IMG/VR virus record: IMGVR_UViG_3300047388_000423
Span: 161 to 64,160 of that record
Origin: a virus
Lineage: Duplodnaviria > Caudoviricetes
Length of the DNA stretch: 64,000 nucleotides
Direction: 5' to 3' (one strand)
Shown here: in pieces, positions 1-64,000 of the stretch
Layout: each line of letters begins with the position of its first letter
Numbering within the stretch: the stretch's first letter is position 1
Translations under genes and position numbers: made by a program
Notes under the pieces: model-generated
What the model was told of the DNA's origin: nothing
The model's database searches: none
Seen by the model: the letters and a program-made list of their open reading frames with translations, nothing else

Positions 1-205
1 GATTTTGCTGTTGCAGTACGAGCATGTGCCGCATGCCCGGGTTGACATCGACCGCCAGGAGCTGGCGGTGCACATTTGCCGGATGCGCAAGGCGCTGCGC
101 CCCTACGGTTTGCGGATTGAGACCCTGTGGGGTTACGGCTATTCGCTGCCATCAGAGCATCGTCGCCGCGCCATGGAGATGGTGTTGCCAAGGGTTGGGG
201 ATTAA
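1..205 (+). CDS. C-terminal part of OmpR/CtrA-like winged-helix DNA-binding protein (N-terminus probably 63744-64000)
   Basis: VHICRMRKAL...IETLWGYGYSL resembles the CtrA/OmpR C-terminus (VFICKLRKKL...IETVWGRGY); frame is open at the window start. Confidence 0.75.
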   Translation, partial: ILLLQYEHVPHARVDIDRQELAVHICRMRKALRPYGLRIETLWGYGYSLPSEHRRRAMEMVLPRVGD

Positions 206-226
206 CTGGCAGCAGGCGGAAGCCTT

Positions 227-514
227 ATGGACGTTCGACCCTTTATCACGACCAAGGAAGTGTTTGATCTATGGATGACCGGTCTGCAAATAAAACAGAT
301 CGCCGCCGGAGCTGAAATGTCCGCCAGCTACATCTCCAGGATGCTCTACGACGCCATAGCGGAGCTGGAACCCTGGGACGACAAAGGTACCCGACCAGGA
401 CCTGAATGGAACGCCCTTTACGACGCATATGAGGATCGCCGCTGTGAAAGGGTCAAACAATTAAGAGCCCAACGATTATACAATCGCCGCCAGTCTAATG
501 GCTCTCAAACGTAA
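227..514 (+). CDS. HTH-containing hypothetical protein
   Basis: GLQIKQIAAGAEMSASYISRML is an HTH-like pattern. Confidence 0.55.
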   Translation: MDVRPFITTKEVFDLWMTGLQIKQIAAGAEMSASYISRMLYDAIAELEPWDDKGTRPGPEWNALYDAYEDRRCERVKQLRAQRLYNRRQSNGSQT

Positions 515-539
515 GTGCCCGCCGTGCCTTCACTGGCGG

Positions 540-782
540 TCATTTGATCCCGACGTCGATTGGCAGCACCCAATAGCGCTTGTCGCCGCCGGAATTTTCA
601 TCGATGCCGCGCAGCATCACGGTCAGGGTATGGCCTGGCTGCAGTTTGTCGGCCGGCACCGTGAACTCGTTTTCACCGTCCTCTGCAACCTTCATACGCT
701 CATAACTGACGATTTCGCCGCCGGCATCGTTCACGATCAAAAGGATTTCCTTCAGGCCGTTCATCGTGTCGGGTAGCTCCAA
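540..782 (-). CDS. hypothetical protein
   Basis: Protein-like ORF in the leftward operon downstream of the terminase. Confidence 0.5.
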   Translation of the reverse strand: MELPDTMNGLKEILLIVNDAGGEIVSYERMKVAEDGENEFTVPADKLQPGHTLTVMLRGIDENSGGDKRYWVLPIDVGIK

Positions 783-788
783 TTCCGC

Positions 789-1184
789 CTATAGCACCGG
801 GATCCGCTCGTCGCCGATCATGATTACGGTGCTCCAGCGCGTTTCCTGCAATCCCACTCGGGCGATCTGTTTGATGTCGTCGAACCAGGGTTGTTCGCGC
901 CAGCGCAGCTTTTGTGCCGGATCGACGATGAAGCAGATCACGGTTTTGCCGTCGTTGATCTGGGCGTCGATCACGATCTTGCTTAACTTTGGGTACCAGT
1001 GCTCGCCGAACCGCATATCGCGCAGCCAGACGCAATGGAAGTCGCGGCACGGTTGCGGCCTGTGCTGGTAAATTTTGCAGCCACCGCCGGGCTTGATAGC
1101 GTGCGGGCACCAGTCGTGGCGTGGCTTGACTTCCGGCACGCCCATGATTTTGCAGCACAGGCTACAGCTGCCGCAGCTGCGCAT
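789..1184 (-). CDS. Cys-cluster (YkgJ-like CxxCxxCC) protein
   Basis: CGSCSLCC...C..C.IYQHRPQPCRDFHC motif. Confidence 0.7.
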   Translation of the reverse strand: MRSCGSCSLCCKIMGVPEVKPRHDWCPHAIKPGGGCKIYQHRPQPCRDFHCVWLRDMRFGEHWYPKLSKIVIDAQINDGKTVICFIVDPAQKLRWREQPWFDDIKQIARVGLQETRWSTVIMIGDERIPVL

Positions 1185-1196
1185 TCGCTGGTTTTC

Positions 1197-1664
1197 TCAT
1201 ATGTCGTCCCAGAACATGTCCTCGCCGAACTCTGATTTCCCCAGCGTGCCGAACAATTGCTCCAGGGATGGCCAGACATCTATTTCATTGCTCTTGTGCC
1301 AATTTACAGCGATCCTGCCGTCCGCAAATACCACACCTTTGCACAACAACTCGCTTGGGATGTTCTTTGCATTGTCGCTCAAGCGTCTGGCGAGAGTGAA
1401 TCGCTTGATTTTGCTTATGTCGTGCGTGCTGACGTCCTGCTCTTTGCTTACCGGTCCCGGGCCCCACCGCGCCAGGCAGCTGTGCTGTCGCAGTCCTGGC
1501 ATGATTGGTTCCCGGCAGCCGAACAACGAATGGATTTCATAGCCTTCGTCAGCAGCCTTGTGGACGTCAGGACAATCGGCTCGATGCACCAGGATTTCGC
1601 CCTCATCAGGTTCGGTAGTGAGTGCGAGGTGGTAAGTCCTGTTCATGTCCAACATCATGTCCAC
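1197..1664 (-). CDS. hypothetical protein
   Basis: ORF overlaps the terminase stop; protein-like composition. Confidence 0.55.
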   Translation of the reverse strand: MDMMLDMNRTYHLALTTEPDEGEILVHRADCPDVHKAADEGYEIHSLFGCREPIMPGLRQHSCLARWGPGPVSKEQDVSTHDISKIKRFTLARRLSDNAKNIPSELLCKGVVFADGRIAVNWHKSNEIDVWPSLEQLFGTLGKSEFGEDMFWDDI

Positions 1665-3112
1665 CCCAATGCGGTAATGCGCGGTCGGTCCTTGATCCGC
1701 GGCCGTGGCGTCAGGCGCCGGGCGAATTCGTGCACCAGATTACCATGAACCACCAGGCAGATGTACTGCAGGCAATCGGCGACGTGCGAGAAGCCTTCCT
1801 TGTCGAACTTCTCCGGAATGCTCCTCAAGCCGCCGTCGCGGTGTTTCTTGTAGCGGTAGCCGCCCGACATCGCGCGCACCAGCCAGGGGCAGCCGGGTCC
1901 ATTGATGCACAATGCCGGGCCGCCATTGACCTGGCGTCCGAGCAGGGTTTCCACCGCTCTCAACCTGGTGTCGATATCGTTGGTCGGCGCCGGGAACGCC
2001 GGCAGCCCGAGCCGCTTCAGCGCGTCGAACGAGGTTTCTTCGGCGATGGTGCCTTTGGCGATGCCGGAGGGGTCGCCCACCAGGATCACTTTCGAGCCGA
2101 TGAATTTCTCTGAATAAAGCTTTGGCCGCAGGTTCTGCTCGACGTGTTTCTCCAGGCCGATGTTGCTGGCTGGCACTTCCATGTGGATCAGGAGCCGGCC
2201 CATGTGGTCGACCTGGCCGATCAGCGCCCAGGGATTGCGGCCGAAGTCGATGCCGACGATCAGCGGATAGCCCGGGATCACGAAGGTCTCCCGCACCACA
2301 TGGAAGCTGGACTTGAACGAGGCCTTGAACACCGCTTCGCCGGAAGGATCGTCGCCGTATTCGGCGTAGACGTAGCGTTTCACCCAGGCGCTGTCGCTGC
2401 CGTACATCTCGACAAAGCGCTCGTAATATTTCCGCCCCTGTGCCAGCCGGTCGGGGTGGTTAAACGGGAGTTTGGTGGTGACTTCATTCTGCAGCAGGTA
2501 GTTCAAATTCTCGGCCTTGTCCGACATGCCGCTGGGCTGGATGAAGACCTGCCAGTCCGCCGGCGGCTCGACCATGAACTTGGCCCAGTCGGAAAGCTCC
2601 ACTGGCATGTTGGTGTCGGCCAGGATGCCACACCAGGTTGGGATGCCGCGGTTGCCTGACGGATAGCGGCCGATGCGGCCGGAAATCGGGGCCAGGATAT
2701 CGAAGTTGCATTCGATGATTTCGGAGATGAAGGCGCCGGTCAATTGCATCGACAGCAGCCGGGCCTGGTCTTCGGCGTTCTCCAGCGGGATGAAGATCCA
2801 CTCGCTCTTGACGTCGCCGAAGTCGAGATAAAAGGTGTTGTCCGAAACCCGCCACTCGCCCAGCCCCACCAGCCAGTTTTGCATGTCCTTCAGTACAGTG
2901 TCCTTCAACTGCTTCAGGGTTTGCCGCACGAAGGCGAAGCGGGTGTAGCGGTAGCCGTCGGGTGCCCTGGCCTGCGCCATCGCACGCCGCAGCACCTCGA
3001 TGATGCACGCGGTGGTCTTGCCGCTGCCGACCGGGCCGGCGGCGATGCGGCCGAACGCCTGCGATTTCATGAAGGAGGCCAGCGTCGGCGGCGCCGTGTA
3101 GTCGATTGCCAT
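1655..3112 (-). CDS. terL: terminase large subunit
   Basis: Walker A GPVGSGKT, Walker B-like AFISE, nuclease motifs VGIDFG, GDPSG and SHVADCLQY. Confidence 0.93.
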   Translation of the reverse strand: MAIDYTAPPTLASFMKSQAFGRIAAGPVGSGKTTACIIEVLRRAMAQARAPDGYRYTRFAFVRQTLKQLKDTVLKDMQNWLVGLGEWRVSDNTFYLDFGDVKSEWIFIPLENAEDQARLLSMQLTGAFISEIIECNFDILAPISGRIGRYPSGNRGIPTWCGILADTNMPVELSDWAKFMVEPPADWQVFIQPSGMSDKAENLNYLLQNEVTTKLPFNHPDRLAQGRKYYERFVEMYGSDSAWVKRYVYAEYGDDPSGEAVFKASFKSSFHVVRETFVIPGYPLIVGIDFGRNPWALIGQVDHMGRLLIHMEVPASNIGLEKHVEQNLRPKLYSEKFIGSKVILVGDPSGIAKGTIAEETSFDALKRLGLPAFPAPTNDIDTRLRAVETLLGRQVNGGPALCINGPGCPWLVRAMSGGYRYKKHRDGGLRSIPEKFDKEGFSHVADCLQYICLVVHGNLVHEFARRLTPRPRIKDRPRITALGWT

Positions 3113-3340
3113 TTAATCCTTGCCGATGCCGGGAAACTTCGCCTTCACCTTGGCGCGCACCGCGGCTTTTTCCGAACTCGAACCATGCTGGCTGACCCGC
3201 GACAGCGCGTTGCGGGCGTGGGATTTGTCCGGGATCGGGTACGAGCCCGATCCTTTGCCGCTTTTGCCTTCGCCCTTGCCGGGCAGCGCGAACGAGCTTG
3301 ACGGCAGCCGTTTGCGATCGCCTGCAGACAGTTTGGCCAT
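3113..3340 (-). CDS. small basic phage protein
   Basis: Lys/Arg-rich; FALP...YPIPDKSHARNAL motif of small phage proteins. Confidence 0.7.
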   Translation of the reverse strand: MAKLSAGDRKRLPSSSFALPGKGEGKSGKGSGSYPIPDKSHARNALSRVSQHGSSSEKAAVRAKVKAKFPGIGKD

Positions 3341-3352
3341 GGGTCACCGCTC

Positions 3353-3559
3353 CTATGCCGCCCCGGTCGCCAATTGCTGATGGATGCCGCCGGGTGCGTA
3401 CTGATCCAGGGTCGGCGCCGCGCAGATCAGCCGCAGCTGCTCGTAGGCGCCGCCATTGGCGTACTGATTGTAGGTGGTGCCGGGACCGGAAGTGTCGGCG
3501 TCCGAGATCTGCTTGAAGACGCCGCCGGGATTGTACTGGTTGAAGGTGATGGTGGCCAT
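3353..3559 (-). CDS. small protein with three (N/D)QYxxGG repeats
   Basis: FNQYNPGG / YNQYANGG / LDQYAPGG. Confidence 0.65.
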   Translation of the reverse strand: MATITFNQYNPGGVFKQISDADTSGPGTTYNQYANGGAYEQLRLICAAPTLDQYAPGGIHQQLATGAA

Positions 3560-3561
3560 GG

Positions 3562-3879
3562 TCAGGTTCCTGTCAGTCCGCTTGTGCCTGACGTGCCTGA
3601 TGTACCTGATGTGCCTGATGTCCCTGACGCTCCGGATATGCCGGTCGGCCCCATGCCGGCAGGGATTTCCTTGACGTCCATGATTTCGATTTCCTCGCCT
3701 TCGGCCGCCGATTGCACTTTTTGCGCAATGGCCTGCTCGCGGCCTGCGGCGCTGACCGTCTCATCGGTGATCTTGCCGGTAACACGGGATCTGATCACGA
3801 ACGACGCCATGCTTGCGCCGCTCGCTCCGCTGGTTGCGCTTCCGGTTGCCCCGGTGGGGCCAGTCGTTCCAGTCGCCAT
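3562..3879 (-). CDS. hypothetical protein with Gly-X-Y (GAT/GTS) low-complexity termini
   Basis: GPTGATG N-terminus, (GTS)n C-terminus; GGAGGAG upstream on the - strand. Confidence 0.7.
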   Translation of the reverse strand: MATGTTGPTGATGSATSGASGASMASFVIRSRVTGKITDETVSAAGREQAIAQKVQSAAEGEEIEIMDVKEIPAGMGPTGISGASGTSGTSGTSGTSGTSGLTGT

Positions 3880-3894
3880 GGTCGTTCTCCTCCA

Positions 3895-3934
3895 GGGGGT
3901 TACCGCGGGTTAACGGGGGTTACCGCGGGTTAAC
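3895..3934. repeat. 2 x 20-bp tandem repeat GGGGGTTACCGCGGGTTAAC
   Basis: Exact duplication; GGTTA recurs every 10 bp. Confidence 0.85.
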
Positions 3935-4439
3935 GTTGCTCTTCAGCGTTTAGCAACGACTCCAGGGTGAGCTGCTCCGGGGTCGCATTAGGGGTCTCGA
4001 CCGCAATCGACTTGTCGTAGGTTTCAATCACGGGTTTGCCGTCGACATCAGCGCCGAGATTGATGGTGATCATGAACCTTTCGCTCGTGTTCTTCTCGGA
4101 CTTGACCTCGCCGATGCCGGCGTTACGCGCCAGCAGTTTGGCGACGTCGGTGGCGGCCGGCAGCGGCTCTTTCAGGTCCAGCGCGCGGCGGGTCAGCATC
4201 GGCAGGATCTGCTCGAGATAGGCCAGCGAGCCGATCTTGATTCGATCTCCGGTCGAAATTGTCGAATTCCACTCCAGCGTGAACTGCTCCTTGGCGCGCG
4301 CGTAGAATTCCAGCTTTGAAATCTCGTAGTAATCGGTCTCGGTAATGCCGAAATCGTCGAACACCTCCGCGTAGGGGCGGACGTTCATCGCCATTTCGCG
4401 CGCCAGCTTGGCCAGTTTGATTTCGTCGAGTTCGACCAT
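3930..4439 (-). CDS. putative terminase small subunit
   Basis: Helical protein leading the terL operon with a beta-strand-like C-terminus (RFMITINLG); ATG at 4439; call is positional. Confidence 0.5.
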   Translation of the reverse strand: MVELDEIKLAKLAREMAMNVRPYAEVFDDFGITETDYYEISKLEFYARAKEQFTLEWNSTISTGDRIKIGSLAYLEQILPMLTRRALDLKEPLPAATDVAKLLARNAGIGEVKSEKNTSERFMITINLGADVDGKPVIETYDKSIAVETPNATPEQLTLESLLNAEEQR

Positions 4440-4496
4440 AGCGGGAGTCCAGGTTATGGAACATTTTCCAGCCAGATCGCCCATACTCCACAAGTA

Positions 4497-4511
4497 TTAA
4501 TATTTCCTTAA
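4497..4511. promoter_or_regulatory. CtrA-type box TTAA-N7-TTAA in the divergent terminase/portal promoter
   Basis: TTAATATTTCCTTAA. Confidence 0.7.
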
Positions 4512-4534
4512 GAGTTTTTCGATTTTCTGCCCGA

Positions 4535-6850
4535 ATGGCAGAAACCGCTTCCGGCAATCTTGGCGTCCTCAACGTGCCTCCCGCGGGCAATCCACTCGGC
4601 CAGGTTGGCGTTCTCAACGTGGTGCCTCCGGCCGCGCTGGAAGCGATGATCCGCCAGCGCGAACTTGACAAGGCGGCAGCGCTTGCGCCGCCCGAACCGG
4701 CGCCGCCGGAATTGTGCGGCTACATCCGTGCTCAGTTCGAGATCATGCGCAACCACCGCAACACCGCCAGCGGTTGGTCGAACCGGCTGCTGGAAGCGCT
4801 GCGCACCTTTAATGGCCAGTACGCCCCCAGCCGGATGCAGGAGATCGTCAAGTTCGGCGGTAGCCAGGTCTATGCCCGGCTCAGCGCGCAGAAGTGCCGG
4901 GCGGCATCGTCGCTGTTGCGCGATATCTATCTCGGCCCGGACCGGCCCTGGAGCATCAAGCCGCCGGCCGATCCCGACATCCCGCCGGAGATTATTCAGA
5001 AGATCGACCAGTTGATGCAGAGCGAGCAGCAGATGGTGGCGCAGACCACCGGACAGCCGCCGGCGCCGGAGGATATCCAGAAACGACGGATGGCGCTGCT
5101 GGACTCGGCCTCCGATGCGGCGCGCAAGAAAGCCCGGGAGCAGGCTCAGATCTCGGAGGACCGGATCGAGGAAATGCTGCAGGAGGGCGGGTTCTACCAC
5201 GCCATGGCGGAGTTTCTGGTCGATCTGGCGATTTTCCCGTTCGCCTGCATCAAGGGCCCGACGGTCAAGGTGATGCCGGAAGTGAAGTGGCCGCCCGGCG
5301 GCGGTCGCCCGCAGGTGGTGCAGACGCCGAAGATGGTGTGGGCGCGGGTGTCGCCGTTCGACCTGTGGTGGACGCCGGGCGTGTCCGACATCGCCAACGC
5401 CAGTGTGATTGAGAAGTCGCGGCTGACCCGGGCCGAATTGAACGACTGTCTCGATCTGCCGGGGTTCGACCAGGCCGAGGTGCGCAAGGTGCTCGAGGAG
5501 TACGGCCGCGGCGGGCTGTACGACAGTTGGGACACCACCGACGCTGAACGCGCGGTGCTGGAGAGCCGGGAGAACCCGGCCTGGAACCGGTCCGGGCTGA
5601 TTACCCAGATGGAATTCCACGGTAACGTGCAGGGCCAGATCCTGCAGGAATATGGCATGCCGGGGGCGTCCGATCCGTTGCGCGACTACCGCATCGATGC
5701 CTGGTGCATCGGCTCGCACGTCATCAAGGTGCAACTGTCGCCCAGTCCGCGGGCGCGACACCCGTATTTCATCACCAGTTTCGAGAAGGTGCCGGGGACG
5801 CCGCTCGGCAACGGCCTGATCGACATGGTCGCCGACCTGCAGGACGTCGCCAACGCCTGTCTGCGCTCGCTGGTTAACAACGTCTCGATCGCTTCCGGGC
5901 CGCAGGTGGTGATCAACGACGACCGGATCCGGCCGGAGGAAAACACCGACGACCTCTATCCCTGGAAGCGCTGGCACGCCACTAACGATCCGGTCGGCAA
6001 CAATTCCAAGGCTCCGGTCGAGTTCTTCCAGCCGCAGAGCAACGCCCAGGATCTGCTGACGGTGTTCAAGTCGTTTGTCGACCTGGCCGACGATGTCAGT
6101 GCGATCCCGAAATATATCGGCGGCCAGCCGGGCGGCGGCGCCGGGCGCACCTCGTCTGGGCTGGCGATGCTGATGAACAACGCCAGCAAGATCCTGCAGA
6201 CCGTGGCCGCCAATGTCGATCGCGACGTGCTCGAGCTGGCGTTGCAACAGCTCGCCGATCTGGTGTTGTTGACTGACACCACCGGGATGCTGACCGGCGA
6301 GGAAGACATTTCGGTGCAGGGCGTCACGGTGGCGGTGCAGCGCGAGACGCTGCGGCAACGCCAGCTCGAATTCCTGCAACACACCAACAACCCGACCGAC
6401 TTCGCGATCATGGGTGCCAAGGGCCGCGGCTCGGTGCTGCGCTCGGTGTCGCAGACCATCGGGCTCGATGGCGAGGCGGTGGTGCCGACTGACGACGAGC
6501 TGCAGAAGAAGGAGCAGGCGCAGCAGCAGGGCGCGGAGCAGCAGGCGCTGAGCCAGCGCGTCGAGCAGGGCATTCAGCTTGGCGTCCAGCAGGGCGTCAG
6601 CAAGATTTCAACGGAGCTGACGGCGGGATTACTGGCTGCGCAGGCGGGTGGCATGGGCGCTTCGCCGGGAGGGCTCCCTGGTGGGCCTCCGGGCATGCCT
6701 CCCGGGGTTAACCCGGCGGCGCAGGCGCAGGGTAATCAGCCTTCGCCGATGTCCAACGCGCCAACGCAGGGAGCGAATCTGATGGGTAATCAGCCGGCGC
6801 CGCCTGGACCGGGCGGCCGGCCGGCGCCGATAGGAGGCGGGCCTGGCTAA
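4535..6850 (+). CDS. portal protein
   Basis: 771 aa; VSPFD, F.KVPG...G.G, NN...ASGPQV and RTSSGLAMLM motifs of podoviral portals; Pro/Gly tail. Confidence 0.88.
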   Translation: MAETASGNLGVLNVPPAGNPLGQVGVLNVVPPAALEAMIRQRELDKAAALAPPEPAPPELCGYIRAQFEIMRNHRNTASGWSNRLLEALRTFNGQYAPSRMQEIVKFGGSQVYARLSAQKCRAASSLLRDIYLGPDRPWSIKPPADPDIPPEIIQKIDQLMQSEQQMVAQTTGQPPAPEDIQKRRMALLDSASDAARKKAREQAQISEDRIEEMLQEGGFYHAMAEFLVDLAIFPFACIKGPTVKVMPEVKWPPGGGRPQVVQTPKMVWARVSPFDLWWTPGVSDIANASVIEKSRLTRAELNDCLDLPGFDQAEVRKVLEEYGRGGLYDSWDTTDAERAVLESRENPAWNRSGLITQMEFHGNVQGQILQEYGMPGASDPLRDYRIDAWCIGSHVIKVQLSPSPRARHPYFITSFEKVPGTPLGNGLIDMVADLQDVANACLRSLVNNVSIASGPQVVINDDRIRPEENTDDLYPWKRWHATNDPVGNNSKAPVEFFQPQSNAQDLLTVFKSFVDLADDVSAIPKYIGGQPGGGAGRTSSGLAMLMNNASKILQTVAANVDRDVLELALQQLADLVLLTDTTGMLTGEEDISVQGVTVAVQRETLRQRQLEFLQHTNNPTDFAIMGAKGRGSVLRSVSQTIGLDGEAVVPTDDELQKKEQAQQQGAEQQALSQRVEQGIQLGVQQGVSKISTELTAGLLAAQAGGMGASPGGLPGGPPGMPPGVNPAAQAQGNQPSPMSNAPTQGANLMGNQPAPPGPGGRPAPIGGGPG

Positions 6851-8861
6851 ATTGGTGTGGAATGCAATTGTGAAAAATGAAGCGGCGATTATCGATCGCT
6901 GCATTAAAAGCCTGTTGCCTCATGTCGACGGGGCGGTGATCGTCGATACTGGGTCGACCGATGGGACTCCGAGACAAATCATACAGCTGTTTAATGCAGT
7001 CAATAAGCCTATCCGGCTGCAACATGTGCCGTTCGAGAATTTTGAACAGGCCCGTAATGCGGCTTTGAAGGTTGCTCGAGAGTCCGATCTCGAGTGGGAC
7101 TATCTCCTCTTGGCCGATGCCGACATGGAGTTGAAAGTCTACAAGCCCGACTGGATCAACGGCGCGAAAGGGTTGTCCTATGACCTCAAGCAGACTGCCG
7201 GATCAGTGGGATATTACAATCGACGCCTGGTTAGCCGTCGTGCAACGGGCTGGTATATTGGCTGTACTCACGAATATCTCGATGTCGAGACTGCTGGTCA
7301 CCTTGATGGTGCAGAATTCATTGATCATGCCGACGGAGCCAATCGGCCGGACAAGTTCAGCCGCGATATTGCCCTGCTCGAACAGGCCCTCAAAACTGAA
7401 ACTCGTGAAGGACTGATCCAGCGCTATCACTTCTATCTGGGTCAATCTTATTTCGACTCCGGCAACTGGACCAAAGCGGCGGAGCATTACAAGATCCGAA
7501 CCACGCTTGGCGGCTTCGACGAGGAGGTCTGGAATGCACAACTGCATTACGCGCACTGTCTTGCGAACATGGGAGACCAGGCCGGCTTTCTTTGGGGAAT
7601 GCTGCGGGCCTACCAAACTCGCCCCCAGAGATTGGAGTCGCTGTACGATCTTGCCAAATATTTCCGCGAGCGCGGCGATAACCAAACTTCGCTATTGTTC
7701 TCCGAACCCGGATTGTCCTTGCGACCTCCCGGAGATCTGCTGTTTGTCAACAATTACGTATATAATACTGGCCTGAAGGAAGAGTTTGCGATCTGCGCCT
7801 ACTACGATCCGCGCAAGCGGACGGAGGGTGCCAAAGTCTGCAACGAGGTGGCGCTGTCGAAGCAGGCGTCCTGGCAGGCACGCGAGCAGGCGCGGGCCAA
7901 CCAGTACTGGTATCTCAGGCCATTGGCGCAGCACGTCCCGTCGTTCCGGCCGTTGCAGATCGTGCTTCAACCACCACCAGGGTATGTTGCCACCAATCCA
8001 TCGGTGGTCAACTACAAGGGTAAGCCGTTTGTATTGGTGCGTACGGTCAATTACAGGATCATGTCGGATGGGCAATATGCAATTCGGGGATCGGACGGTC
8101 GTTGTGACCGGGATCATCCTATTAGTACTCGTAATTATCTTGTCGGTCTGGCTGCTGGGCTAGCGATTGAGTCGAGCTACGAGCTGGCGCTGCCGGTCAG
8201 TTGGCCGGATCCGAAGTTTGATCTGGTGCGGGGGTTCGAGGACGGCCGGCTGTTCGAGTGGGGTGCTTCCGGTGCGCTCGGCATGCTTTACACGCTTTCT
8301 ACAGTACGCGAGCTGACGCCGGAGGGCTGGTGTGACCAGGTGTTGGCGTCTGTTCTGGATACGGCGGATGGTGGTGTGGCCTATTGCGGGGCAGACACCG
8401 TTCATGTCGCAGAACGCCGTCATGAAAAGAACTGGATGCCGTGGGTGCAAAAGGACGGGACGTTGCAGTTCGTTTACCGGTTGGGGACGCTGATCGATCC
8501 GTCTGGCAAGCTGATCTGTCAGCACGACTGTGATCTCGATGTTGGTCACATCAGCGGCGGGTCGCAGGTTATCAATGTCGATGGCGTCTGGTTGGCGCTG
8601 GTGCACGAAGCCAGACCGACCCCGGGCCGCTCAATTCGATACTACCAGCATCGCTTCGTGGTGTTCGACAACGACGGTCGCCTCTCGCAGATATCGCCGC
8701 CATTCTGCTTTCACGACCGACAGATCGAGTTCGCGGCGGGACTGTCATATTTTCCCGATAAAAGACAGCTGTTGGCGAGCTATGGGGTGCGCGATTGCGA
8801 AGCCTGGCTGGCGACGATGGATGTCGATGACGTCATTGCTTTTATCGCGGAAGGTGCGTGA
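6843..8861 (+). CDS. GT2 glycosyltransferase + TPR + C-terminal beta-propeller (glycosidase-like) protein
   Basis: IVKNE, DTGSTDGT, DADM, HE motifs; TPR-like helices; EDGRL/EKNWMP/SGGSQ/IEFAAGL C-domain; start is CTG 6843 or TTG 6852. Confidence 0.85.
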   Translation: MAKLVWNAIVKNEAAIIDRCIKSLLPHVDGAVIVDTGSTDGTPRQIIQLFNAVNKPIRLQHVPFENFEQARNAALKVARESDLEWDYLLLADADMELKVYKPDWINGAKGLSYDLKQTAGSVGYYNRRLVSRRATGWYIGCTHEYLDVETAGHLDGAEFIDHADGANRPDKFSRDIALLEQALKTETREGLIQRYHFYLGQSYFDSGNWTKAAEHYKIRTTLGGFDEEVWNAQLHYAHCLANMGDQAGFLWGMLRAYQTRPQRLESLYDLAKYFRERGDNQTSLLFSEPGLSLRPPGDLLFVNNYVYNTGLKEEFAICAYYDPRKRTEGAKVCNEVALSKQASWQAREQARANQYWYLRPLAQHVPSFRPLQIVLQPPPGYVATNPSVVNYKGKPFVLVRTVNYRIMSDGQYAIRGSDGRCDRDHPISTRNYLVGLAAGLAIESSYELALPVSWPDPKFDLVRGFEDGRLFEWGASGALGMLYTLSTVRELTPEGWCDQVLASVLDTADGGVAYCGADTVHVAERRHEKNWMPWVQKDGTLQFVYRLGTLIDPSGKLICQHDCDLDVGHISGGSQVINVDGVWLALVHEARPTPGRSIRYYQHRFVVFDNDGRLSQISPPFCFHDRQIEFAAGLSYFPDKRQLLASYGVRDCEAWLATMDVDDVIAFIAEGA

Positions 8862-8904
8862 GTAGACGGCGCAATGGTGCGCAAAACACAAAGGATGTGA
8901 GACT

Positions 8905-9645
8905 ATGAATCAACCATTCCTTGCCTTGATTACGCCGATTGGCGGCGGTGGCGGCGGTGGCGGCGGACAGCCTCCCGGTTACTGGGGCGGTGTCGCGCCG
9001 CCCCATGTCGATATTGGATTTCCGATGCCGCAACCGCCCACTGGTGGACAGCCTCCGCTGGGCATCTGGGGTGGCCGGCCGCCGCCGTATGTGGACATTG
9101 GTGGTCCGGGACCGCAGCCGGTACCGCCCGGTTATTGGGGCGGTGTAGCACCCCCGCTGCCCACGCATCCGATTGCACCGGGTGGACCGCCTCCAGGTAT
9201 CTGGGGTGGACGGCCACCCTACGTCGATATCGGTGGACCAGGACCGCAACCGCCAACAGGTACTCCTCCAGGTTACTGGGGCGGCGTAGCTCCACCCCTG
9301 CCGACGCATCCGATCGCGCCGGGCGGACCGCCTCCGGGGATTTGGGGTGGTGGCAATGTACCCATGCCGACGCCGCCGATTTATTTCCCACCGGAAGGTT
9401 CAAAGCCGCCGTTGGGAATTTGGGGTGGAAAACCGCCGCCGTATGTCGATATCGGTGGACCGCCGTCGCAACCCAAGCCGGAACATCCGATTGTGTTGCC
9501 GCCCAATTTGCCGCCAACCATTCCGCCGGAAGGTGAGCAGCCCGAACGTCCGATTGATTGGAAAACTGCGTGGACTCCGACAACGGGCTGGGTCATCGTC
9601 GGTGTTCCGTCCGAAGGCACGACGGTGCCGACGCCTTCTCAGTGA
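8905..9645 (+). CDS. Pro/Gly-rich repeat protein
   Basis: Repeats PPG(Y/I)WGG and PPYVDIGGP with third-position variation. Confidence 0.8.
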   Translation: MNQPFLALITPIGGGGGGGGGQPPGYWGGVAPPHVDIGFPMPQPPTGGQPPLGIWGGRPPPYVDIGGPGPQPVPPGYWGGVAPPLPTHPIAPGGPPPGIWGGRPPYVDIGGPGPQPPTGTPPGYWGGVAPPLPTHPIAPGGPPPGIWGGGNVPMPTPPIYFPPEGSKPPLGIWGGKPPPYVDIGGPPSQPKPEHPIVLPPNLPPTIPPEGEQPERPIDWKTAWTPTTGWVIVGVPSEGTTVPTPSQ

Positions 9646-9941
9646 GGAAGGTTGTAACATCAGTAGTGTTGGCTGCCGTCTTCATCACATTGGCGACGGC
9701 AGCCGAACGGCCATCTGTAAAACCTTGCGTAGAGGATCAGCAGCAGGAAGATCATCTGCGTGTCATGATGTCCGACAGCATGGATCAGGCTTTCAGGCAG
9801 CATATGATGCATTTGTTTGATGTCTGGATCAAAGAACAGGCTGAAGAGCCAGAGCGTGCAGTTACTGGGGCGAATATTGGCATCGATGCCTACGTTCGTT
9901 CCATACGTAGTTTGCGAAAGTGGAGGCCACAGCGATGTTGA
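9642..9941 (+). CDS. signal-peptide-bearing hypothetical protein
   Basis: GTG overlaps the upstream stop; hydrophobic N-terminus ending ATA. Confidence 0.55.
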   Translation: MRKVVTSVVLAAVFITLATAAERPSVKPCVEDQQQEDHLRVMMSDSMDQAFRQHMMHLFDVWIKEQAEEPERAVTGANIGIDAYVRSIRSLRKWRPQRC

Positions 9942-9945
9942 TTCG

Positions 9946-10179
9946 ATGAACGCCATAGAAGAGACCGGGAAAGTCGCAACAGGCGTCGTGAATGCAATGC
10001 AATCGACGCCGCTGGCGATTGCCTTGCTGGTCGTCAATGTCGGGTTTCTCGGGTTCGCGGCCTATGTGCTCGGCGAAGTCGCGGCTAATGCGCAGGAGCG
10101 CAACAAAACGCAGAGCGAATTGATCAGCAAGCTGGTATCTGACATCCGTGACTGCCGGCAGGGGCCGAAGCAGCAATGA
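9946..10179 (+). CDS. putative holin (single TM)
   Basis: One TM segment; stop overlaps the endolysin start. Confidence 0.45.
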   Translation: MNAIEETGKVATGVVNAMQSTPLAIALLVVNVGFLGFAAYVLGEVAANAQERNKTQSELISKLVSDIRDCRQGPKQQ

Positions 10180-11336
10180 CCAATCTTCGCGGCAAAGTTT
10201 CCTGGTTTGGGGGCCCTTCCGATACTGATGTTGCGCCGGACGAAGGTTTAGCTTTTTTGTACGACGTCTCCGATGCGCCGCAGCTTTTCCTTGACGAGCA
10301 GCCGCCGGGGACGACCGGATTGGCGCGGCGGCTGGATTCCGACAACGTTTTTTATATCGCCACGCGCTGGGACTACGACATCTATCCGAAGTCGATGCTG
10401 CCTGACATGAGGGTGAAGGTTACTGCGACCAAGACCGGCAAGAGCATCATCTGCACGCCCGCCGATTGGGGACCGCATCAGGATACGAATCGTTGCGCAG
10501 ATGTCTCGCGCGCGACCTTGGCAGCGCTAGGCATCGAGACCGATGATGAAATCGAAATCGAATTTCCGTACCAAGGAGTCGAGCCCATGAGCGACGATTG
10601 CAAGATCATCGACATCAGCCATCACCAGGACTTCCCGAGCTTTGATCAGGTTGCCGCTGCCGGTGTGATCGCCATGATTCACAAGGCGACCGAGGGTAGC
10701 AGCTATGTCGATCCGAACCGCGCCAGGAATTGCAGCAATGCTATAAAGGCCGGAATTGCCTGCTGCACCTACCACTGGCTGAAGCCCGGCAATGCCAAAC
10801 AGCAAATCGCGTTCTACCTGAAGACGATTGATCCGATGCCGGGTGAGCGGATGGTGATCGATTATGAGGAGGACGGTTGTACACTGTCCGATCTCAAGGA
10901 AGCGGTGCAGGCGTTGCTGGATGATCCACGCGGGCTGCAAGTGACGGTCTACAGCGGGCATCTGCTCAAGGAACAACTTGGCAGCAAACACGATGCATTT
11001 CTAGCCGACAATACTGATCTCTGGTTGGCGCAGTACACTTCAGGCACGCCGTCATGGTCGATAGGAACCTATCCGCAGTGGACGTTGTGGCAGTATTCGG
11101 AGACCGGCCATATTGATGGTATCGGTGACAATTACGTCGATCTCAATCGCTTCAACGGTTCAGATGAAAATCTGGTGAAATGGATCAGCCCGGCCGGTGG
11201 CGTTGAGCCGGTGCCGCCCGAGCCGTTACCGGAAATGGCTTCGGTGCATTTCAATGTACAGACGTCCGGCCAAGTTGCGGTGAGCATCGCGATTAATGGC
11301 GAGGTGATCTACGGCGACGACCCACAATTTAGTTAA
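10176..11336 (+). CDS. endolysin: N-terminal RlpA/DPBB-like domain fused to GH25 lysozyme
   Basis: IDISHHQ, KATEG, YH, DYE, LWLAQY, WQYS, VDLN (GH25); N-terminal DWGP...R.AD.S. Confidence 0.85.
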   Translation: MTNLRGKVSWFGGPSDTDVAPDEGLAFLYDVSDAPQLFLDEQPPGTTGLARRLDSDNVFYIATRWDYDIYPKSMLPDMRVKVTATKTGKSIICTPADWGPHQDTNRCADVSRATLAALGIETDDEIEIEFPYQGVEPMSDDCKIIDISHHQDFPSFDQVAAAGVIAMIHKATEGSSYVDPNRARNCSNAIKAGIACCTYHWLKPGNAKQQIAFYLKTIDPMPGERMVIDYEEDGCTLSDLKEAVQALLDDPRGLQVTVYSGHLLKEQLGSKHDAFLADNTDLWLAQYTSGTPSWSIGTYPQWTLWQYSETGHIDGIGDNYVDLNRFNGSDENLVKWISPAGGVEPVPPEPLPEMASVHFNVQTSGQVAVSIAINGEVIYGDDPQFS

Positions 11337-11347
11337 TATTTGCTTAA
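11333..11347. promoter_or_regulatory. CtrA-type box TTAA-N7-TTAA upstream of the head operon
   Basis: TTAATATTTGCTTAA. Confidence 0.7.
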
Positions 11348-11389
11348 GAATTTAGTTCTAAGCCTGCCAAAATCACAGGAGGCTTCTCC

Positions 11390-11611
11390 ATGGCTGCCAA
11401 GACCAAGCAGGAAACCGAGCACGACGTCACCTTCGCCGAGGGTGGCGATACCCACATGTTCGGCCAGCAGGCCGCGGGTCCGGACAAACCGGGCAACACC
11501 GGTAAGGACACCAGCGGAGCGCCAGGCGCGAAGTTCGCCAAGGGTGGCTCGACCAAGATGCATCCTTACACACCGGTGCGGGAAGCCAAGGCGGGACAGA
11601 CCTCCCAGTAA
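11390..11611 (+). CDS. small head-operon protein (FAxGG motifs)
   Basis: AGGAGG RBS; FAEGG and FAKGG. Confidence 0.7.
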   Translation: MAAKTKQETEHDVTFAEGGDTHMFGQQAAGPDKPGNTGKDTSGAPGAKFAKGGSTKMHPYTPVREAKAGQTSQ

Positions 11612-11626
11612 GACGAGTTCACAGTA

Positions 11627-11827
11627 ATGGCCAGAGCCCCGAAACCCATACCTCTGCCGCCGGCGCCCAAGCCGGTCGACCCCAACAAAGCGGTTTTAAA
11701 GCCGCCCCGACTCAAACCGATCAGCACGCGCGATTACGGTAAGGGCGGCACGCCTTTGTCCGGAGCGCCGGATCTGGGCGTTCGCGGCGCCGGTATCGGC
11801 TATGGAGGTCCCAAAGATGGTTTTTAA
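11627..11827 (+). CDS. small Pro/Gly-rich protein
   Basis: Tightly packed in the head operon. Confidence 0.55.
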   Translation: MARAPKPIPLPPAPKPVDPNKAVLKPPRLKPISTRDYGKGGTPLSGAPDLGVRGAGIGYGGPKDGF

Positions 11828-12098
11828 AAAACAACTCACGCCAATCGGCGGCGGCAAGGGCCGCATCAACATGCAGCGCGGCAAGGGCTCGACGGTGCAG
11901 CGAAATACGCCTGGTCAGCAGGAGACGCTGACCGGCGGCAATCCGCTGGCGCGGATGCTCAACCGCTATCCAGCGCAACCGCAGCCGGCCCCGAATGCGA
12001 TGGCGCCACCAACTGCGCCGGCAGCGACTGTTGGGCCGCAACCGACAGCGGCAATGCCGCCGGCGATGCCGCCGATCGGGCCGCCTGATCAGGGATGA
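11817..12098 (+). CDS. hypothetical protein
   Basis: GGAGG RBS before ATG 11817; coupled to the next gene. Confidence 0.55.
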   Translation: MVFKKQLTPIGGGKGRINMQRGKGSTVQRNTPGQQETLTGGNPLARMLNRYPAQPQPAPNAMAPPTAPAATVGPQPTAAMPPAMPPIGPPDQG

Positions 12099-12310
12099 CG
12101 GCGCGACGCAAGGAATTGATGGATTATACCCGTATCCTGCGCAATGCGGCGCCACAGGAATTTGCCAGTTTCTGCCAGGCATTCGAGCGTTACACCGATT
12201 TGATGGTTACCGACCTGGTCAATGCAACCGGGGATTTGGCGTTGGTACAGGGTCAGGCGCGGCAATGCCAAAACATCCTGGGTATCTTGGAGGAAATAAA
12301 AAATGGTTGA
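12095..12310 (+). CDS. hypothetical protein
   Basis: QGQARQ...L motif, seen in small proteins preceding podoviral scaffolds. Confidence 0.65.
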   Translation: MTARRKELMDYTRILRNAAPQEFASFCQAFERYTDLMVTDLVNATGDLALVQGQARQCQNILGILEEIKNG

Positions 12311-13388
12311 AGTTGTGGTCGATCAGAAACCGATCGAGAAGCTGCCTTACGATCCCGCGTCGATCCCCGATGCCGTCAAGCGACGCGTTGCAGCCGTAGA
12401 GGCGCTCTACAGCGCCCCGCTGGCAGAAACACCACAGCCTGCAGAGCATTCCAATGGCTCGCAACCAACGCTTCCGGTTGTCGAGTCGGCGTCGGCTCAG
12501 CTTACGCTTCCCTTAGCTGAGCCGGCCACGCAGGCGCCGGAACCACAACCGCCCCTTGCCCCTCCGGCGTCTGCGGATCATAAGCCTCCACCGCCAGACG
12601 ACGGGAATTCAGACACCTGGAAGTCGCGCTACATGGGGCTGCAGGGTCGCTTTACAACATCGCAGAAGACGATTGGCGAGTTGGAGGAGCAGGTCACGCA
12701 GATGGGCAGGGAGATGCTGCAGCTCCAGCAATGGGCTTCCCGGCAGTCGCGTCCTGCGCCGGCACCGCCATCCTATGTGACCGAAAAGGATGTTCAGGAT
12801 TACGGCACCGATCTGGTCGACTTCACCCAGCGCGCCGCGGTGCAGGCGGTGGCGCCGCATCTGCAGGCGCTGGAGCAGCAGAACGTCGAACTGCAGCGCC
12901 GATTGGCTGACGAGGCACGGGCCCGGCTCGATATGCGGGTCGAGGCGGCGGTGCCGAACTTTCGGGAGATCGATCGTGATCCACGCTGGCTTCAGTGGTT
13001 ACTTGGTATTGATCTTCTATCGGGACGTGTTAGACAGACATTGTTGAACGAAGCTATCGCGTCAGCCAACGCGCCACGTGTAATCTCGTTCTTCAACGGC
13101 TTCCGGCAAGAGGAAGCAGCTACAGGGCACAGCGAGCCAGCGCCCAGCTCCAGGACCCTCCGGGAGCCGGCGATTGATCTGGGTTCGCTTGCGGCCCCTG
13201 GCAGGGCCAGGCCGGCAACGGGCGGCGACGCTTCGATGCCCAGCGACAGACCCACTTACACTCGCGCTCAAATCGCACAGCTCTACTCTGCGCACCGCAA
13301 GGGCGCATATGTCGGGCGTGAGGCTGAATGGGCTCGGCAAGAGGCCGATATCATTGCGGCTGGTGCGGAGCGGCGCGTCCAGATGTAA
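12303..13388 (+). CDS. capsid scaffolding protein
   Basis: Pro-rich N-terminus, WKSRY..LQGRF, coiled coil, C-terminal I..A..E.R; directly upstream of MCP. Confidence 0.75.
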   Translation: MVEVVVDQKPIEKLPYDPASIPDAVKRRVAAVEALYSAPLAETPQPAEHSNGSQPTLPVVESASAQLTLPLAEPATQAPEPQPPLAPPASADHKPPPPDDGNSDTWKSRYMGLQGRFTTSQKTIGELEEQVTQMGREMLQLQQWASRQSRPAPAPPSYVTEKDVQDYGTDLVDFTQRAAVQAVAPHLQALEQQNVELQRRLADEARARLDMRVEAAVPNFREIDRDPRWLQWLLGIDLLSGRVRQTLLNEAIASANAPRVISFFNGFRQEEAATGHSEPAPSSRTLREPAIDLGSLAAPGRARPATGGDASMPSDRPTYTRAQIAQLYSAHRKGAYVGREAEWARQEADIIAAGAERRVQM

Positions 13389-13443
13389 CCCGGGGGCTGC
13401 TCGTCACTGAACGGTAGTAGCCCCTTAACCAGGGACTACTCAC

Positions 13444-14750
13444 ATGCCTATCCCCAGTGCCGGATTCCCCGGCGCAACGTCAGGCTCTGTACCCGCTCTT
13501 ACACCCGTAGGTAGTACAGGTAACCTCCTACAATCGACTGGTTTCATCCCTGAAATCTGGTGACCGCTGGCCAGATTAAATCGGTGTTGAAGCAGCTAAA
13601 TTGGTCGAGAAGTTCTATGCTTCCACAGTCTTGTCGGCCATATCAAACACCGATTACGAAGGTTTTGAGCAAGGATTTAGCCTTCGTTAAACCGGGTGAA
13701 TTGTCTGGAAACTCTGACCGCGTAATGGCGAAGACAATCAGCAGCCAAGCCGCAAATGTAAGGAAAACCCCAGGGTTGCGGAAGGTTCAACGACTAGGTG
13801 GTGAGGAAACGATACTCCGCCCACGAGCGCCCGGCTTCCCCGTAAGGGATGATGAGATAGTCTCATCTGCAGGGAAACCTGCAGGAAGATAGGGATAAAG
13901 AGCCCTATCAGCGAAGAAGTTGGAAATCCAAAATCAGGGCGATCGTGTCAAAATTCGCACGAAGCCCACCATCACCATTCGCGACTACAAGGCGGATGGT
14001 CTGCTCGGACTCGATCGACCGACCGGAGGTTCGGTTGAACTGTACATCGGCCTCGGCAAGTACTTCTCGCTGATCCTTGATGACGTGATGGAAGTCCAGT
14101 CAGATCTTAACTTGTTAAGCATGTGGTCCGACGACGCGGCCCAGCAGCTCAAGATCACGGTCGATCGCGACGTGCTTGGCGGCATTGTCGGCGCGGCAGC
14201 GGCGGCCAACAAGGGTGCGACCGCCGGGGTGATCTCCGGCAATCTCAACCTTGGCATCAAGGGTACGCCGATCACGGTGGTCGGTCGTCAGGCTACTCCG
14301 CCGGTGGCGGGGCAGATCGAGATCATCGACGTGCTGTTGCGGCTCGGCCAGTGTCTCGACGAGCAGAACATTCCGGAAGCCGGTCGCTGGGTGGTGATGT
14401 CATCCGCATGCGGTCGTCAGATCAAGCAGTCCGAGTTGAGACAGGCTTACTTATCCGGTGATCCTGTTTCGATGCTGCGTAACGGCCGGCTCGGAATGGT
14501 TGATCGTTTCACAATATACATCTCTAACTTGCTTCCGTCGGTTGCGACCGACGCGACAAACTTTGCGGCTGGTGAACAGCCGATCTTTGCTGGGCACGCC
14601 CACGGGCTTACGTTCGCGTCGCAAATTTCAAAGGTAGAAACTTTGCGTTCCGAGCTGACGTTTGGCCAAATCCTTCGTGGCCTGCAGGTCTATGGCTATC
14701 AGGTGGTGGATCCATCTGCGATAGCCCAAGCACAGGTCCTCCTGGCGTAA
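13444..14750 (+). CDS. major capsid protein (N4-gp56/P22-coat-like), spliced join(13444-13561,13593-13663,13923-14750), 338 aa
   Basis: Joined exons read ...GFIPEIW-SAKLVEKFYASTVLSAISNTDYEG-EIQNQGDRVKIR...RGLQVYG, a contiguous conserved capsid N-terminus. Confidence 0.88.
13562..13592 (+). other. 31-nt core-less mini-intron in the capsid gene
   Basis: Removal restores TGG TCA GCT AAA (W-S-A-K); follows U and ends in G; GCCAGATT pairs with exon AATCTGGT (U.G at the junction) and GCTG pairs with 3' exon CAGC. Confidence 0.7.
13664..13922 (+). ncRNA. group I self-splicing intron (IA-like, 259 nt, no ORF)
   Basis: P1 ACGAAGGT/GCCTTCGT with U.G; P10 GGATTT/AAATCC; P GAATTGTCTGGAAA, Q AATCAGCAG, R GTTCAACGACTA, S GAGATAGTC; P3 CCGGGTG/CGCCCGG; P9 CTGCAGG-GAAA-CCTGCAG; terminal G. 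Confidence 0.93.
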
Positions 14751-14755
14751 ACTTG

Positions 14756-14783
14756 GAGGGGGCTTTGGCCCCCTCTTTTGTTT
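14756..14783 (+). terminator. intrinsic terminator after MCP
   Basis: GAGGGGGC-TTTG-GCCCCCTC followed by TTTTGTTT. Confidence 0.85.
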
Positions 14784-14836
14784 GCAAGCATTATGCAAAC
14801 TTCTCGCTCTAGCCTGCTCCGCACCGGAGCGGCCAG

Positions 14837-15286
14837 ATGGCGACAAGCCCTTCCTATTACGGCAATTACAGCGACAGCGAGCTGCCGACCTTGAACACGG
14901 TGGCGGACTATATTGCCGATGCCCGGACTCAGTTGCAGGACATCGTTGGGGATAGATATCGCTACGACGACCAGTCGTTGTTGACGGCGTTGAACATTAC
15001 CCTGCTGGAAGCGCGCTGGCTGCGGGCGGACCTGTTTGTCTACAACCTCGCCACCAGGGGGCAGGTGCAGTCCTTTTCGGCTGTTGATGATACCAAGGTC
15101 GCCATCGAGGCGAGCTTTCGGCCAGCGATCCTGAACGGGGTTATCGGGCATGCCTTGAAGCGTGACCAGGAAGACGTCCAGGACGCCCGCGCTTCTTCAT
15201 ATTTGAGCATGTTCACGGCTGGATTGACCGGTCGCAGCTTGGTTGGCGTGGCCGGCGGCTCGCCGCCGTCCGGGAGACAGCAATGA
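14837..15286 (+). CDS. putative head-tail adaptor
   Basis: I..AR..LQD...RY.D..L...LN......RADLF motif; position after MCP. Confidence 0.6.
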   Translation: MATSPSYYGNYSDSELPTLNTVADYIADARTQLQDIVGDRYRYDDQSLLTALNITLLEARWLRADLFVYNLATRGQVQSFSAVDDTKVAIEASFRPAILNGVIGHALKRDQEDVQDARASSYLSMFTAGLTGRSLVGVAGGSPPSGRQQ

Positions 15287-15933
15287 GCAAAACCTCCGAT
15301 TGCGACAAGTATTGGTACAAGCTGATCAGTCGGGCTAACGTGACCCTGACCGGCGCTTCCGACGCCGAACTCAAGGTGCAGCTGTTCGACACCCTGCAGC
15401 AGTTTTTCGACGAGTCGAATAGCTGGCTCGAGACTATCAACTTCACCGTTATCCCGGACAGTCTCGACTATCCGCTGATGCCGCTGACCGGGCGGGTGCA
15501 CCGGTTGTATGGTGTTGTCGACCAGAACAACGTGCCGCAGCAGGCGGTGATGCCGGTGATCGGCACCGTGCATTTTCTTTATCCATACAGCAATCCGCAG
15601 CCGATGTGGGCGACGGTGGTCAAGAACGTCACCGATCCCTTCAGCTGCTTCCCGCCGAACATTCCGCCCTGGGTGCTGCCGGTTTACGGGCTCGGCATTC
15701 TCAGCGGCGTGCTCGGCAACATGATGCTGCAGCCGGGACAGAGCTATTCGAACCAGACGCTGGCGTCGTTTCATCTCAGCAAGTTTCGCGACGCGATCGC
15801 GCATGCGCGGGTGGCGACGATGCGCGCCAACACGGTGGGTTCGCAGAGTTGGGCGTTTCCACAACAGTTTCGCGTTGGCGGCCAGCGCGGTGGCGTCAGT
15901 ACCGCGAATGTCAATCCGATGACGTTGAGGTAA
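15283..15933 (+). CDS. putative adaptor / tail tubular protein
   Basis: Position; FF..S..W and M.QPG..YSN motifs. Confidence 0.55.
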   Translation: MSKTSDCDKYWYKLISRANVTLTGASDAELKVQLFDTLQQFFDESNSWLETINFTVIPDSLDYPLMPLTGRVHRLYGVVDQNNVPQQAVMPVIGTVHFLYPYSNPQPMWATVVKNVTDPFSCFPPNIPPWVLPVYGLGILSGVLGNMMLQPGQSYSNQTLASFHLSKFRDAIAHARVATMRANTVGSQSWAFPQQFRVGGQRGGVSTANVNPMTLR

Positions 15934-15936
15934 GCC

Positions 15937-16344
15937 ATGGATCAGTGTTGCCCCAGCGATGGCTGCGATCACAGCGTGACATCAGCGCATGTCGATCTTC
16001 GGATCGACAATAATGGCACCTGGCAAGACGCCTTCCAGTTCGGCACTCCGGACGACACCAGCTGGACCTTGACCGGCCAGGCTTTCGAACTCGACGTGCA
16101 GCGCAGCCCTTATGATCTGGTGCCACTGCTGCACATGGACAGTGCCGGTGGGCAGATCGTTATCGACGATGTGGTGCAGCGGGTGATTCACTTCAACGTC
16201 CCGCCATCGGATCTTCAGGCCAATCTCAGCCCGGGGACTTACGTATATGACCTTGTGATGGTCAATGGCTCCAATGTCCGGGTGCCGATGATGCACGGCG
16301 CGCTGATCGTAGCGCAGGGGATCACGTATCCGGCGGGGCCCTGA
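15937..16344 (+). CDS. virion Ig-like (BppU-like) protein
   Basis: LTG......R and GTYVYDLV.......M.G...V..GIT motifs. Confidence 0.6.
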
Positions 16345-16751
16345 TGCCGATCATCAACAACGATCCTGCCCTGGTAGAGACACGGCCCGTTGTGGTGGTG
16401 AACGGCCCCACTGGTGCAACCGGTGCGCCTGGCGGGCCAACCGGTCCATCGGGTCCAGCCGGTGCAGCGATAACGGGGCCGACCGGTGCAACCGGGGATC
16501 GTGGTGTTGGGCCGACCGGTGCGACCGGAGCGGGAGCGTTTACCGGGCCGACCGGGCCGAGGGGATTAACCGGCCCACCAGGGACATTAGGCGGATCGAC
16601 TACGGTATCCGGGTTGCCGGCAGCGAGCAGTGCAGGGGCGCGAAGTTTTGTCACCGACGCGACGGTCACGACGTTTAACAGCGTCGTTGCCGGCGGCGGC
16701 AGCAACAAGGTGCCGGTGTTTTCTGACGGGACCAGCTGGCGAATAGGTTGA
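16344..16751 (+). CDS. collagen-like fibre protein 1
   Basis: GPT/GAT triplets; C-terminus FVTDA...[13 protein letters not shown]. Confidence 0.8.
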
Positions 16752-16757
16752 GGGACC

Positions 16758-17228
16758 ATGTCAACGCAATCGAATATTCCCGCTCCGATCATGGCCCAGC
16801 CGGTAGTGGTAATCGGTGGTCCGACTGGTCCTGGTGGCGGACCAACGGGGCCGACAGGTCCTGCAGGGCTTGCAACGATTACGGGTGCTACGGGATCGGC
16901 AGGATCAACCGGGGTCACCGGTCCGACAGGAATGGTTGGCGCTACCGGAGCAGGTGCGTTTACCGGACCGACCGGCAAGACTGGACCGCCTGGTTCGGCG
17001 GGGGCCGCTTCGACGGTGACAGGACCAACAGGATCAACTGGAGCAACCGGTCCGGCAATCATCGGATCGACCACGGTGGCCAGTCTGCCGGCAGCCGGCA
17101 CAGCCGGTGCAGGTGCCCGAAACTTTGTCACTGATGCCAACGCGGCGACGTTCAACACGGTTGTTGCGGCCGGCGGCAGCAACAAGGTGCCGGTGTTTTC
17201 CGACGGCACCAGCTGGAGAATAGGCTGA
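16758..17228 (+). CDS. collagen-like fibre protein 2 (paralog of fibre 1)
   Basis: GPT triplets; near-identical C-terminus. Confidence 0.8.
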
Positions 17229-17229
17229 G

Positions 17230-19341
17230 ATGGTGAACGTCATACCAGCCGCCCCCGTGCAGGCGTTTCCGGTGGTGATCGCCGGAAGCACGGGTGCTGC
17301 AGGACCTACTGGTCCGGGCGGGCCGGCTGGCGGACCTACCGGGGCCACCGGAGCGACGGGAGCGGGAGCGTTCACCGGGCCGACTGGCGCAACTGGTCAG
17401 CCGGGAGCGGGCGGCACGGGGCCAACCGGGCCGACCGGATTACAGGGCGTTGGATCGACCGGACCGACGGGTGCAGGTGCGTTTACGGGTCCTACGGGTC
17501 CTACAGGTGCTGCAGGATCGGCAGGTACTCCGGGCACGCCCGGTAGTGTCGGAGCCACCGGACCAACTGGTACGCCAGGGTCAGCCGGTACACCCGGTAC
17601 TCCAGGTGGTGCCGGTGCAACCGGACCAACTGGCGCGCAGGGATCGGCGGGGATACCCGGTACTCCTGGTAGTGCTGGCGCAACCGGACCGACCGGTGCT
17701 GCAGGATCGGCCGGCGCGCCAGGCAGTGCTGGTGCAACTGGGCCGACAGGCGCGTCGGTTACTGGGCCAACGGGCCCAGCGGGTAGTGGGGGCGGCGGTG
17801 TAGCGACCGCTTGGAATCCGGCGGACCGATCTTCAACTACAGCGCTCATATTGAGCAACGGCAATCTGACTGTAACTGGAGATGGGGTCACCAATGCTTC
17901 TCATGGCATACGCGGCACCAAATCGTTGTCAGCAGGGAAGGTCTATTTTGAAATAACCGGTTCTTCTGGTGCGTTCACCTCGATGATCGGTATCGCAAGA
18001 AGCTCTGCTACACTTGGAAGTCTCTATGCCAATAGTGGAGTTGGTGCCGCTGCATTGGCTCCCAATAATGGATTTATGTATGTGAACGGAGGTGTCGGCG
18101 TTCAGGTTGAGACGACCGGTTTGCCGCTTTCAGTGCCTTACACAATATGCATAGCCGTCGATTTGACCAACTCGCTGATCTGGATGCGGGTTGTAGGGAG
18201 TGCGGTCAACGGTTGGTGGAATGGTAACGCCAGCAATAATCCGGCAACGGGTGTTGGCGGTGTGAATATATCCGCATTGTTTCCGGCCAGCGCGGCCTTT
18301 CCTGTGGTGGAGTTTAACACTTCGGCGGCGCAGGTACGGACTGCCAATTTTGGCGCAACGGCGTTTTCGCAAACAATACCTTCTGGTTTTGTTGCTTGGG
18401 ATAGTGCCGGATCTGCTAGTTCGACTGGTCCAACCGGACCGACCGGTGCTGCAGGATCGGCCGGCGCGCCAGGCAGTGCTGGTGCAACTGGGCCGACAGG
18501 ACCGATGACGGTTGGCGATGTTCGCTATGATATTGCGCAGACGCTGACGGCACCGCAAAAGGCGCAGGCCCGCGTTAATATTGCTGCGCCATTGCGGGGG
18601 CAGCTTGCAGGCTTGACGCTTTCAACAGCAGGTTCGTCGGCTACGTTTGGTGTGGCGGCAGGTGAGGCTGCTGACAGTACGGCGTCGGATTTGATGCAAC
18701 TGACAAGCGCCGTCACCAAGACTACTGCCGCGTGGGCGGTCGGTACCGGCAATGGCGCATTGGACACCGGGGCAGTTGCGGCCAGTACTTGGTACCATGT
18801 GTTCCTGATCAAGCGACCAGATACCGGGGTGGTTGATGTATGCTTTTCATTGTCTCCGGCAACTCCGACGACAGGCGCTGTTATTCCGGCGGCGTACACG
18901 CTATTCCGTCGCATTGGCTCGATGAAGACCAACAGTTCATCGCAGTGGATTGCCTTTATCCAGACGGGGGACCAATTCTTATGGTCTGCCCCTGTTGGGG
19001 ATGTAAACGCCGGTTCACCGGGCACGTCGTTGCTGAATTACGGGCTTACTGTTCCCTTCGGCATCAATGTAGTCGCCACATTCCACGGTGTTTACACCAA
19101 CACAACAGCCGCCATGCAGACAATTCTGTTCTATTCCCCGCTCACGGGTGCGCAAACTCCAGGCACACCATCGGGTAATGCTTCATTCTACAACCCGGCA
19201 GCCAATCAGTACGCAGCCGCCGATTTTCAGATATTAACCAATGCATCGACGCAAGTCTCTGTGATATGCGGCACGGCTGCCGGCAATCAGCTCTTCATTG
19301 TTACGACCGGCTGGATCGATCGGCGCGGGAGGGACGCCTGA
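17230..19341 (+). CDS. long collagen-like tail fibre with SPRY/B30.2-like and C-terminal domains
   Basis: GXY repeats; WNP.D...LSNGNLT...GKVYFE...ANFG...F...PSGF (SPRY-like); VRYD..QTLT..QK.QAR.NI; RRIGS. Confidence 0.8.
17681..18500 (+). repeat. 70-bp perfect direct repeat (17681-17750 and 18431-18500) flanking the SPRY-like domain
   Basis: CAACCGGACC...GGCCGACAGG identical at both sites, 750 bp apart (in frame). Confidence 0.9.
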
Positions 19342-19538
19342 TGCCCTACGTTTCACGCGACGGCAGCGACAGCATCAACGGCCTCTATGCCAATCTGCAA
19401 CCGGGCTTTGCTGAGGAATATCTGCCTGACGACGACCCCGAGGTGATGGCGTTCCTCAACCCGCCGCGGCCGATTGATCCCGCGCTTGATGGCATCGGCA
19501 CCGGAAAGACCGCCGCTCAAATTCTTGGAGCAACATAA
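19341..19538 (+). CDS. putative tail fibre chaperone
   Basis: MPYV.RD...I......Q....E.LPDD.PEV..FL; overlaps the fibre stop. Confidence 0.55.
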   Translation: MPYVSRDGSDSINGLYANLQPGFAEEYLPDDDPEVMAFLNPPRPIDPALDGIGTGKTAAQILGAT

Positions 19539-19868
19539 ATGTCAGCCCTCGATCTGATCTCGACCGCATCTGACCCGACCTTCGCCGGTCGCGTAATGAT
19601 GATCCAGTTCAAGGTGGCGCAGAACGTCGCATCCGAAGACCCCGGCACCGCGAATCATGCCGAGCGCATCAACTACGCCGCCTTGGTGATCCGGGGCGAG
19701 GAGAAACCGCAGCTTGTCTCCGCACACGTCATCAGCAGCAACGCGTCGATCAGCGCGCAGATTGAAAGCGATCCGGCGGCGTTGGGTTCGAATGTGCCGG
19801 ACGGCGATATCGAATTCGCGCTGGCTTCGATCTGGGACAGCCGTTCGCTGGCGTTTGCAGCCGTTTAA
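19539..19868 (+). CDS. hypothetical virion-associated protein
   Basis: GGAG RBS; located in the tail operon. Confidence 0.65.
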   Translation: MSALDLISTASDPTFAGRVMMIQFKVAQNVASEDPGTANHAERINYAALVIRGEEKPQLVSAHVISSNASISAQIESDPAALGSNVPDGDIEFALASIWDSRSLAFAAV

Positions 19869-19988
19869 GAGAGGATCAGATGAACGAGGATATCATTATC
19901 GTACCAGAAGAAGATCGGGTCATCGTGGTGATGGAAGAAAACCACGTGATTGAGGTTCCGGGCGAGTGGAGATGGATCGAGGTACCAG

Positions 19989-20270
19989 ATGACCCTCCTA
20001 GCATCTAAGCAACATACCGAAGGCAACAAGCGGCGTTGGCAGGTCAGTTACGCCAAATGGTTGGACAACACCGCCACCATCGATCAGATCGAAGTGACGT
20101 CGTCATCGACGACCTGCACAGTAGCCGACCCCACCATTCTCGGCGATGAGATTGTTTTCTTTCTGGTCGGCGGCGTGCAGGGCGAGACCCTGACCGTTAC
20201 CCTGGATATGACTGACTCGTTCGAGAACGAGAAGATCGACACCATATCGTTCCACGTTGTGGCACCATGA
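19989..20270 (+). CDS. putative fibre-tail adaptor
   Basis: Y..WL and ..GG..G...TV pattern of short beta-rich adaptors. Confidence 0.55.
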   Translation: MTLLASKQHTEGNKRRWQVSYAKWLDNTATIDQIEVTSSSTTCTVADPTILGDEIVFFLVGGVQGETLTVTLDMTDSFENEKIDTISFHVVAP

Positions 20271-20281
20271 GAGGAGCTTCC

Positions 20282-20782
20282 ATGAACAATAAACCTGCCG
20301 ACTCGATTACCCATACCGAAGAGCGCCGGGCTAAAATGAAGGAAGAGTATGCACAATACCAAAAAGAGCAGGCCATTGCCGAAGAGAACCGTCAGGAAAA
20401 ACAGGCAGTGCGGGATATGAAAGTGGACGACGACGACGCTGCCAGGCTGGAGAAGCAGGCCTATCTGCTGACGGATCTCGGCAGCCGCGATCAGCTGCTG
20501 GAGCATGTTCGTCGGATGCGGCTGGAGACGCCGGAGAACGCGCCGCCGCCACCGCCGCCGATGACCGAGTTTCAAAAACAGCAGCTTGCGATCGAGCAGC
20601 AAGCTGGCCGTGAGGCAGTGGCCAAGGCCGAGAAGTTGGCAGAAGAAGTCCGCGTCTGGCGGGCTAAACTGGCAGCCGAGGAGAGGGCGCAGAAGGGTAC
20701 GATGACGGAAGTACATCACGCGAACCCGGGTATGCAGGAACAGTATCCAACTCAAAAGGCAACGCTTGGAAAGACCAAATGA
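20282..20782 (+). CDS. hypothetical coiled-coil protein
   Basis: AGGAG RBS; charged helical sequence. Confidence 0.6.
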   Translation: MNNKPADSITHTEERRAKMKEEYAQYQKEQAIAEENRQEKQAVRDMKVDDDDAARLEKQAYLLTDLGSRDQLLEHVRRMRLETPENAPPPPPPMTEFQKQQLAIEQQAGREAVAKAEKLAEEVRVWRAKLAAEERAQKGTMTEVHHANPGMQEQYPTQKATLGKTK

Positions 20783-23040
20783 CCGCGATCAAGATGGACA
20801 AAATGGGCGGTATGTTACCGGCATGGGACGATAGATTATTGCCTGACGGTCAAGCAAGTTATGCTCTTAATACATACTTATTTTCAGGAGCACTCGTAGG
20901 ATGGCGGCAACCGAAGCTGCTCCGCATGCTGCGGGACAGTGCGTCCAAATATGTCTATCGCCTGTTGAACAAGGATCCGAACGACACCTCGATTACCGCC
21001 AGTGATTCCTTCTGGATGGAGTTCGCCGATGCCGATACGACGGTCCTGCATACTCCGGTAGCCGACGATCAGTTCGAGCGTTATTATTTCGCCGCGCCAA
21101 GTCACCCGCCAAAATACAACACCCGCGCCCGCATCGAGAACGGCGATCCGGCATGGCTGCTCGGCATTCCCGGCTCCGGCTGCACGCCCGGCGTCGAGGT
21201 GACCGGCGGCGGCGACACCAGCCAGAGCGGCAATGTCAGCGTGCTGCCCGATGCCGGTGGCAGTGACTTTCGACCTGGAAATTCGATCTTCCTGACGCCG
21301 ATCGTGCCAGACGGAAGCATGCTGGTGCAGTCCGTCAGCTTCGTGCCGACGTCGAGCGACGGGCTGATGTCCTATCAGGCGGTGGTCTACACCGATCTCA
21401 ATGGCAGCCCGTCCGAGTTGTTAGGGGTCGGCAACAAGGTGGTGGGCATTACGGCTGGCGCCACCGCGACCAGCTCAATCAGCAATGGCGTCTCCGTCAT
21501 CAGTAATGTCACCTACTGGATCGGTATTGCGCATGACAATGCATTCAGCCTGACCATTGCCGATACCCGGGTCCATAACGGCGCCACCATCTCCAACACC
21601 TTCGCCAACGGTCCCCCGGCTACGGCAGCCGCCACCGGCGGCGGGGCGGTTTGGCAAATGTGGGGCGATCTGCTGGGCGCCAGCGTGTTTGCCGCCCGCG
21701 CCTATGTCTACACCTGGGTCAGCGCCTATGGCGAGGAGGGCCCGCCCAGCCCGCCGTCGGTGGTCAATGGCTGGTCCAATGCGGTTTGGACTGTCAGCCT
21801 GTTTCAGCCGACACCGGAAAATATGGGCATCGATCGCAACATCACCACCACGCGACTGTACCGCTCGATTTCCAACCAGCAGGGGCAGGGTACCTATTTT
21901 CTGGTAGCTGAATTCCCGGTGACGCAAGCGACCTATGTCGACACCATCGACGACGCCACGGTGTCGTTGAACTCGCAGATGGAGTCGTTGTACTGGTCGG
22001 AGCCGCCGGCGGATCTCAAGGGCTTCAAGGCGTTTCCGAACGGCATTGCAGTGGGCTGGAAGGCCAACGAGGTCTGGTTCTCCGAGCCGTTCCGCTACCA
22101 CGCCTGGCCGCCGACCTATGTGCTGACGGCGGAGTTTCCGATTGTCGGCCTTGGCGTCTGCGGCAACTCGATCGTGGTCTGCACCCAAGGCTCGCCGTAT
22201 CTGATCACCGGCATCAACCCGTCGACGATGTCGATGACCAAGATCAATTTGCCGGAGCCGTGTCTGTTTAGTGCTTCTATTGTCGCTACAGACACTACTG
22301 TATTGTATATTTCCCAAAATGGCCTGATGCAGATTAGCCAGTCCGGTGCCGGCGCCAACATCACCGAGGGCTGGATTTCCCGTGAGAAGTGGCAAGCGTT
22401 GGTGCCGAAGCGGTTCATCAGGGCTATCAAACACGCAACGTCCTATTTCGCCTTTGGTTCAAGATTTGGCGGTGATGACACGTGGGCCTATCAAGGCTTC
22501 ACGGTGGAATTGTCAACCCAGGACCAGACATCGTTTACGATCTGGCCACAGCCGGGTGGGCATCGGCTGGGATTTACTCAACTGTCCAGTCCTAACGGAT
22601 ACGCCATTGATAATCTGGAAGTAGACCCCTGGACGGGAGTGGGATTACTGGTTCAAAACGGTGGTGTCTGGTACTGGGATTTTACAGATGCAAATCCAAC
22701 GATTGTTCCTTATCGTTGGAAGAGTAAAATTTTTCAGCAAAACGCAGCGAGGAATTTTTCTGCCGTCAAAGTATGGTTCTCGGTGCCGTCTACAACGCCG
22801 CCGCAAGTTGCTCGTAACACCAACGATCCACAACCAGTTTTAGGTTCAAATCAGTACGGCATTTTCAGGGTTTTTGCTGACGGACAACTTTACACAACAC
22901 GTGAGATTCGTACTTCGGGTGAGTTGTTGAGGATTTATAGCGGTGGCAAATTTGAAGCTTGGCAATTTGAGGTAGAAAGTAGAGTCGCAATCTCGAATCT
23001 TCAGATCGCGACTTCGGCTAAGGAGTTAGCGTTAGTTTGA
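20779..23040 (+). CDS. tail nozzle / stabilisation (tubular B-like) protein
   Basis: 753 aa; YVYTWV...GEEG.PS, FSEP...HAWP and Y.WKSK.F motifs. Confidence 0.7.
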   Translation: MTAIKMDKMGGMLPAWDDRLLPDGQASYALNTYLFSGALVGWRQPKLLRMLRDSASKYVYRLLNKDPNDTSITASDSFWMEFADADTTVLHTPVADDQFERYYFAAPSHPPKYNTRARIENGDPAWLLGIPGSGCTPGVEVTGGGDTSQSGNVSVLPDAGGSDFRPGNSIFLTPIVPDGSMLVQSVSFVPTSSDGLMSYQAVVYTDLNGSPSELLGVGNKVVGITAGATATSSISNGVSVISNVTYWIGIAHDNAFSLTIADTRVHNGATISNTFANGPPATAAATGGGAVWQMWGDLLGASVFAARAYVYTWVSAYGEEGPPSPPSVVNGWSNAVWTVSLFQPTPENMGIDRNITTTRLYRSISNQQGQGTYFLVAEFPVTQATYVDTIDDATVSLNSQMESLYWSEPPADLKGFKAFPNGIAVGWKANEVWFSEPFRYHAWPPTYVLTAEFPIVGLGVCGNSIVVCTQGSPYLITGINPSTMSMTKINLPEPCLFSASIVATDTTVLYISQNGLMQISQSGAGANITEGWISREKWQALVPKRFIRAIKHATSYFAFGSRFGGDDTWAYQGFTVELSTQDQTSFTIWPQPGGHRLGFTQLSSPNGYAIDNLEVDPWTGVGLLVQNGGVWYWDFTDANPTIVPYRWKSKIFQQNAARNFSAVKVWFSVPSTTPPQVARNTNDPQPVLGSNQYGIFRVFADGQLYTTREIRTSGELLRIYSGGKFEAWQFEVESRVAISNLQIATSAKELALV

Positions 23041-23617
23041 TGTTTCGACGCTTTAACTCAGCTACGAGCTTAGCAGTGGTGTAGTACTCAATTTGTGGTC
23101 TTTTAGGTTGCCATGTATGGCGAGGGCGTCTGTTGTGATTTTGCTCTTCTCGCGTAGACCATTTTATATTTCCCGGTTCGTATCCACGGTCGTTGTCAAT
23201 ACGATCCAGGGTAAAGCTGGGATGTGGGCGTTCACCAATAGCAGCAAGAACTTCAGCTATGAAGACAACAAAATTATTCCATTGCCGAGCGAGTTTGATT
23301 TCGCGACCACCCCAATCCTTGAATTGTGGATTGTTTGGGTTATTGCAACGTGCACGTATATTTTCCCAAGCATTGTAAAGGTAATGTACTTTTCCTCTTT
23401 TAGCGTAACCATGCCGGTAGTTTGTAATCGTTTCTTTTCTGAGACACCCGCAAGAACGAACCCTGTTGTGTGTAAGAAGGACAGCGGTAACGGAATGATT
23501 GTTACCACAATCGCATTGACACAACCATCGCATCTGTCTGTGAATATCTTTACCGATTGGCTTAATTGCAATCAATCGACCGAAGCGTTGATTAGTGATA
23601 TCTTTGAATTTGGCCAT
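23018..23617 (-). CDS. free-standing HNH-family homing endonuclease
   Basis: RFGRL, WLCQCDCG, SCGC, LDRIDNDRGYEPGN.KW.T..EQ..N; antisense and AT-rich inside the tail operon. Confidence 0.82.
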   Translation of the reverse strand: MAKFKDITNQRFGRLIAIKPIGKDIHRQMRWLCQCDCGNNHSVTAVLLTHNRVRSCGCLRKETITNYRHGYAKRGKVHYLYNAWENIRARCNNPNNPQFKDWGGREIKLARQWNNFVVFIAEVLAAIGERPHPSFTLDRIDNDRGYEPGNIKWSTREEQNHNRRPRHTWQPKRPQIEYYTTAKLVAELKRRNIKLTLTP

Positions 23618-23705
23618 GATGACCTCCACAGAAGGTTGTTGCGGCAAGTGGCGGAGCCGGTGTTAGCGCACTGGCTTCGCTGCGCACTATAGCAGGAGAA
23701 CCCCA

Positions 23706-24065
23706 ATGCAAAAAGCCATGATGCGACCAACCCCGCAAGTCGCGCTAAGAGCGTCGCCAAGGACCAACGGCAGCGCCGCCCCGGTCTGTCCGATTTCACG
23801 CTCCCAGGCAATTCCGCCGCAACCGCCACGGAAGCGACCGGGACTGGTCATGGTTAACGATTTGCCGTCGGTGATCAACACGGTCAATCAGATCGTGATG
23901 ATGCTTAATGGCGAGCCGGATAATTTTCAGGAGCAGAGTCGCACGACTGAAGTGGTGCGTGTTTTTAATCCGAACGACAGCGAGCAATGGGTCGATGTCG
24001 AACGCATCAATTATCTGCGGCTTGAAGATCCGGTCAACGGCGGTCACGTGACCTGGGAATACTGA
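23706..24065 (+). CDS. hypothetical protein
   Basis: AGGAG RBS; VR..NP.D...WVDVERI motif. Confidence 0.65.
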   Translation: MQKAMMRPTPQVALRASPRTNGSAAPVCPISRSQAIPPQPPRKRPGLVMVNDLPSVINTVNQIVMMLNGEPDNFQEQSRTTEVVRVFNPNDSEQWVDVERINYLRLEDPVNGGHVTWEY

Positions 24066-25108
24066 TGCCAGTCGATTACGGCGAGGATTTCCTGCAGCGC
24101 ATTGTCGGGGTGCACTGGCGTCGCAAGCCGGTGGGGAGAAAAGAAATTGTTTTTATTTATGCCGAACAGGAAGGCAACCAGCTGCATTATGTAAAATTCA
24201 AAAATAATGTGGATACCAGCCCGCAGATGCGCACCATAAGCCTGCCCGAACCGGCGTTGACGCCGCAGGATATTCGCGGTCCTCGGTTTGCGATCAACGG
24301 GAGTTCGTTCGCTTTTGTTGGTGGTGACGTCAATGTTCCCGATGTCAAAGTCGAACCGGTTTTTGTGCTTTGTGGTTCAAGCGTCAGTTACGTGACTGTC
24401 GACGATGGAGCGGGTAACATGATCGAGCTTCCTATTTATAAAGCCAGGATTTACCGCTCGACTGACGGCCTTAGCTGGAGCAAAGCCTTCGAAGATGCGA
24501 CATCCGACCCTAGTGTAACGCATCTTGAAGCGATTAACGTTACGGCACTGGTTTGGGATCCGGCAGCAAAAACATTTTTTTACGATCAAAACAGAAACAG
24601 TAACGATCAGATTTTCAGTTCGTCGAACGGTTCAGGATGGGGGATGGTTTTGAGCAATCCCACTAACGGTGATCCAAACTATCGATCTCCGTTTGAAGCG
24701 CATTGCGAACATAATGTTTGTCTGGATGCCAGTAATCAGCATGTGCCAGACGGGGTGATGTGGCAGGATCCCGAGCTTGCGCCTAATCACCAGCACAGGA
24801 CCGTGGCCAAGCCATTCGCGCCACCGACAATTACCTATATGAACGGAAGTATCGATTTCCTGAGCGGAACCAACACTGTTGTTGTCGAGCGAAACGACAT
24901 CCTGAATACGATTAATGTTTCTATTCCAGGTGTCAGCAGCGTAACCGGCATTGCCGGGGCGGGCGGAGTGCTGCTGGCAGGCGGTTACACTGCTACGGAG
25001 TATGAATCTCCAGGTGCAGTGGCGTACTCGCTGAATCGTGGCGAAAGCTGGAATCCGCTGGCGACAACTCCGATCGGAGTGGTGACCATAGTTGCTGGAT
25101 TGCTTTAG
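24065..25108 (+). CDS. Asp-box (BNR) beta-propeller-like protein
   Basis: S.DG.SW, SSNG..W and S.N.G.SW Asp-box motifs. Confidence 0.6.
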   Translation: MPVDYGEDFLQRIVGVHWRRKPVGRKEIVFIYAEQEGNQLHYVKFKNNVDTSPQMRTISLPEPALTPQDIRGPRFAINGSSFAFVGGDVNVPDVKVEPVFVLCGSSVSYVTVDDGAGNMIELPIYKARIYRSTDGLSWSKAFEDATSDPSVTHLEAINVTALVWDPAAKTFFYDQNRNSNDQIFSSSNGSGWGMVLSNPTNGDPNYRSPFEAHCEHNVCLDASNQHVPDGVMWQDPELAPNHQHRTVAKPFAPPTITYMNGSIDFLSGTNTVVVERNDILNTINVSIPGVSSVTGIAGAGGVLLAGGYTATEYESPGAVAYSLNRGESWNPLATTPIGVVTIVAGLL

Positions 25109-25146
25109 TTGATCCTTTCTTTTGGCGCCAAGTAGGGAACGGTCTT

Positions 25147-25161
25147 TTAAGCTTTTCTTAA
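25147..25161. promoter_or_regulatory. CtrA-type box TTAA-N7-TTAA upstream of ejection-protein genes
   Basis: TTAAGCTTTTCTTAA. Confidence 0.65.
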
Positions 25162-25209
25162 TGATTTTGTGCTTAGGCGGAAACTGGATGTTTTCGGGAG
25201 TTTTGCGAC

Positions 25210-26181
25210 ATGGCTGTAAACCTTACTCCTGGCTGGTATCCCGGCATTGGCACTCCGACCACTCATACAACTTCGTCGAGCTACACCGCGCCTTCCTTCG
25301 GTCAGAATGTCAACTTCTCCACCTCGTTTATTCCGGAATATTCCCAGACCCCGATCCTGAACTCGATTGCCAAGTACTCTCAGCAGATGGCCCCGCAGGT
25401 CTACCAGTGGGGGATGGACCAGTTCAACAAGAACCAGGGCAACATCGACCAGATGATGAAGAATGCCCTGGCCTATGCCAGCCCGCAACGGGTTGCACAG
25501 GAAATGGGGATGGCGCAGTCGGGCGTGATGCAAGGCGCCGAAGCTGGCCGGCAGAGTGCGATTAGAGATCTGCAGAGCTATGGCATCGATCCGTCATCCG
25601 GTCGCTATGCCGGGCTGGATATGGCCAACCGGGTGATGACGGGTGCCGCCGCTGCAGGTGCCGGCAACCAGCAGCGGATGGCGACCGAGGCGGCCGGCAA
25701 TGCTTTGCAGCAACAGGCGATCCAGGCCAGCAACGCCAACGTTGCGACCGGCTACGGTGCCTCCAACGCCATGAACCAGTTGCTCGGCACTGGCATGTCG
25801 CTGAAATACGACCCGCTGGGCACGGTGTCGATGGGTTCGGGGTTTAACTATAGTGGAGGAGGCGGCAGTACTAGTACCTCTCAAACCCATCCGTCAGGCT
25901 ATGGCGAAGGCATTGCGGCACCGGGCGGTAGTGGGGGTCTGCATCTGGCCGCAGGCGGCGACGTCCCCGACGAACTCAGCAAATCTAACGGCGGCAAGGT
26001 TGACGACGTCCCTGCCAGCCTGACCGCCGGCGAGTTCATCATCCCCAAAGACATCGTGCAGTGGAAGGGCCAGGAGTTCTTCTACAAGCTGATGGCGCAG
26101 GCGCGGAAGATGCGCGCAATGGGAGATAGTGGCGGCGGTGGCAGCGATGAACCGGCCCAGCTTGGTTATGGAGCAGCATGA
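25210..26181 (+). CDS. putative internal virion / ejection protein
   Basis: G.DPSSGRY; DDVPA.L..GEF.IP.D.V...G motif; Ala/Gln-rich. Confidence 0.65.
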   Translation: MAVNLTPGWYPGIGTPTTHTTSSSYTAPSFGQNVNFSTSFIPEYSQTPILNSIAKYSQQMAPQVYQWGMDQFNKNQGNIDQMMKNALAYASPQRVAQEMGMAQSGVMQGAEAGRQSAIRDLQSYGIDPSSGRYAGLDMANRVMTGAAAAGAGNQQRMATEAAGNALQQQAIQASNANVATGYGASNAMNQLLGTGMSLKYDPLGTVSMGSGFNYSGGGGSTSTSQTHPSGYGEGIAAPGGSGGLHLAAGGDVPDELSKSNGGKVDDVPASLTAGEFIIPKDIVQWKGQEFFYKLMAQARKMRAMGDSGGGGSDEPAQLGYGAA

Positions 26182-29100
26182 TGCGCCACCAACGTCCAGC
26201 CAGTTTCGGCAGCAAGATGCGTACTGGTTATGCCCAAGGCGGCGTGGCTAACACCAATCAAGACAATCAATACGCCGGGATTGATCCCAGTGCCGATGAT
26301 ACCGTCAAGGGCGACACCGCGGCCAACTGGACCCCGGAAGCCTACCAGGCCTGGCTGCAGAAACAGCAGCAAGGCTACGCCGTTGGCGGCATGGTGCGGC
26401 AGAATTTCCGGCGTGGCGGCGGAGTACCCAGCGATCCCGAACAAAAGGCTGCAGAGGGCTGGGGCTTATCGGCGGATGAACGAAAAGCGCTGATGTTAAA
26501 GCATCAGGATTACGTTAATACGCATCCCGTACCGTATGACCCAAGCTATGACGATTATGATCCGAGATTGGGCACCAGTGTTACTCACGGGACCAATCAG
26601 GCGCTTGGCGGTGCCGGAAGCAATCCCAGCAGCCCGGCTTCTGTTCGAAACCTCGCCGATACCATTGGCGCCGGTGCTGGATATGCCAGGGGTGGTGCGG
26701 TAGCTCGTATCGGATATGCCGATGGCGGCGAGGTTATCGACGAGAGTGCGGGTCTCGATCTAGCCCGAGAGCAGGAACGGCGTGCCGGGGAAATGGCGGC
26801 ACGACGGGCGGAAGAACAGGCAGCGGAACGGCAGCAGCAGGAGGAGGCCCGTCGTTCTCCGAGGACTTTGGCTGACGATACGGCTGCGGCCCAACCGGAT
26901 GTCGCAACACCGCGGGAAGAGCGCATTACTGGTCCTTCCGACCTGCCGGTTGCACTCAGCGCAGCCCCACAGGCGCCACCTCCTGTAGAGAATCCTGTAA
27001 AGGATGCGCTGGCCCACGCCCATAGAATGTATGGGCTTGATGTCCCATTGGAGTCGATCACCGCTGGAAGTAGTGCCGGACAACTGGCAGCAGGGGCCCT
27101 TAGACGTACGGCGGGTTATGCGGCTGGTGCTTTAGAACGTGGGGCTGGTACTGCCGGTTTTGGATCGGATATTGCCTCTCCGGCCGTATCTGGCGAGGCC
27201 ATGCGAGAAAAATTAGCCGCCTATGTCCGGGGCGATCATGCGGTGCCGCCTCAAGTGTTGGACCAGCATCTGCAGCAGACCGCAGCTACCAATCCACAAG
27301 CCAGTCCAGCCGAGGTCGCGGTTAAGGCAGTGACCGACGAAAAACTCGATCCGGATCAGAAGGCTGGTTTGTTGGGCGGCATGAGCCAGCGCTATCAATT
27401 GCACAATGCTATGGCCCAAGGTGCCCTGGCTCACGGTGACGTGGCGAGCGCGATGCGATTGGCTCAGGAGTCGCACAACCATGTGCCGGATGGCCAGAAC
27501 CTGTCGTTCCGGCAGGAAGGTGACAGGATCATCGCCACGGTGGATCCGCTCGGCAACAGGCCGCCGGTCTCCTATGCCATGACCATGCAGCAATTCCACG
27601 ACTACCTGGTCGGACCAGGCACCCTATTCGACCACGTCGTGGTGAATGGGGTCCAGAAGAACCTGGAGATTGCTTCCAGAGGTGCAGCTCCGGCTGGAAC
27701 GACGGTGGGAGCGGCGAGAGGCCAGCCGGCGACGGGCTATAGCCAAGTGGATATGGCACAGGCTCGACAGAACCTGGAGCGAGCCACGGCGCCAGCCGAA
27801 GCCACGGCGCCAGTGGATACTGTCGGTGGAGTGGGCTATCGACAGGAGCAGCCCGCTCAACGCAGCGCCAATGGCGACACCATCTACGCCGACGGCAGCG
27901 TACTGACTGCTACCGGTGAAATGATTCCTGCAGCCCGGGCCCGTGACATGGGCATCAAGCCCGGTACGGAGGCGGGAAATATAGAGCCTCCAGGAACCTA
28001 TAAAGAAGAGCGGACAATGCTCAGATCGCTACCGAAAACAGGTACGAGAGAAGTAAATAGACCGGCGACGGGCGTCTTTGGCGATCCTCGCAGATACAAT
28101 CCCGCTGAAGAGCCCGCTGGAAGAGGCAGCATTCAGGCTCGTGTGGCGGCCGCGACCAACAGCAGCCGGGTTGATGAGCTGGGCAACTTCCTGACCCCGG
28201 ACACTGCGGCGCCCGGCGGCATGCCGAAGCAGGCCATCGAGCGTTATGGTGCCGGAAAAGACGATCTCAGGATCGATCCGCGAGGCTTTGCCACTGTCCC
28301 GCGCGAAGAGATAGAGCGGCAGCAGTTGGATTATGCCGCGAAGACTGGCTACAAGCCGTGGGATCCGAAACCAGTGGTCGATCGCAATACCGGCGAAGTG
28401 CTGTTTGGCCGGCAGGACAAGTATGGCCGCTGGCCGGAGCAGCAGGCAGCAGAGGGCGCGCGGCCATGGGAACCTTGGATGGGGCGTGGAGGGTACACGC
28501 CCAACCCGCAATATCGCGGTGAAGGACCGGGTTACATTACTCCCCCATCACCTAACGCCACAGGACCTGGAACCTTCACAGATACAAGAGGTGATTACGG
28601 CGAGAAGGGCAGGGCTGTCACGGTGCCGATAGATCGAACTCCGGGATCGATCTTGCGAGCGCCGGCGGGGCGCGAACAAACGACGCCGCCACCTCTGGCC
28701 GGCGACAATTCAGTACAAGCCAGGGCTGCGCGTCTAACAGGAACTCGTGGCGGCAAGGAATATCAGGCGGCAGTGGACCACTACGAAGCCCTGGATCAGA
28801 AATACGAGGAGCTGGCGTCCAAGGAACGTACTGGTGAAAACACCGCTCAGACCCGGCAGGACATTGCAAATCTTCAGGCTGCGAGCCGACAGAAAGTAGC
28901 GGAAACTCAAGTTGCCGGCCGACAGGGTGTAGCTGAAACTCAAGTTGCCGGCCGGCAGACGCTGCAAGAGCAAAGAGATCGAGCACACGCCGAGCGGCAG
29001 CAAAACTGGATCAATTTCCGGCAGGACAATACCGCGCAGCAAATTGCCCAGAGAGTATTGACTGCTCGCGAGCAGTTGGCTGTGAAGATGTACGACACCT

Positions 29101-29408
29101 ACATTGCCAGCGGTCAAACCCCACCGCCCGAGGCCACTGCCGCAGCTCAGAAGCTGATTGCTGCGGTCAACGTCGCCGGTTATCAGGCGCCCGCGTTACC
29201 CCATGCCGAAATCGGAGCTGCGACAAGTCAGGCCGCGGGAAGATCCGCATCCGGCCTGGCTACGCCGGTGCCAGGTCAGGCAGCACCAGCCGCTCCGGCG
29301 GCCACAACACAAGCTCCGGTCAGGGTTCAGTCGATTGACGAAGCGCGCAAACTACCAAGCGGCACTGCAATTATTCTGCCGGATGGGTCACCTGGAAAGG
29401 TACCCTGA
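26178..29408 (+). CDS. large putative ejection protein
   Basis: 1076 aa; repeated GYAxGGxV; C-terminal LPSGT....PDG. Confidence 0.65.
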   Translation: MMRHQRPASFGSKMRTGYAQGGVANTNQDNQYAGIDPSADDTVKGDTAANWTPEAYQAWLQKQQQGYAVGGMVRQNFRRGGGVPSDPEQKAAEGWGLSADERKALMLKHQDYVNTHPVPYDPSYDDYDPRLGTSVTHGTNQALGGAGSNPSSPASVRNLADTIGAGAGYARGGAVARIGYADGGEVIDESAGLDLAREQERRAGEMAARRAEEQAAERQQQEEARRSPRTLADDTAAAQPDVATPREERITGPSDLPVALSAAPQAPPPVENPVKDALAHAHRMYGLDVPLESITAGSSAGQLAAGALRRTAGYAAGALERGAGTAGFGSDIASPAVSGEAMREKLAAYVRGDHAVPPQVLDQHLQQTAATNPQASPAEVAVKAVTDEKLDPDQKAGLLGGMSQRYQLHNAMAQGALAHGDVASAMRLAQESHNHVPDGQNLSFRQEGDRIIATVDPLGNRPPVSYAMTMQQFHDYLVGPGTLFDHVVVNGVQKNLEIASRGAAPAGTTVGAARGQPATGYSQVDMAQARQNLERATAPAEATAPVDTVGGVGYRQEQPAQRSANGDTIYADGSVLTATGEMIPAARARDMGIKPGTEAGNIEPPGTYKEERTMLRSLPKTGTREVNRPATGVFGDPRRYNPAEEPAGRGSIQARVAAATNSSRVDELGNFLTPDTAAPGGMPKQAIERYGAGKDDLRIDPRGFATVPREEIERQQLDYAAKTGYKPWDPKPVVDRNTGEVLFGRQDKYGRWPEQQAAEGARPWEPWMGRGGYTPNPQYRGEGPGYITPPSPNATGPGTFTDTRGDYGEKGRAVTVPIDRTPGSILRAPAGREQTTPPPLAGDNSVQARAARLTGTRGGKEYQAAVDHYEALDQKYEELASKERTGENTAQTRQDIANLQAASRQKVAETQVAGRQGVAETQVAGRQTLQEQRDRAHAERQQNWINFRQDNTAQQIAQRVLTAREQLAVKMYDTYIASGQTPPPEATAAAQKLIAAVNVAGYQAPALPHAEIGAATSQAAGRSASGLATPVPGQAAPAAPAATTQAPVRVQSIDEARKLPSGTAIILPDGSPGKVP

Positions 29409-32400
29409 TGGACGACGGCTGGGACGAATTTCGAGTACAAGAACCAATAGAACCGCCGCCTCCTCTTCCGACTGCTCAGGATGAGTGGGCGGCATTCCGT
29501 ACTGCTCCGGTAGCCGCTCCGGCTGCTCAGGATGAGTGGGCGGCATTTCGTACCGCTGCTCCAAAACCTGCGCCTGCGGATGAGTGGGCAACGTTTCGCA
29601 CCCAGCAACCCACGAAACAAGAACCGGCACCGGAAGCCGAGGGTACCCTCGGTACCATCACGCGCAAGGTGGCTCATAACGTTCTGCCTACGCTAGCGGC
29701 CATAGGTACTGGCGTGGTTACGTCACCGGCAGGACCGTGGGTCGCAGTCCCGGCAGCGATCGCTGCCTTCTGGGGGACGTCGGAAGCGCAAGAACGGGGA
29801 CTCAAGGCTCTTGGATACAGTGATGAACATCAGATGGCGATCAATGCCAAAACCAATCCGAAATCGGATATCGCCGCCGATGTTCTGACGGCAGCAGCGC
29901 CGTTCGGCGTCGGACCCAAGCTTGCGTTGGGTCAACGGGCACTGGGCGCCGCTATTGGAACGGGCCTGGAAGGGGTCGGGCAATATCAGAAGGGAGAACT
30001 CGATCCTACTCGCCTTGCCGCCGCTGCAGGGACCGGACTTCTGTTCAACCAGCCAAGAGCCTTCACCCAGAAATTTGAGAGCGCCGTAGGCGCCGTTGCT
30101 GGACGAGTCACCAATCGTCCCGAGCTTTGGCAGCAACCTCAGCCGCATGGCTCACCTGGACCGGAGTCATCGGTCGGGATTGCCGAGCAGGCAACGCCGG
30201 CAACTACGGCGGAAAGCCAGACGGGCGATCCACAGAATAAGGTGACCCGCAGCGAACGCGACTATCCGGCAGCAGGTATCGAGCCAGCCGCGCCTGGTGG
30301 TGGAGTTCACGTCGGCGACGTCGATCCGACCTTAAAGGCTGCGCTGGATGCCAAAACAGCCGACACAGCGCCACCGGCAGCGGAAGCACCTCCGATTGCG
30401 GAACCACAGCGCCCGCCCATGATGGCACCGGCGGAGGACGCACGAGTGATGCCAGAGATGGCAGCTCCCACAACGCCGCGTGAAGCCATCGAACAGCGCG
30501 CGCCCAGAACTGAAGCGGAGGAGACAGCTCCGCCACCGGCCGGCACCGCAGTCGGCAAGGTCGGTGATTTCACGATCCTGCGTGAAACCGGTCCGCAGGG
30601 TAAATCAAATTGGCATGCGATCGACCCTGAAACCGGCCAGCCGATCCATGACGAGCCGTTCACTTCCCGGCAACAGGCAGCCAATGCCGCCCATGACGAG
30701 ATCCAGCGCCGGCGGACGATCCCGGAAGAGGAGCTGGGACCGGAAGGGACACCTACATCCGTCGGTGCTGCCGCGGCTCCGCCGCCCGGCGCTCCGCTGG
30801 TAACTCAACCGTCGCTGCGGGCCAGGCTGACGGAGAGTGTCCGGACTGGCATCGACAATCTCCTCGATGTCGGCCGCAGCATCGGTCGTGATTTGCAAAT
30901 GAAGATCGCGCCAATGGCGACGGGGTCCGGGGAGGCCATGACCCTCGTCAAGGATCACGCCAATCTGAACCGCCGGATCGATACCGAATGGTTGGCTCAT
31001 GACCATTATCTGGAGCGGACATTCAGCCCAGAAGATCGCAAGAACATGTGGCGTGCCGCCGATGAAGAGAACAGCATGCGACAGCGCGGTGAAGTCAACG
31101 AACACATGGGGATTGCCAGGCTGACGCCCGAGCAACGTGCAGCGGTTGAGTCATTCCAACCCAAGGCTCGCGAACTCTGGGAACAGGCGCGGAAAGCCGG
31201 CATGGTCGGAGAGGAAGCGGAGGGACTGCCGTATTACACCCCGCGCATCCTGATGAATATCGCGGAGCGGGAAGGCGGGCCTCGCACACTCGACCAGCGC
31301 GGCGGCTTGAGCACCACGTCTTCAGGATTGAAGCGCCGCAAGTACATGGAGGCGGAAGAGACCGAAGCCGCCGCCAAGGCCAAATTCGGCGAGCAGGCCG
31401 AGATCGCACAAGATATTCGCACCATGCCGCTGGCGCTGGCGCAGATGGAAAAAGCCATCGCCGGTCGGCAACTGATCAACAAGATCAAGGAGACCAGTAA
31501 AATAACCGGCGAACCGGCAGTTGTCGAAGGACACAACCCCGGAGAAGGCTGGTTTCATATCAACCATCCAGCGTTCTTCACGTCGCGTCCGAGATTTGAA
31601 ACGGTCGAGGGCAAAAAAATTCCGTTGCTCGACCAGGATGGCAGCCTGATATTCGACAGGGTGCCGCTTTGGGTCCGCGGCGATTTCGAAGGACCGCTCA
31701 AATCATTTATGACTGGGGAGATCGGCAAGACTTACAAAGCGATGATGGATCTCAAGGGCCAGACCATGTCGGTCGTCATGTATTCGCCGATGATCCATAA
31801 CATGGTGGAGTTTGGCCGAGCATTCCCGGCAGCCCCAGGGAAGGTCGCAACCTTTCGAATTTATTTCGAGGGTAATGCTGCCAAGCAAGGCCGGCCGTAT
31901 GACGGTACGCTCCGATATATGTACGACCATCTATTCACCGATAAACATCAGATCCCGAAAACCGCATCGCCGACGATGCTGGAAGCCGTCGATGCCGGCC
32001 TGGTGCCGATCGGCAAGCGGTTCTTCAATCAAGAAATCTCCTCGATCATGGAGCAGCCGAACCTCACGCCTGGCCGGTCGTTGACTGCCAAGATATTGGG
32101 TCTCGTTCCTGACTTGTTTGATCCCCGCGCCGGCGACGCCGTCAAACGCTCGATCGATCGTATGGGGGATATCTGGCACAACACATTGTTGTGGGATCGT
32201 ATCGGCGATCTGCAGATGGGGCTGTACGTCAATGTCCGTGATGCGGCGATAAAAGACGGTCATATGCCAATCGTTGCCCAGCGCATGGCTGCGCACATCG
32301 CCAACCGCTATGCCGGTGCGCTGCCGAAGGAAGCAATGTCGGCTTCGGCGCAAAAGATCGCCAATATGACTCTGTTTTCGCGCTCGTTTACTCTGGGCAA

Positions 32401-33406
32401 CATCGGCGTGATGAAGGATGCGTTCACCGGCCTGCCACGCGATGTACAGGCACAGATCGCCCGTGACATCGGCACCACCGATCCACGAGCTGCGGATTTC
32501 GCCAAGTCGATGGCGCGGCGAAAAGCGATTGCCGTTGTCGCGCTCGACGTTGGGCTGATGTACGTCATGAACTCGCTGCTGCAAAGCGGTGCCAATACGC
32601 TGCTGGGTGACAAATCGATAGGCGAAGAAGCGCAAGGCTATGTGCGTCGGTTCAATGATTTGATGCAGCGTGTAAAGGAGAGTCCATCGACCGTCCTGCA
32701 GCCGTTTTCAATGGCCGAGTCACTGTCCTCCACGGCTGAGAACGAACCTGGTAAGCAGGACCGCATCATGGTTGGCAAGACCAAGGAGGGTCAGGCGATC
32801 TATGCCCGCAATCCGGTCGGCAAGATCGGTGAAGAATTTACCGGATGGTTGGCACATCCCGCCGCCAAGCTTCAGTCAAAACTCAGCACGACCGTCAGGC
32901 CGATCTGGCAGATCCTGGATAACGACAAGGGATTTGGCCGCAAGGTCTACGATCCGCACCCCGATACGATAGCAAAATATGCCGGAGTTATCGGGAATAT
33001 TGCCAAGCATTTCATTGCTGCGCAAACACCGGAAGGCGCGCTCACTGCCACCAAGGAGCTTTTAACTGGGCAGGGCGATAAGCTCAGCGCCGCCCAGGCA
33101 CTTGCCCCGTTTACCGGTGTGACAGTCAGCAAGGGGCATCCGGGCGGTCCGGCTGCAGGGGAACTGGCGCGCGTGAAGGAAAACCAGGATTTCATCAAAC
33201 AACAGGCAATGCCGGAAATCCGAAAACTGGTTCAGTCCGGCAATCAGGCCAAAGCCCGTGAAATGATGAATGACCTGAAGATCCCGTTTGGTGAGCAGAA
33301 ATTTATCCTTAATCCGCACATCACGCCACGACAGGTACGAACCATGAACCGACTGGGTACACCTGAACAGCAGGAGCGTTTCCGGCGGGCGCGAGAAGGG
33401 GGTTGA
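29408..33406 (+). CDS. large putative ejection protein
   Basis: 1332 aa, helical; N-terminal DEWA(A/T)FR repeats. Confidence 0.65.
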   Translation: MDDGWDEFRVQEPIEPPPPLPTAQDEWAAFRTAPVAAPAAQDEWAAFRTAAPKPAPADEWATFRTQQPTKQEPAPEAEGTLGTITRKVAHNVLPTLAAIGTGVVTSPAGPWVAVPAAIAAFWGTSEAQERGLKALGYSDEHQMAINAKTNPKSDIAADVLTAAAPFGVGPKLALGQRALGAAIGTGLEGVGQYQKGELDPTRLAAAAGTGLLFNQPRAFTQKFESAVGAVAGRVTNRPELWQQPQPHGSPGPESSVGIAEQATPATTAESQTGDPQNKVTRSERDYPAAGIEPAAPGGGVHVGDVDPTLKAALDAKTADTAPPAAEAPPIAEPQRPPMMAPAEDARVMPEMAAPTTPREAIEQRAPRTEAEETAPPPAGTAVGKVGDFTILRETGPQGKSNWHAIDPETGQPIHDEPFTSRQQAANAAHDEIQRRRTIPEEELGPEGTPTSVGAAAAPPPGAPLVTQPSLRARLTESVRTGIDNLLDVGRSIGRDLQMKIAPMATGSGEAMTLVKDHANLNRRIDTEWLAHDHYLERTFSPEDRKNMWRAADEENSMRQRGEVNEHMGIARLTPEQRAAVESFQPKARELWEQARKAGMVGEEAEGLPYYTPRILMNIAEREGGPRTLDQRGGLSTTSSGLKRRKYMEAEETEAAAKAKFGEQAEIAQDIRTMPLALAQMEKAIAGRQLINKIKETSKITGEPAVVEGHNPGEGWFHINHPAFFTSRPRFETVEGKKIPLLDQDGSLIFDRVPLWVRGDFEGPLKSFMTGEIGKTYKAMMDLKGQTMSVVMYSPMIHNMVEFGRAFPAAPGKVATFRIYFEGNAAKQGRPYDGTLRYMYDHLFTDKHQIPKTASPTMLEAVDAGLVPIGKRFFNQEISSIMEQPNLTPGRSLTAKILGLVPDLFDPRAGDAVKRSIDRMGDIWHNTLLWDRIGDLQMGLYVNVRDAAIKDGHMPIVAQRMAAHIANRYAGALPKEAMSASAQKIANMTLFSRSFTLGNIGVMKDAFTGLPRDVQAQIARDIGTTDPRAADFAKSMARRKAIAVVALDVGLMYVMNSLLQSGANTLLGDKSIGEEAQGYVRRFNDLMQRVKESPSTVLQPFSMAESLSSTAENEPGKQDRIMVGKTKEGQAIYARNPVGKIGEEFTGWLAHPAAKLQSKLSTTVRPIWQILDNDKGFGRKVYDPHPDTIAKYAGVIGNIAKHFIAAQTPEGALTATKELLTGQGDKLSAAQALAPFTGVTVSKGHPGGPAAGELARVKENQDFIKQQAMPEIRKLVQSGNQAKAREMMNDLKIPFGEQKFILNPHITPRQVRTMNRLGTPEQQERFRRAREGG

Positions 33407-33407
33407 T

Positions 33408-33620
33408 ATGGCTGCTATGGCAATACAACTTTTGTGGTTGTTAATCGGGGCGATCATTTTGGCGGGAGTGATCTGGCTGGTGCTTTACGGAATAAAACAA
33501 TTCATCACGCCCATACCAGAAAGACTTGAACAGGGAATTTGGTTTATCTTTCTGCTTCTGATCATCATCTATGCGATCGCTGCTTTTGTAAGCGGTGGCG
33601 TTCCACATCCCTTTCGATAA
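33408..33620 (+). CDS. two-TM small membrane protein
   Basis: Two hydrophobic helices. Confidence 0.7.
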   Translation: MAAMAIQLLWLLIGAIILAGVIWLVLYGIKQFITPIPERLEQGIWFIFLLLIIIYAIAAFVSGGVPHPFR

Positions 33621-33690
33621 GGAATCCCAAGTGGAGCCGTTGCCGCCTCATCTGCCGCCGCCACCTAGTATCTGCAAGGGATGCTAGACC

Positions 33691-33882
33691 GTGAAGAAAC
33701 TGTCGCACGAAAAAGTCGACTACCGGTTGTCCACGTTCAAGACAAAGCGATGCGGTACCTGCAGCATGTACATTGCCAAAATTCCGCTGGACTGCACCTT
33801 GGTGGAGCAGCCGATCCGTCCAGCAGACGTCTGTAATCGGTTTCAGCCGAAGAAGGGAGCCGCCAATGCCGAACGTGAGTGA
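33691..33882 (+). CDS. HiPIP-like 4-Cys protein
   Basis: V.Y...CGTCSMY...C.LV...I.P...C..F. Confidence 0.55.
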
Positions 33883-34027
33883 AAGCCAGAGGCGCGCGAT
33901 GGCCGCTGCTGCGCGGGGGAAATCAACCTTAGACATCCCGCAGAAGGTGGGGAAAGAATTCATGAAAGCAGACAAGGGCGGGAAGCTTCCGCCGAAGGCT
34001 CCGAAGAAGAAAGGATCTTCGAAATGA
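33866..34027 (+). CDS. small basic phage protein
   Basis: MP..S..Q.R.MAAAA...IPQ.VGKEF..AD motif. Confidence 0.7.
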
Positions 34028-34374
34028 GAAATTCCTCTGCAGGCTACAAACACTCAGATCCGATCCACCTGGATTACGGCAGGACCGCCGACGGTTCGCT
34101 GTTGGCCAAGCGTAAAGGCTTTGCCGAAGGCGGTGACGTTGAAGACGTCGCCGGACGCCGTAAACCAAAGATGTATTCACCGGTCGATCCGGCAAAAATT
34201 GATCCGGCGGTCGAGAACACCTGGGCGCGGGTGAACAGGGAGGAATATGATAAAGATCCTGCAGGCGAAATTCCGCCGCCCAAGGACGCGGAGAGCGTGG
34301 ACCGCAATCGGCTCGATGCCGATGAATTCATGATCAACCGGAAGCCAAGCGATTATTGGCACCGTCGTATTTAG
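34024..34374 (+). CDS. hypothetical protein (FAEGG motif)
   Basis: ATGA overlap with the upstream gene. Confidence 0.55.
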
Positions 34375-34419
34375 AGAGGAAGTTTCCATGCGCGACACCA
34401 CCTGGAAAGGAATCAAACG

Positions 34420-34611
34420 ATGGCCCTGACTTACAAAGGTACCGGACCACTCGATGCCAAATACGCAAAGGGCGGCCCCGAGGTGACGACCAGATCGCGT
34501 TTCATGAAAACGCCCGATGTGTTCCGCACCTCGATCGAGCGGCAGGATTACAAGAAGGAAACACCTGGCGGCGAGATGTCCAAGACCATCGAGAAGGCGC
34601 CGCCGAAGTAG
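34420..34611 (+). CDS. hypothetical protein (YAKGG motif)
   Basis: AAGGA RBS. Confidence 0.55.
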   Translation: MALTYKGTGPLDAKYAKGGPEVTTRSRFMKTPDVFRTSIERQDYKKETPGGEMSKTIEKAPPK

Positions 34612-34614
34612 CGC

Positions 34615-36180
34615 CTACACCGGATCTTTCGGCTTTGTGAGACGGACGCGGCGTCGCTGGGGTGGGGGGCGGAGGTAGGCGTGAGGCGTCGGCTCTCCCT
34701 TTGAGCTGATGATCTTGTAAAGCGCATGATCGGGCTGCGGCGGCGCCGGGATTTCCCAGCACGCCTCGTGATAGTGGGTGTTGTAGGGGGTGCCGGCACC
34801 CAGCGAGAGCTTTCTTTGCTTGGCCTTGTAGAAGTATTCCAGTCCATTGACGATTTCACGAGCACTGTCCACGTGCTCACGCAAGTAATGTGTGAATGCC
34901 CTGCTGGATACGACAATCTGGCAGCTGTCACGGATAATCTGGATCACGACGACGCGGCCCTCGCCTGGTGGCTGCAGGATCTTGATCGGAAAGTGCCAAT
35001 GTTGGTAGCGCGTGCTGGTGAATAACGCCTGGCCGCTGTCGATGAAGTGGCTCACGAAGCTAAGCAGGGCACGTTCGGTGTCGACATAGGATCCAGCGCC
35101 AACGCCTTTGGCGGCCTTGGTGCCCTTGGTGCTGCGGATCCGGCGGTTATACCGATAGGCGTCTCGCAGGAAAGTTTCCATGGCGTCGATGTCCAGCTCG
35201 GCCCCCAGGCGCCGCGCCAGCGTAGCACCGGTCAACAGCACACCGCACAAGCTCCACCAATAGGACTCATCGATCGTGCCCTCGACCGATGCCGTGAATT
35301 TCTTGGTGATCGTGGAGACCATCGCATCGATCTTGTTGTGGGAGCGCGCCAATAGCTGGGCGTATTCGGCGCCGATCACCCCGTAATTATGCTCGAGTTC
35401 AGCGAAGATCTTGCTGGCATCCAGCCCGTCGATGATACCGGGTTCATTGGGCTTCTCCTTGAAATTGATCTCGAATATCCGGCGCATGGCGGCGGAGGAG
35501 GATTTCTTGTGGCAGATCAGGAACTCGACAAACGAAGCGTTGGAGCAGACCGCCAGCAAGGTCTGCCATTCCAGCCGGGCTTTCATGGAGCCGTCGCGGT
35601 TCAATCGTCCGCCTTCGGTGCCTTCGGCGGCAGTGAACAAGGTATGGAACAAATTATCCTGGTGGTGTCTGTCTTGGATATCGTCCAGATACGCCGGCAG
35701 GTTGCGAGTGCGTCCTAACCGTCCCTGCAACGCTTTCGGGGTCGAGTTCAGGCTCTCCCGGGTCTGCTTCGGGTGGCCCCAGACCGCGGTGGAGACCTGC
35801 TGCGCGGTCGACTTGGAGGTGCCGGGCTCGCCCCAGACGCTCAGCACGGCGCCGTAGAACGTGCCGGAGAACACCGTCAGCGGGGCGGCAAAGGCCAATG
35901 CGACCAGGACATCAAGCTCCGGCCGCTTACGATTGGTGAGCAGCCGGGCGGCCTTGATCCATGCCTCGCGCTTGCCTACGGGGGTGTACCATTTGCGGAA
36001 TTCGTCGTCGGCCGCCGTGACCAGCGGCGTGGTTTGGCCGTTCTCGTGATAGAACGTGTTGCCGAACGCGAACCCGATCCGCTTACCGTCCTCGTAGCGC
36101 CATCCCATGGTGCCGATATCGCGCACGGGGGCGTGGTCTTCCTTGCGCAGCTTGTCCAGCCAACTGACGTTTTCCAGCAT
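34615..36180 (-). CDS. DUF927-like helicase/ATPase lacking a primase N-terminus
   Basis: FAAPL, Walker A GEPGTSKST, LP..LDD, G.R, RR..E, NYG..G. Confidence 0.7.
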   Translation of the reverse strand: MLENVSWLDKLRKEDHAPVRDIGTMGWRYEDGKRIGFAFGNTFYHENGQTTPLVTAADDEFRKWYTPVGKREAWIKAARLLTNRKRPELDVLVALAFAAPLTVFSGTFYGAVLSVWGEPGTSKSTAQQVSTAVWGHPKQTRESLNSTPKALQGRLGRTRNLPAYLDDIQDRHHQDNLFHTLFTAAEGTEGGRLNRDGSMKARLEWQTLLAVCSNASFVEFLICHKKSSSAAMRRIFEINFKEKPNEPGIIDGLDASKIFAELEHNYGVIGAEYAQLLARSHNKIDAMVSTITKKFTASVEGTIDESYWWSLCGVLLTGATLARRLGAELDIDAMETFLRDAYRYNRRIRSTKGTKAAKGVGAGSYVDTERALLSFVSHFIDSGQALFTSTRYQHWHFPIKILQPPGEGRVVVIQIIRDSCQIVVSSRAFTHYLREHVDSAREIVNGLEYFYKAKQRKLSLGAGTPYNTHYHEACWEIPAPPQPDHALYKIISSKGEPTPHAYLRPPPQRRRVRLTKPKDPV

Positions 36181-36226
36181 GTTTATGGTCTCCTGCCGGC
36201 CATCTTATTTGGGATAATTTAAAACG

Positions 36227-36250
36227 AAAAGCCCGGCACGCTGGCCGGGC
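36227..36250 (-). terminator. intrinsic terminator (- strand)
   Basis: GCCCGGC-loop-GCCGGGC followed by TTTT on the - strand. Confidence 0.6.
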
Positions 36251-36282
36251 GGATCGCAAGTAAGATTTGGTGATGAAATTGG

Positions 36283-37212
36283 TTATTTCTTTTCCCTCAA
36301 CGCACTAACCGCGCGCGCAAGAAGGGCTTCGGCTTCGGCGATCTTTGGCCGCAGGTAGTCGAGCGCCTCCGTCAACTGGGCGACGCTGCGTGGGTTGGGA
36401 TTGCGCAGCCAGTTGGAATCGACAGTTTTCCGTTCAGGAAATTCGCGGCACCTCTTGACGAGCGTCTTCATGTCGGACACCAGATCGTCAAACCGCATCG
36501 TGGCATACTCTTCTGCCGTGTGCTGGTTCACGTGACCGTACTTGGCGGCGAAATCCAGTGCTGTGCCGCAAAATTCAGGATCGACCTCTTTTGGTGTCAG
36601 ATGCTTGGGGGGCTGGTTCACAACTGTGTTTGAAACCAGCTTGGGACGCGGCAACGGTTGCGGTTTTGCTGTGCGCGATTTCCTTAGGGCACGAACCTTG
36701 ATAGCTGTTGCATTAAGCGTTTTCCGACCCGCGACAATATCTGCAACGTCATTCTCGTTCCCGTGCTGGCGAATTGCTCGTGCCCGCGCGACAGAGCCAT
36801 AGGAAACGCCAATGAGATCGGCGGCATCTCGCAGGGTTTTGGTGTCGGAACTAGAGGGTCGTTCGGCCGAACAACCCTGTTCCTTGGCGCGATACTGATT
36901 ACTGCCATTCCGCAGCGTTGCCAGTGCCTCCGCAGCAAACGCGCGTTGTGCGATCGACAAATGCCGACGATGCTCATTGAGCGACGCTACCAATTTGAGC
37001 GCATCATCGTCAGTACTCACACCGGCATCTGCATATCGCGTCGTCACGCCAACTGCTTCGCAGGCGCGTTCACGGTTGCGTCCGTCAAGCACCATGTCTT
37101 TGTAGGTAATGACATTCATGCGCAGGCCGTTGGCCTTGATGTCGGCCTTGAGCTTCTCAAAATCTTCACCGCTCATCAGCGGCCAGATATCGCTATAGGG
37201 ATGATATTTCAT
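36283..37212 (-). CDS. ParB/Srx N-terminal domain + HTH protein
   Basis: HP....P.M...F..L..DIK.NG, LDGRNR..AC, SLN..RRHL. Confidence 0.75.
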   Translation of the reverse strand: MKYHPYSDIWPLMSGEDFEKLKADIKANGLRMNVITYKDMVLDGRNRERACEAVGVTTRYADAGVSTDDDALKLVASLNEHRRHLSIAQRAFAAEALATLRNGSNQYRAKEQGCSAERPSSSDTKTLRDAADLIGVSYGSVARARAIRQHGNENDVADIVAGRKTLNATAIKVRALRKSRTAKPQPLPRPKLVSNTVVNQPPKHLTPKEVDPEFCGTALDFAAKYGHVNQHTAEEYATMRFDDLVSDMKTLVKRCREFPERKTVDSNWLRNPNPRSVAQLTEALDYLRPKIAEAEALLARAVSALREKK

Positions 37213-37272
37213 GATGTTTTCCGCCTCGCGCGAAACAGGCGGGCATTGCTGCCCGCCTTTCTCTCGCTCAAA

Positions 37273-38319
37273 TCAGGCGGCCTCCTCGGCTTGCTCGCCA
37301 GTCGTAATGACCGGGAATTCCTCGTCGACCAGCAACGTCCAGCGGCGACCAAGCGGCTCCTGCGTATACCACGCATTGAATACCTTGATCATCGCAGCCA
37401 GCATATGGCGCGGCTTCATCGCCTTCTCCGAGCGATTATCCTTTTCCGCCAGCTTGTGCAGGGCGTGAAAGGGGCTCTCAGCCGCGTGCTCGGCAAGCGG
37501 CCGCGAGATCTCCTCGAAGAACTCGTCAGCCTTCTCTTCGCCATGCAGGTCGGTGATCCGCATGCCGAGATAGGCAACGATATCCTTGCGGTCGCCAAGC
37601 AAAGCCACCGCCTCATCCCAATCGGACGAAGCAGAGCGCGCCGCCTTGCGAGCGTTCGGATATTTGTTGACCAGTTCCAGCACATCGTGTGGAGACAGCC
37701 GTGGCAACTTCGTCAGCCCGGCTGACGGACTGTAGACGCCGTTACTCACCTCTTCGCCGATCTTGATCACCTTGACGATGACCGGCGAGACGCCGTTCAG
37801 GCCCGCCGTCTGCAACGCGGTGGCCGCAGTACGCGCGCGACCATTGTCGATGTAGGCGAACAGACCGGGCACCGGCTCGATCTCGGTAACAACGAACGTC
37901 TTGAACGTCGTACCGGAAATCACGCAGGCGTAAAGACGATGCTGCGAGTCCATCAGAATGCCGTTGGCATCCACAAGAACAGACTGGCCGGTCGCCTTCC
38001 ATTTACCGCTCGCCATCTGGTTTGCGTAATAAAAGATCGTGCCGGGATCGACTTTACGATTTGCGCCACCGGGATTACGCAGCAACAGGTTGATCGCAAT
38101 TGCCGGGGTGATCTCATTCCATCCGGTGATGACCGGGAGAGGTCCGAGATCGGCATTGGCTTCAATATTGGCCTTGATCGCCTCCTCGAAAGCCTCGACG
38201 AGAATGAGAACTTCCTTGGACTTGGGGTTGGCCAGATCGAGCACGAGCGTCGCGGGATCGTTCAGGTCGAACGCCGGACGCGCGTGTATTGCAGTTACGT
38301 TAGTCATCTTAGTCTCCAT
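37273..38319 (-). CDS. ParB-like (DGQHR-type) protein
   Basis: ITP..A..LL.N...NR.V......YA..M..G.W...G...DSQHRL.A. Confidence 0.65.
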   Translation of the reverse strand: METKMTNVTAIHARPAFDLNDPATLVLDLANPKSKEVLILVEAFEEAIKANIEANADLGPLPVITGWNEITPAIAINLLLRNPGGANRKVDPGTIFYYANQMASGKWKATGQSVLVDANGILMDSQHRLYACVISGTTFKTFVVTEIEPVPGLFAYIDNGRARTAATALQTAGLNGVSPVIVKVIKIGEEVSNGVYSPSAGLTKLPRLSPHDVLELVNKYPNARKAARSASSDWDEAVALLGDRKDIVAYLGMRITDLHGEEKADEFFEEISRPLAEHAAESPFHALHKLAEKDNRSEKAMKPRHMLAAMIKVFNAWYTQEPLGRRWTLLVDEEFPVITTGEQAEEAA

Positions 38320-38374
38320 TGTCGCGGGGGTTGCGCCATTATTGGCTGGCCGCGATGAATGGGGGGTATAGACC

Positions 38375-38391
38375 TACAGACACTGTCTGTA
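38375..38391. promoter_or_regulatory. palindromic operator TACAGACA-C-TGTCTGTA
   Basis: Perfect inverted repeat between divergent genes; extra half-site at 38401-38408. Confidence 0.6.
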
Positions 38392-38502
38392 AACACCCGA
38401 TGTCTGTAGGCAGTATTCTTACGGGCCACGTCACCGCGCGATAGGGGAAAAACTGCCACGACTGGTTGAATCCCGACGTCGTATCAGCCTATGTTCGGGC
38501 CC

Positions 38503-38769
38503 ATGACGAGGACGAATCAAGAAATTGTCGAGATGGTGACCGCGAAGGTGGGCGGGGAGAGCGCGCTGGCCAGGGCGCTCGGAATTAAAGTCCAGTCGGT
38601 TCAGAAGTGGAAAAAGATCCCGGCTGAGCGCATGCCGGCCGTCGAAGCGATCACCGGCATCTCGCGCGAAAAACTGCGGCCCGATCTCTTCATGGTCCAT
38701 GAGAGCAGGCGCACCCTCGTCGAGTTCAAAGAGCCGCGATCTGCGGGTAGCAAGAAAAAACGGCGCTAG
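38503..38769 (+). CDS. Cro/YdaS-like repressor
   Basis: GG..ALARALGI..QSV.KW..IPAER...VE..TG.....LRPD. Confidence 0.85.
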   Translation: MTRTNQEIVEMVTAKVGGESALARALGIKVQSVQKWKKIPAERMPAVEAITGISREKLRPDLFMVHESRRTLVEFKEPRSAGSKKKRR

Positions 38770-38793
38770 TGTTAGCAAACAAACACAGAACGC

Positions 38794-39000
38794 GGTCCCG
38801 GATTGGTCCCGGAAACCCCCGTAAAAGGGTGGCAATAACGGACACCGAGCGGCACAAAGCGCATTGAAATCGCAGTATTTTCCTATAATGACGCAAACCC
38901 GCCGTTATCGGCGGGTTAGTTGTAACTGGTTGTTTTTATAAGATTTTTCTGCTGTTAGTGGCTCGCGGTCCCGGAAACGGTCCCGGAAACGTGGTCCCGG
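38794..39000. other. putative attP with five GGTCCCGG arm-type repeats
   Basis: GGTCCCGG at 38794, 38805, 38967, 38979 and 38993 around an AT-rich centre, next to the int 3' end. Confidence 0.65.
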
Positions 39001-39005
39001 TTGTA

Positions 39006-40130
39006 CTATCGCAGCTTAACACTCAATAGGTTGTCGAACGTGCGCGGTGTCTCATGCCGGTAGGTCTTGCGGATGGTGGCGACCGACACACCGCAGTACT
39101 GGCTGACCAGTTCGATATCGACACCGCGTTCTAGATACCATGTGATCGCGGTATGTCGCAGCGTGTGGCGGACGACTTTGCGACGCGGGTCATCGGTTTC
39201 AAGACCAGCTAATTCAATGAGCGTATCCCATCCATCATGAATACGTTTTACACGCCTACCCATGAATTCGACCACCGAATGGCTGGAAGCTCCACACCGC
39301 TGCCACCGCCGTATGTGAGCCAGCAATTTCGGATGGATGGGAATCGTCGGCTGTTGCTTACTGGTAGCTTCTTTGTTGTCGGCCTTACGTTTGAAGATAC
39401 CGCGCTGCAAATCGACGTAACCGCGATCAAGCGCCGGAATAAGCGAGGCATTGCAAATGTCACCGTTGCGGCTTCCCGTATAAAGGCCAATCAAAATGTA
39501 ACGTGCGATGTGTCGCAAGGTATGACGTCCCCTGCTACCAGCATTCTTGGTTTTCTTACGATAGCGCCATGCGGTCCAAAGCAACCTCGCAGCTTCGTCA
39601 CGGGTCAGGTAACGCTCGCGCGACTTTGGTGCGGAGGGCAGAGTAGCACTGAATTTTGCCTGAATGCCGCCCTTGGTTTTCTTTACACAGCGATTGACAG
39701 CCGCCTGCAACATTTTCAAATCACGATAGGCAGATGCGCCGGTTAATTCCAATCTTTCCTTGGTAAATCGCTCCTGCAATGCGCCATCGAGATCGCCAAT
39801 AGTGTAATCAGCGAACCAATTGCCAATACGCTGAATTGCGGAAATCAATTGGTTCTTGTACATCTGATTGATGTCGCGCTTGGCAATGTGCTGGATTTCC
39901 AGCGAGCAAACATCCACGATCCTGATGGTGTTTGGATCGTTGTTCTTTAGCGCTTTGGACGGGTCGTGCTTTTTGAGGATGTATTTGGCGAGTGCTTTTT
40001 CAGCTCCAGCGCGATCAGATTCATAGCATCCCGTGCCAATGTCTTTGTCTCCGTCACGGATGATCCACATGGCGGCCCTTCCGGGTCGCTCTTTTTTTCT
40101 AAGGTGCGGACCTTTGCTGGGACGCGGCAT
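39006..40130 (-). CDS. int: tyrosine integrase
   Basis: YTGSR, HTLRH and terminal TY catalytic pattern. Confidence 0.9.
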   Translation of the reverse strand: MPRPSKGPHLRKKERPGRAAMWIIRDGDKDIGTGCYESDRAGAEKALAKYILKKHDPSKALKNNDPNTIRIVDVCSLEIQHIAKRDINQMYKNQLISAIQRIGNWFADYTIGDLDGALQERFTKERLELTGASAYRDLKMLQAAVNRCVKKTKGGIQAKFSATLPSAPKSRERYLTRDEAARLLWTAWRYRKKTKNAGSRGRHTLRHIARYILIGLYTGSRNGDICNASLIPALDRGYVDLQRGIFKRKADNKEATSKQQPTIPIHPKLLAHIRRWQRCGASSHSVVEFMGRRVKRIHDGWDTLIELAGLETDDPRRKVVRHTLRHTAITWYLERGVDIELVSQYCGVSVATIRKTYRHETPRTFDNLLSVKLR

Positions 40131-40330
40131 GACTTTCTCATCTCCTCAATGTCGGCAAGCGTCGTATAATATTTACCAGCTACAATTTCATGGCCCAGTT
40201 TCTGAGCCACCACCAAACGTCTCAATGCGCTGACAGACATAGAACCGTCCGGAAAGGCCAGTCCAGCCGCCACCTCAAGACGCAACGGTGTATCCTTGGC
40301 AACAGTCTCAAGTTTAAGCTCGCTAGACAT
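39947..40330 (-). CDS. putative excisionase
   Basis: PLRL..AA..AFPDG......LRR.....L....AGK.YTT; precedes and overlaps int. Confidence 0.65.
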   Translation of the reverse strand: MSSELKLETVAKDTPLRLEVAAGLAFPDGSMSVSALRRLVVAQKLGHEIVAGKYYTTLADIEEMRKSCRVPAKVRTLEKKSDPEGPPCGSSVTETKTLARDAMNLIALELKKHSPNTSSKSTTRPKR

Positions 40331-40362
40331 GGCTCATATCCTACTTCACTCGTTTACCAAAA

Positions 40363-40653
40363 TTATTTTGGCGAGTTTTCCTTGTAAAACTTGCACGAGG
40401 CCCATTCCTTCTTGACCGGCGGCCCGTGCCGGTGAGTGAAAACCAGAAACATCTTGCAGCCCTGCGATCGCACGCGGCGTTCCTCGATCAATCCCGTCTG
40501 CTTGTTGAACTTTCCTTTCCCGGCACGCCAGTATGAGCGATGCGCGCAATCGCCACACGTGGTGTCGATCGGACCAGAGCCAGCGAAGTGCGCCATACCG
40601 GGCTTGACGTCGTCGCGATCGGGGACGCCTGGCAGGCGGGTCATGATGCTCAT
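40363..40653 (-). CDS. Cys-rich hypothetical protein
   Basis: G.AHFAG.GP...TC..C...C...CK. Confidence 0.65.
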   Translation of the reverse strand: MSIMTRLPGVPDRDDVKPGMAHFAGSGPIDTTCGDCAHRSYWRAGKGKFNKQTGLIEERRVRSQGCKMFLVFTHRHGPPVKKEWASCKFYKENSPK

Positions 40654-40973
40654 GGACTTGCGTCTTTATCGAGTGCGGCATTGGCACACAACTCCACAAG
40701 CCTGAGATATTGGCAGACGGCGTCGGTAGCCTCCTCGCTGGTGGCGAAATCACCGATAATATTTTCGCCATACTCCTTGATAACCGTGGCCTTCTCTTCC
40801 GGATAATAGTCGTGGGCATAGCCCATCTTATCCTCGGTAAAAACGAGGGCGAAGTAGCGCAGTGGATCATCTGTCATATTGTCGACCTCCTCTGGCGACC
40901 AATTCTGACAAGCCATTCCCTCGTCAGGTCGCCGGCGTTGTTGACTGGCTCGCCAAATATCCAAATAGTCCAT
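40650..40973 (-). CDS. hypothetical cassette protein
   Basis: Ends in AALDKDASP. Confidence 0.55.
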   Translation of the reverse strand: MDYLDIWRASQQRRRPDEGMACQNWSPEEVDNMTDDPLRYFALVFTEDKMGYAHDYYPEEKATVIKEYGENIIGDFATSEEATDAVCQYLRLVELCANAALDKDASP

Positions 40974-40980
40974 TGGCCAA

Positions 40981-41412
40981 TCATTCCTTGATCCGCGACT
41001 TGAAGAACTCTTGCGTCTGCCGGTTGGATTCCTCCATGGGGATCATGATCACTCCAACGTTCAGATCCGGATCGGCGCCGCATAGCAGCAACAGATTACG
41101 CGACATTGGATCCATCGCGGGATGTTTGTGCGCCTGGGTTTTTTCACAAAACCGGCAAATGAAGCTGCAGACCTCCGGAATCTGCCACAACTCGCGCGAG
41201 TCCTCGTCATAGCCGCCGACGTGAATTACGATGGCGGTCGACGGCCTGATCTTCAGGGCGCGCCAGGACAGTACCGCAATCGCCAACGCCTTGCGATTGA
41301 AGTACGGCGCGTTTCCGATCGAAAACACCATCACGGTACGCGCCAGATCTTCGTCGCACTGGCCGGAGACGACGCTTTCGTGGGTACGAAATTTCAAGTC
41401 GGTCATGGTCAT
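40981..41412 (-). CDS. hypothetical protein
   Basis: GYD.D.RELWQIPEV motif. Confidence 0.6.
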   Translation of the reverse strand: MTMTDLKFRTHESVVSGQCDEDLARTVMVFSIGNAPYFNRKALAIAVLSWRALKIRPSTAIVIHVGGYDEDSRELWQIPEVCSFICRFCEKTQAHKHPAMDPMSRNLLLLCGADPDLNVGVIMIPMEESNRQTQEFFKSRIKE

Positions 41413-41521
41413 GGGTCCTTCGACAAATTAGGGCTACGTGCGCCGGCTAAAAAGGCCAGAAAAACCGCGGCGATGACGGTGCCGATAAATATTCCAAGAC
41501 CAAGCCCCAACAAGAATGTCA

Positions 41522-41743
41522 TCATTCCCTTGCGTCCTTATCGAGCGCGGCGTGGGCGACGTTATAAAGAGACGTCGAGAGAGGATTGGGCAGCATTTTG
41601 CCCGTGACGGACATAACGTACCGCAGAGCCGCCTCCAGCGCCTCAAGATCATCAAGAATGCAGATTACAGCGCGGTCGTAATCGTCACGATCTGGCTTTG
41701 ACAACTCGCGGCATCTATCTCGCATTGCTTGGGTTGATTTCAT
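41522..41743 (-). CDS. hypothetical cassette protein
   Basis: LEALEAAL...AALDKDARE. Confidence 0.6.
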   Translation of the reverse strand: MKSTQAMRDRCRELSKPDRDDYDRAVICILDDLEALEAALRYVMSVTGKMLPNPLSTSLYNVAHAALDKDARE

Positions 41744-42012
41744 TTCCCCGCATCCTTATCGAGCGCTGCGCGGGGATCAATGCCTTCGCGGATTACTTCG
41801 ATGATGTCCTCAATAGCGTCCACGGCGTATTCGCGGGCACCAGTGTACTTGAGTTCGAACTTTTGAAACGTACCGATCCAGCTTTCACAGACAGCAATGC
41901 ATCGTTCGCGCTCATTGGCTAGCGCCACCTCCAGCACCTCGATGCGGTCGGCCTGTTCCTTAAGACGGTTTTCGATTTTGAGTATCATGTCAGTCGGGAA
42001 TAGGTGGTTCAT
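41740..42012 (-). CDS. hypothetical cassette protein
   Basis: RIEVLEVAL...AALDKDAGK. Confidence 0.6.
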   Translation of the reverse strand: MNHLFPTDMILKIENRLKEQADRIEVLEVALANERERCIAVCESWIGTFQKFELKYTGAREYAVDAIEDIIEVIREGIDPRAALDKDAGK

Positions 42013-42073
42013 TTCCCCGCGTCCTTATCCAGCACGGCCCCGTCCGCGAGCGCAGGCTCCGACGGGTCTCCCT

Positions 42074-42607
42074 CTATCGACGCCTGCGCGGTGTTCGAGG
42101 GAGCCTGACAGCAGCCGCCACCTGATCTTCGTCCCCTGCGTCCTTATCGAGCGCGGCGCGGTTCAAGAACGCACGTATTTTGCTAAGCGTATCGTCTTCA
42201 GCTTCACCGAATGTCATATCTTCCGGCGTTTCCTGCATGATGCAGCATTGAGCCTGTTCTAGTATCAGCGTCGCATCCCGCAGCGCTGCCCCCAGCGCCT
42301 CGATGCGGGCATACAGGGCTATTTCCTCTTTTGTAGGAGCTTGAAGCAGCGTCTCCAATTCCTCGATGCGGGCTGCATCACGTCTGGCTATTGTCTTGAG
42401 GTTCTCTATTCCTTCGGCAAGATGCCACTTGTTGAAAGGACCGCCGTTCATTGAATGAAAATATCCTTGTGAGCCGTACAGCGAATTATTCGCTTCAGCG
42501 ACTAGTTGACGAGCTTCCTCAAGCGCTGCCTCCAGCGCCTCGATGCGGGCACGGCATTTTGCAATGTCGTGAAAGTTGCCTATACGCCATTCGTGATCTG
42601 CGCTCAT
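42074..42607 (-). CDS. hypothetical cassette protein
   Basis: RIEALEAAL-type motif x3; reads through a mutated end box. Confidence 0.55.
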   Translation of the reverse strand: MSADHEWRIGNFHDIAKCRARIEALEAALEEARQLVAEANNSLYGSQGYFHSMNGGPFNKWHLAEGIENLKTIARRDAARIEELETLLQAPTKEEIALYARIEALGAALRDATLILEQAQCCIMQETPEDMTFGEAEDDTLSKIRAFLNRAALDKDAGDEDQVAAAVRLPRTPRRRR

Positions 42608-42843
42608 TTCCCTGCGTCCTTATCGAGCGCGGCGCGGGCGTCTCGCAGCATCTTGATGGCTGCTTCGCAATAGCTGTCCCAATCGGGGGATTTTACTTCT
42701 ACCGAGAGAAATTCCAGTTCAGGGTAATACCCACGCCACAAACGAAACACCCATGAATCACGGCGTTCAATTGCTCTGATCGCCCATGCTTCACCGTTCA
42801 CGGTCAGCCAGATATGATCGTCATGTTGCCCCGATCTATTCAT
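42604..42843 (-). CDS. hypothetical cassette protein
   Basis: Starts inside the upstream box; ends AALDKDAGK. Confidence 0.55.
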   Translation of the reverse strand: MNRSGQHDDHIWLTVNGEAWAIRAIERRDSWVFRLWRGYYPELEFLSVEVKSPDWDSYCEAAIKMLRDARAALDKDAGK

Positions 42844-43111
42844 GCGTCCCTGTGTCCTTTTCAAGCGCGACGCGGACGATCCCGGCGCACGCCCTGACGG
42901 CGTCGTATACTTTTTCTTCGTGTTCACGCCGGTCCTGGTTTTTCAGCAAAATCTCCACCGCTGTTAGGGTATTTTGAGCGGATTGCAGCGCCGCCTGCAG
43001 CGCCTCAATATGATCCAGAAATTCAGCTCTGATTGAGGCGTCAATGCGCGAGAGGCTTTCCAAAGCCTCGATGCGGTTGATGAGTTCAAGAACCGAACGT
43101 TCGTCGCTCAT
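42836..43111 (-). CDS. hypothetical cassette protein
   Basis: RIEALE...VALEKDTG. Confidence 0.6.
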   Translation of the reverse strand: MSDERSVLELINRIEALESLSRIDASIRAEFLDHIEALQAALQSAQNTLTAVEILLKNQDRREHEEKVYDAVRACAGIVRVALEKDTGTHE

Positions 43112-43473
43112 TTCCCAGTGTCCTTATCGAGCGCGGCGCGGGCGATTTCTTCAATCTCGCGATAAAGATAACTTCCTTCGTCGGTCGCAATCTTCCGCAG
43201 CGCCGCCTCCAGCACCTTGACGCGAGCCTGGAGCCTGGCGTTGATTGACATTGACTGACTGAGCTGCTTGGCAATTGAAGCGTCGACCCGCGCCGTGCGT
43301 TCCAACACATCGCTGCGATCCGCCAACTGTGCCATGCGATGCAGCTCGGTCATGGCGGTGGTGTGGGCTTCGGCGGTGGGCTCGACCAGGAGGGCGATCA
43401 GCTCTGGCAGGACGTCTTCCCACGTCGTGGCGTCGGTGATGTTGAGGGTCGTCGCTTTCAGCTTCTCATTCAT
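43108..43473 (-). CDS. hypothetical cassette protein
   Basis: RVKVLEAAL...AALDKDTGK. Confidence 0.6.
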   Translation of the reverse strand: MNEKLKATTLNITDATTWEDVLPELIALLVEPTAEAHTTAMTELHRMAQLADRSDVLERTARVDASIAKQLSQSMSINARLQARVKVLEAALRKIATDEGSYLYREIEEIARAALDKDTGK

Positions 43474-43994
43474 GGTTCGTTGCGCTCCGCCGGCATTCGT
43501 GCAAACAACCAGTTCTCGATCGCGTCCTGAATTTCTGACGCCAAATCACTGCAGCACATCGTAAACAGCTCGGGATCTCCGCGGACGGACGGCTCGTCCC
43601 GCAGAAAATATTCGGCGAGTTCGAAACACGCTGGATCGTAGGGCTTTGTCACCATCCGGTTTGTCTGTTCTGAACCCGGCGGTTCGTCACGCGCAGGAAC
43701 GCCTCGCGCGACAGCATGCGATTGTGGCCATCGATGCATTGCTCATGCACACCGACGACCCCGCCGCGGCGAACTTCGATCGCAAAATAGCCTGCCCCGC
43801 AGAAGCAAGGCGTAGGCAAGTCGGTAATGTCCAGCGGCTTGTTGCAGAGATAGCAGTTAGCGATGTTCTCAAAACCCATCATTGATCCTTCCTTAGATCA
43901 TCAAGCGTGCGAGCACCCGCGAAAAAGAAGCAGACGCCTGCGCCGAGGAAAGTGCCCGCCCAGATTCCAAGCACGAATCCAATCCAGAAATTCA

Positions 43995-44459
43995 TCATTT
44001 CCTGCACCGCCATGACTTGCCACTGTGGATCGGCACCTTATGCATGTGGTGGCGCGTGCAGATATCGCGCGCGCGATGGGCGCGGCGGCTGACCAGCCTG
44101 CGGCCGATGTCGTCATCCTCATTCGGTACCGCAACGACCGCAGGCATCTTGACCGGCGGCACCACATTTGACTCCGGATGCTTCGGGATTGGCCCCGGTT
44201 CTTGTACCGGCCGCCAATCCGCTTCGCGCACTGGAAGCGGAAGCCTGTCTTGCTTCTTCAACAGCTGCGGTTCAGGTTCTTGCCAGCGCTCTTCGAATTG
44301 CGCCTTGACTACGCTGACTACGCCTGTCGGCCTTGAGGCCGCCGGGGCTTCATCGCGCGGCGATGCCACGATACCGGCCATGACGCCGGACAACGCCATG
44401 GCGCCTGCGATCATCAAGATCTTGCTTGGAAAGCAACGGGTGCGTTGTTGATCGGGCAT
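43995..44459 (-). CDS. membrane-anchored hypothetical protein
   Basis: N-terminal TM; KK.DRL; DIC.RH......SWRC. Confidence 0.6.
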   Translation of the reverse strand: MPDQQRTRCFPSKILMIAGAMALSGVMAGIVASPRDEAPAASRPTGVVSVVKAQFEERWQEPEPQLLKKQDRLPLPVREADWRPVQEPGPIPKHPESNVVPPVKMPAVVAVPNEDDDIGRRLVSRRAHRARDICTRHHMHKVPIHSGKSWRCRK

Positions 44460-44571
44460 GTGACCCCCGCTGCTCTTTATAGCGAGGAGGGAAGCATAGT
44501 CAAAAAATTTGACGGGTCCAACCTAAATCTGAAGCTGAACGAAAAAATCCGAACATTGTATACGGCTTGAG

Positions 44572-44796
44572 CTAGTGCCGCCGCATCCGTATTTCTGCCT
44601 CCAACCCCAGCGCCCGCGCCAGCCTCTCTATGACGTCGATGGTGATGTTGCGCTCGCCACGCTCGATCAAACCTACATAGGTGCGGTGCAGGTCGGCGGC
44701 GTGCGCCAAAGCTTCCTGGGATAGCCCGCTGGCTTCCCGTGCGGTCCGCAGATCCGCGGCAAACGATTTACGTAAATTCTTCTTTTTGTTTGACAT
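44572..44796 (-). CDS. XRE-family HTH regulator (C-protein-like)
   Basis: GLSQEALA..ADLHRTYVG.IERGERN. Confidence 0.88.
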   Translation of the reverse strand: MSNKKKNLRKSFAADLRTAREASGLSQEALAHAADLHRTYVGLIERGERNITIDVIERLARALGLEAEIRMRRH

Positions 44797-44992
44797 GTGG
44801 CCTCTTGCCACATGTGCCATCTCCGGTCGACAGACCGACAGTCGCCATACTACCAATATGGTATCCGTCTATATCTTACCACCGTCCATAGATCTTGTGC
44901 AGGGCAGATCAAAAATCTTTTTTGATGTTCTCTTGAACTAAATCAAACGGACAAACGTTTCCATCCTCCTTGAGGCGATTTAAAGCAAACTG

Positions 44993-45430
44993 GTGCAGGC
45001 AATGAAGCTGCATCCGCATTCAGCAAGTTTGCCGATCCCCATCTCGATCCAGCAAGGACGCGCGGCGCTTGCGCGAATGTACATCGACCTGACTTTAGCG
45101 TTTCATGCCAACATGTTCCCGCCGGATCTGGTGCAAAAAGAACCTGAGTGTAATCTGATCCTCGTCATTCTAGCTGTGATGCTCGGCCATGCCGAGGGTC
45201 ACCCGATGACCGCGAGCGAAATTGCGCGGCTAGTTCAGCAACCTGGCTCGACCGTCCTGAAAAGGCTCAACCTTTTGATCAAGCACGGCCTGATCCAACG
45301 CATCAAGGGCAAATATTATCTGGAACCGAAGCGCGCATTGCGCGTACCGAACCTCGACCGATTCGAATTGATCATGTCGAAGGCCTTCGCCGTGATTGGC
45401 CCGCTGTTGTCAGCAGAATCTGCGAAGTGA
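44993..45430 (+). CDS. MarR/IclR-like winged-helix protein
   Basis: MTASEIAR....PGSTVLKRLN.L...G.I. Confidence 0.65.
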   Translation: MQAMKLHPHSASLPIPISIQQGRAALARMYIDLTLAFHANMFPPDLVQKEPECNLILVILAVMLGHAEGHPMTASEIARLVQQPGSTVLKRLNLLIKHGLIQRIKGKYYLEPKRALRVPNLDRFELIMSKAFAVIGPLLSAESAK

Positions 45431-45759
45431 TTTTTCAAAACCAGAACAACCTTACTGCGCACGAGCGACTGTCGGCAACTTTTGTCTTTTCGGAACGGAC
45501 CATGCAGTTATTTTTTGCAATTCAATTTGAGATAGCAATGGCCCTATTTCAAAAACCGGGCTATCGTTTTTCATCTGGCTGTAAGAAAATTGAAACAAGA
45601 CCATCACCCATCAAATCATCTCCGAAGACGGGGAGGCGATGTCATGAACGCACGGGAAATCCGGCTAATAGGAAAAAGAATTGCAATGGAATTGCCGCCA
45701 AGTACTCGGAAGGTCGGCCTAGCAATACTAGATGTTGCTTGTCAGGAAGTGATTGGCGA

Positions 45760-46074
45760 TCAGGTCTTGTGGCCGGACCGCGAGGAGGAAGAAGGAAATA
45801 GTTCTGATTCCAGCCACTGAAGTCGACGGCTCAGCTCTGCGGGAACGCGGTCGTGGCAGCCCTCGATGATGTATTCGATTGTTACGCCCGGAACGGCTTT
45901 CAGGATCAGGAACACGACAGTCAGCGTGATTGGAGATCCGAGTTCAAAATTTGCCCAGCGGGTTCGCTCAATGCGAAGCCTGCGAGAGTCTTCGCCGGAT
46001 CGCTTCGCCCTGGCTTTTGTTGATTGCTTTGTACATTTAACCAAAAAAATTGGCGGGACCAATGTTTTCAACAT
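45760..46074 (-). CDS. possibly degenerate CI-like HTH repressor
   Basis: RRLRIERTRWANFE.G...PGVTIEYI.EG; divergent from a Cro-like gene; N-terminus atypical. Confidence 0.4.
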   Translation of the reverse strand: MLKTLVPPIFLVKCTKQSTKARAKRSGEDSRRLRIERTRWANFELGSPITLTVVFLILKAVPGVTIEYIIEGCHDRVPAELSRRLQWLESELFPSSSSRSGHKT

Positions 46075-46197
46075 ATGTCAAAAAAAATGAGAGTGCCAAC
46101 AGAATTTTGGAATCGTCCGAAAGTCTAAAGTCTTAAGTTACTTTGTGAACACAACTATTGCGCGACTTTATCGGTCATATTCCTCCTTCCCGGACCA

Positions 46198-46240
46198 GTC
46201 AAAAATTTTGACGGCAAGCTTGACTGTCAAGCTATTTGAC
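46198..46240. promoter_or_regulatory. two GTCAA-N5-TTGAC operators (46198-46212, 46226-46240); third copy at 44499-44513
   Basis: Repeated palindromes in the divergent intergenic region. Confidence 0.65.
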
Positions 46241-46283
46241 ACCTAGGATATCGCCTCGCGGCGTTCGGCGGGGCGGTTTCCCA

Positions 46284-46613
46284 ATGAAAATTCTGACTGA
46301 ACTAGCTGATGTTGTGAAGGTTTTGGGCGGCCCGAAGCGGCTTGCCGCGCTGACCTCCGCCACCCGGGAAGCTGTCTGGAATTGGATTAATCTCTTCGAG
46401 GCATTCCCACCCAATACATTCGTCATCATGACTGACGAATTGAAGAAGCTCGGCTACGGCGCGCATCCACCTTTGTGGAAAATGCGAGAAAAAGTTTCAA
46501 AGTCTCGTCCTGCTCAAAAACCCTCTCTTACTCAAAAGTCTCGCAAGGTTGCATCCAAGCGTCGCGACGGGGCGCGGACTCGCCTCAAGACAAGTCTCGC
46601 CGCAAGCCCCTGA
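46284..46613 (+). CDS. Cro-like HTH protein
   Basis: VV..LGG...LA.LT.....AV.NW....FP. Confidence 0.7.
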   Translation: MKILTELADVVKVLGGPKRLAALTSATREAVWNWINLFEAFPPNTFVIMTDELKKLGYGAHPPLWKMREKVSKSRPAQKPSLTQKSRKVASKRRDGARTRLKTSLAASP

Positions 46614-46669
46614 AGACCCTTCACCGAACACGGCTCTCTAAAAAAGCAATAACAACAAGGAAAAATTCA

Positions 46670-47026
46670 ATGACCGTCACTCAACTTTCCGTCGCCCACG
46701 AGGCTGAACCGCGCCGTCCGCTCAACGACTACGCCACCGCACTCGCCAACATCAACGCACTGGTCGACGACCTTACCGATGCCAGAGCCGTCATCGTTCA
46801 GCTCCGCAACGACCTGCACCATGAACAGGACCGCTGCATCATGCTGGTCGAGGACCGCGACCACTGGCGCAAGGTCGCCAAGCAGGCTCGCGACGAGTGG
46901 GCGACCCTGAAAGCCGTCATGGATGCCATCAGGGAAATGGCCAGCTCCGGCCAGGAAAGTGCCCGCATCATCCGCGAGAGCGACGAGAGGCCGTCGCAGC
47001 CCGAGACTTCTCCAGAGGCCGCTTGA
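46670..47026 (+). CDS. coiled-coil hypothetical protein
   Basis: AAGGA RBS; heptad pattern. Confidence 0.6.
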   Translation: MTVTQLSVAHEAEPRRPLNDYATALANINALVDDLTDARAVIVQLRNDLHHEQDRCIMLVEDRDHWRKVAKQARDEWATLKAVMDAIREMASSGQESARIIRESDERPSQPETSPEAA

Positions 47027-47042
47027 ACACCATGGAGCAACC

Positions 47043-47513
47043 ATGCAAGCTGCAGCGGCGAGCTATGGGCCATGGGGCAAGACAGATGGTCTGAACGATC
47101 GACTGATTGAACTGTGCCTGGCGCCGCAGCGCTTCAGCCGTGGCGTTATTGCGAAGGAACTTTCCGAGCAATTCGGCATCCCAATAACGCGCAACAGCGT
47201 GATCAGTCGCGCACGTCGGCTTGGACTGTTGATGCCACAGCCCGCCGTCATCCTGTGCAAGCCGCGTGCGTCATTGCCGGCCAGGCCGATCGAACGGCGC
47301 AAGCATTCGCTTTCCGGATCCATCAAGCCGGTCGACCCGGCGCTTCCGATCGAGCCCGACAGGCTGGTCTCGCTGCTCGAGGCCGGTCCCGGACATTGCC
47401 GCTACCCGTTCGGAGAAAAGCTCTCGCTGATGTTCTGCGGCCGCGAGCCGCTCGAGGGCTGCGACTACTGCACAGAACACTGGCGGCTGATGCATGAACG
47501 GGGGCGGCCATGA
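47043..47513 (+). CDS. gcrA: GcrA-family transcriptional regulator
   Basis: IA..L.....TRNSVI.R..RLGL and L......CRYP.G.....FCG......YC..H. Confidence 0.82.
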   Translation: MQAAAASYGPWGKTDGLNDRLIELCLAPQRFSRGVIAKELSEQFGIPITRNSVISRARRLGLLMPQPAVILCKPRASLPARPIERRKHSLSGSIKPVDPALPIEPDRLVSLLEAGPGHCRYPFGEKLSLMFCGREPLEGCDYCTEHWRLMHERGRP

Positions 47514-48058
47514 GCACCTTGGAAACCCGCCCGCTCAAAGCTCACGTCTGGGCACGTGAAAAAGACGACTGCGCGCCAATAATCAGGAGCAAACGCGAAA
47601 CTGAAATTGGAGCTGCCGGTGAACACCTTGTATGCGCGGATCTGATCTTACAAGGTCATCGCGCCTTTCTAGCCGCGCAAGGGCTGCCTTATGATGTCGT
47701 GGCCGATTATGATAACCGCTTAATTCGTATTGCCGTCAAATCCACCTCTTTAGCAAAGGCACGGCCTGCCAGAGAAGGTTCAAGAGTTTGCTATCAGTTT
47801 AACGTAACGCGTCCTCGCCGCCTGTGTTCTGGTAAAACAGATGCCAGGGCCTACTCAATTGATGACGTCGATATCGTCGCTCTAGTTGCGTTGGACATAA
47901 AAACGATTGCCTACGTTGCAATGGCGGCGTGCAAGACGAGTATGCATATCGATGCCGAAGGCCACATTCGAGGAACCAATAAGTTCGGGCCCAAAAACAT
48001 CATGCGACGAAAATGCTTTGCTGATTTTTCGCTGTTGGCCGCGGTGGAGATATGCTGA
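47510..48058 (+). CDS. PD-(D/E)XK homing-type endonuclease
   Basis: G..GE..V...L...G.....PYD.V.D......I.VK and Y....VD. Confidence 0.7.
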   Translation: MSTLETRPLKAHVWAREKDDCAPIIRSKRETEIGAAGEHLVCADLILQGHRAFLAAQGLPYDVVADYDNRLIRIAVKSTSLAKARPAREGSRVCYQFNVTRPRRLCSGKTDARAYSIDDVDIVALVALDIKTIAYVAMAACKTSMHIDAEGHIRGTNKFGPKNIMRRKCFADFSLLAAVEIC

Positions 48059-48630
48059 TGACGATGCCTCTGCGCCTGAGACAAAGTCATATATGGGAAC
48101 GTGACCCCGAAGATTTTTATGTTGAGCCGAATTGGGTCTCGGAACGCCTGTTCGCGGAAGAGCATTTCGAGGGCGGAGTCTACGATCCCGCTTGCGGCAC
48201 GGGCCGCATCGTCATCGGCGCCTTGAAAGCTGGCCTTAAAGGCTACGGCTCCGACTTAGTCAATCGCGGCTGGGATTCCACCCGCACGCCACACGATTTC
48301 CTGGCCGGCCCAGACGAACAGCACGACAACATCGTCACCAACGTGCCGTTCAAGATCGCGCGGCCGTTCGCCATACGTGCTCTCCAGCTGGCCCGAGCTA
48401 AGGTTGCGATGGTCTTTCCGCTGGCGCGCTTGAACGCCGCGCGCTGGATTCGGAAAACACCGTTAAGGCGCGTCTGGCTGTTGACGCCGCGGCCCTCGAT
48501 GCCGCCAGGGCGCGTGATTCTCGCCGGTGAAAAGCCTGGCGGCGGCAAGACGGACTTTTGCTTTCTGGTTTGGGAGCGTGGTCACGAAGGTCCGCCCGAA
48601 ATGGACTGGCTGCTTCGGGATGGAGGCTAG
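48052..48630 (+). CDS. DNA adenine methyltransferase-like protein
   Basis: DFY..P, DPACG.G.I, DFL, IVTNVPF (NPPF variant). Confidence 0.75.
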   Translation: MLMTMPLRLRQSHIWERDPEDFYVEPNWVSERLFAEEHFEGGVYDPACGTGRIVIGALKAGLKGYGSDLVNRGWDSTRTPHDFLAGPDEQHDNIVTNVPFKIARPFAIRALQLARAKVAMVFPLARLNAARWIRKTPLRRVWLLTPRPSMPPGRVILAGEKPGGGKTDFCFLVWERGHEGPPEMDWLLRDGG

Positions 48631-48804
48631 CCATGAACTCTATCCCGCTGAGATTTGTCACGCTCGACATGCCGGAACCCAATCATCCGGTACTCAAGAT
48701 CCAGACCATGGATTCGGAAACCATCTTCCAGTTCGAGATCACGCATGACCATCTGCTGCTGCTCAATAACCGGACCGCCGACATTTTGCTGACGAGAAAA
48801 CTCC

Positions 48805-49146
48805 ATGAGTGACGACGACGACATCACCGCTAACTATCACCGCGGCAATCCGCGCAGCGTCGAAGCGCACGAGAGTATGAAACACCGCAAGCACGGCGAT
48901 TACCTGCGTATCCTCACGTTACTGCATCAGTATCCAGGCGGCCTGATCAGCCAGGAAGCCGGAGACATGCTCGGCATCCAGCATCAAACTTGCAGCGCCA
49001 GATTTTCCGACATGAAGAAAAAGGGCTGGTTGGTATGGAATGGCAAGCGCCTGACACGGTCGGGGCGGAACGCCGACGTGTGGCGAGCAGTGATGCCAAT
49101 CAGCGGTCTTCCGTTATTCGACCAGCCACAGGCGCCAACAGCATGA
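48805..49146 (+). CDS. winged-helix hypothetical protein
   Basis: G....E....L...HQT.SAR...........R.TRSGR.A.VW. Confidence 0.65.
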   Translation: MSDDDDITANYHRGNPRSVEAHESMKHRKHGDYLRILTLLHQYPGGLISQEAGDMLGIQHQTCSARFSDMKKKGWLVWNGKRLTRSGRNADVWRAVMPISGLPLFDQPQAPTA

Positions 49147-49652
49147 CCTGCATTCTCGCCATTGATCCCGGCCTGACCGGCGCAGTCGCGTTCTACTTCA
49201 CCAATCTGCCCTATGCGGTCAGCGTATTCGACATGCCAGTGGTCAATGGCGAAGTCAACGCCGCCGAACTGCGCGATATGATCGGCAACTACAAGCCGGA
49301 CCATGCCATTATTGAGCAGGTCGGTCCGATGCCGCGTGACGGCGTCAAGCAGGCATGGCGATTTTCCGGCGCTTACGCCACGGCGCGGACCGTGGTGGCG
49401 CTGCTCAATATTCCAATGACGCTGGTGGTGCCAGGTCGCTGGAAGAAGGCGATGAACGTCAAGGGCGGACCCGACGGCAAGGAAGAATGCCGGGAGCTGG
49501 CGATCCGGTCATTCCCGGCCTGTGCTGGCCGCTTCTCACGCAAGATGGATCAAGGGCGCGGCGAGGCCGCGCTGCTGGCGCTCTATGCCGCTAAAACTTT
49601 TTACAGAAACACAGCACAGGAGCAAAGCCATGAAGATCATATCAGCCAGTGA
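49143..49652 (+). CDS. RuvC-like Holliday junction resolvase
   Basis: LAIDPG..GA, IE.V, P..WKK, EA.L.A. Confidence 0.8.
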   Translation: MTCILAIDPGLTGAVAFYFTNLPYAVSVFDMPVVNGEVNAAELRDMIGNYKPDHAIIEQVGPMPRDGVKQAWRFSGAYATARTVVALLNIPMTLVVPGRWKKAMNVKGGPDGKEECRELAIRSFPACAGRFSRKMDQGRGEAALLALYAAKTFYRNTAQEQSHEDHISQ

Positions 49653-50469
49653 GCGCATGAAGGAAAGGCGCGGCGTCAAGGCCTTGATTGTGGGCGAGGC
49701 AGGCGTCGGCAAGACAACTCTTCTGCGCACGCTCGACACGAAGTCCACTCTCTTTCTTGATCTTGAGGCTGGTGACCTCGCTGTTCAAGATTTAGATGTT
49801 GACACCCTTAGACCTGACACTTGGGATAGTTGTCGGAATCTGGCCTGTTACCTGACCGGAGCCAACGCATCGCTGCCACCCACCGCGGTCTACAGTCAGG
49901 CGCATTACGACGCCATTGCACCCGACTTCGCCGACACCAACCTGGCGAAGTACGACACTTACTTCATCGACAGCATTACGGTTGCGGCCAGGCTTTGTTT
50001 TCGCTGGTGCGAACAACAGCCGGAAAGCGTCAACGATCGCGGCAAGAAAAACCTGTTAGGCACCTACGGCCTGCTCGGACGCGAGATGATCGGCTGGTTG
50101 AACCAGCTGCAGTTTGCGCGCGGCAAGAACGTGATCTTTGTCGGCATCCTCGAGAAGGAGATCGACGAGTTCAAGCAAGTTCACTGGGATCTGCAGATCG
50201 ACGGTGCCAAGACTGGGAAGGAACTTCCCGGCATCGTCGACGAAATCCTATCACTGGTTTTCGTTGATTTCGGTGATGGCCAGCCAGTTCGTGCCTTTGT
50301 CTGTGATCAGCCCAACCAATGGGGCTACCCGGCCAAGGACAGAGCCGGCAAACTCGACATGATCGAAGAGCCGCACCTTGGCCGGTTGCTGGCCAAGATT
50401 GCCGCCAAGGGGCCGCGCCATCCGGTCGATCATACCCTTCATCAGCCAACCACAAACGAAGCAGCATAG
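49630..50469 (+). CDS. AAA_24/Sak4-like ATPase
   Basis: GEAGVGKT, DLEAG, FIDSIT, AKDR.G.L. Confidence 0.85.
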   Translation: MKIISASERMKERRGVKALIVGEAGVGKTTLLRTLDTKSTLFLDLEAGDLAVQDLDVDTLRPDTWDSCRNLACYLTGANASLPPTAVYSQAHYDAIAPDFADTNLAKYDTYFIDSITVAARLCFRWCEQQPESVNDRGKKNLLGTYGLLGREMIGWLNQLQFARGKNVIFVGILEKEIDEFKQVHWDLQIDGAKTGKELPGIVDEILSLVFVDFGDGQPVRAFVCDQPNQWGYPAKDRAGKLDMIEEPHLGRLLAKIAAKGPRHPVDHTLHQPTTNEAA

Positions 50470-50479
50470 GAGACTAGCA

Positions 50480-51070
50480 ATGTTGGATTTTAATGCAGCC
50501 GAACCACAGCGTGACATGGGTCTGATTGACGATGGCACTGTGGCGATCGTCCAGATCAACGTGCGTCCAGGCAACGCCGGTGAGGGCGGTATGCTCAAGC
50601 GCAGCAAGACCGGCGAGAGCGAGGCGCTCGACTGCGAGTTCACCGTGGTCGATGGCCCCTATGCCAAGCGCAAGTTCTGGACCCTGTTTACCGTTGGCGG
50701 GGTCACCGAAGGACAGAAGAAGGCCGGCGACATTTCCGGCTCGCGAATCCGGGCCATTCTCGAAAGCGCCCGCGGCATCAAGCCCGACGATCAGAGCGAT
50801 GCCGCCAAGGCTGCGCGCCAAATCGACGACTGGGGCGACCTTGATGGCCTGCGCTTTGTCGCCAAGATCGGCGTCGAGAAGGGCAAGGACGGCTTCAAGG
50901 ACAAGAATGTGCTGGAGGCGGCCATTACGCCGGACCGCACAGCGTGGAAGAAGGTGGAGCAGACGTTGCGGCAGGCAGCGGCGGTGGCCTCGATTGGCAG
51001 CACGTTTGGGTCGGCGCCGCAGCCTCCGCAGCCCGGCACCATTCAGAAGCCCGGCTGGGCCCGCGGGTGA
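50480..51070 (+). CDS. putative ssDNA-binding protein (DUF669-like)
   Basis: L.CEF.V..G.YA.RKFW; follows the AAA_24 gene. Confidence 0.65.
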   Translation: MLDFNAAEPQRDMGLIDDGTVAIVQINVRPGNAGEGGMLKRSKTGESEALDCEFTVVDGPYAKRKFWTLFTVGGVTEGQKKAGDISGSRIRAILESARGIKPDDQSDAAKAARQIDDWGDLDGLRFVAKIGVEKGKDGFKDKNVLEAAITPDRTAWKKVEQTLRQAAAVASIGSTFGSAPQPPQPGTIQKPGWARG

Positions 51071-51609
51071 AGGGGCCGGTACAAAAGTTGCGCGACGTCG
51101 AGGCGGAGTGGATGACCAAGGCCACCGACTCCGCCATCGAGGGCGTGCGTGAGGCCATGGGCAGCATCAACAGCCGCGCTGCGATCAGCTCGCTCTCCAA
51201 GCTGGAGCTGGGCTGGATCGCGATGGGGGCGGTGTTCAACTGGATCAAGACCAAGAGCGAGCAGGCGGTGGCGGAAGGCGTCGGCTATGACGAGACCATT
51301 CGCGCCATGAGGCTGCTGCCACCGCCCTGGGAGGTAGGCGCGGTGACGTCGATCCTGCCGACGCTGGGCGATGTTGAAGGCGTGCCCTGGGACAAGCCGA
51401 TGAACGAGTGGTCGAAGCAGCAGATCATTCGTTTCACGTGGAACGCTTATCAGCTGATTGATGCAGCGCTGAAGGCACGCGACGGCGGCGCGCAAGACAA
51501 GCTGACGCAGAAGACACCGCGGGCGGTGGCTGAGCGCGAGTTCAGCGCACGCAACGGCGGGCCATTGCTGGACCGGAAGGAATTAGGTGACGATCTAATC
51601 CCGTTTTGA
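51067..51609 (+). CDS. hypothetical protein
   Basis: GTGA overlap; C-terminal DDLIPF. Confidence 0.6.
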   Translation: MKGPVQKLRDVEAEWMTKATDSAIEGVREAMGSINSRAAISSLSKLELGWIAMGAVFNWIKTKSEQAVAEGVGYDETIRAMRLLPPPWEVGAVTSILPTLGDVEGVPWDKPMNEWSKQQIIRFTWNAYQLIDAALKARDGGAQDKLTQKTPRAVAEREFSARNGGPLLDRKELGDDLIPF

Positions 51610-51619
51610 GGGGGTATTC

Positions 51620-52342
51620 ATGCTTGATTTCAATTCTCCGGTCCCGACTGTTCTCAACGATCAGCTCAACGCTGCGCTGGATGCAGCTGCGCTGATCGAG
51701 GAACGTGAGCAGCATCGGGATTATCTCGGCGCTTCTGCGATCGGTTCGGAATGTCTGCGCAAAGTGCAATTCGATTGGAAGCGCGAGAGCGTGTTCCCGG
51801 CGCGTACTCGGCGGATCTTCAACCGCGGTCACGCCTCGGAGGACAAGATCGCAGCATCGTTTGCTGCTGCCGGTTTTATAATGGAGCGAGGCACGGAGCG
51901 TTGTGGCTTCAGTGCTGTCGACGGCATGTTCCAGGGCCATTGCGATGGCATCCTGCTCGACGGTCCGCGCATTACCGGCCTGAAATACCCCTGTCTTTGG
52001 GAAAACAAATGTCTCGGAGAATCCGGCTGGAAGAAGCTCGAGAAGTACGGCCTGCACGCCGCCTATCCGGTCTATTCCGATCAGTGCCAGATCTACATGG
52101 GCTATCTCGGACTCGATGAAAACCCGGCGCTGTTCACCGCCGAGAACGCCAACAGCTGCCATCTACTGGCGCTGACGGTGGAGTTCGATGCCGTGGCGGC
52201 ACAAGCCGCCAGCGATCGTGCGGTGACGATTATTCGCGCCACGCAGGCCGAAGAGCTGCTGCCGCGCATTACCGACAAGGGGCCGGACGATTGGCGCTGC
52301 AAGATGTGTTCGCACAGCGCGTATTGCTGGAGTTTGAAATGA
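51620..52342 (+). CDS. Cas4-like PD-(D/E)XK exonuclease
   Basis: YLGAS.IG.EC.R, GH.DG, WENK, Q...Y, CKMC.....C. Confidence 0.8.
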   Translation: MLDFNSPVPTVLNDQLNAALDAAALIEEREQHRDYLGASAIGSECLRKVQFDWKRESVFPARTRRIFNRGHASEDKIAASFAAAGFIMERGTERCGFSAVDGMFQGHCDGILLDGPRITGLKYPCLWENKCLGESGWKKLEKYGLHAAYPVYSDQCQIYMGYLGLDENPALFTAENANSCHLLALTVEFDAVAAQAASDRAVTIIRATQAEELLPRITDKGPDDWRCKMCSHSAYCWSLK

Positions 52343-52443
52343 CGGAGGCTTCGAGCTTCAGAGAAGCGGCGACGGTGCCGCAAACACCGCCGCCGATACC
52401 ACCGCCGCAATCCGCGGCATTCTAGCAACGAAGGGAACTTAGC

Positions 52444-53301
52444 ATGGCTATCAAGCGAGAGGAACGAACGATCACCATCCAATTGCTCGAACAGGAAACT
52501 GTCGAGATCTTCTTTCTCGGCAAAACCTGGTTGTTCATGAATCGAATGGCGAAAAAGTCGATAGGGCAATTATTGTTGCCGCCGCTGACGCAAAACCGCG
52601 CCTCGCGTCAACAGGTATTGAAGCACGATCCACCGGCAGAATTCCGCGATTCGATCTATCGCTGCCGCAACGATAAGGCGCCGACACTGGTGCACATGCC
52701 GGAGAATGCGTTCAAGAAAGCAATGGCACAGGCAGCGCTCGGTACGCCAGGCGCGACCAAAGCGGAAATCGGTCGCCATGTGCAGGTGATTGACGAGACC
52801 GTGCACATCTACGGTACGCCATATCTCGACATGCGGATTGTGCGCCAGGCCGGCATCAACAAGACGCCAGACGTGCGAACTCGCGCGATATTCAAGGAAT
52901 GGGGTGGCAAAGTTACGGTGCAGTACACCCGTGGCATCGTCAAGGAGGCCTTTATTGCCAATTTGATGGCAAATGCCGGCAATATCACCGGGGTCGGAGA
53001 CGGCCGGACGGACAAGGGTACGTATAATTTCGGCAGCTGGGAAGTAGTTTCAAAGGACGATCCGAGATTACTCAAGCTGATGAAGGAACACGGCCGCAAG
53101 GCGCAACTGGCGGCGATGGAGCATCCGGTAGCGTCCAATGAAGATACCGAGGAACTGCTTGCCTGGTTTGAGAGCGAGCTGGTCAGGCGCGAGACCGACC
53201 GCAAGCCCGCGAAGACGAAAGCGCCGAAGCTGCCATCGCCGGAAGCGATCACGAGCGCAGCGAAACGAAATGGCAAAACAACCCCGAAAGGTGACGCATG
53301 A
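52444..53301 (+). CDS. stand-alone Cas7/RAMP-like RNA-binding protein
   Basis: N-terminal strand EIFFLG.T.L, MPENAFKKAM..AA helix, RTRAIF.EW, Gly-rich loop AG...GVGDGR..KG...FG.W.V. Confidence 0.7.
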   Translation: MAIKREERTITIQLLEQETVEIFFLGKTWLFMNRMAKKSIGQLLLPPLTQNRASRQQVLKHDPPAEFRDSIYRCRNDKAPTLVHMPENAFKKAMAQAALGTPGATKAEIGRHVQVIDETVHIYGTPYLDMRIVRQAGINKTPDVRTRAIFKEWGGKVTVQYTRGIVKEAFIANLMANAGNITGVGDGRTDKGTYNFGSWEVVSKDDPRLLKLMKEHGRKAQLAAMEHPVASNEDTEELLAWFESELVRRETDRKPAKTKAPKLPSPEAITSAAKRNGKTTPKGDA

Positions 53302-53483
53302 TCGGCGATGTGCAGTTTGACGACGAGGATTGGCTATTCGATGTTGCGCGAGATCTCGATGCAATCATCCGAAACATGCGTTTGATCGATCGCTTCGGAG
53401 GTGGTGACAAAATGAAGGAAATTACAGCATTGCTTGAACAGGCGTTGCAAGAACTGGATCCGACTTATCCGACTTGGAGGTGA
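53298..53483 (+). CDS. small hypothetical protein
   Basis: ATGA overlap with the RAMP-like gene. Confidence 0.55.
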   Translation: MIGDVQFDDEDWLFDVARDLDAIIRNMRLIDRFGGGDKMKEITALLEQALQELDPTYPTWR

Positions 53484-53486
53484 CGC

Positions 53487-54065
53487 ATGATCTCGAAAGA
53501 GAAAGCTGACTACATCACGTCGCTGGCTGACCCTAACGGCTACATTAACCCGAAACGGGTGATTGAGGCGGCGCGCGATCCAACCAGTCCGATTCACACC
53601 GACTTCGAGTGGGATGTTGATGTTGCGGCCGAGCAGCATTGGCTCGACCAGGCACGAACCCTGATCCGGTTCGTCAAACTGACAGTAGAAATCAGCCACC
53701 GCACCGTCGTCGCACCGTACTATGTGCCTGATCCGGAACGGCCGATGCATTCGAAACGCTACGTTGAGCTGACGATCGCCGGACGCGATAAGGAAATAGC
53801 GCAGCAAATTCTGCTTGCCGAGTTGGATCGCATTGCGGCGGCGATCCGGCGCGCGCAGCAGATTGCCGACGTACTCGGTCTTTCCGAACAGCTCGAGCGG
53901 TTGCTCGATGACGTAACCGAAATCAAAACGACAGCTGAGCGTCGGCGGGAAGAAAAGGACCGTAAGCGAACGGCTAAAGTTGTGCGCGGCAAGCGCAAAC
54001 CGCGTGGAGGTGGCAAACCGCGCGGAGGTGGCAAACCGCGCGGAGGTGAAAGGCCGCGGGCGTAA
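53487..54065 (+). CDS. conserved phage protein with basic KPRGGG-repeat tail (partner of the RAMP-like gene)
   Basis: G.I.P..V...ARD..SP.H..FEWD...AA...W..QAR.LIR; 18-bp x3 repeat at 53997-54050. Confidence 0.7.
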   Translation: MISKEKADYITSLADPNGYINPKRVIEAARDPTSPIHTDFEWDVDVAAEQHWLDQARTLIRFVKLTVEISHRTVVAPYYVPDPERPMHSKRYVELTIAGRDKEIAQQILLAELDRIAAAIRRAQQIADVLGLSEQLERLLDDVTEIKTTAERRREEKDRKRTAKVVRGKRKPRGGGKPRGGGKPRGGERPRA

Positions 54066-54076
54066 GAGTGTGAGTA

Positions 54077-54764
54077 GGCACGGCAAGGCAGGCACGGCGG
54101 GGCATGGCTGGGCCTGGCCTGGCGCGGCGCGGCCGGGTCGGGCGCGGTGCGACGAGGCCGGGCATGGCGAGGCAAGGCAGGCACGGCAGGACGGGGCGAG
54201 ACGCGGCAAGGCAGGGCTGGGCATGGTGCGGCTTGGCTTGGCCGGGCGAGGCACGGCAGGCGTGGTTTGGCACGGCAGGCGTGGTTTGGCACGGCAGGCG
54301 TGGTTTGGCACGGCGCGGCGCGGCGCGGTCCGGCGTGGCGAGGCGTGGTCCGGCGTGGCGAGGCACGGCAGGCGCGGCATGGCGCGGTCAGGCATGGCGC
54401 GGCATGTCAAGACTCGGCCAGGCCTGGCTTGGCTCGGCACGGCAGGCACGGCAGGCACGGCAGGCATGGCTCGGCTCGACAGGGCACGGCTCGGCGGGGT
54501 GCGGTTTGGCACGGTACGGCAGGGCAAGGCTGGGCTTGGCAAGGCAGGCAAGGCATGGCTCGGCTCGGCGGGGCACGGCTAGGCGGGGCCGGACTAGGCG
54601 AGGCGAGGCAGGCGTGGTTTGGCACGGCGAGGCTCGGCATGGCACGGTTGGGCCTGGCGGGGCTTGGCAAGGCAGGCACGGCATGGCCCGGCCAGGCTAA
54701 GGCCTGGCACGGCCAGGTCAGGCGAGACGTGGCCAGACGAGGCTAGGCACGGCAGGCGAGGCCA
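54077..54764 (+). ncRNA. GGY-NN pentamer array, putative multi-guide RNA locus
   Basis: Roughly 125 GGC/GGT (a few GAC) + NN pentamers in strict phase, divided by GGCA tetramers into 8 units of 12-17 pentamers plus short units. Confidence 0.75.
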
Positions 54765-54798
54765 AAAGGATACGAGAGGAGAGGAGGGATGCACGGCC

Positions 54799-56844
54799 AT
54801 GATCGACTTCAACAACGCGCCGCTGCAACAGGACGAATCCCAGCTTCGCCATGCTCATAGCTATGAGGTGAGCGCTGAAGATATCCGCGAGCGGCTCAAT
54901 GCGGATGTCGCCAGCTTCCTGCGGTGGCTGTATTGCGGCCGCGCCTTCATCAAGCGAAGCGAAGCGCGGATCGGTGACATCTCCGGCCAGGCCGGGACAT
55001 CATTGGCCATTGAATTATCGGGCAAAGAGGTCGGTCAATGGTTCGATCACGCTACCGAACAGGGCGGCGACCTGATTGCGCTGTACCGCGGCTACATGGG
55101 CTATGCCGGCACTACCGCCCATTTTAGGCAAAGCCTCAAGGAAATCGCCCGCGAATTCCTCCACGATCCAATCGAGCCTGATGCGCGGGTGCTGTGGCGT
55201 TCGACGCCAACGCTGTCGCCAACTGAAAAGATCCTGGCGGATAGCGTTCGGTTTGGGACTTGTCCCCGCACCGAAAACGAGGTGCTGGGACCGCCGGTTG
55301 CGACCTACAAATATCTCGACGTCGACGGCAACATCCTTACCGGCGTTACCCGTTATGAACCGAAGAGCTTTCGGCCGTGGTGTTTCAAGGTTATCGACGG
55401 CGAAAAGAAATGGGTGATTGGCTCGCCGCCGGTCCGGCCGCTGTATCACTTGCCGGAGCTGACCAATGCCAGCGAGGTTGTGCTGGTCGAGGGCGAGGGC
55501 AAGGCGGATGCGCTGGCCAGATTCAACGTGGTGACCACCACCATCATGGGCGGAGCCCATGCAGTGGACAAGACCAACTGGCTGCCGCTGGCAAAGAAGA
55601 AGATCTACATCTGGCCCGACAATGATGACGCTGGAGAAAAATTCGCGAAGGCCGCGACGGCGAAGCTGATCAACATCGGCTGCAGAATCTGGATCGTGCC
55701 GATACCTGGGGGCAAACCTCCCAAATGGGACTGCGGCAACTGCATCGGGGATGGCGAAGATCCGTTGGCGGTGCTGGCCACGGCGATCGAGCTGCTGACC
55801 GATCCCAATCAGCTGATTTTGACCGCAGGTCAATTCGTCGCCGGATTTACCTCGCCGGAATACCTGATCGACGGCATCGTGCAGCAGAGCTATCTCTACA
55901 GCCTGACCGCGCGCACCAATCACGGCAAAACCGCGGTGGCCATGTATGCCGGCAGCACGGTGGCGCGCGGGCTGGCATTTCATGGCCGCGAAACCCGACA
56001 GGGCAGTGTGTTGTTCCTGGCCGGCGAGAACTCGCAAGACATCCGGGCGCGGTTTCTGGTGCTGGCCGAGCACGACAAGTTCGATGCCGATCGGGTGCCG
56101 TTGTATTTCATCGACGGCGTCATCAACATCGCCGCCAGCCTGGCGCGAATTCGCGACGAGGCGGCCAAGATCCCAAATCTGGTGCTGGTGATCGTCGACA
56201 CCGCGGCCGCCTATTACTCCGGCCAGGACAGCAACGACAATACCCAGCAGGGAGAATTCGCTCGCTTGCTTCGCGAATTAATCAAGCTGCCGGGGCGGCC
56301 GGCGGTGATCGTCAACTGTCATCCGGTCAAGAATGCTTCGCATGACAATTTGCTGCCGCTGGGCGGCTCGGCCTTTGTCAACGAGGTCGACGGGAACCTG
56401 ACGCTGTGGTCGGAGACCGACAAGCAGACGTCGCTGCACTGGCAGGGCAAGTTTCGCGGGCCGGAGTTCGAGGCGATGGCGTTCGATCTGCGGACCGTTT
56501 CCTGCGACCGGGTCAGGGACTCCAAGGGCCGGCGGATGCCGTCCGTGGTCGCGGTTCCAATTACCGAGGACGGCGCCGAGCGCAAGGAGAAGGTCGCCGA
56601 GGAGGAGGAGAAGACCGTGCTGCGACTGATCCACGTCGACAAGCAGGCATCGTTCACCTCGATGGCAAGGGCAGCCGGGTTCGTGCTGCCGGACGGAACT
56701 CCATCCAAGGCCAAGGTGCAGCGTGTTGTCGAGAGGCTGAAGGCGGACAAGCTGGTGTTCAAACATCGAGGTTCCAAGTACCGGCTGACCAAAAAAGGCT
56801 GCCGGGAAATCAAGGTCAAATGGGACGATGACGAGGATGAGTGA
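54799..56844 (+). CDS. primase-helicase (TOPRIM + AAA_25/RepA-like)
   Basis: LVEGEGKAD, WPDNDDAG, KWD; ARTNHGKT, LAGE, IVDT; GAGGAG RBS before ATG 54799. Confidence 0.87.
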   Translation: MIDFNNAPLQQDESQLRHAHSYEVSAEDIRERLNADVASFLRWLYCGRAFIKRSEARIGDISGQAGTSLAIELSGKEVGQWFDHATEQGGDLIALYRGYMGYAGTTAHFRQSLKEIAREFLHDPIEPDARVLWRSTPTLSPTEKILADSVRFGTCPRTENEVLGPPVATYKYLDVDGNILTGVTRYEPKSFRPWCFKVIDGEKKWVIGSPPVRPLYHLPELTNASEVVLVEGEGKADALARFNVVTTTIMGGAHAVDKTNWLPLAKKKIYIWPDNDDAGEKFAKAATAKLINIGCRIWIVPIPGGKPPKWDCGNCIGDGEDPLAVLATAIELLTDPNQLILTAGQFVAGFTSPEYLIDGIVQQSYLYSLTARTNHGKTAVAMYAGSTVARGLAFHGRETRQGSVLFLAGENSQDIRARFLVLAEHDKFDADRVPLYFIDGVINIAASLARIRDEAAKIPNLVLVIVDTAAAYYSGQDSNDNTQQGEFARLLRELIKLPGRPAVIVNCHPVKNASHDNLLPLGGSAFVNEVDGNLTLWSETDKQTSLHWQGKFRGPEFEAMAFDLRTVSCDRVRDSKGRRMPSVVAVPITEDGAERKEKVAEEEEKTVLRLIHVDKQASFTSMARAAGFVLPDGTPSKAKVQRVVERLKADKLVFKHRGSKYRLTKKGCREIKVKWDDDEDE

Positions 56845-56891
56845 CGGTATCATGGTGTTGGAAAGCCACAATTTTGACGCAAGTTTTTCGC

Positions 56892-57063
56892 GATACGATT
56901 TTCGCTGTCGTATCAAGCAGATACGAGGCCGATACGATTCGATACGTTTGGCTTCTAAACCATTGAAATCATTGAAGTCGAGTCGCGATACGTATCCGAT
57001 ACGGCACGATGACTTACGATCGTATCGTATCACCCCTCTTCTCTTAGAGAGAGTGCCGATACG
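56892..57063. repeat. 11 GATACG/CGTATC iterons, putative replication origin
   Basis: GATACG at 56892, 56920, 56931, 56941, 56987, 56998, 57058; CGTATC at 56909, 56991, 57021, 57026. Confidence 0.7.
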
Positions 57064-57096
57064 ATTTCAGGTTTTGGAACCAAAAAGGAGGCGACG

Positions 57097-57375
57097 ATGG
57101 CAGAGACCAATCGCAAGCCGCCGGACGAGCTGGCGGAGGTCCGGGAGCGGATCAAGGAACTCAAGAGCCGGGAAGAGGAACTGCGGGAACTCTTGATCGC
57201 CGGCGAGTGTGAGCTGGTTGGCGACGACTTCGCGGCGACGATCTCCAAGGTGGTCTCGGAGCGGATCGATGGCGTCAAGCTCCGCAAGGAACTCGGGCTG
57301 GAGAAGTTGCGGCCGTTCCTGGTTCCATTGGAACGAACGGTGGTCAATGTCGAGCGGATGAGGGGGCGGGAGTGA
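57097..57375 (+). CDS. hypothetical protein
   Basis: AAGGAGG RBS; DELA..R..IK.L...E..L. Confidence 0.7.
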   Translation: MAETNRKPPDELAEVRERIKELKSREEELRELLIAGECELVGDDFAATISKVVSERIDGVKLRKELGLEKLRPFLVPLERTVVNVERMRGRE

Positions 57376-57671
57376 GCGCGGGGAATATGGAACAAAACGG
57401 CAACGATCTGCAGCGTAACAGCTTCACGGTTTGCCTGCTCCGCGCCGACGGCGACTCGGACGTCGTGTGCCACAATGCCTCCTCCCACGACGCTGCCAGG
57501 GAGTTCTGGCACCGCAGCAACAATGTCAGCGCCATCTGCGGCATGGTGCGACGGGTCAGTATCGTCGACAACTACGGCTGCACCAATCTGGCGTGGGAGT
57601 TCGGGCGGGGGTTCACGTTCGACGGGAAAAGGTTTCATCCCAAGCCGGTGTTGCCGGCTGAACCGGGTTAG
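57372..57671 (+). CDS. hypothetical protein
   Basis: RV.I.D.......WE.G.G.TF motif. Confidence 0.55.
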   Translation: MSAGNMEQNGNDLQRNSFTVCLLRADGDSDVVCHNASSHDAAREFWHRSNNVSAICGMVRRVSIVDNYGCTNLAWEFGRGFTFDGKRFHPKPVLPAEPG

Positions 57672-57795
57672 TGCGGCGGTAGCAGCTTCGCGATCCAGCT
57701 AAGGCCAAAGCCAAAGCCTGTCACGGTCAGGGCGACGTTGGTTCCGACCATCCATTTCAGGATAGCCATGTTTCTTTCGAGACGGGCGAAGCTCG

Positions 57796-58032
57796 TCACG
57801 GCGCTGCCTGTTCCAGATGCACCAGTCGGGCGTCCATCTGGCCCAGCAGGCGCTTGACCTGCACCATGTCCCGCTCGATCCGCAGGAACATGTTGCCCAG
57901 CACGGTTTGACTGTCGCCAAGCGTCTCGAGGATGACGCGGATGCCGGTGATGTCCGCGCGCACCTCGCGCATATCGGTCTGGATGGCGAGCAGCCGTTCC
58001 ATGATCAGGTTGAGGTCGGGCTCTGCCATCAA
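57796..58032 (-). CDS. coiled-coil small protein
   Basis: AAGGAG RBS; heptads. Confidence 0.6.
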   Translation of the reverse strand: MMAEPDLNLIMERLLAIQTDMREVRADITGIRVILETLGDSQTVLGNMFLRIERDMVQVKRLLGQMDARLVHLEQAAP

Positions 58033-58343
58033 TTCATGCTCCTTAGAAGCACATCAAGGCTATCTGCCAGCTTCATTGTAGGATTGCGTTGGCAGTGATT
58101 ATCAAGCCAATAAAACACGGCATCGTTGTCCAGCTTTTCTAATAAGTCGTTTGTGTCAGATACGCGCGCGCTGAGATAACCCATCACCCATCCTCGCGCT
58201 CCAAAGGATGGAAAGCCAATGCGGGATTCCAGCCAAGATCCGCAAGAGCCTGTACCAGCACCCCGTATCGTATAAGCATTCGCATTCCCAATCACGGCAA
58301 GCGTCACCGCACTTGCCAGTAACAATGCTTTCATCGGTTTCAA
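58029..58343 (-). CDS. secreted hypothetical protein (signal peptide, Cys pair)
   Basis: ANA cleavage site; G.G..SCG.W...W..GYLS...W.DN.C..NP. Confidence 0.65.
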   Translation of the reverse strand: MKPMKALLLASAVTLAVIGNANAYTIRGAGTGSCGSWLESRIGFPSFGARGWVMGYLSARVSDTNDLLEKLDNDAVFYWLDNHCQRNPTMKLADSLDVLLRSMN

Positions 58344-59312
58344 ATCCTCTTCAACAGTAAATTGTCAGCGGCAGGGATTGCCGATTATGGGACGGCACGA
58401 GACCGCCCCATAGGCTGCAATCTCAGCGGTCTTCCTCACACGATAAATCGGGCGATGCTACATCGGGGCCCAACTGTACCCAATGGTGATGAGGCCCACA
58501 GGCATCACCCTCGCGAGGGCTGTTATCCTTGGCGGGACCAAACATAGAACCAAGCGCGAGCAATCCAACAACAATTCCAACAGCAATTCCCATAATCATC
58601 TCCGTTTTCAATTTAGGTACTGAGGCGCGCAGTGTCGCCGCAGTGGCTGCAATCATTTCATTTAACGCGGAAGTGGACCTTCAAAGTGCACAACAACTTG
58701 TTGCGGCGCCCTGGAGCCAAATTGAAAGCCCAGTGTGCCCGCCAGCGCTGCAACTACGCCAATCAGGACCGCCAGATTACGCGGCGTTTCCCAAAACGCT
58801 TGCCGTCGCTTCAATAGAATATCGATCTCCACCAAAGCGCGCCGCAACTCGTCATCTGTTGTCATTTTTTTCACTCGCAAATGTATCGGCGATCATTGAT
58901 TCGGTTCGTTCCAGATGCTGATCCAATGCGCGCTCGATACCGCGGAACAAATTCGCCAGTTCGTCATGAACGCCGCGAACATGGTCGCGTAACAAGGCTT
59001 CAATTTCGGTTCGTTTCATCGTTTTTCGTTCCTAAAGGCATCGATGGCATGGTCAGTACTTCGGATCGTAGTAGCGGCGCACCGTGGTGACGACGTAGGA
59101 AATCTCTCGCGCCGGGTCGCCACCACATTGGATGCGAGCGTAAGCTTCGATGGCGTCTGCGTCGTCCTTGGGAAGCTCAGGGTAAAGCTTCTGCACCCAT
59201 CCTGTTGGGGGGCTGTCGCGCTTCTCAGGTGATGGCATTGTCCGTGCTCCTTATGGATCTCGGCGGTTTCTGTCTTGTTTTTGCGCGCCAATGTTTTGTG
59301 ATCTGGCGCCAC

Positions 59313-59531
59313 TCATAATTTTCCCAACGCTTTTAGAATGACAACGGTTGACGTGATCACGCCACCAATGCCGAATGATAGCGCTGCAACCGCCTGATAC
59401 ATCGCACCAAGATTAGGCTTGGCATCAAGCTTGGCGTCAACCACGTTGAATTGCGCATCAATTCGCGCAAACCGAATATCAAGATCGCGGCGCAAGTCGG
59501 CAATCTGTTCGGATAATTGTTCGATGTTCAT
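59313..59531 (-). CDS. coiled-coil + C-terminal TM protein
   Basis: RFA.ID.QF..VD; hydrophobic tail. Confidence 0.6.
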   Translation of the reverse strand: MNIEQLSEQIADLRRDLDIRFARIDAQFNVVDAKLDAKPNLGAMYQAVAALSFGIGGVITSTVVILKALGKL

Positions 59532-59538
59532 GTTTGTC

Positions 59539-59742
59539 CTAGTGTTTCAGGGCAACCGCGAGAATAGCGGCATAGGATGCTAGCAACCCGGCGAATAGCC
59601 AGGTGCCGATGGTTTGCAAATGCATCAGGCGATTCTCGATTCCAGCAACACGGCTTTCGATTCCAGCAAAACGACTTTCTATTCCTGCAAGCCGATGATT
59701 GATGCCGGACAACTCGCCTTCGATCCTTTCCTCATGAGTCAT
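59539..59742 (-). CDS. coiled-coil + C-terminal TM protein
   Basis: Heptad R.AGIE x3; hydrophobic tail. Confidence 0.6.
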   Translation of the reverse strand: MTHEERIEGELSGINHRLAGIESRFAGIESRVAGIENRLMHLQTIGTWLFAGLLASYAAILAVALKH

Positions 59743-59996
59743 TCAGGCAATTCCTTTGTTAGTTGAGCGGGCTTAATCTTGTGTTTGATCATGAGCTTCA
59801 GCAGGAGTTGGACAGCGCGCGGAATACGCTGGCCGTTGGCATAGCCGTTCGAGGTGCGGCGCACGACGTCCAGAAACTTCGCCGCGGTGATCTGATTCAA
59901 GCCCAGCGCTTCAATGGCTTCGCTGTATTGCTCGCCGGTCATTGCGCCGTTTCTCTCTCGAGATTGTCCGGCCTTTTGCTGCGGTTTTCTGGCCAC
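59739..59996 (-). CDS. HTH regulator
   Basis: MT..QY..AI..LGLNQ..AA.FL.V..RT...Y..G..IP..V..LL. Confidence 0.75.
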   Translation of the reverse strand: MARKPQQKAGQSRERNGAMTGEQYSEAIEALGLNQITAAKFLDVVRRTSNGYANGQRIPRAVQLLLKLMIKHKIKPAQLTKELPE

Positions 59997-60032
59997 GGGT
60001 TACCTTTCGCGGTTGCAGGTTTCTGGATTATA

Positions 60033-60066
60033 TGCGCAACACCTGCTCATGAGCAAGTGCTGCGCA
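60033..60066. promoter_or_regulatory. two TG(A/C)GCA-N5-TGC(T/G)CA operators
   Basis: TGCGCAACACCTGCTCA and TGAGCAAGTGCTGCGCA. Confidence 0.7.
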
Positions 60067-60389
60067 TCTGTTTTTGGGTTAGTTCGGTGGGTATTTGTGT
60101 TGCGGCTCTATTCGACGCGCGCTTCGGCGAGGATGGTGTGCTCGTTGATCAGGTTTTTAAGCAACCTGGAGAACCGGCTTGCGTCTGCGCCCGATATACA
60201 AGGGAAGCGGAATAGTTGTTCGCTTTCGACGTCGCGCAATACGACGTCGTAAACAATGGACCTGTCGGTCAGAACGGTTTCAACGGTTTTGATGGTTGAC
60301 ATGGGTGGTGCTCCTATGAGGGACGATTCCCTATTGCTTCAAACCGGGTAACCTTTCGGTGCCCGGTGTGAAGCTATGGCTGTCGGGAT

Positions 60390-61166
60390 TTAGGCGTGAA
60401 CCGCGTCTAGACGGGCACGGGTCCGCGAATAGGCGCGCATCTGTCCGATGCCGCCGTGAGCGATGATTGCGATGGAGGTTTTAGCTTTGGCCGATCGGCC
60501 ACCGCAGGCTTTGCAGAGCGCGCAAGTCGTCACCTTGCCTTTTTCCATTGAAGCGGGGCAGGCAATCTCGTTTGCCAACCTGTTCTCAAAGGGCAGACGC
60601 GTGCGGAAGGTGCGCCAGCCCAGCGCGGTTGCGGCTTGCTGTTCCTCCGCGGTGTCGCAGGATGCCATGCAATGGCGCTTGAACTCGGGAAACGTGCGCC
60701 ATTGGTGTGTGTAGCCGGCTTTCGTCTTCACCTTGCGCAACATCACATGCCAGACATCGGCGGGAACGGCCGCAGGATCGCCATAGGTGCCAAGCCTGAC
60801 CGCATGGTCTGCGAGATACTCGCAAGCCTGCTCAGGGGAAACGTGCGGATAAATATCGCGCTCGTAACCGTCATAGACGCCAAGCGGACCTTGGCCGATC
60901 ACAACATAGCAGGAACGATCCTTCCAGCTGTTCGACGCGCTATCGTACCAGCCGCGATGAACGCAGGAACCGCATACTGATTTGTCGAGACCTTGGCGCA
61001 CAGCGTCAACGGGGTTGATATCATCGCGCAGGATGTAGGTTGCGACTAGCGCACCGGTTTTGGAATTCTTGCTGGCGCTAGTGACGCGCGTTGCAATGGC
61101 GACAATCGGAGATCCATCAAGCATTGACGGGCCACGGTAAAAGATAAAACCATTCGGGGTCGACAT
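60390..61166 (-). CDS. conserved Cys-rich phage early protein
   Basis: GPS.LDG.PIV, KTG, CG.C.H, CYV, RLG.YGDP.A.P, GYTHQW, C..C..C; function unknown. Confidence 0.7.
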   Translation of the reverse strand: MSTPNGFIFYRGPSMLDGSPIVAIATRVTSASKNSKTGALVATYILRDDINPVDAVRQGLDKSVCGSCVHRGWYDSASNSWKDRSCYVVIGQGPLGVYDGYERDIYPHVSPEQACEYLADHAVRLGTYGDPAAVPADVWHVMLRKVKTKAGYTHQWRTFPEFKRHCMASCDTAEEQQAATALGWRTFRTRLPFENRLANEIACPASMEKGKVTTCALCKACGGRSAKAKTSIAIIAHGGIGQMRAYSRTRARLDAVHA

Positions 61167-61187
61167 TAGAAAGAGCCTTTCGGTTGC

Positions 61188-61256
61188 TGAGCAGAAATTG
61201 CTCATAGGCTCTACTGAGCAGATATTGCTCATACGGTCAAGAGCAATTTTTGCTCA
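61188..61256. promoter_or_regulatory. three (T/A)GAGCA-N5-TGCTCA operators
   Basis: 61188-61204, 61215-61231, 61240-61256. Confidence 0.75.
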
Positions 61257-61282
61257 TGGCAAAATTATTTTCCAGGCAAAAG

Positions 61283-61309
61283 AAAAAGGCCGCTCGAAAG
61301 CGGCCTTTT
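61283..61309. terminator. bidirectional intrinsic terminator
   Basis: AAAAAGGCCGCT-CGA-AAGCGGCCTTTT. Confidence 0.75.
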
Positions 61310-61538
61310 GGTAAGGAGATGTTGGTTGGCTTATGCGGTTACTCCACTAAGCGCTAGATGCTAGATGGCTGCGGGCTTTCTGCTTCCTCGAACCGAGGAG
61401 CATCGGCATGCCATTGCGCACCATACTCCCGACACGCGAAAGCGGTTTGGCTACGTACTTCGACGCGCACGCCAAAGCACTCGGGGCATTGGAAACCCGC
61501 ACGGATGCGAGACTTCTCGTTAGCGGTATAAGCGAGCA

Positions 61539-61763
61539 TTAATCTGTTTCCTCCCTACTAAGCGCTAGATAGCTGCGGGCTTTCTGCCATTGCTCGCTGT
61601 CGTTTACGTTCCAAGCCTGCGCTTTGAGTACTTGTAACTGTTTGACGGTGCGAGACGTCCAAAAACAAAGCGCACGATTAGCGAAAGCGGGATCAAGCGA
61701 AGCGGTCAGGTCATGATCTGCCTTGAGTTGTTCCCATGAGAGAATATCAGTCCACTGAGACAT
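61539..61763 (-). CDS. hypothetical early protein
   Basis: Packed leftward operon. Confidence 0.5.
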   Translation of the reverse strand: MSQWTDILSWEQLKADHDLTASLDPAFANRALCFWTSRTVKQLQVLKAQAWNVNDSEQWQKARSYLALSREETD

Positions 61764-61767
61764 TGAT

Positions 61768-61989
61768 TTAGGCCTTCCACATTGCAGCTAATTTGCGCGG
61801 GACTTCGTTCTGTGCGGTTTCAATCCAGCCCGGAATAGTTGGATCACCCATGGTTTGAACCGGCTTGCGGTTGCCAGTGGTGCGGTAACCTTTCCAGCGC
61901 TTGTTTTTGAATTGTTCAATGGCGAGGAAATATTCGCGGTCGCCGTTCGCGAATTCCTGATGATAAACTTTGCCTGCTTCGAAGTGCAT
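61768..61989 (-). CDS. hypothetical early protein
   Basis: AAGGA RBS; packed operon. Confidence 0.55.
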   Translation of the reverse strand: MHFEAGKVYHQEFANGDREYFLAIEQFKNKRWKGYRTTGNRKPVQTMGDPTIPGWIETAQNEVPRKLAAMWKA

Positions 61990-61990
61990 A

Positions 61991-62194
61991 TTAGGTCCTT
62001 TCCGCGATTAGCTCGCCGTTTTTCCAGATTTGGACAAGCGCTAATCGGCAGGAAGCTTCAGAGTTAATGCGATACTGATCAGACAGCATGTAGCGCGCTT
62101 CCTGCTTTGCTTCTTTGAGCGTGTCGGCGGAACGTTCGACATCACAGCCATTGTGTGAGTCGGTCGTTTGAAAGCCTTGAAGGGAGTAGATCAT
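61991..62194 (-). CDS. hypothetical early protein
   Basis: Packed operon. Confidence 0.5.
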   Translation of the reverse strand: MIYSLQGFQTTDSHNGCDVERSADTLKEAKQEARYMLSDQYRINSEASCRLALVQIWKNGELIAERT

Positions 62195-62490
62195 GTTGGT
62201 TTGTCTTTCGAGTTGATGGAAGCGGGATGCTTCTAATGCCTTAAGCCGCGTATCCTTTCGGAGCGCGGCGTAAGAGCAGAGCGAGTATGGTTAGGCAACA
62301 ATTCGGAGACAGTGCGCCTTGCTAACAAGTTGGAAGCGAGCCTTTGCCTTTTCTATCCATTGGCCTTTGACTAGCTTGACTGCCTTGCCTTGCCAGCAAT
62401 GCGCCAAGTCAGGGTCGCGAAGCTCTTCGACGCGGTAGAATTGATTAGCGGTGGTTTCGATGATCATTGAAATTTCCCTTCGTGTTTGAC

Positions 62491-62534
62491 TGAGCAGAAA
62501 TTGCTCATGAGCAACCATGCGCAGAAATTGCTCA
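62491..62534. promoter_or_regulatory. operators TGAGCAGAAATTGCTCA (62491-62507) and TGCGCAGAAATTGCTCA (62518-62534)
   Basis: Same palindrome as at 60033 and 61188; CTTGAC on the - strand just upstream. Confidence 0.75.
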
Positions 62535-62763
62535 GCGCGTCAAGTACGTTTTTTATTTTTCTCAAATTATTTTGCAAGCGCTTGGAAATGGTGCGGAAAA
62601 TTTGCGCGCGCGGCGTTTGCGTCACTGCACGACGTTTCGTCATCCCTTCTTCGCCTTCTTCTCTTCCTTCTTCGCCTTCTTCCGCTTCTTCGCGAGATCT
62701 TTAGTGGTATACCTCTTGCCTTGTATCGACAACCGCATTACATGAGTTCAGGAGGTGCCTGTC

Positions 62764-63030
62764 ATGAAGACTGCGACCCTGAACGTTCGCCTCGAACCCA
62801 GGCTGAAGGGCCAGGCGGAGCGTGTCCTGAAGGCGCTTGGCCTGTCACCGACTGAGGCGGTGACTTTGTACTATCGGCAGATTGCCCTGCGGCGGGGGCT
62901 GCCGTTCGACGTGTGTATCCCGAATGCTGAAACTGTCGCTGCGCTGGAGGAGGCGGAGCGCGGCGGCGGCAAGGTTTATCATGGCACCGGCAAACAGGTT
63001 ATCGACGCTGTTCTCGCCGATGACGAATGA
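62764..63030 (+). CDS. RelB/DinJ-family antitoxin
   Basis: NVR.....K.QAE.VL..LGLS...AV.....QIA....LPFD...PN.ET..A..E. Confidence 0.88.
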   Translation: MKTATLNVRLEPRLKGQAERVLKALGLSPTEAVTLYYRQIALRRGLPFDVCIPNAETVAALEEAERGGGKVYHGTGKQVIDAVLADDE

Positions 63031-63135
63031 AAACATCGCGCGCTGTCGGTGCCTTTCGGAAAGACCTGAAGCTGTTGCGTCGGCGACGTTATGATCTCGA
63101 CAAACTCACAACTGTCATTGACCTGTTGATGACGG
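63027..63135 (+). pseudogene. truncated YafQ/RelE-family toxin
   Basis: FRKDLK...RR.YDL..L..VIDLL, then unrelated sequence; DH.L.G, H..PD and GTH motifs are absent. Confidence 0.7.
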
Positions 63136-63743
63136 TCGGTTTTCGCCCAATCCCGGCCGCTACCCTATTCATTTTGCTGCTACTGCGAAAAAGGGAACCT
63201 GGAATTTTTGGATGCATGGTTGCCTTGGCAACTATCTGGCCTATCAAAGCCCGTCTCGGGGCTGATCGCCCTCGGTTAAGCCGTGACTGTCCGCAAAACG
63301 ATCGGCGGTTGCCTATCGACTGGCGCTATATTCCTCAATGCTTTCAATGCCAGCTAAATCACACTGTCCGTAAACCGGTCATTAAACGCACAGCTTCTCT
63401 GAGAGGGGGAGAACGCAGAACGCGGCGGGAGAGGGTGGGATCATCCTCCCTCGGATGGGGGTAGGGGCAGGGTCCCACCCCCATGCTGGACAGGCCGGCC
63501 CCCTCTCGATCGTCTGTATAAGTACCCCCCAAACACCCAGCCCCCAAAAACCAAGCCCTGACCATCCTCACAAACCCCCTCCACAACCGCCTACAAACCC
63601 CGCTGATGCGTTAAACGTCATTCCCCGGCCCAGACAGCACCCTGCAGCCCAGGCCTCTCCAGCGGCCTCGCCAGCCGGTTCCCTGAAAATGTTCCATAAT
63701 CTTCTTTGCAAAACCCTTAGCTCTTGAGCTAGTTTGCCGGTCC

Positions 63744-64000
63744 ATGGATCTTGCCGTGGGCCAGCAGATTGCGATCCGGCTTGCCGATGAGGGGGTACCG
63801 TTGCGCGCCATTGCCCGCGCCACCGAGATCCCGTCGACCCGGCTGTACGAGACCCTGGTCGAGGCCAAGCTGGATGGCAGGCTGCTTTCGCTGCCGCGCG
63901 ATGATTGGCCGCCGGGTTGTCCACGCGATCAGCGTGCGCTGCAATTGTCACGGCTGGCGGCGGAGCATCACGACGCGCTGTTGTTGACCATCAAGCGGGT
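63744..64000 (+). CDS. N-terminal part of HTH/winged-helix protein, open at the window end
   Basis: MDLAVGQQIAIRLADEGVPLRAIARATEIPSTRLYE...; no stop before 64000. Confidence 0.65.
   Translation, partial: MDLAVGQQIAIRLADEGVPLRAIARATEIPSTRLYETLVEAKLDGRLLSLPRDDWPPGCPRDQRALQLSRLAAEHHDALLLTIKR

Follow-up and report, generated by a model that had tools for sequence, protein, structure and literature searches.

Layout of the capsid gene

The stretch of DNA analysed here (64,000 nucleotides, called the window below) makes up nearly all of record IMGVR_UViG_3300047388_000423, a phage genome of 64,160 bp that has direct terminal repeats and is rated 100% complete. The major capsid protein is encoded at 13444-14750 on the plus strand in three exon pieces (Table 1). 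Exon 3 matches Phage_capsid_4 (PF25209) with an E-value of 6.9e-10 and 40.1 bits, which is above the gathering score (cut-off 27). More than 6,000 capsid homologues are found. The uninterrupted homologues are 334-342 amino acids long and read ...TGFIPEIWSAKLVEKFYASTVLSAISNTDYEGEIQNQGDRVKIR... unbroken, and FIPEIWSAKLVEKFY...DYEGEIQNQ is continuous in those without introns. Gene callers split or shorten capsid genes of this kind, and several relatives are started at internal codons. Cultured relatives without the introns include the Rhizobium phages RHph_TM3_14A and RHph_TM27A, at 63% capsid identity. A scan of genome contigs returned five small contigs, all from metagenome-assembled genomes; no host is assigned because these genomes belong to different phyla.

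Table 1. Features of the interrupted capsid gene, in positions of the window
Feature	Coordinates	Strand	Remarks
Exon 1 of capsid gene	13444..13561	+	MPIPS...TGFIPEIW and first base of Ser40; 87% identity to P0004 residues 1-39
P1 5' strand AATCTGGT	13554..13561	+	5' splice site would lie directly after T13561
Core-less mini-intron (putative), 31 nt, group I remnant	13562..13592	+	Homologous 33-nt minis at the same site in relatives
P10 guide GCTG	13566..13569	+	Pairs with CAGC at the start of exon 2 (13593-13596)
Internal guide sequence GCCAGATT (P1 3' strand)	13570..13577	+	P1 hairpin in the minimum-energy fold
Last base of the mini-intron, G (omega-G position)	13592..13592	+	G end in all nine distinct minis
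Exon 2, 71 nt	13593..13663	+	Begins with bases 2 and 3 of the Ser40 codon, and AKLVEKFYASTVLSAISNTDYEG follows; 96% identity to P0004 residues 40-63
Complete group I intron without an ORF, 259 nt	13664..13922	+	RF00028, 77.7 bits, model 1-253; proposed helper ribozyme
Exon 3 (EIQNQGDRVKIR... to stop codon)	13923..14750	+	Phage_capsid_4 domain

The frame of exon 1 ends at a TGA (13561-13563) directly after its last tryptophan codon. When the 31-nt insert is removed, T13561 joins CA to give Ser, and AKLVEKFY follows, as in the intron-less homologues P0004, P0005, P0007, and others. The insert is thus preceded by T and its last base is G. Its internal guide forms 8 bp with the end of exon 1 with T.G exactly at the junction (P1), and the adjoining GCTG forms 4 bp with the start of exon 2 (P10). 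Of 20,000 shuffled versions of the insert, only one has P1 and P10 side by side at no less than these lengths. In fold energy, the P1 region is only modestly better than shuffled controls (z = -1.68; 14/200). These elements, as well as the restored reading frame, had been pointed out in an earlier note made from the sequence, and all of them are confirmed.

The second interruption is a full group I intron. Its P1 is formed by exon ACGAAGGT with guide GCCTTCGT. The RF00028 match spans 13654-13884; it begins in the last bases of exon 2, i.e., 3' of the insert. The ends of the full intron were placed by homology and by the P1 rule, and the length of exon 2 follows from this placement; the claim of a full intron 71 nt downstream of the insert stands. 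In both the insert and the full intron, TAAA follows the guide (GATTAAAT and CGTTAAAC, respectively). The earlier note had drawn attention to this likeness, which is real in the window; the TAAA is not conserved among the mini-inserts of relatives described below.

The neighbouring intron has the conserved P3-P9 core and, in P7, the G-binding site; the insert has neither. As the note had argued, there is no room for the core: 15 nt are left beyond P1 and P10. No P7 candidate is seen in the folds of the nine mini-inserts (31-40 nt). Because no G-binding site can fold, the insert would be unable to catalyse its own removal.

The insert is not confined to one assembly. Positions 13554-13596 are covered without gaps and with zero differing letters by contigs from four additional DNA runs of soil (X2 record 1, X3 record 9, X4 record 19, and X5 record 24), so an assembly artefact is excluded. 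The phage is present, with its insert intact, in at least four other soil runs. The runs found to contain the sequence are all DNA runs; no RNA run is among them. One X2 contig bridges the site; it belongs to a different, intron-less relative.

Mini-inserts in related phages

An intact homologue was compared by tblastn with 167 related loci (IMG/VR, JGI metagenomes, and GTDB genome contigs), and the split loci were read by eye. Eight further distinct mini-inserts of 33-40 nt are found in related phages, giving, with the window, nine of 31-40 nt. The covarying inserts that the earlier note had proposed to look for in other capsid genes do exist. They occupy two sites that are 9 nt apart, each written here as the two residues that it separates: W39/S40 and, upstream of it, P36/E37. 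At W39/S40, besides the window, 33-nt inserts are found in L047 (= L048, L049, L212, L213), L214, and L170 (= L201). At P36/E37, inserts are found in L023 (37 nt), L039 (40 nt), L086 (38 nt), L087 (35 nt), and L217 (= L218; 35 nt).

All nine share the same design. A T stands immediately before the insert and a G at its end; a guide pairs over 7-9 bp with the insert's own exon end to form P1, with T.G at the cut; and a P10 guide directly 5' of the P1 guide pairs over 4-6 bp with the insert's own 3' exon. For none of them do more than 4 of 20,000 shuffles attain the P1 and the P10 lengths together. P1 is part of the minimum-energy fold in six of the nine, and the remaining three favour a P10-like pairing. 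In some, a helix also joins the 5' loop and the tail, in a register that varies.

Pattern scans were run as well. The metagenome scan gave 12 matches, of which two are real (L086 and L087) and ten unrelated; note that the scans that found these two required no downstream intron. A wider scan of at least 114 stretches yielded three real cases among the 114 loci filtered (L147, which equals L047, L170, and L201). A further pattern scan recovered L023 and L039 again and no additional mini-insert. Two matches to the W/S pattern in IMG/VR are uninterrupted distant capsid genes and were discarded as false positives.

The pairings change in a compensatory manner. In P1 of the W39/S40 site, exon ATC with guide G in the window becomes ATT with A in the L047 group (C-G to T-A). 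At P36/E37, the guide GGGGAT(G) pairs with exon ATCCCT in P1. The P10 of this site is formed by guide (GA)TTTT with exon GAAAT in the full-length introns, and by GATCT(C/T) with GAGATC in the mini-inserts. These compensatory changes at both sites indicate that P1 and P10 are re-matched for each site and maintained.

Full-length introns of 302-688 nt are found at P36/E37 in L016, L017 (= L019, L020, and others), L037, L052, and L230. The mini-inserts of this site align with the first ~22 nt of these introns, through GGGGATGTAAA. The match to the last ~15 nt is looser and was judged by eye; for example, GCTGACCGC is common to the L217 insert and the L017 intron's 3' end, and GTGCTGA is shared by L023. 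Because their ends match full introns of the same site, the P36/E37 mini-inserts are evidently internal-deletion derivatives, that is, group I introns from which the core, P3 through most of P9, appears to have been lost. For the W39/S40 mini-inserts, no full-length intron with the guide of the window, and hence no direct ancestor, was found among the at least 114 stretches scanned. The L037 intron has a weak RF00028 match (17.7 bits, E = 0.03), with P1, P3, P7, and P8 in the expected order. The introns of L047 type, which neighbour the W39/S40 inserts of relatives, have no Rfam match even at E<=1. Their assignment to group I, and that of the L037 intron, would rest on the weak L037 match, on P1, P10, and the terminal G, and on motifs recognized by eye. 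The placement by Rfam of a P1 inside or upstream of a mini-insert (L023, and L086 by alignment) was set aside as evidence; the L086 alignment uses a different hairpin.

A neighbouring intron as the probable catalyst

The mini-inserts are 0, 1, or 2 nt in length modulo 3, and each has a TGA in the frame of exon 1 within 20 nt. With such mixed lengths and early stops, they cannot be translated through. We regard the 31-nt insert as a group I remnant, which most likely is excised by the core of the neighbouring intron; this is the explanation that we consider probable. The 31 nt would be what was left after the whole catalytic core had been deleted from a group I intron. Such a remnant would keep only what defines the splice sites, i.e., the P1 guide GCCAGATT, the adjacent 4-nt P10 guide, and the terminal G. 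The complete ribozyme 71 nt downstream on the same transcript would dock the foreign P1/P10 helix. Guanosine would then attack after T13561 in the first transesterification, and exon 1 would attack the bond after G13592 in the second. The downstream intron would also remove itself in the normal way, resulting in an uninterrupted capsid mRNA. The analysis establishes the anatomy of the insert, its recurrence and covariation in relatives, the deletion origin, selection acting on the exons, and an association with a full intron that is strict. From these we infer that the insert is excised at the RNA level. The neighbour is the likely catalyst in view of its co-occurrence with the inserts and of the lack of any other detectable core.

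The association is as follows. A full intron lies 23-78 nt downstream of every mini-insert in the same gene, in 15 of 15 loci and in the window, a count that overstates the evidence because the genomes bearing mini-inserts may be few independent lineages. In the window this intron interrupts G63/E64; other RF00028-type introns are at V44/E45 (L217), D60/Y61 (L023, L039, and L087), and Y61/E62 (L086). A different type of ~150 nt is at F47/Y48 in the L047, L214, and L170 groups. Among 134 uninterrupted loci, a count that includes L230 with its full-length P36/E37 intron, no insert of more than 5 codons is seen over residues 30-75. In all five distinct genes with a full-length intron at P36/E37, no other intron accompanies it. 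An intron in the zone of the neighbouring intron is found without a mini-insert in L001 and L077 only. These counts combine sorting by script with reading by hand, L087 having been assigned to its class manually. In the complete 64,160-bp genome, the neighbouring intron is the only match to RF00028 at E<=1; no second group I core is detected genome-wide, and two core motifs occur elsewhere at chance level. The non-autonomous satellite intron proposed in the earlier note thus agrees with what is found, insofar as the insert is core-less and its homologues always lie beside a full group I intron; excision by that neighbour is suggested by their co-occurrence.

Some findings speak against this route. 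Base pairing between a mini-insert and its neighbouring intron (RNAduplex) is no better than that of shuffled mini-inserts in six of six pairs, so nothing specific seems to tether the two. A TGACCGC motif common to both, and a likeness of the mini tail to the P4 strand of the neighbour, were seen by eye only and were dropped as unsupported. Since the neighbouring introns are of at least two unrelated types and are at five positions, docking would have to be generic. Docking that is independent of sequence is plausible given what is known of P1 recognition.

The earlier note had also suggested that the order of splicing controls capsid output. In the window, joining 13561 to 13923, and thus skipping exon 2, gives TGG TGA, as claimed. 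Exon 2 is, however, 72 nt in L023, L039, and L087, 75 nt in L086, and 24 nt in L217. Skipping would be in frame in these configurations, and control by splice order is therefore not general.

The chemistry may be that of group I introns with another catalyst, e.g., a trans-acting ribozyme from the host or an undetected phage intron, or the mini-insert and its flanks acting as a minimal fold. We judge this unlikely, although several points speak for it. Whatever the type of the adjoining intron, the inserts keep P1, P10, and a terminal G, and no specific pairing with the neighbour is found. For PaSSU-type introns, in vitro splicing is reported to require ~300 nt of flanking exon (PMC3160393). 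Some classes of intron escape Rfam, so that the host or another part of the phage genome may contain an undetected core. A catalyst supplied by the host would not predict, however, that a full intron lies at most 78 nt from every mini-insert, in the same gene and in five configurations, or that the equivalent full-length intron stands alone in all five distinct genes. As for a minimal active fold, 31 nt is too short for a P7-like G-binding helix.

It is quite unlikely that the insert is a dead deletion scar that is never removed, with translation starting internally in exon 2 or with the broken gene persisting in some other way. The capsid gene of L014/L252 appears to lack residues 1-34, which suggests that a shorter N-terminus may be tolerable; in addition, several relatives are given internal start codons by gene callers. 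Against a scar, capsid exons are under strong purifying selection in the lineages that bear mini-inserts, exon 1 included. In exon 1, the window differs from L047 or L170 by 18-22 synonymous and 3-4 non-synonymous changes; for L047 (36 codons), these are 18 and 4, respectively. The exon-1 variants of run X5 (13542, 13545, and 13551) are at third codon positions and synonymous, and the exon-3 variants checked in run X3 (13982, 14009, 14024, and 14078) are also at third codon positions. For exon 3, dN/dS lies within 0.05-0.14 overall; it is 0.05-0.09 for the window against other mini-bearing genomes and 0.09-0.14 in comparisons between mini-bearing genomes, with synonymous sites near saturation. 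A scar is further at odds with the compensatory changes that maintain P1 and P10, with an exon 2 of only 24 nt in L217, and with the recurrence in several soils of a phage whose record is complete with terminal repeats.

In the translational bypass of T4 gene 60, ribosomes pass over a short untranslated gap, at the beginning of which there are a hairpin and a stop codon. The mini-inserts have the same layout of gap, stop, and hairpin: TGA follows the take-off region in nine of nine, and the last exon bases are in the hairpin. Programmed bypass, in which ribosomes would hop the insert by means of the hairpin and the take-off stop, is nonetheless very improbable. Identical take-off and frame-restoring landing codons are found in one of the nine (L023) and are absent from the other eight. 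The only codon matches in the window (ATC and GAA) would drop the invariant Trp39. The T...G ends, the P10 pairing, and the homology to full introns would be left unexplained. The 8 exon bases next to the insert recur within it in reverse-complemented form, as a template switch (quasi-palindrome mutation) in a single clone could produce, but such a recent mutation, or an assembly or sequencing artefact, has a negligible chance of being the explanation given the identical gapless insert in contigs of four other runs and the diverged homologous inserts, with compensatory changes, in eight other sequences.

Relation to known introns and significance

Among the closest known systems are the canonical phage group I introns (RF00028). 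Examples are those of T4 td and nrdB and of Twort orf142, which has three introns and exon skipping. They share with the mini-inserts the T.G in P1, the internal guide, P10, the terminal G, an early in-frame stop, and a location in a highly expressed late gene. While canonical introns are ~200 nt or more in length and contain the core, the mini-inserts are 31-40 nt, lack P3-P9 and the G-binding site, and would not be autonomous.

Introns that are likewise abbreviated are the group III introns of Euglena plastids and the degenerate group II introns that depend on trans factors. They too keep splice-site elements and have lost catalytic domains, although they are of another intron class and chemistry and reside in organelles, not phages. 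Catalysis from separate RNA parts is known from the trans-spliced (split) group I introns of organelles, e.g., in the mitochondrial LSU rRNA of Prasinoderma and in placozoan cox1. There, two complementary halves of one intron rebuild a single core, whereas in the phage an intact intron would act on another that lacks a core. An archaeal bulge-helix-bulge intron was considered and rejected: the 5' site is at the end of P1 that faces the loop, and the base of the extended stem holds the 3' site, so that the required geometry, with both splice sites in 3-nt bulges on either side of a 4-bp helix, is absent.

The nearest precedent in nature is the PaSSU type of degenerate group I introns in fungal and lichen rDNA. 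These introns (PMC3160393) are 56-81 nt long. They keep P1, P7, and P10, together with a pairing between intron and 3' exon, and self-splicing is reported for them when long flanking RNA is present; for the 67-nt fungal PaSSU intron, a minimal active fold is claimed. The PaSSU type and the phage mini-inserts alike are larger group I introns reduced by deletion, with P1 and P10 retained. The PaSSU introns are about twice as long, are in rRNA, and have a putative P7. The mini-inserts have P1 and P10 within 31-40 nt, have no P7 candidate, and always lie beside a full ribozyme; they thus fall outside the PaSSU type. The cluster J capsid-intron paper concerns ordinary introns.

The engineered spliceozyme comes closest in mechanism. 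In its published description (PMC4094466), a Tetrahymena ribozyme removes an intron from a separate pre-mRNA and joins the exons. This is the mechanism proposed here, in that one group I core recognizes both splice sites of an intron without catalytic parts of its own. The spliceozyme is man-made and carries the guides in the ribozyme; in the phage, the guides would be in the passive intron and a natural core would act in cis. Among the papers listed by the literature searches, none describes core-less group I introns in phages.

Taken as a whole, it seems somewhat probable that a natural two-part system exists here, in which passive satellite introns of 31-40 nt are excised by one resident group I ribozyme on the same transcript, besides its own removal. 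Such short introns are invisible to covariance-model scans, and gene callers split or truncate the capsid genes that contain them. The system spans less than 600 nt and is small enough for direct in vitro testing.

Group I introns are the textbook autonomous ribozymes. Natural introns that lack the whole core, persist under selection in an essential and highly expressed gene, and each lie beside a complete intron would change this picture. If the proposal is true, the core of one group I intron is able to act on another intron in vivo. It would be the natural counterpart of the engineered spliceozyme, with introns giving up catalysis to a shared catalytic RNA. It would also provide a natural model for the transition from self-splicing to passive introns, a step that has long been discussed for the origin of spliceosomal splicing.

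Stop codons and predicted folding of the mini-introns

TGA is the first in-frame stop codon after the 5' splice site in all nine of the mini-introns, the short core-less group I-type inserts of the capsid gene. In those inserted at P36|E37, this TGA is located within or beside the P10 guide (GTGATCT or GTTGATCT), which pairs with the beginning of the 3' exon.

In the minimum-energy fold of window positions 13541-13594, P1 (the guide pairing with the end of the 5' exon) is lengthened into a long irregular hairpin. GTTTCA of exon 1, located ~20 nt upstream, pairs in the same fold with the mini-intron tail TGAAG including the terminal G. When the other mini-introns inserted at W39|S40 (those of the related capsid loci L047, L214, and L170) are folded, comparable pairing between tail and exon is found. 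In three further loci, L023 (1882-2956), L086 (34-351), and L039 (2151-2956), the Rfam group I match begins in or before the mini-intron and not at the 5' splice site of the proposed helper, the full group I intron downstream. The one alignment inspected, that of L086, takes as 'P1' a hairpin formed by the first bases of the mini-intron with its tail, which suggests that a 5'-end/tail helix is possible in some mini-introns.

Intron-rich and deviating capsid genes

The capsid genes of L170 (= L201), L087, and L217 have unusually many introns. That of L170 carries, in addition to its mini-intron, two introns that are not of the Rfam type, at F47|Y48 and N58|T59 (the latter containing an endonuclease ORF), and two more introns matching the Rfam group I model RF00028 are found downstream (2884-3110 and 2078-2298). 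In both L087 and L217, another RF00028 intron, the second, lies deeper in the capsid gene.

The 5' part of the gene deviates in two other relatives. The homologous protein P0003 (308 aa) is 94% identical to window exon 3. The first 14 residues of its called ORF are unrelated, and EKFYAST... comes next, implying that the gene would contain an intervening sequence whose end is at V44|E45, like L217, and would lack the G63|E64 intron. In the L014 (= L252) capsid gene, residues 1-34 are apparently absent. At 2880-2900 of L014, the TAA of the upstream gene is directly followed by ATC ATT CCG GAA ATC TGG (I-I-P-E-I-W), and an ordinary start codon is absent. Possible explanations are that the N-terminus is truncated, that translation starts in an unusual way, or that a deletion has occurred.

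Probable relatives of the 259-nt intron and other window features

The core of the 259-nt window intron (13697-13750) matches sequences without annotation in Pectobacterium phages CB7 and phiTE, with 87-89% identity across 54 nt. These sequences are probably related group I introns. Elsewhere in the window, two overlapping ORFs may represent a collagen-like tail fibre gene, and a PtaRNA1 match is probably due to chance.

Other features of the window
Feature	Position	Strand	Remarks
ORF overlapping the next	16322-17209	-	GPxG / PxGP collagen-like repeats abundant; downstream of head genes
ORF overlapping the previous	16344-16751	+	GPxG / PxGP collagen-like repeats abundant; downstream of head genes
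PtaRNA1 (RF01811), sub-threshold Rfam match	23610-23687	+	28.7 bits vs gathering score 47; E = 0.13

Nearest cultured phages and possible host

Matches among genome contigs are to small contigs of metagenome-assembled genomes from several phyla. Among cultured phages, the capsid protein has its nearest relatives (62.8% identity; H4-H7 in the phage collection) in Rhizobium phages RHph_TM3_14A, TM27A, TM27B, and TM29, which hints at an alphaproteobacterial soil host. These phages have genomes of ~60.9 kb with an uninterrupted capsid gene, and they are a possible test system.

What the first reader, a model, noticed from the sequence alone, without database searches (positions are those of the whole stretch)
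52444..54764. Cas7/RAMP-like gene + partner + GGY-NN pentamer array: candidate non-CRISPR RNA-guided system
Seen: the 285-aa protein has RAMP/Cas7 hallmarks (P..AFK.AM helix; C-terminal G-rich loop AG...GVGDGR..KG..FG). It is followed by a 61-aa ORF, a 192-aa conserved protein and a 688-bp tract in which three of every five bases are nearly invariant (GGC/GGT, occasionally GAC) and two vary freely. No cas1/cas2, other Cas effector subunits or CRISPR repeats are present. Established: Cas7 RAMPs polymerise along guide RNA with a fixed nucleotide step. Inference: each protomer binds GGY and displays NN, so the NN string is a non-contiguous guide and the complex targets or silences competing phages or host genes. 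From memory this matches a recently reported viral 'VIPR'-type architecture; I could not verify that here, so novelty must be checked.
Basis: partly seen in the sequence, partly recalled or inferred. Interest (0 to 1): 0.95.

Follow-up and report, generated by a model that had tools for sequence, protein, structure and literature searches.

The report
Soil phage VIPR guide-RNA locus
A complete soil phage genome carries a lone Cas7-like protein gene, a partner gene and a 688-base array of five-letter repeats, which makes it a further example of the VIPR RNA-guided DNA-silencing systems first described in 2026; what its guides target is still unknown.

Summary
Window 54077-54764 (+) is 140 GGYNN pentamers: position 1 is G in 140/140, position 2 is G in 131/140, position 3 is C or T in 140/140, and positions 4-5 are near maximal entropy. 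It is the only such tract in the 64,160-bp phage genome.

Of 100 homologue loci, 89 carry same-strand GGYNN chains nearby and 91 carry a homologue of the 192-aa gene. The 61-aa ORF is an orphan.

This is a VIPR system, in print since April 2026 (bioRxiv 10.64898/2026.04.26.720920 and three later preprints). This scan already holds 769 such notes in at least 499 genomes.

Locally, 13 register shifts of -1 at GGCA|GGC cut the array into about eight tail-less guides of 13-18 units. That fits the paper's 'staggered arrays'. I found no target and no RNA data. It is a new member of a known kind.

The parts
52444..53301 (+). vipr: 285-aa stand-alone RAMP (Cas7/Csm3-like) protein. RRM core spans about 14-205; predicted thumb hairpin about 126-150 (R147); G-loop 179-192 (GxxxGVGDGRxxKG); C-terminal helical extension and basic tail 206-285.
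53298..53483 (+). 61-aa acidic ORF between vipr and vap. Lineage-specific orphan, not a conserved part of the system; may or may not be a real gene.
   Evidence: tblastn finds it in 0 of 100 homologue loci. Only self-match in the 5.8-billion-protein search. No Pfam, PHROG, PADLOC or NCBIfam hit.
53487..54065 (+). vap-like accessory gene, 192 aa. Small N-terminal alpha/beta domain, long helical hairpin 102-168, and a basic tail that includes an 18-nt x3 repeat at 53995-54048.
   Evidence: A homologue lies directly downstream of vipr in 91 of 100 loci. PHROG 15946, unknown function. AF2 pLDDT 89.2. No informative fold or sequence match.
54077..54764 (+). vrRNA array: 140 GGYNN units in 15 in-phase segments, separated by 13 shifts of -1 (all at GGCA|GGC) and one shift of +1.
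   Evidence: Same-strand arrays occur next to 89 of 100 homologues. The GGCA|GGC step recurs 670 times in 77 of 101 sources.
54091..54180 (+). candidate guide 1 (18 units)
   Evidence: In-phase segment between two -1 shifts.
54180..54259 (+). candidate guide 2 (16 units)
54297..54371 (+). candidate guide 3 (15 units). It is preceded by two 4-unit copies of its first three units plus the GGCA boundary unit (54259-54297).
   Evidence: TRF period 19 x 3.4 copies, 100% match.
54371..54445 (+). candidate guide 4 (15 units, two of them degenerate: GTC, GAC). It is followed by two 2-unit GGCAC-GGCA remnants (54445-54463).
   Evidence: One soil contig lacks 9 nt at 54436.
54463..54547 (+). candidate guide 5 (17 units). 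Its first seven NN units resemble units 2-8 of guide 6.
54547..54611 (+). candidate guide 6 (13 units)
54611..54675 (+). candidate guide 7 (13 units). It starts with the same three units as guide 3.
54675..54755 (+). candidate guide 8 (5 units, a +1 step, then 11 units)

Best explanation
This is a VIPR (Viral Interference Programmable Repeat) system carried as a 2.4-kb cassette in the replication module of a complete 64-kb soil phage. The cassette is vipr, an orphan ORF, a vap-like gene and the array.

Shown here:
- A RAMP-fold protein related in sequence to the solved SUSP1 Vipr.
- A conserved partner gene.
- A same-strand GGY/NN array, with the same three-part module next to most homologues.

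Inferred from the published SUSP1 work:
- The array is transcribed with the operon.
- One Vipr protomer binds each pentamer. The GGY bases are sequestered by the G-loop (D186, R188) and the thumb (R147).
- The exposed NN dinucleotides pair with double-stranded DNA, skipping every third target base. The filament then blocks transcription of a competing mobile element.

My own inference:
- The 13 steps of 4 nt at GGCA|GGC break the 5-nt register. A filament therefore cannot continue across them, and the transcript resolves into about eight tail-less guides of 13-18 units. This is the 'staggered array' layout.
- The short 2-4-unit segments are duplication remnants.

For: Sequence. The family profile matches PDB 36pp_D 'SUSP1 Vipr protein' at E 4.3e-6, ungapped over chain residues 137-186. 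This puts invariant R147, D186 and R188 on R138, D177 and R179. R138 and D177 are needed for silencing and all three contact GGY.

Array. 140 units with fixed GGY and free NN.

Module conservation. 89 of 100 homologue loci have a same-strand chain of 8 or more units within -1.5 to +4 kb. Chain counts are 327 near/+ strand, 1 near/- strand, 5 far/+ and 0 far/-. The vap-like gene is present in 91 of 100 loci.

Punctuation. GGCA|GGC steps recur in 77 of 101 sources, and the modal segment length is 10 units. The paper gives 9-16 repeats per vrRNA and describes 'staggered arrays' with 1-nt overlaps in its fig. S18 legend.

Context. No guide matches the phage itself at 80% or more, as the paper reports for its own systems. 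The record is a complete phage with direct terminal repeats and has no Cas1 or Cas2.
Against: - No RNA data exist for this locus, so neither transcription nor processing is shown.
- No natural target was found by any search, so the 1-nt-skip rule is untested for this clade.
- SUSP1 W178, which stacks on the second G, is G187 here.
- The sequence link to SUSP1 Vipr covers only 50 residues.
- There is no invariant 3' tail or pseudoknot of the kind that caps type II vrRNAs. The paper's text names hammerhead and single-vrRNA layouts, but not staggered arrays, as confirmed by sRNA-seq.
- I could not see the supplementary tables, so the VIPR type (I-VII) and the vap class (vap1-6) are unassigned.
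Confidence: 0.88

Rival explanations
1. The tract works as DNA rather than RNA. It would be a replication origin, an iteron field or a G-quadruplex-forming element serving the primase/helicase gene that starts about 35 nt downstream.
For: The tract lies directly upstream of a Toprim + AAA_25 primase/helicase. It is G-rich on one strand (75% GC). No promoter or terminator of its own is predicted.
Against: Across relatives the tract travels with vipr, not with a primase. A primase homologue is nearby in only 3 of 100 loci, against arrays in 89 of 100. Orientation relative to vipr is almost absolute: 327 to 1. Origin iterons would not need fixed GGY with free NN. The related Acidithiobacillus phage AcaML1 has the exonuclease and primase genes with only an 85-aa gene between them.
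Confidence: 0.03
2. The tract is protein-coding. Open frames of about 200 aa exist in all three + frames, and one of 405 aa on the - strand.
For: Long ORFs span it. In Mycobacterium phage Donkeykong an equivalent tract is annotated as CDS gp48.
Against: A 5-nt period with thirteen -1 shifts cannot preserve a reading frame. All frames are open only because GGYNN rarely makes stop codons. The variable positions follow the pentamer, not codons.
Confidence: 0.01
3. It is a genuine VIPR relative that works differently from SUSP1. It might use another skip rule, target RNA, silence host defence or the phage's own genes rather than rival elements, or be a decaying and inactive array.
For: No target was found under the 1-nt skip rule. 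G187 replaces the stacking tryptophan. The protein is 285 aa against 202 aa for the SUSP1 chain and has an extra C-terminal helical region. The guides have no tail. Several units are degenerate (8 GAC, 1 GTC) and there are short duplicated remnants. Other agents of this scan proposed host-defence targets for other VIPR arrays (unchecked by me).
Against: The GGY-contact residues R147, D186 and R188 are invariant across 46 homologues. NN entropy is near maximal, as expected for guides under diversifying use. The same locus occurs with identical flanks in two further soil samples. My target searches needed 8-10 consecutive perfect units, so they were insensitive.
Confidence: 0.08

Closest known systems
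VIPR type II system of Escherichia phage SUSP1 (Vipr + vap1 + vrRNAs; bioRxiv 10.64898/2026.04.26.720920 and .720927; PDB 36pp)
   Same: Phage-borne. Lone RAMP protein with G-loop GxGD.R and a thumb arginine. A downstream accessory gene. Same-strand GGY/NN pentamer RNA genes. No cas genes. No self-targeting.
   Different: The protein here is 285 aa, against a 202-aa chain. G replaces W178. The sequence match covers only about 50 residues. The array is one uninterrupted 140-unit tract, without the invariant 3' tail and pseudoknot that follows each SUSP1 vrRNA. Candidate guides are 13-18 units, against 9-16. Function here is not tested.
'Staggered vrRNA arrays' of VIPR systems (fig. S18 legend of 10.64898/2026.04.26.720920)
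   Same: [quoted passage not shown] Here every boundary is a 4-nt step, GGCA|GGC, which amounts to a 1-nt overlap of two 5-nt registers. The same step recurs in 77 of 101 related sources.
   Different: I saw the legend only, not the figure or the supplementary data, so the identity of layout is inferred. The text names the hammerhead and single-vrRNA layouts, not the staggered one, as confirmed by sRNA-seq.
Csm3/Cmr4/Cas7 backbone subunits of class 1 CRISPR effectors
   Different: No Cas7 sequence family matches (Pfam, NCBIfam, PADLOC). There is no CRISPR array, Cas1, Cas2 or other effector subunit. The step is 5 nt with 3 bases sequestered, against 6 nt with 1 flipped.
Array plus gp49 of Mycobacterium phage Donkeykong (Cheoctovirus; NC_051648.1)
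   Same: The window's array aligns at about 70% identity to a GGYNN tract with GGCA|GGC steps. gp49 is a Vipr homologue: hhalign probability 99%, E 7.8e-18 over 192 columns, G-loop GVGDWR.
   Different: There the array lies upstream of vipr and is annotated as CDS gp48. gp46 and gp47 do not match the Vipr or vap profiles. The locus sits in the immunity region of a temperate phage.

Membership tests
VIPR system | Sequence relationship to an experimentally characterised Vipr | tested here: met
   Profile of 46 homologues against PDB sequences: 36pp_D 'SUSP1 Vipr protein' at E 4.3e-6, 29.3 bits, 50 residues. The next hit is at E 0.31 and unrelated. The coverage is partial.
VIPR system | GGY-contact residues of SUSP1 Vipr (R138, D177, W178, R179) | tested here: inconclusive
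   R147, D186 and R188 align and are invariant. W178 aligns to G187; the family has G, W or Y at this position. H17, E71 and M72 could not be aligned.
VIPR system | Tandem GGY/NN (YNNGG) pentamers, at least 4 units, beside vipr on the same strand | tested here: met
   140 units starting 11 nt after the vap stop. 89 of 100 homologue loci likewise.
VIPR system | Accessory vap gene in a minimal two-gene operon | tested here: met
   A homologue of the 192-aa gene follows vipr in 91 of 100 loci. Which of vap1-6 it is cannot be told, because the supplementary data were not seen. A DNA-binding fold was not demonstrated.
VIPR system | No CRISPR array and no other cas genes | tested here: met
   Cas1 and Cas2 give 0 matches with working controls. 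No CRISPR-like repeat. The neighbouring Cas4-domain exonuclease is linked in only 2 of 100 loci.
VIPR system | vrRNAs are expressed and co-purify with Vipr | not testable with these tools
   13 runs hold the DNA, all soil or root metagenomes, and none is on record as RNA.
VIPR system | Guides match natural targets under the 1-nt skip rule (>= 80% NN) | tested here: inconclusive
   No match of 80% or more in the phage itself (best 16/22) or in the 100 homologue loci (best 17/22). Results for 0- and 2-nt skip were the same. Exact-seed scans of IMG/VR and JGI metagenomes gave 0 hits or chance-level extensions.
VIPR type II (SUSP1-like) vrRNA architecture | Each 9-16-repeat tract followed by an invariant structured 3' tail (pseudoknot) | tested here: not met
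   The tract is uninterrupted pentamers. The only punctuation is the 4-nt step. No Rfam family at E<=1 in 52000-55200.
Class 1 CRISPR-Cas Cas7 | Membership of a Cas7/Csm3/Cmr4 sequence family and association with a CRISPR array and other cas genes | tested here: not met
   0 families in Pfam, NCBIfam and PADLOC. No array, Cas1 or Cas2. Similarity is at fold level only.

The most novel reading that the evidence does not exclude
In this clade guide length would be set by register alone. A single deleted base at GGCA|GGC stops the Vipr filament, so a long primary transcript resolves into 13-18-unit RNPs. No 3' tail, ribozyme or dedicated processing nuclease would be needed. Slippage at these steps would be how guides are duplicated, lost or exchanged between phages. 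Three observations point that way: the 2-4-unit remnants, the 9-nt copy-number variant in a soil sample, and contigs with different units between shared boundaries. That would be a primitive, Cas1-free route to guide turnover.
Probability: 0.3. Interest if true: 0.5.

Novelty: new member of a known kind. Interest (0 to 1): 0.27.

Why it matters
The class is already described. It was published in April 2026, with structures, a competition study and a language-model survey following, so this locus adds an example rather than a discovery.

Its value is as material:
- It is a complete, terminally redundant soil phage with a large tail-less 'staggered' array. The paper's text does not list that layout among those confirmed by RNA sequencing.
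- Its Vipr lacks the tryptophan that stacks on the second G.
- It belongs to a very large uncultured clade: 3712 representative proteins at E<=1e-3, and 333 IMG/VR contigs.

Mapping RNA ends here would test whether a 1-nt register break is enough to delimit guides.

Tried and rejected
Target search (nothing found).
- The eight long guides were read under 0-, 1-, 2- and 3-nt skip rules against the phage itself. The best 1-nt-skip scores were 23/36, 20/32, 19/30, 19/30, 21/34, 17/26, 16/26 and 16/22. These are no better than skip 0 or 2. Skip 3 only finds the array itself.
- They were also read against the first 100 loci. The best was 17/22, and the controls were the same.
- IMG/VR exact-seed scans gave 0 hits for 10-, 10- and 9-unit seeds.
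- The two 8-unit seeds gave 32 and 15 hits. Their extensions were at most 3/6 and 6/14, which is chance.
- The JGI metagenome scans gave 0 hits, then 42 hits for a 9-unit seed. The best extension was 8/16, or 26/34 overall (76%). That is below the paper's 80% and expected about once among 42 hits.
- The 42 hits fall in unrelated ORFs. The best one, a 201-aa ORF in L155, has no PHROG.
- Decoding the guides as NNx codons in both senses gave no motif that I recognise.
- These searches need runs of perfect units, so they are insensitive. Their failure says little.

Expression. No RNA holder is listed. Only contigs could be laid.

vap function.
- The best PDB sequence match has E 0.09, a coiled coil.
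- Foldseek gave nothing at E<=1e-3.

Vipr-vap binding. Complex prediction returned 'no answer' (score 0.00). This is not evidence either way.

Other negatives.
- Rfam: no family at E<=1, so no hammerhead.
- Promoter and terminator scans were not above shuffles.
The nearest cultured phages (Acidithiobacillus AcaML1, Wolbachia WO, Pseudomonas and Ralstonia phages, at 23-42% identity) only hint at a proteobacterial host. I therefore did not spend genome-pattern searches on a guessed host.
- VIPR type and vap class could not be assigned. Tables S1-S3, data S1-S4 and the figures were not seen. I did not request supplements, as the brief says they are closed.

Papers.
- 10.64898/2026.04.26.720920: read sections 4, 10, 18, 20 and 27, plus passages with the legends of figs S16-S22.
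- .720927: abstract, outline and sections 5 and 6.
- 10.64898/2026.10.15.759431: abstract and outline only.
- 10.64898/2026.10.21.760802: passages only.
- Print searches.
Full report
WHAT IS THERE. The window is nearly all of a 64,160-bp virus record with 127-bp direct terminal repeats, rated 100% complete. It was assembled from soil. 13 soil or root metagenome runs hold part of the locus, and three hold half or more of its sampled words.

On the + strand lie four features:
- a 285-aa ORF (52444-53301);
- a 61-aa ORF (53298-53483);
- a 192-aa ORF (53487-54065);
- the pentamer tract (54077-54764), starting 11 nt after the 192-aa ORF.

A primase/helicase follows (Toprim + AAA_25). I place its start at ATG 54799.

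THE ARRAY. GGY anchors are spaced 5 nt apart 108 times, 4 nt 13 times, 10 nt 7 times, and 15 and 6 nt once each. With degenerate units filled in there are 140 units. Position 1 is G in 140/140. Position 2 is G in 131. Position 3 is C in 125 and T in 15. Positions 4 and 5 carry 1.90 and 1.98 bits, and all 16 dinucleotides are used.

Nothing like it arises by chance. There were 0 chains of 8 or more units in 50 whole-window shuffles. The longest chain in 1000 shuffles of the array's own composition was 12. No second tract exists in the genome, even at 5 units.

The long ORFs that cross the tract are artefacts of a sequence that rarely forms stop codons. A 5-nt period with thirteen -1 shifts cannot keep a reading frame.

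THE PROTEIN. No Pfam, NCBIfam or PADLOC family matches it. PHROG 4652 (unknown function) does.

It has many unnamed relatives:
- 187 at E<=1e-3 in the word-indexed search;
- 3712 / 1916 / 425 representatives at E<=1e-3 / 1e-10 / 1e-30 in the exhaustive profile search;
- 333 IMG/VR contigs.

An AlphaFold model built on 46 homologues has pLDDT 87.1. Foldseek's 42 matches at E<=1e-3 are led by type III and VII RAMP subunits.

The family profile also hits the sequence of PDB 36pp_D, deposited as 'SUSP1 Vipr protein'. E is 4.3e-6, ungapped over chain residues 137-186. In that alignment our invariant R147, D186 and R188 fall on R138, D177 and R179. The cryo-EM preprint describes these as contacting the GGY bases, and alanine substitution of R138 or D177 abolished silencing. 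W178, the stacking tryptophan, is G187 here. The family has G, W or Y at that position.

THE MODULE IN RELATIVES. I fetched 100 loci: 20 from species genomes and 80 of the 333 IMG/VR hits.
- 89 have a same-strand GGYNN chain of 8 or more units within -1.5 to +4 kb of the homologue. All 89 have one downstream, and 17 also have one upstream.
- 85 of the 100 had at least 1.5 kb of downstream flank.
- Chain counts are 327 near/+ strand, 1 near/- strand, 5 far/+ and 0 far/-.
- A homologue of the 192-aa protein follows vipr in 91 of 100 loci.
- The 61-aa ORF is found in 0, a primase homologue in 3, and the upstream exonuclease in 2.
- The 61-aa ORF matches nothing but itself among 5.8 billion proteins.

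So the conserved unit is vipr + vap-like gene + array, and it moves as a cassette. In Acidithiobacillus phage AcaML1, the nearest cultured relative of the flanking genes, the exonuclease (42% identity) and the primase (33.5%) are separated by only an 85-aa gene.

WHAT IS KNOWN. A literature search found the class at once. VIPR systems were reported in April 2026 (bioRxiv 10.64898/2026.04.26.720920).

The paper describes:
- a lone RAMP (Vipr) and usually one accessory gene (vap);
- vrRNAs of 9-16 YNNGG repeats;
- the NN dinucleotides reading double-stranded DNA with a 1-nt skip;
- transcriptional silencing of competing phages and satellites;
- seven types;
- array layouts that include 'staggered arrays with overlapping vrRNAs'.

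A companion paper gives the filament and triplex structures. Two October 2026 preprints extend the biology and recover VIPR arrays by a language model. This scan had already noted the class 769 times in at least 499 genomes.

WHAT IS PARTICULAR HERE. The array has no tails, ribozymes or Rfam matches. Its only punctuation is a 4-nt step, always GGCA|GGC, 13 times, plus one 6-nt step.

These steps delimit eight long in-phase segments of 18, 16, 15, 15, 17, 13, 13 and 5+11 units. They also delimit short segments of 2-4 units. Some of those are repeats of a boundary or of the first units of a guide.

The same step recurs 670 times in 77 of 101 sources. The commonest contexts are GGC(A/G)A-GGCA-GGC, and the modal segment length is 10 units.

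A 4-nt step is a 1-nt overlap of two 5-nt registers. That fits the fig. [quoted passage not shown] I saw only the legend. The text names the hammerhead and single-vrRNA layouts, not the staggered one, as confirmed by sRNA-seq.

My inference runs as follows. Two adjacent protomers jointly hold each GGY at a 5-nt pitch. A 4-nt step therefore ends the filament and sets the guide length.

Contigs from other soil runs carry the same flanks without differences (X2, X3). One lacks 9 nt at 54436, and several carry other pentamer units between shared stretches. This hints at array turnover. These are short metagenome contigs and may come from other phages.

WHAT I COULD NOT SHOW.
- Targets. No guide matches the phage itself or the first 100 loci at 80% or more. 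Exact-seed scans of IMG/VR and JGI metagenomes gave nothing beyond chance.
- Expression. No RNA run is listed.
- vap function. The model is confident (pLDDT 89.2), but only its helical hairpin finds matches, and these are generic.
- The VIPR type and the vap class, because the supplementary data were not seen.

VERDICT. The locus is a new member of a known kind. Its main use is as a test case for tail-less, register-punctuated guide arrays.

Noticed in passing
L190 (Mycobacterium phage Donkeykong NC_051648.1) 2490-2850 and 2839-3585: The CDS annotated as gp48 'hypothetical protein' lies over a GGYNN array with GGCA|GGC steps. gp49 is a Vipr homologue (hhalign 99%, E 7.8e-18; G-loop GVGDWR). 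27 Mycobacterium phage records match the window's array region at about 70% identity. Here the array is upstream of vipr and sits next to the repressor, Ant and excisionase genes.
   Followed up: partly
Gordonia phages ODay, Pipp, UmaThurman (hits H16-H19): tblastn with the window's Vipr finds 24-25% identical 'hypothetical proteins' in four Gordonia phage records. These are likely further unannotated Vipr genes.
   Followed up: no
window 51620-56844, compared with L191 (Acidithiobacillus phage AcaML1, 10399-13693 of its record): The VIPR cassette sits between a Cas4-domain exonuclease and the primase/helicase. In AcaML1 the homologous two genes are separated by only an 85-aa gene. This looks like insertion of a mobile cassette into a conserved replication module.
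   Followed up: partly
window 53995-54048: The basic C-terminal tail of the vap-like protein is encoded by an 18-nt repeat (3.0 copies, 97% match). Soil contigs show joints that skip 36 nt (X5) and 33 nt (X3) here, suggesting copy-number variation.
   Followed up: no
window 54436 and 54113-54700: One soil contig (X4) lacks 9 nt, one GGCAC-GGCA remnant. Other contigs join distant parts of the array or carry different pentamer units between shared stretches. This could be array variants, or related arrays of other phages in the same soils.
   Followed up: partly
window 54463-54611: Guides 5 and 6 share most of a seven-unit run of NN dinucleotides (the first seven units of guide 5 against units 2-8 of guide 6), as if they were aimed at two variants of one target.
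   Followed up: no
L155 368-970 (-), a soil metagenome contig: The best partial match to guide 5 (26 of 34 NN positions, in codon register) lies in a 201-aa ORF of no known family. It is below the 80% threshold and within chance, so it is only a weak lead.
   Followed up: partly
window 13554-13922, 40650-43473 and 6843-19341: Earlier first-reader notes on this genome, seen, describe a group I intron and a mini-intron in the capsid gene, a cassette array of small genes with a shared 30-bp end box, and collagen-like fibres with a glycosyltransferase. I examined none of them.
   Followed up: no
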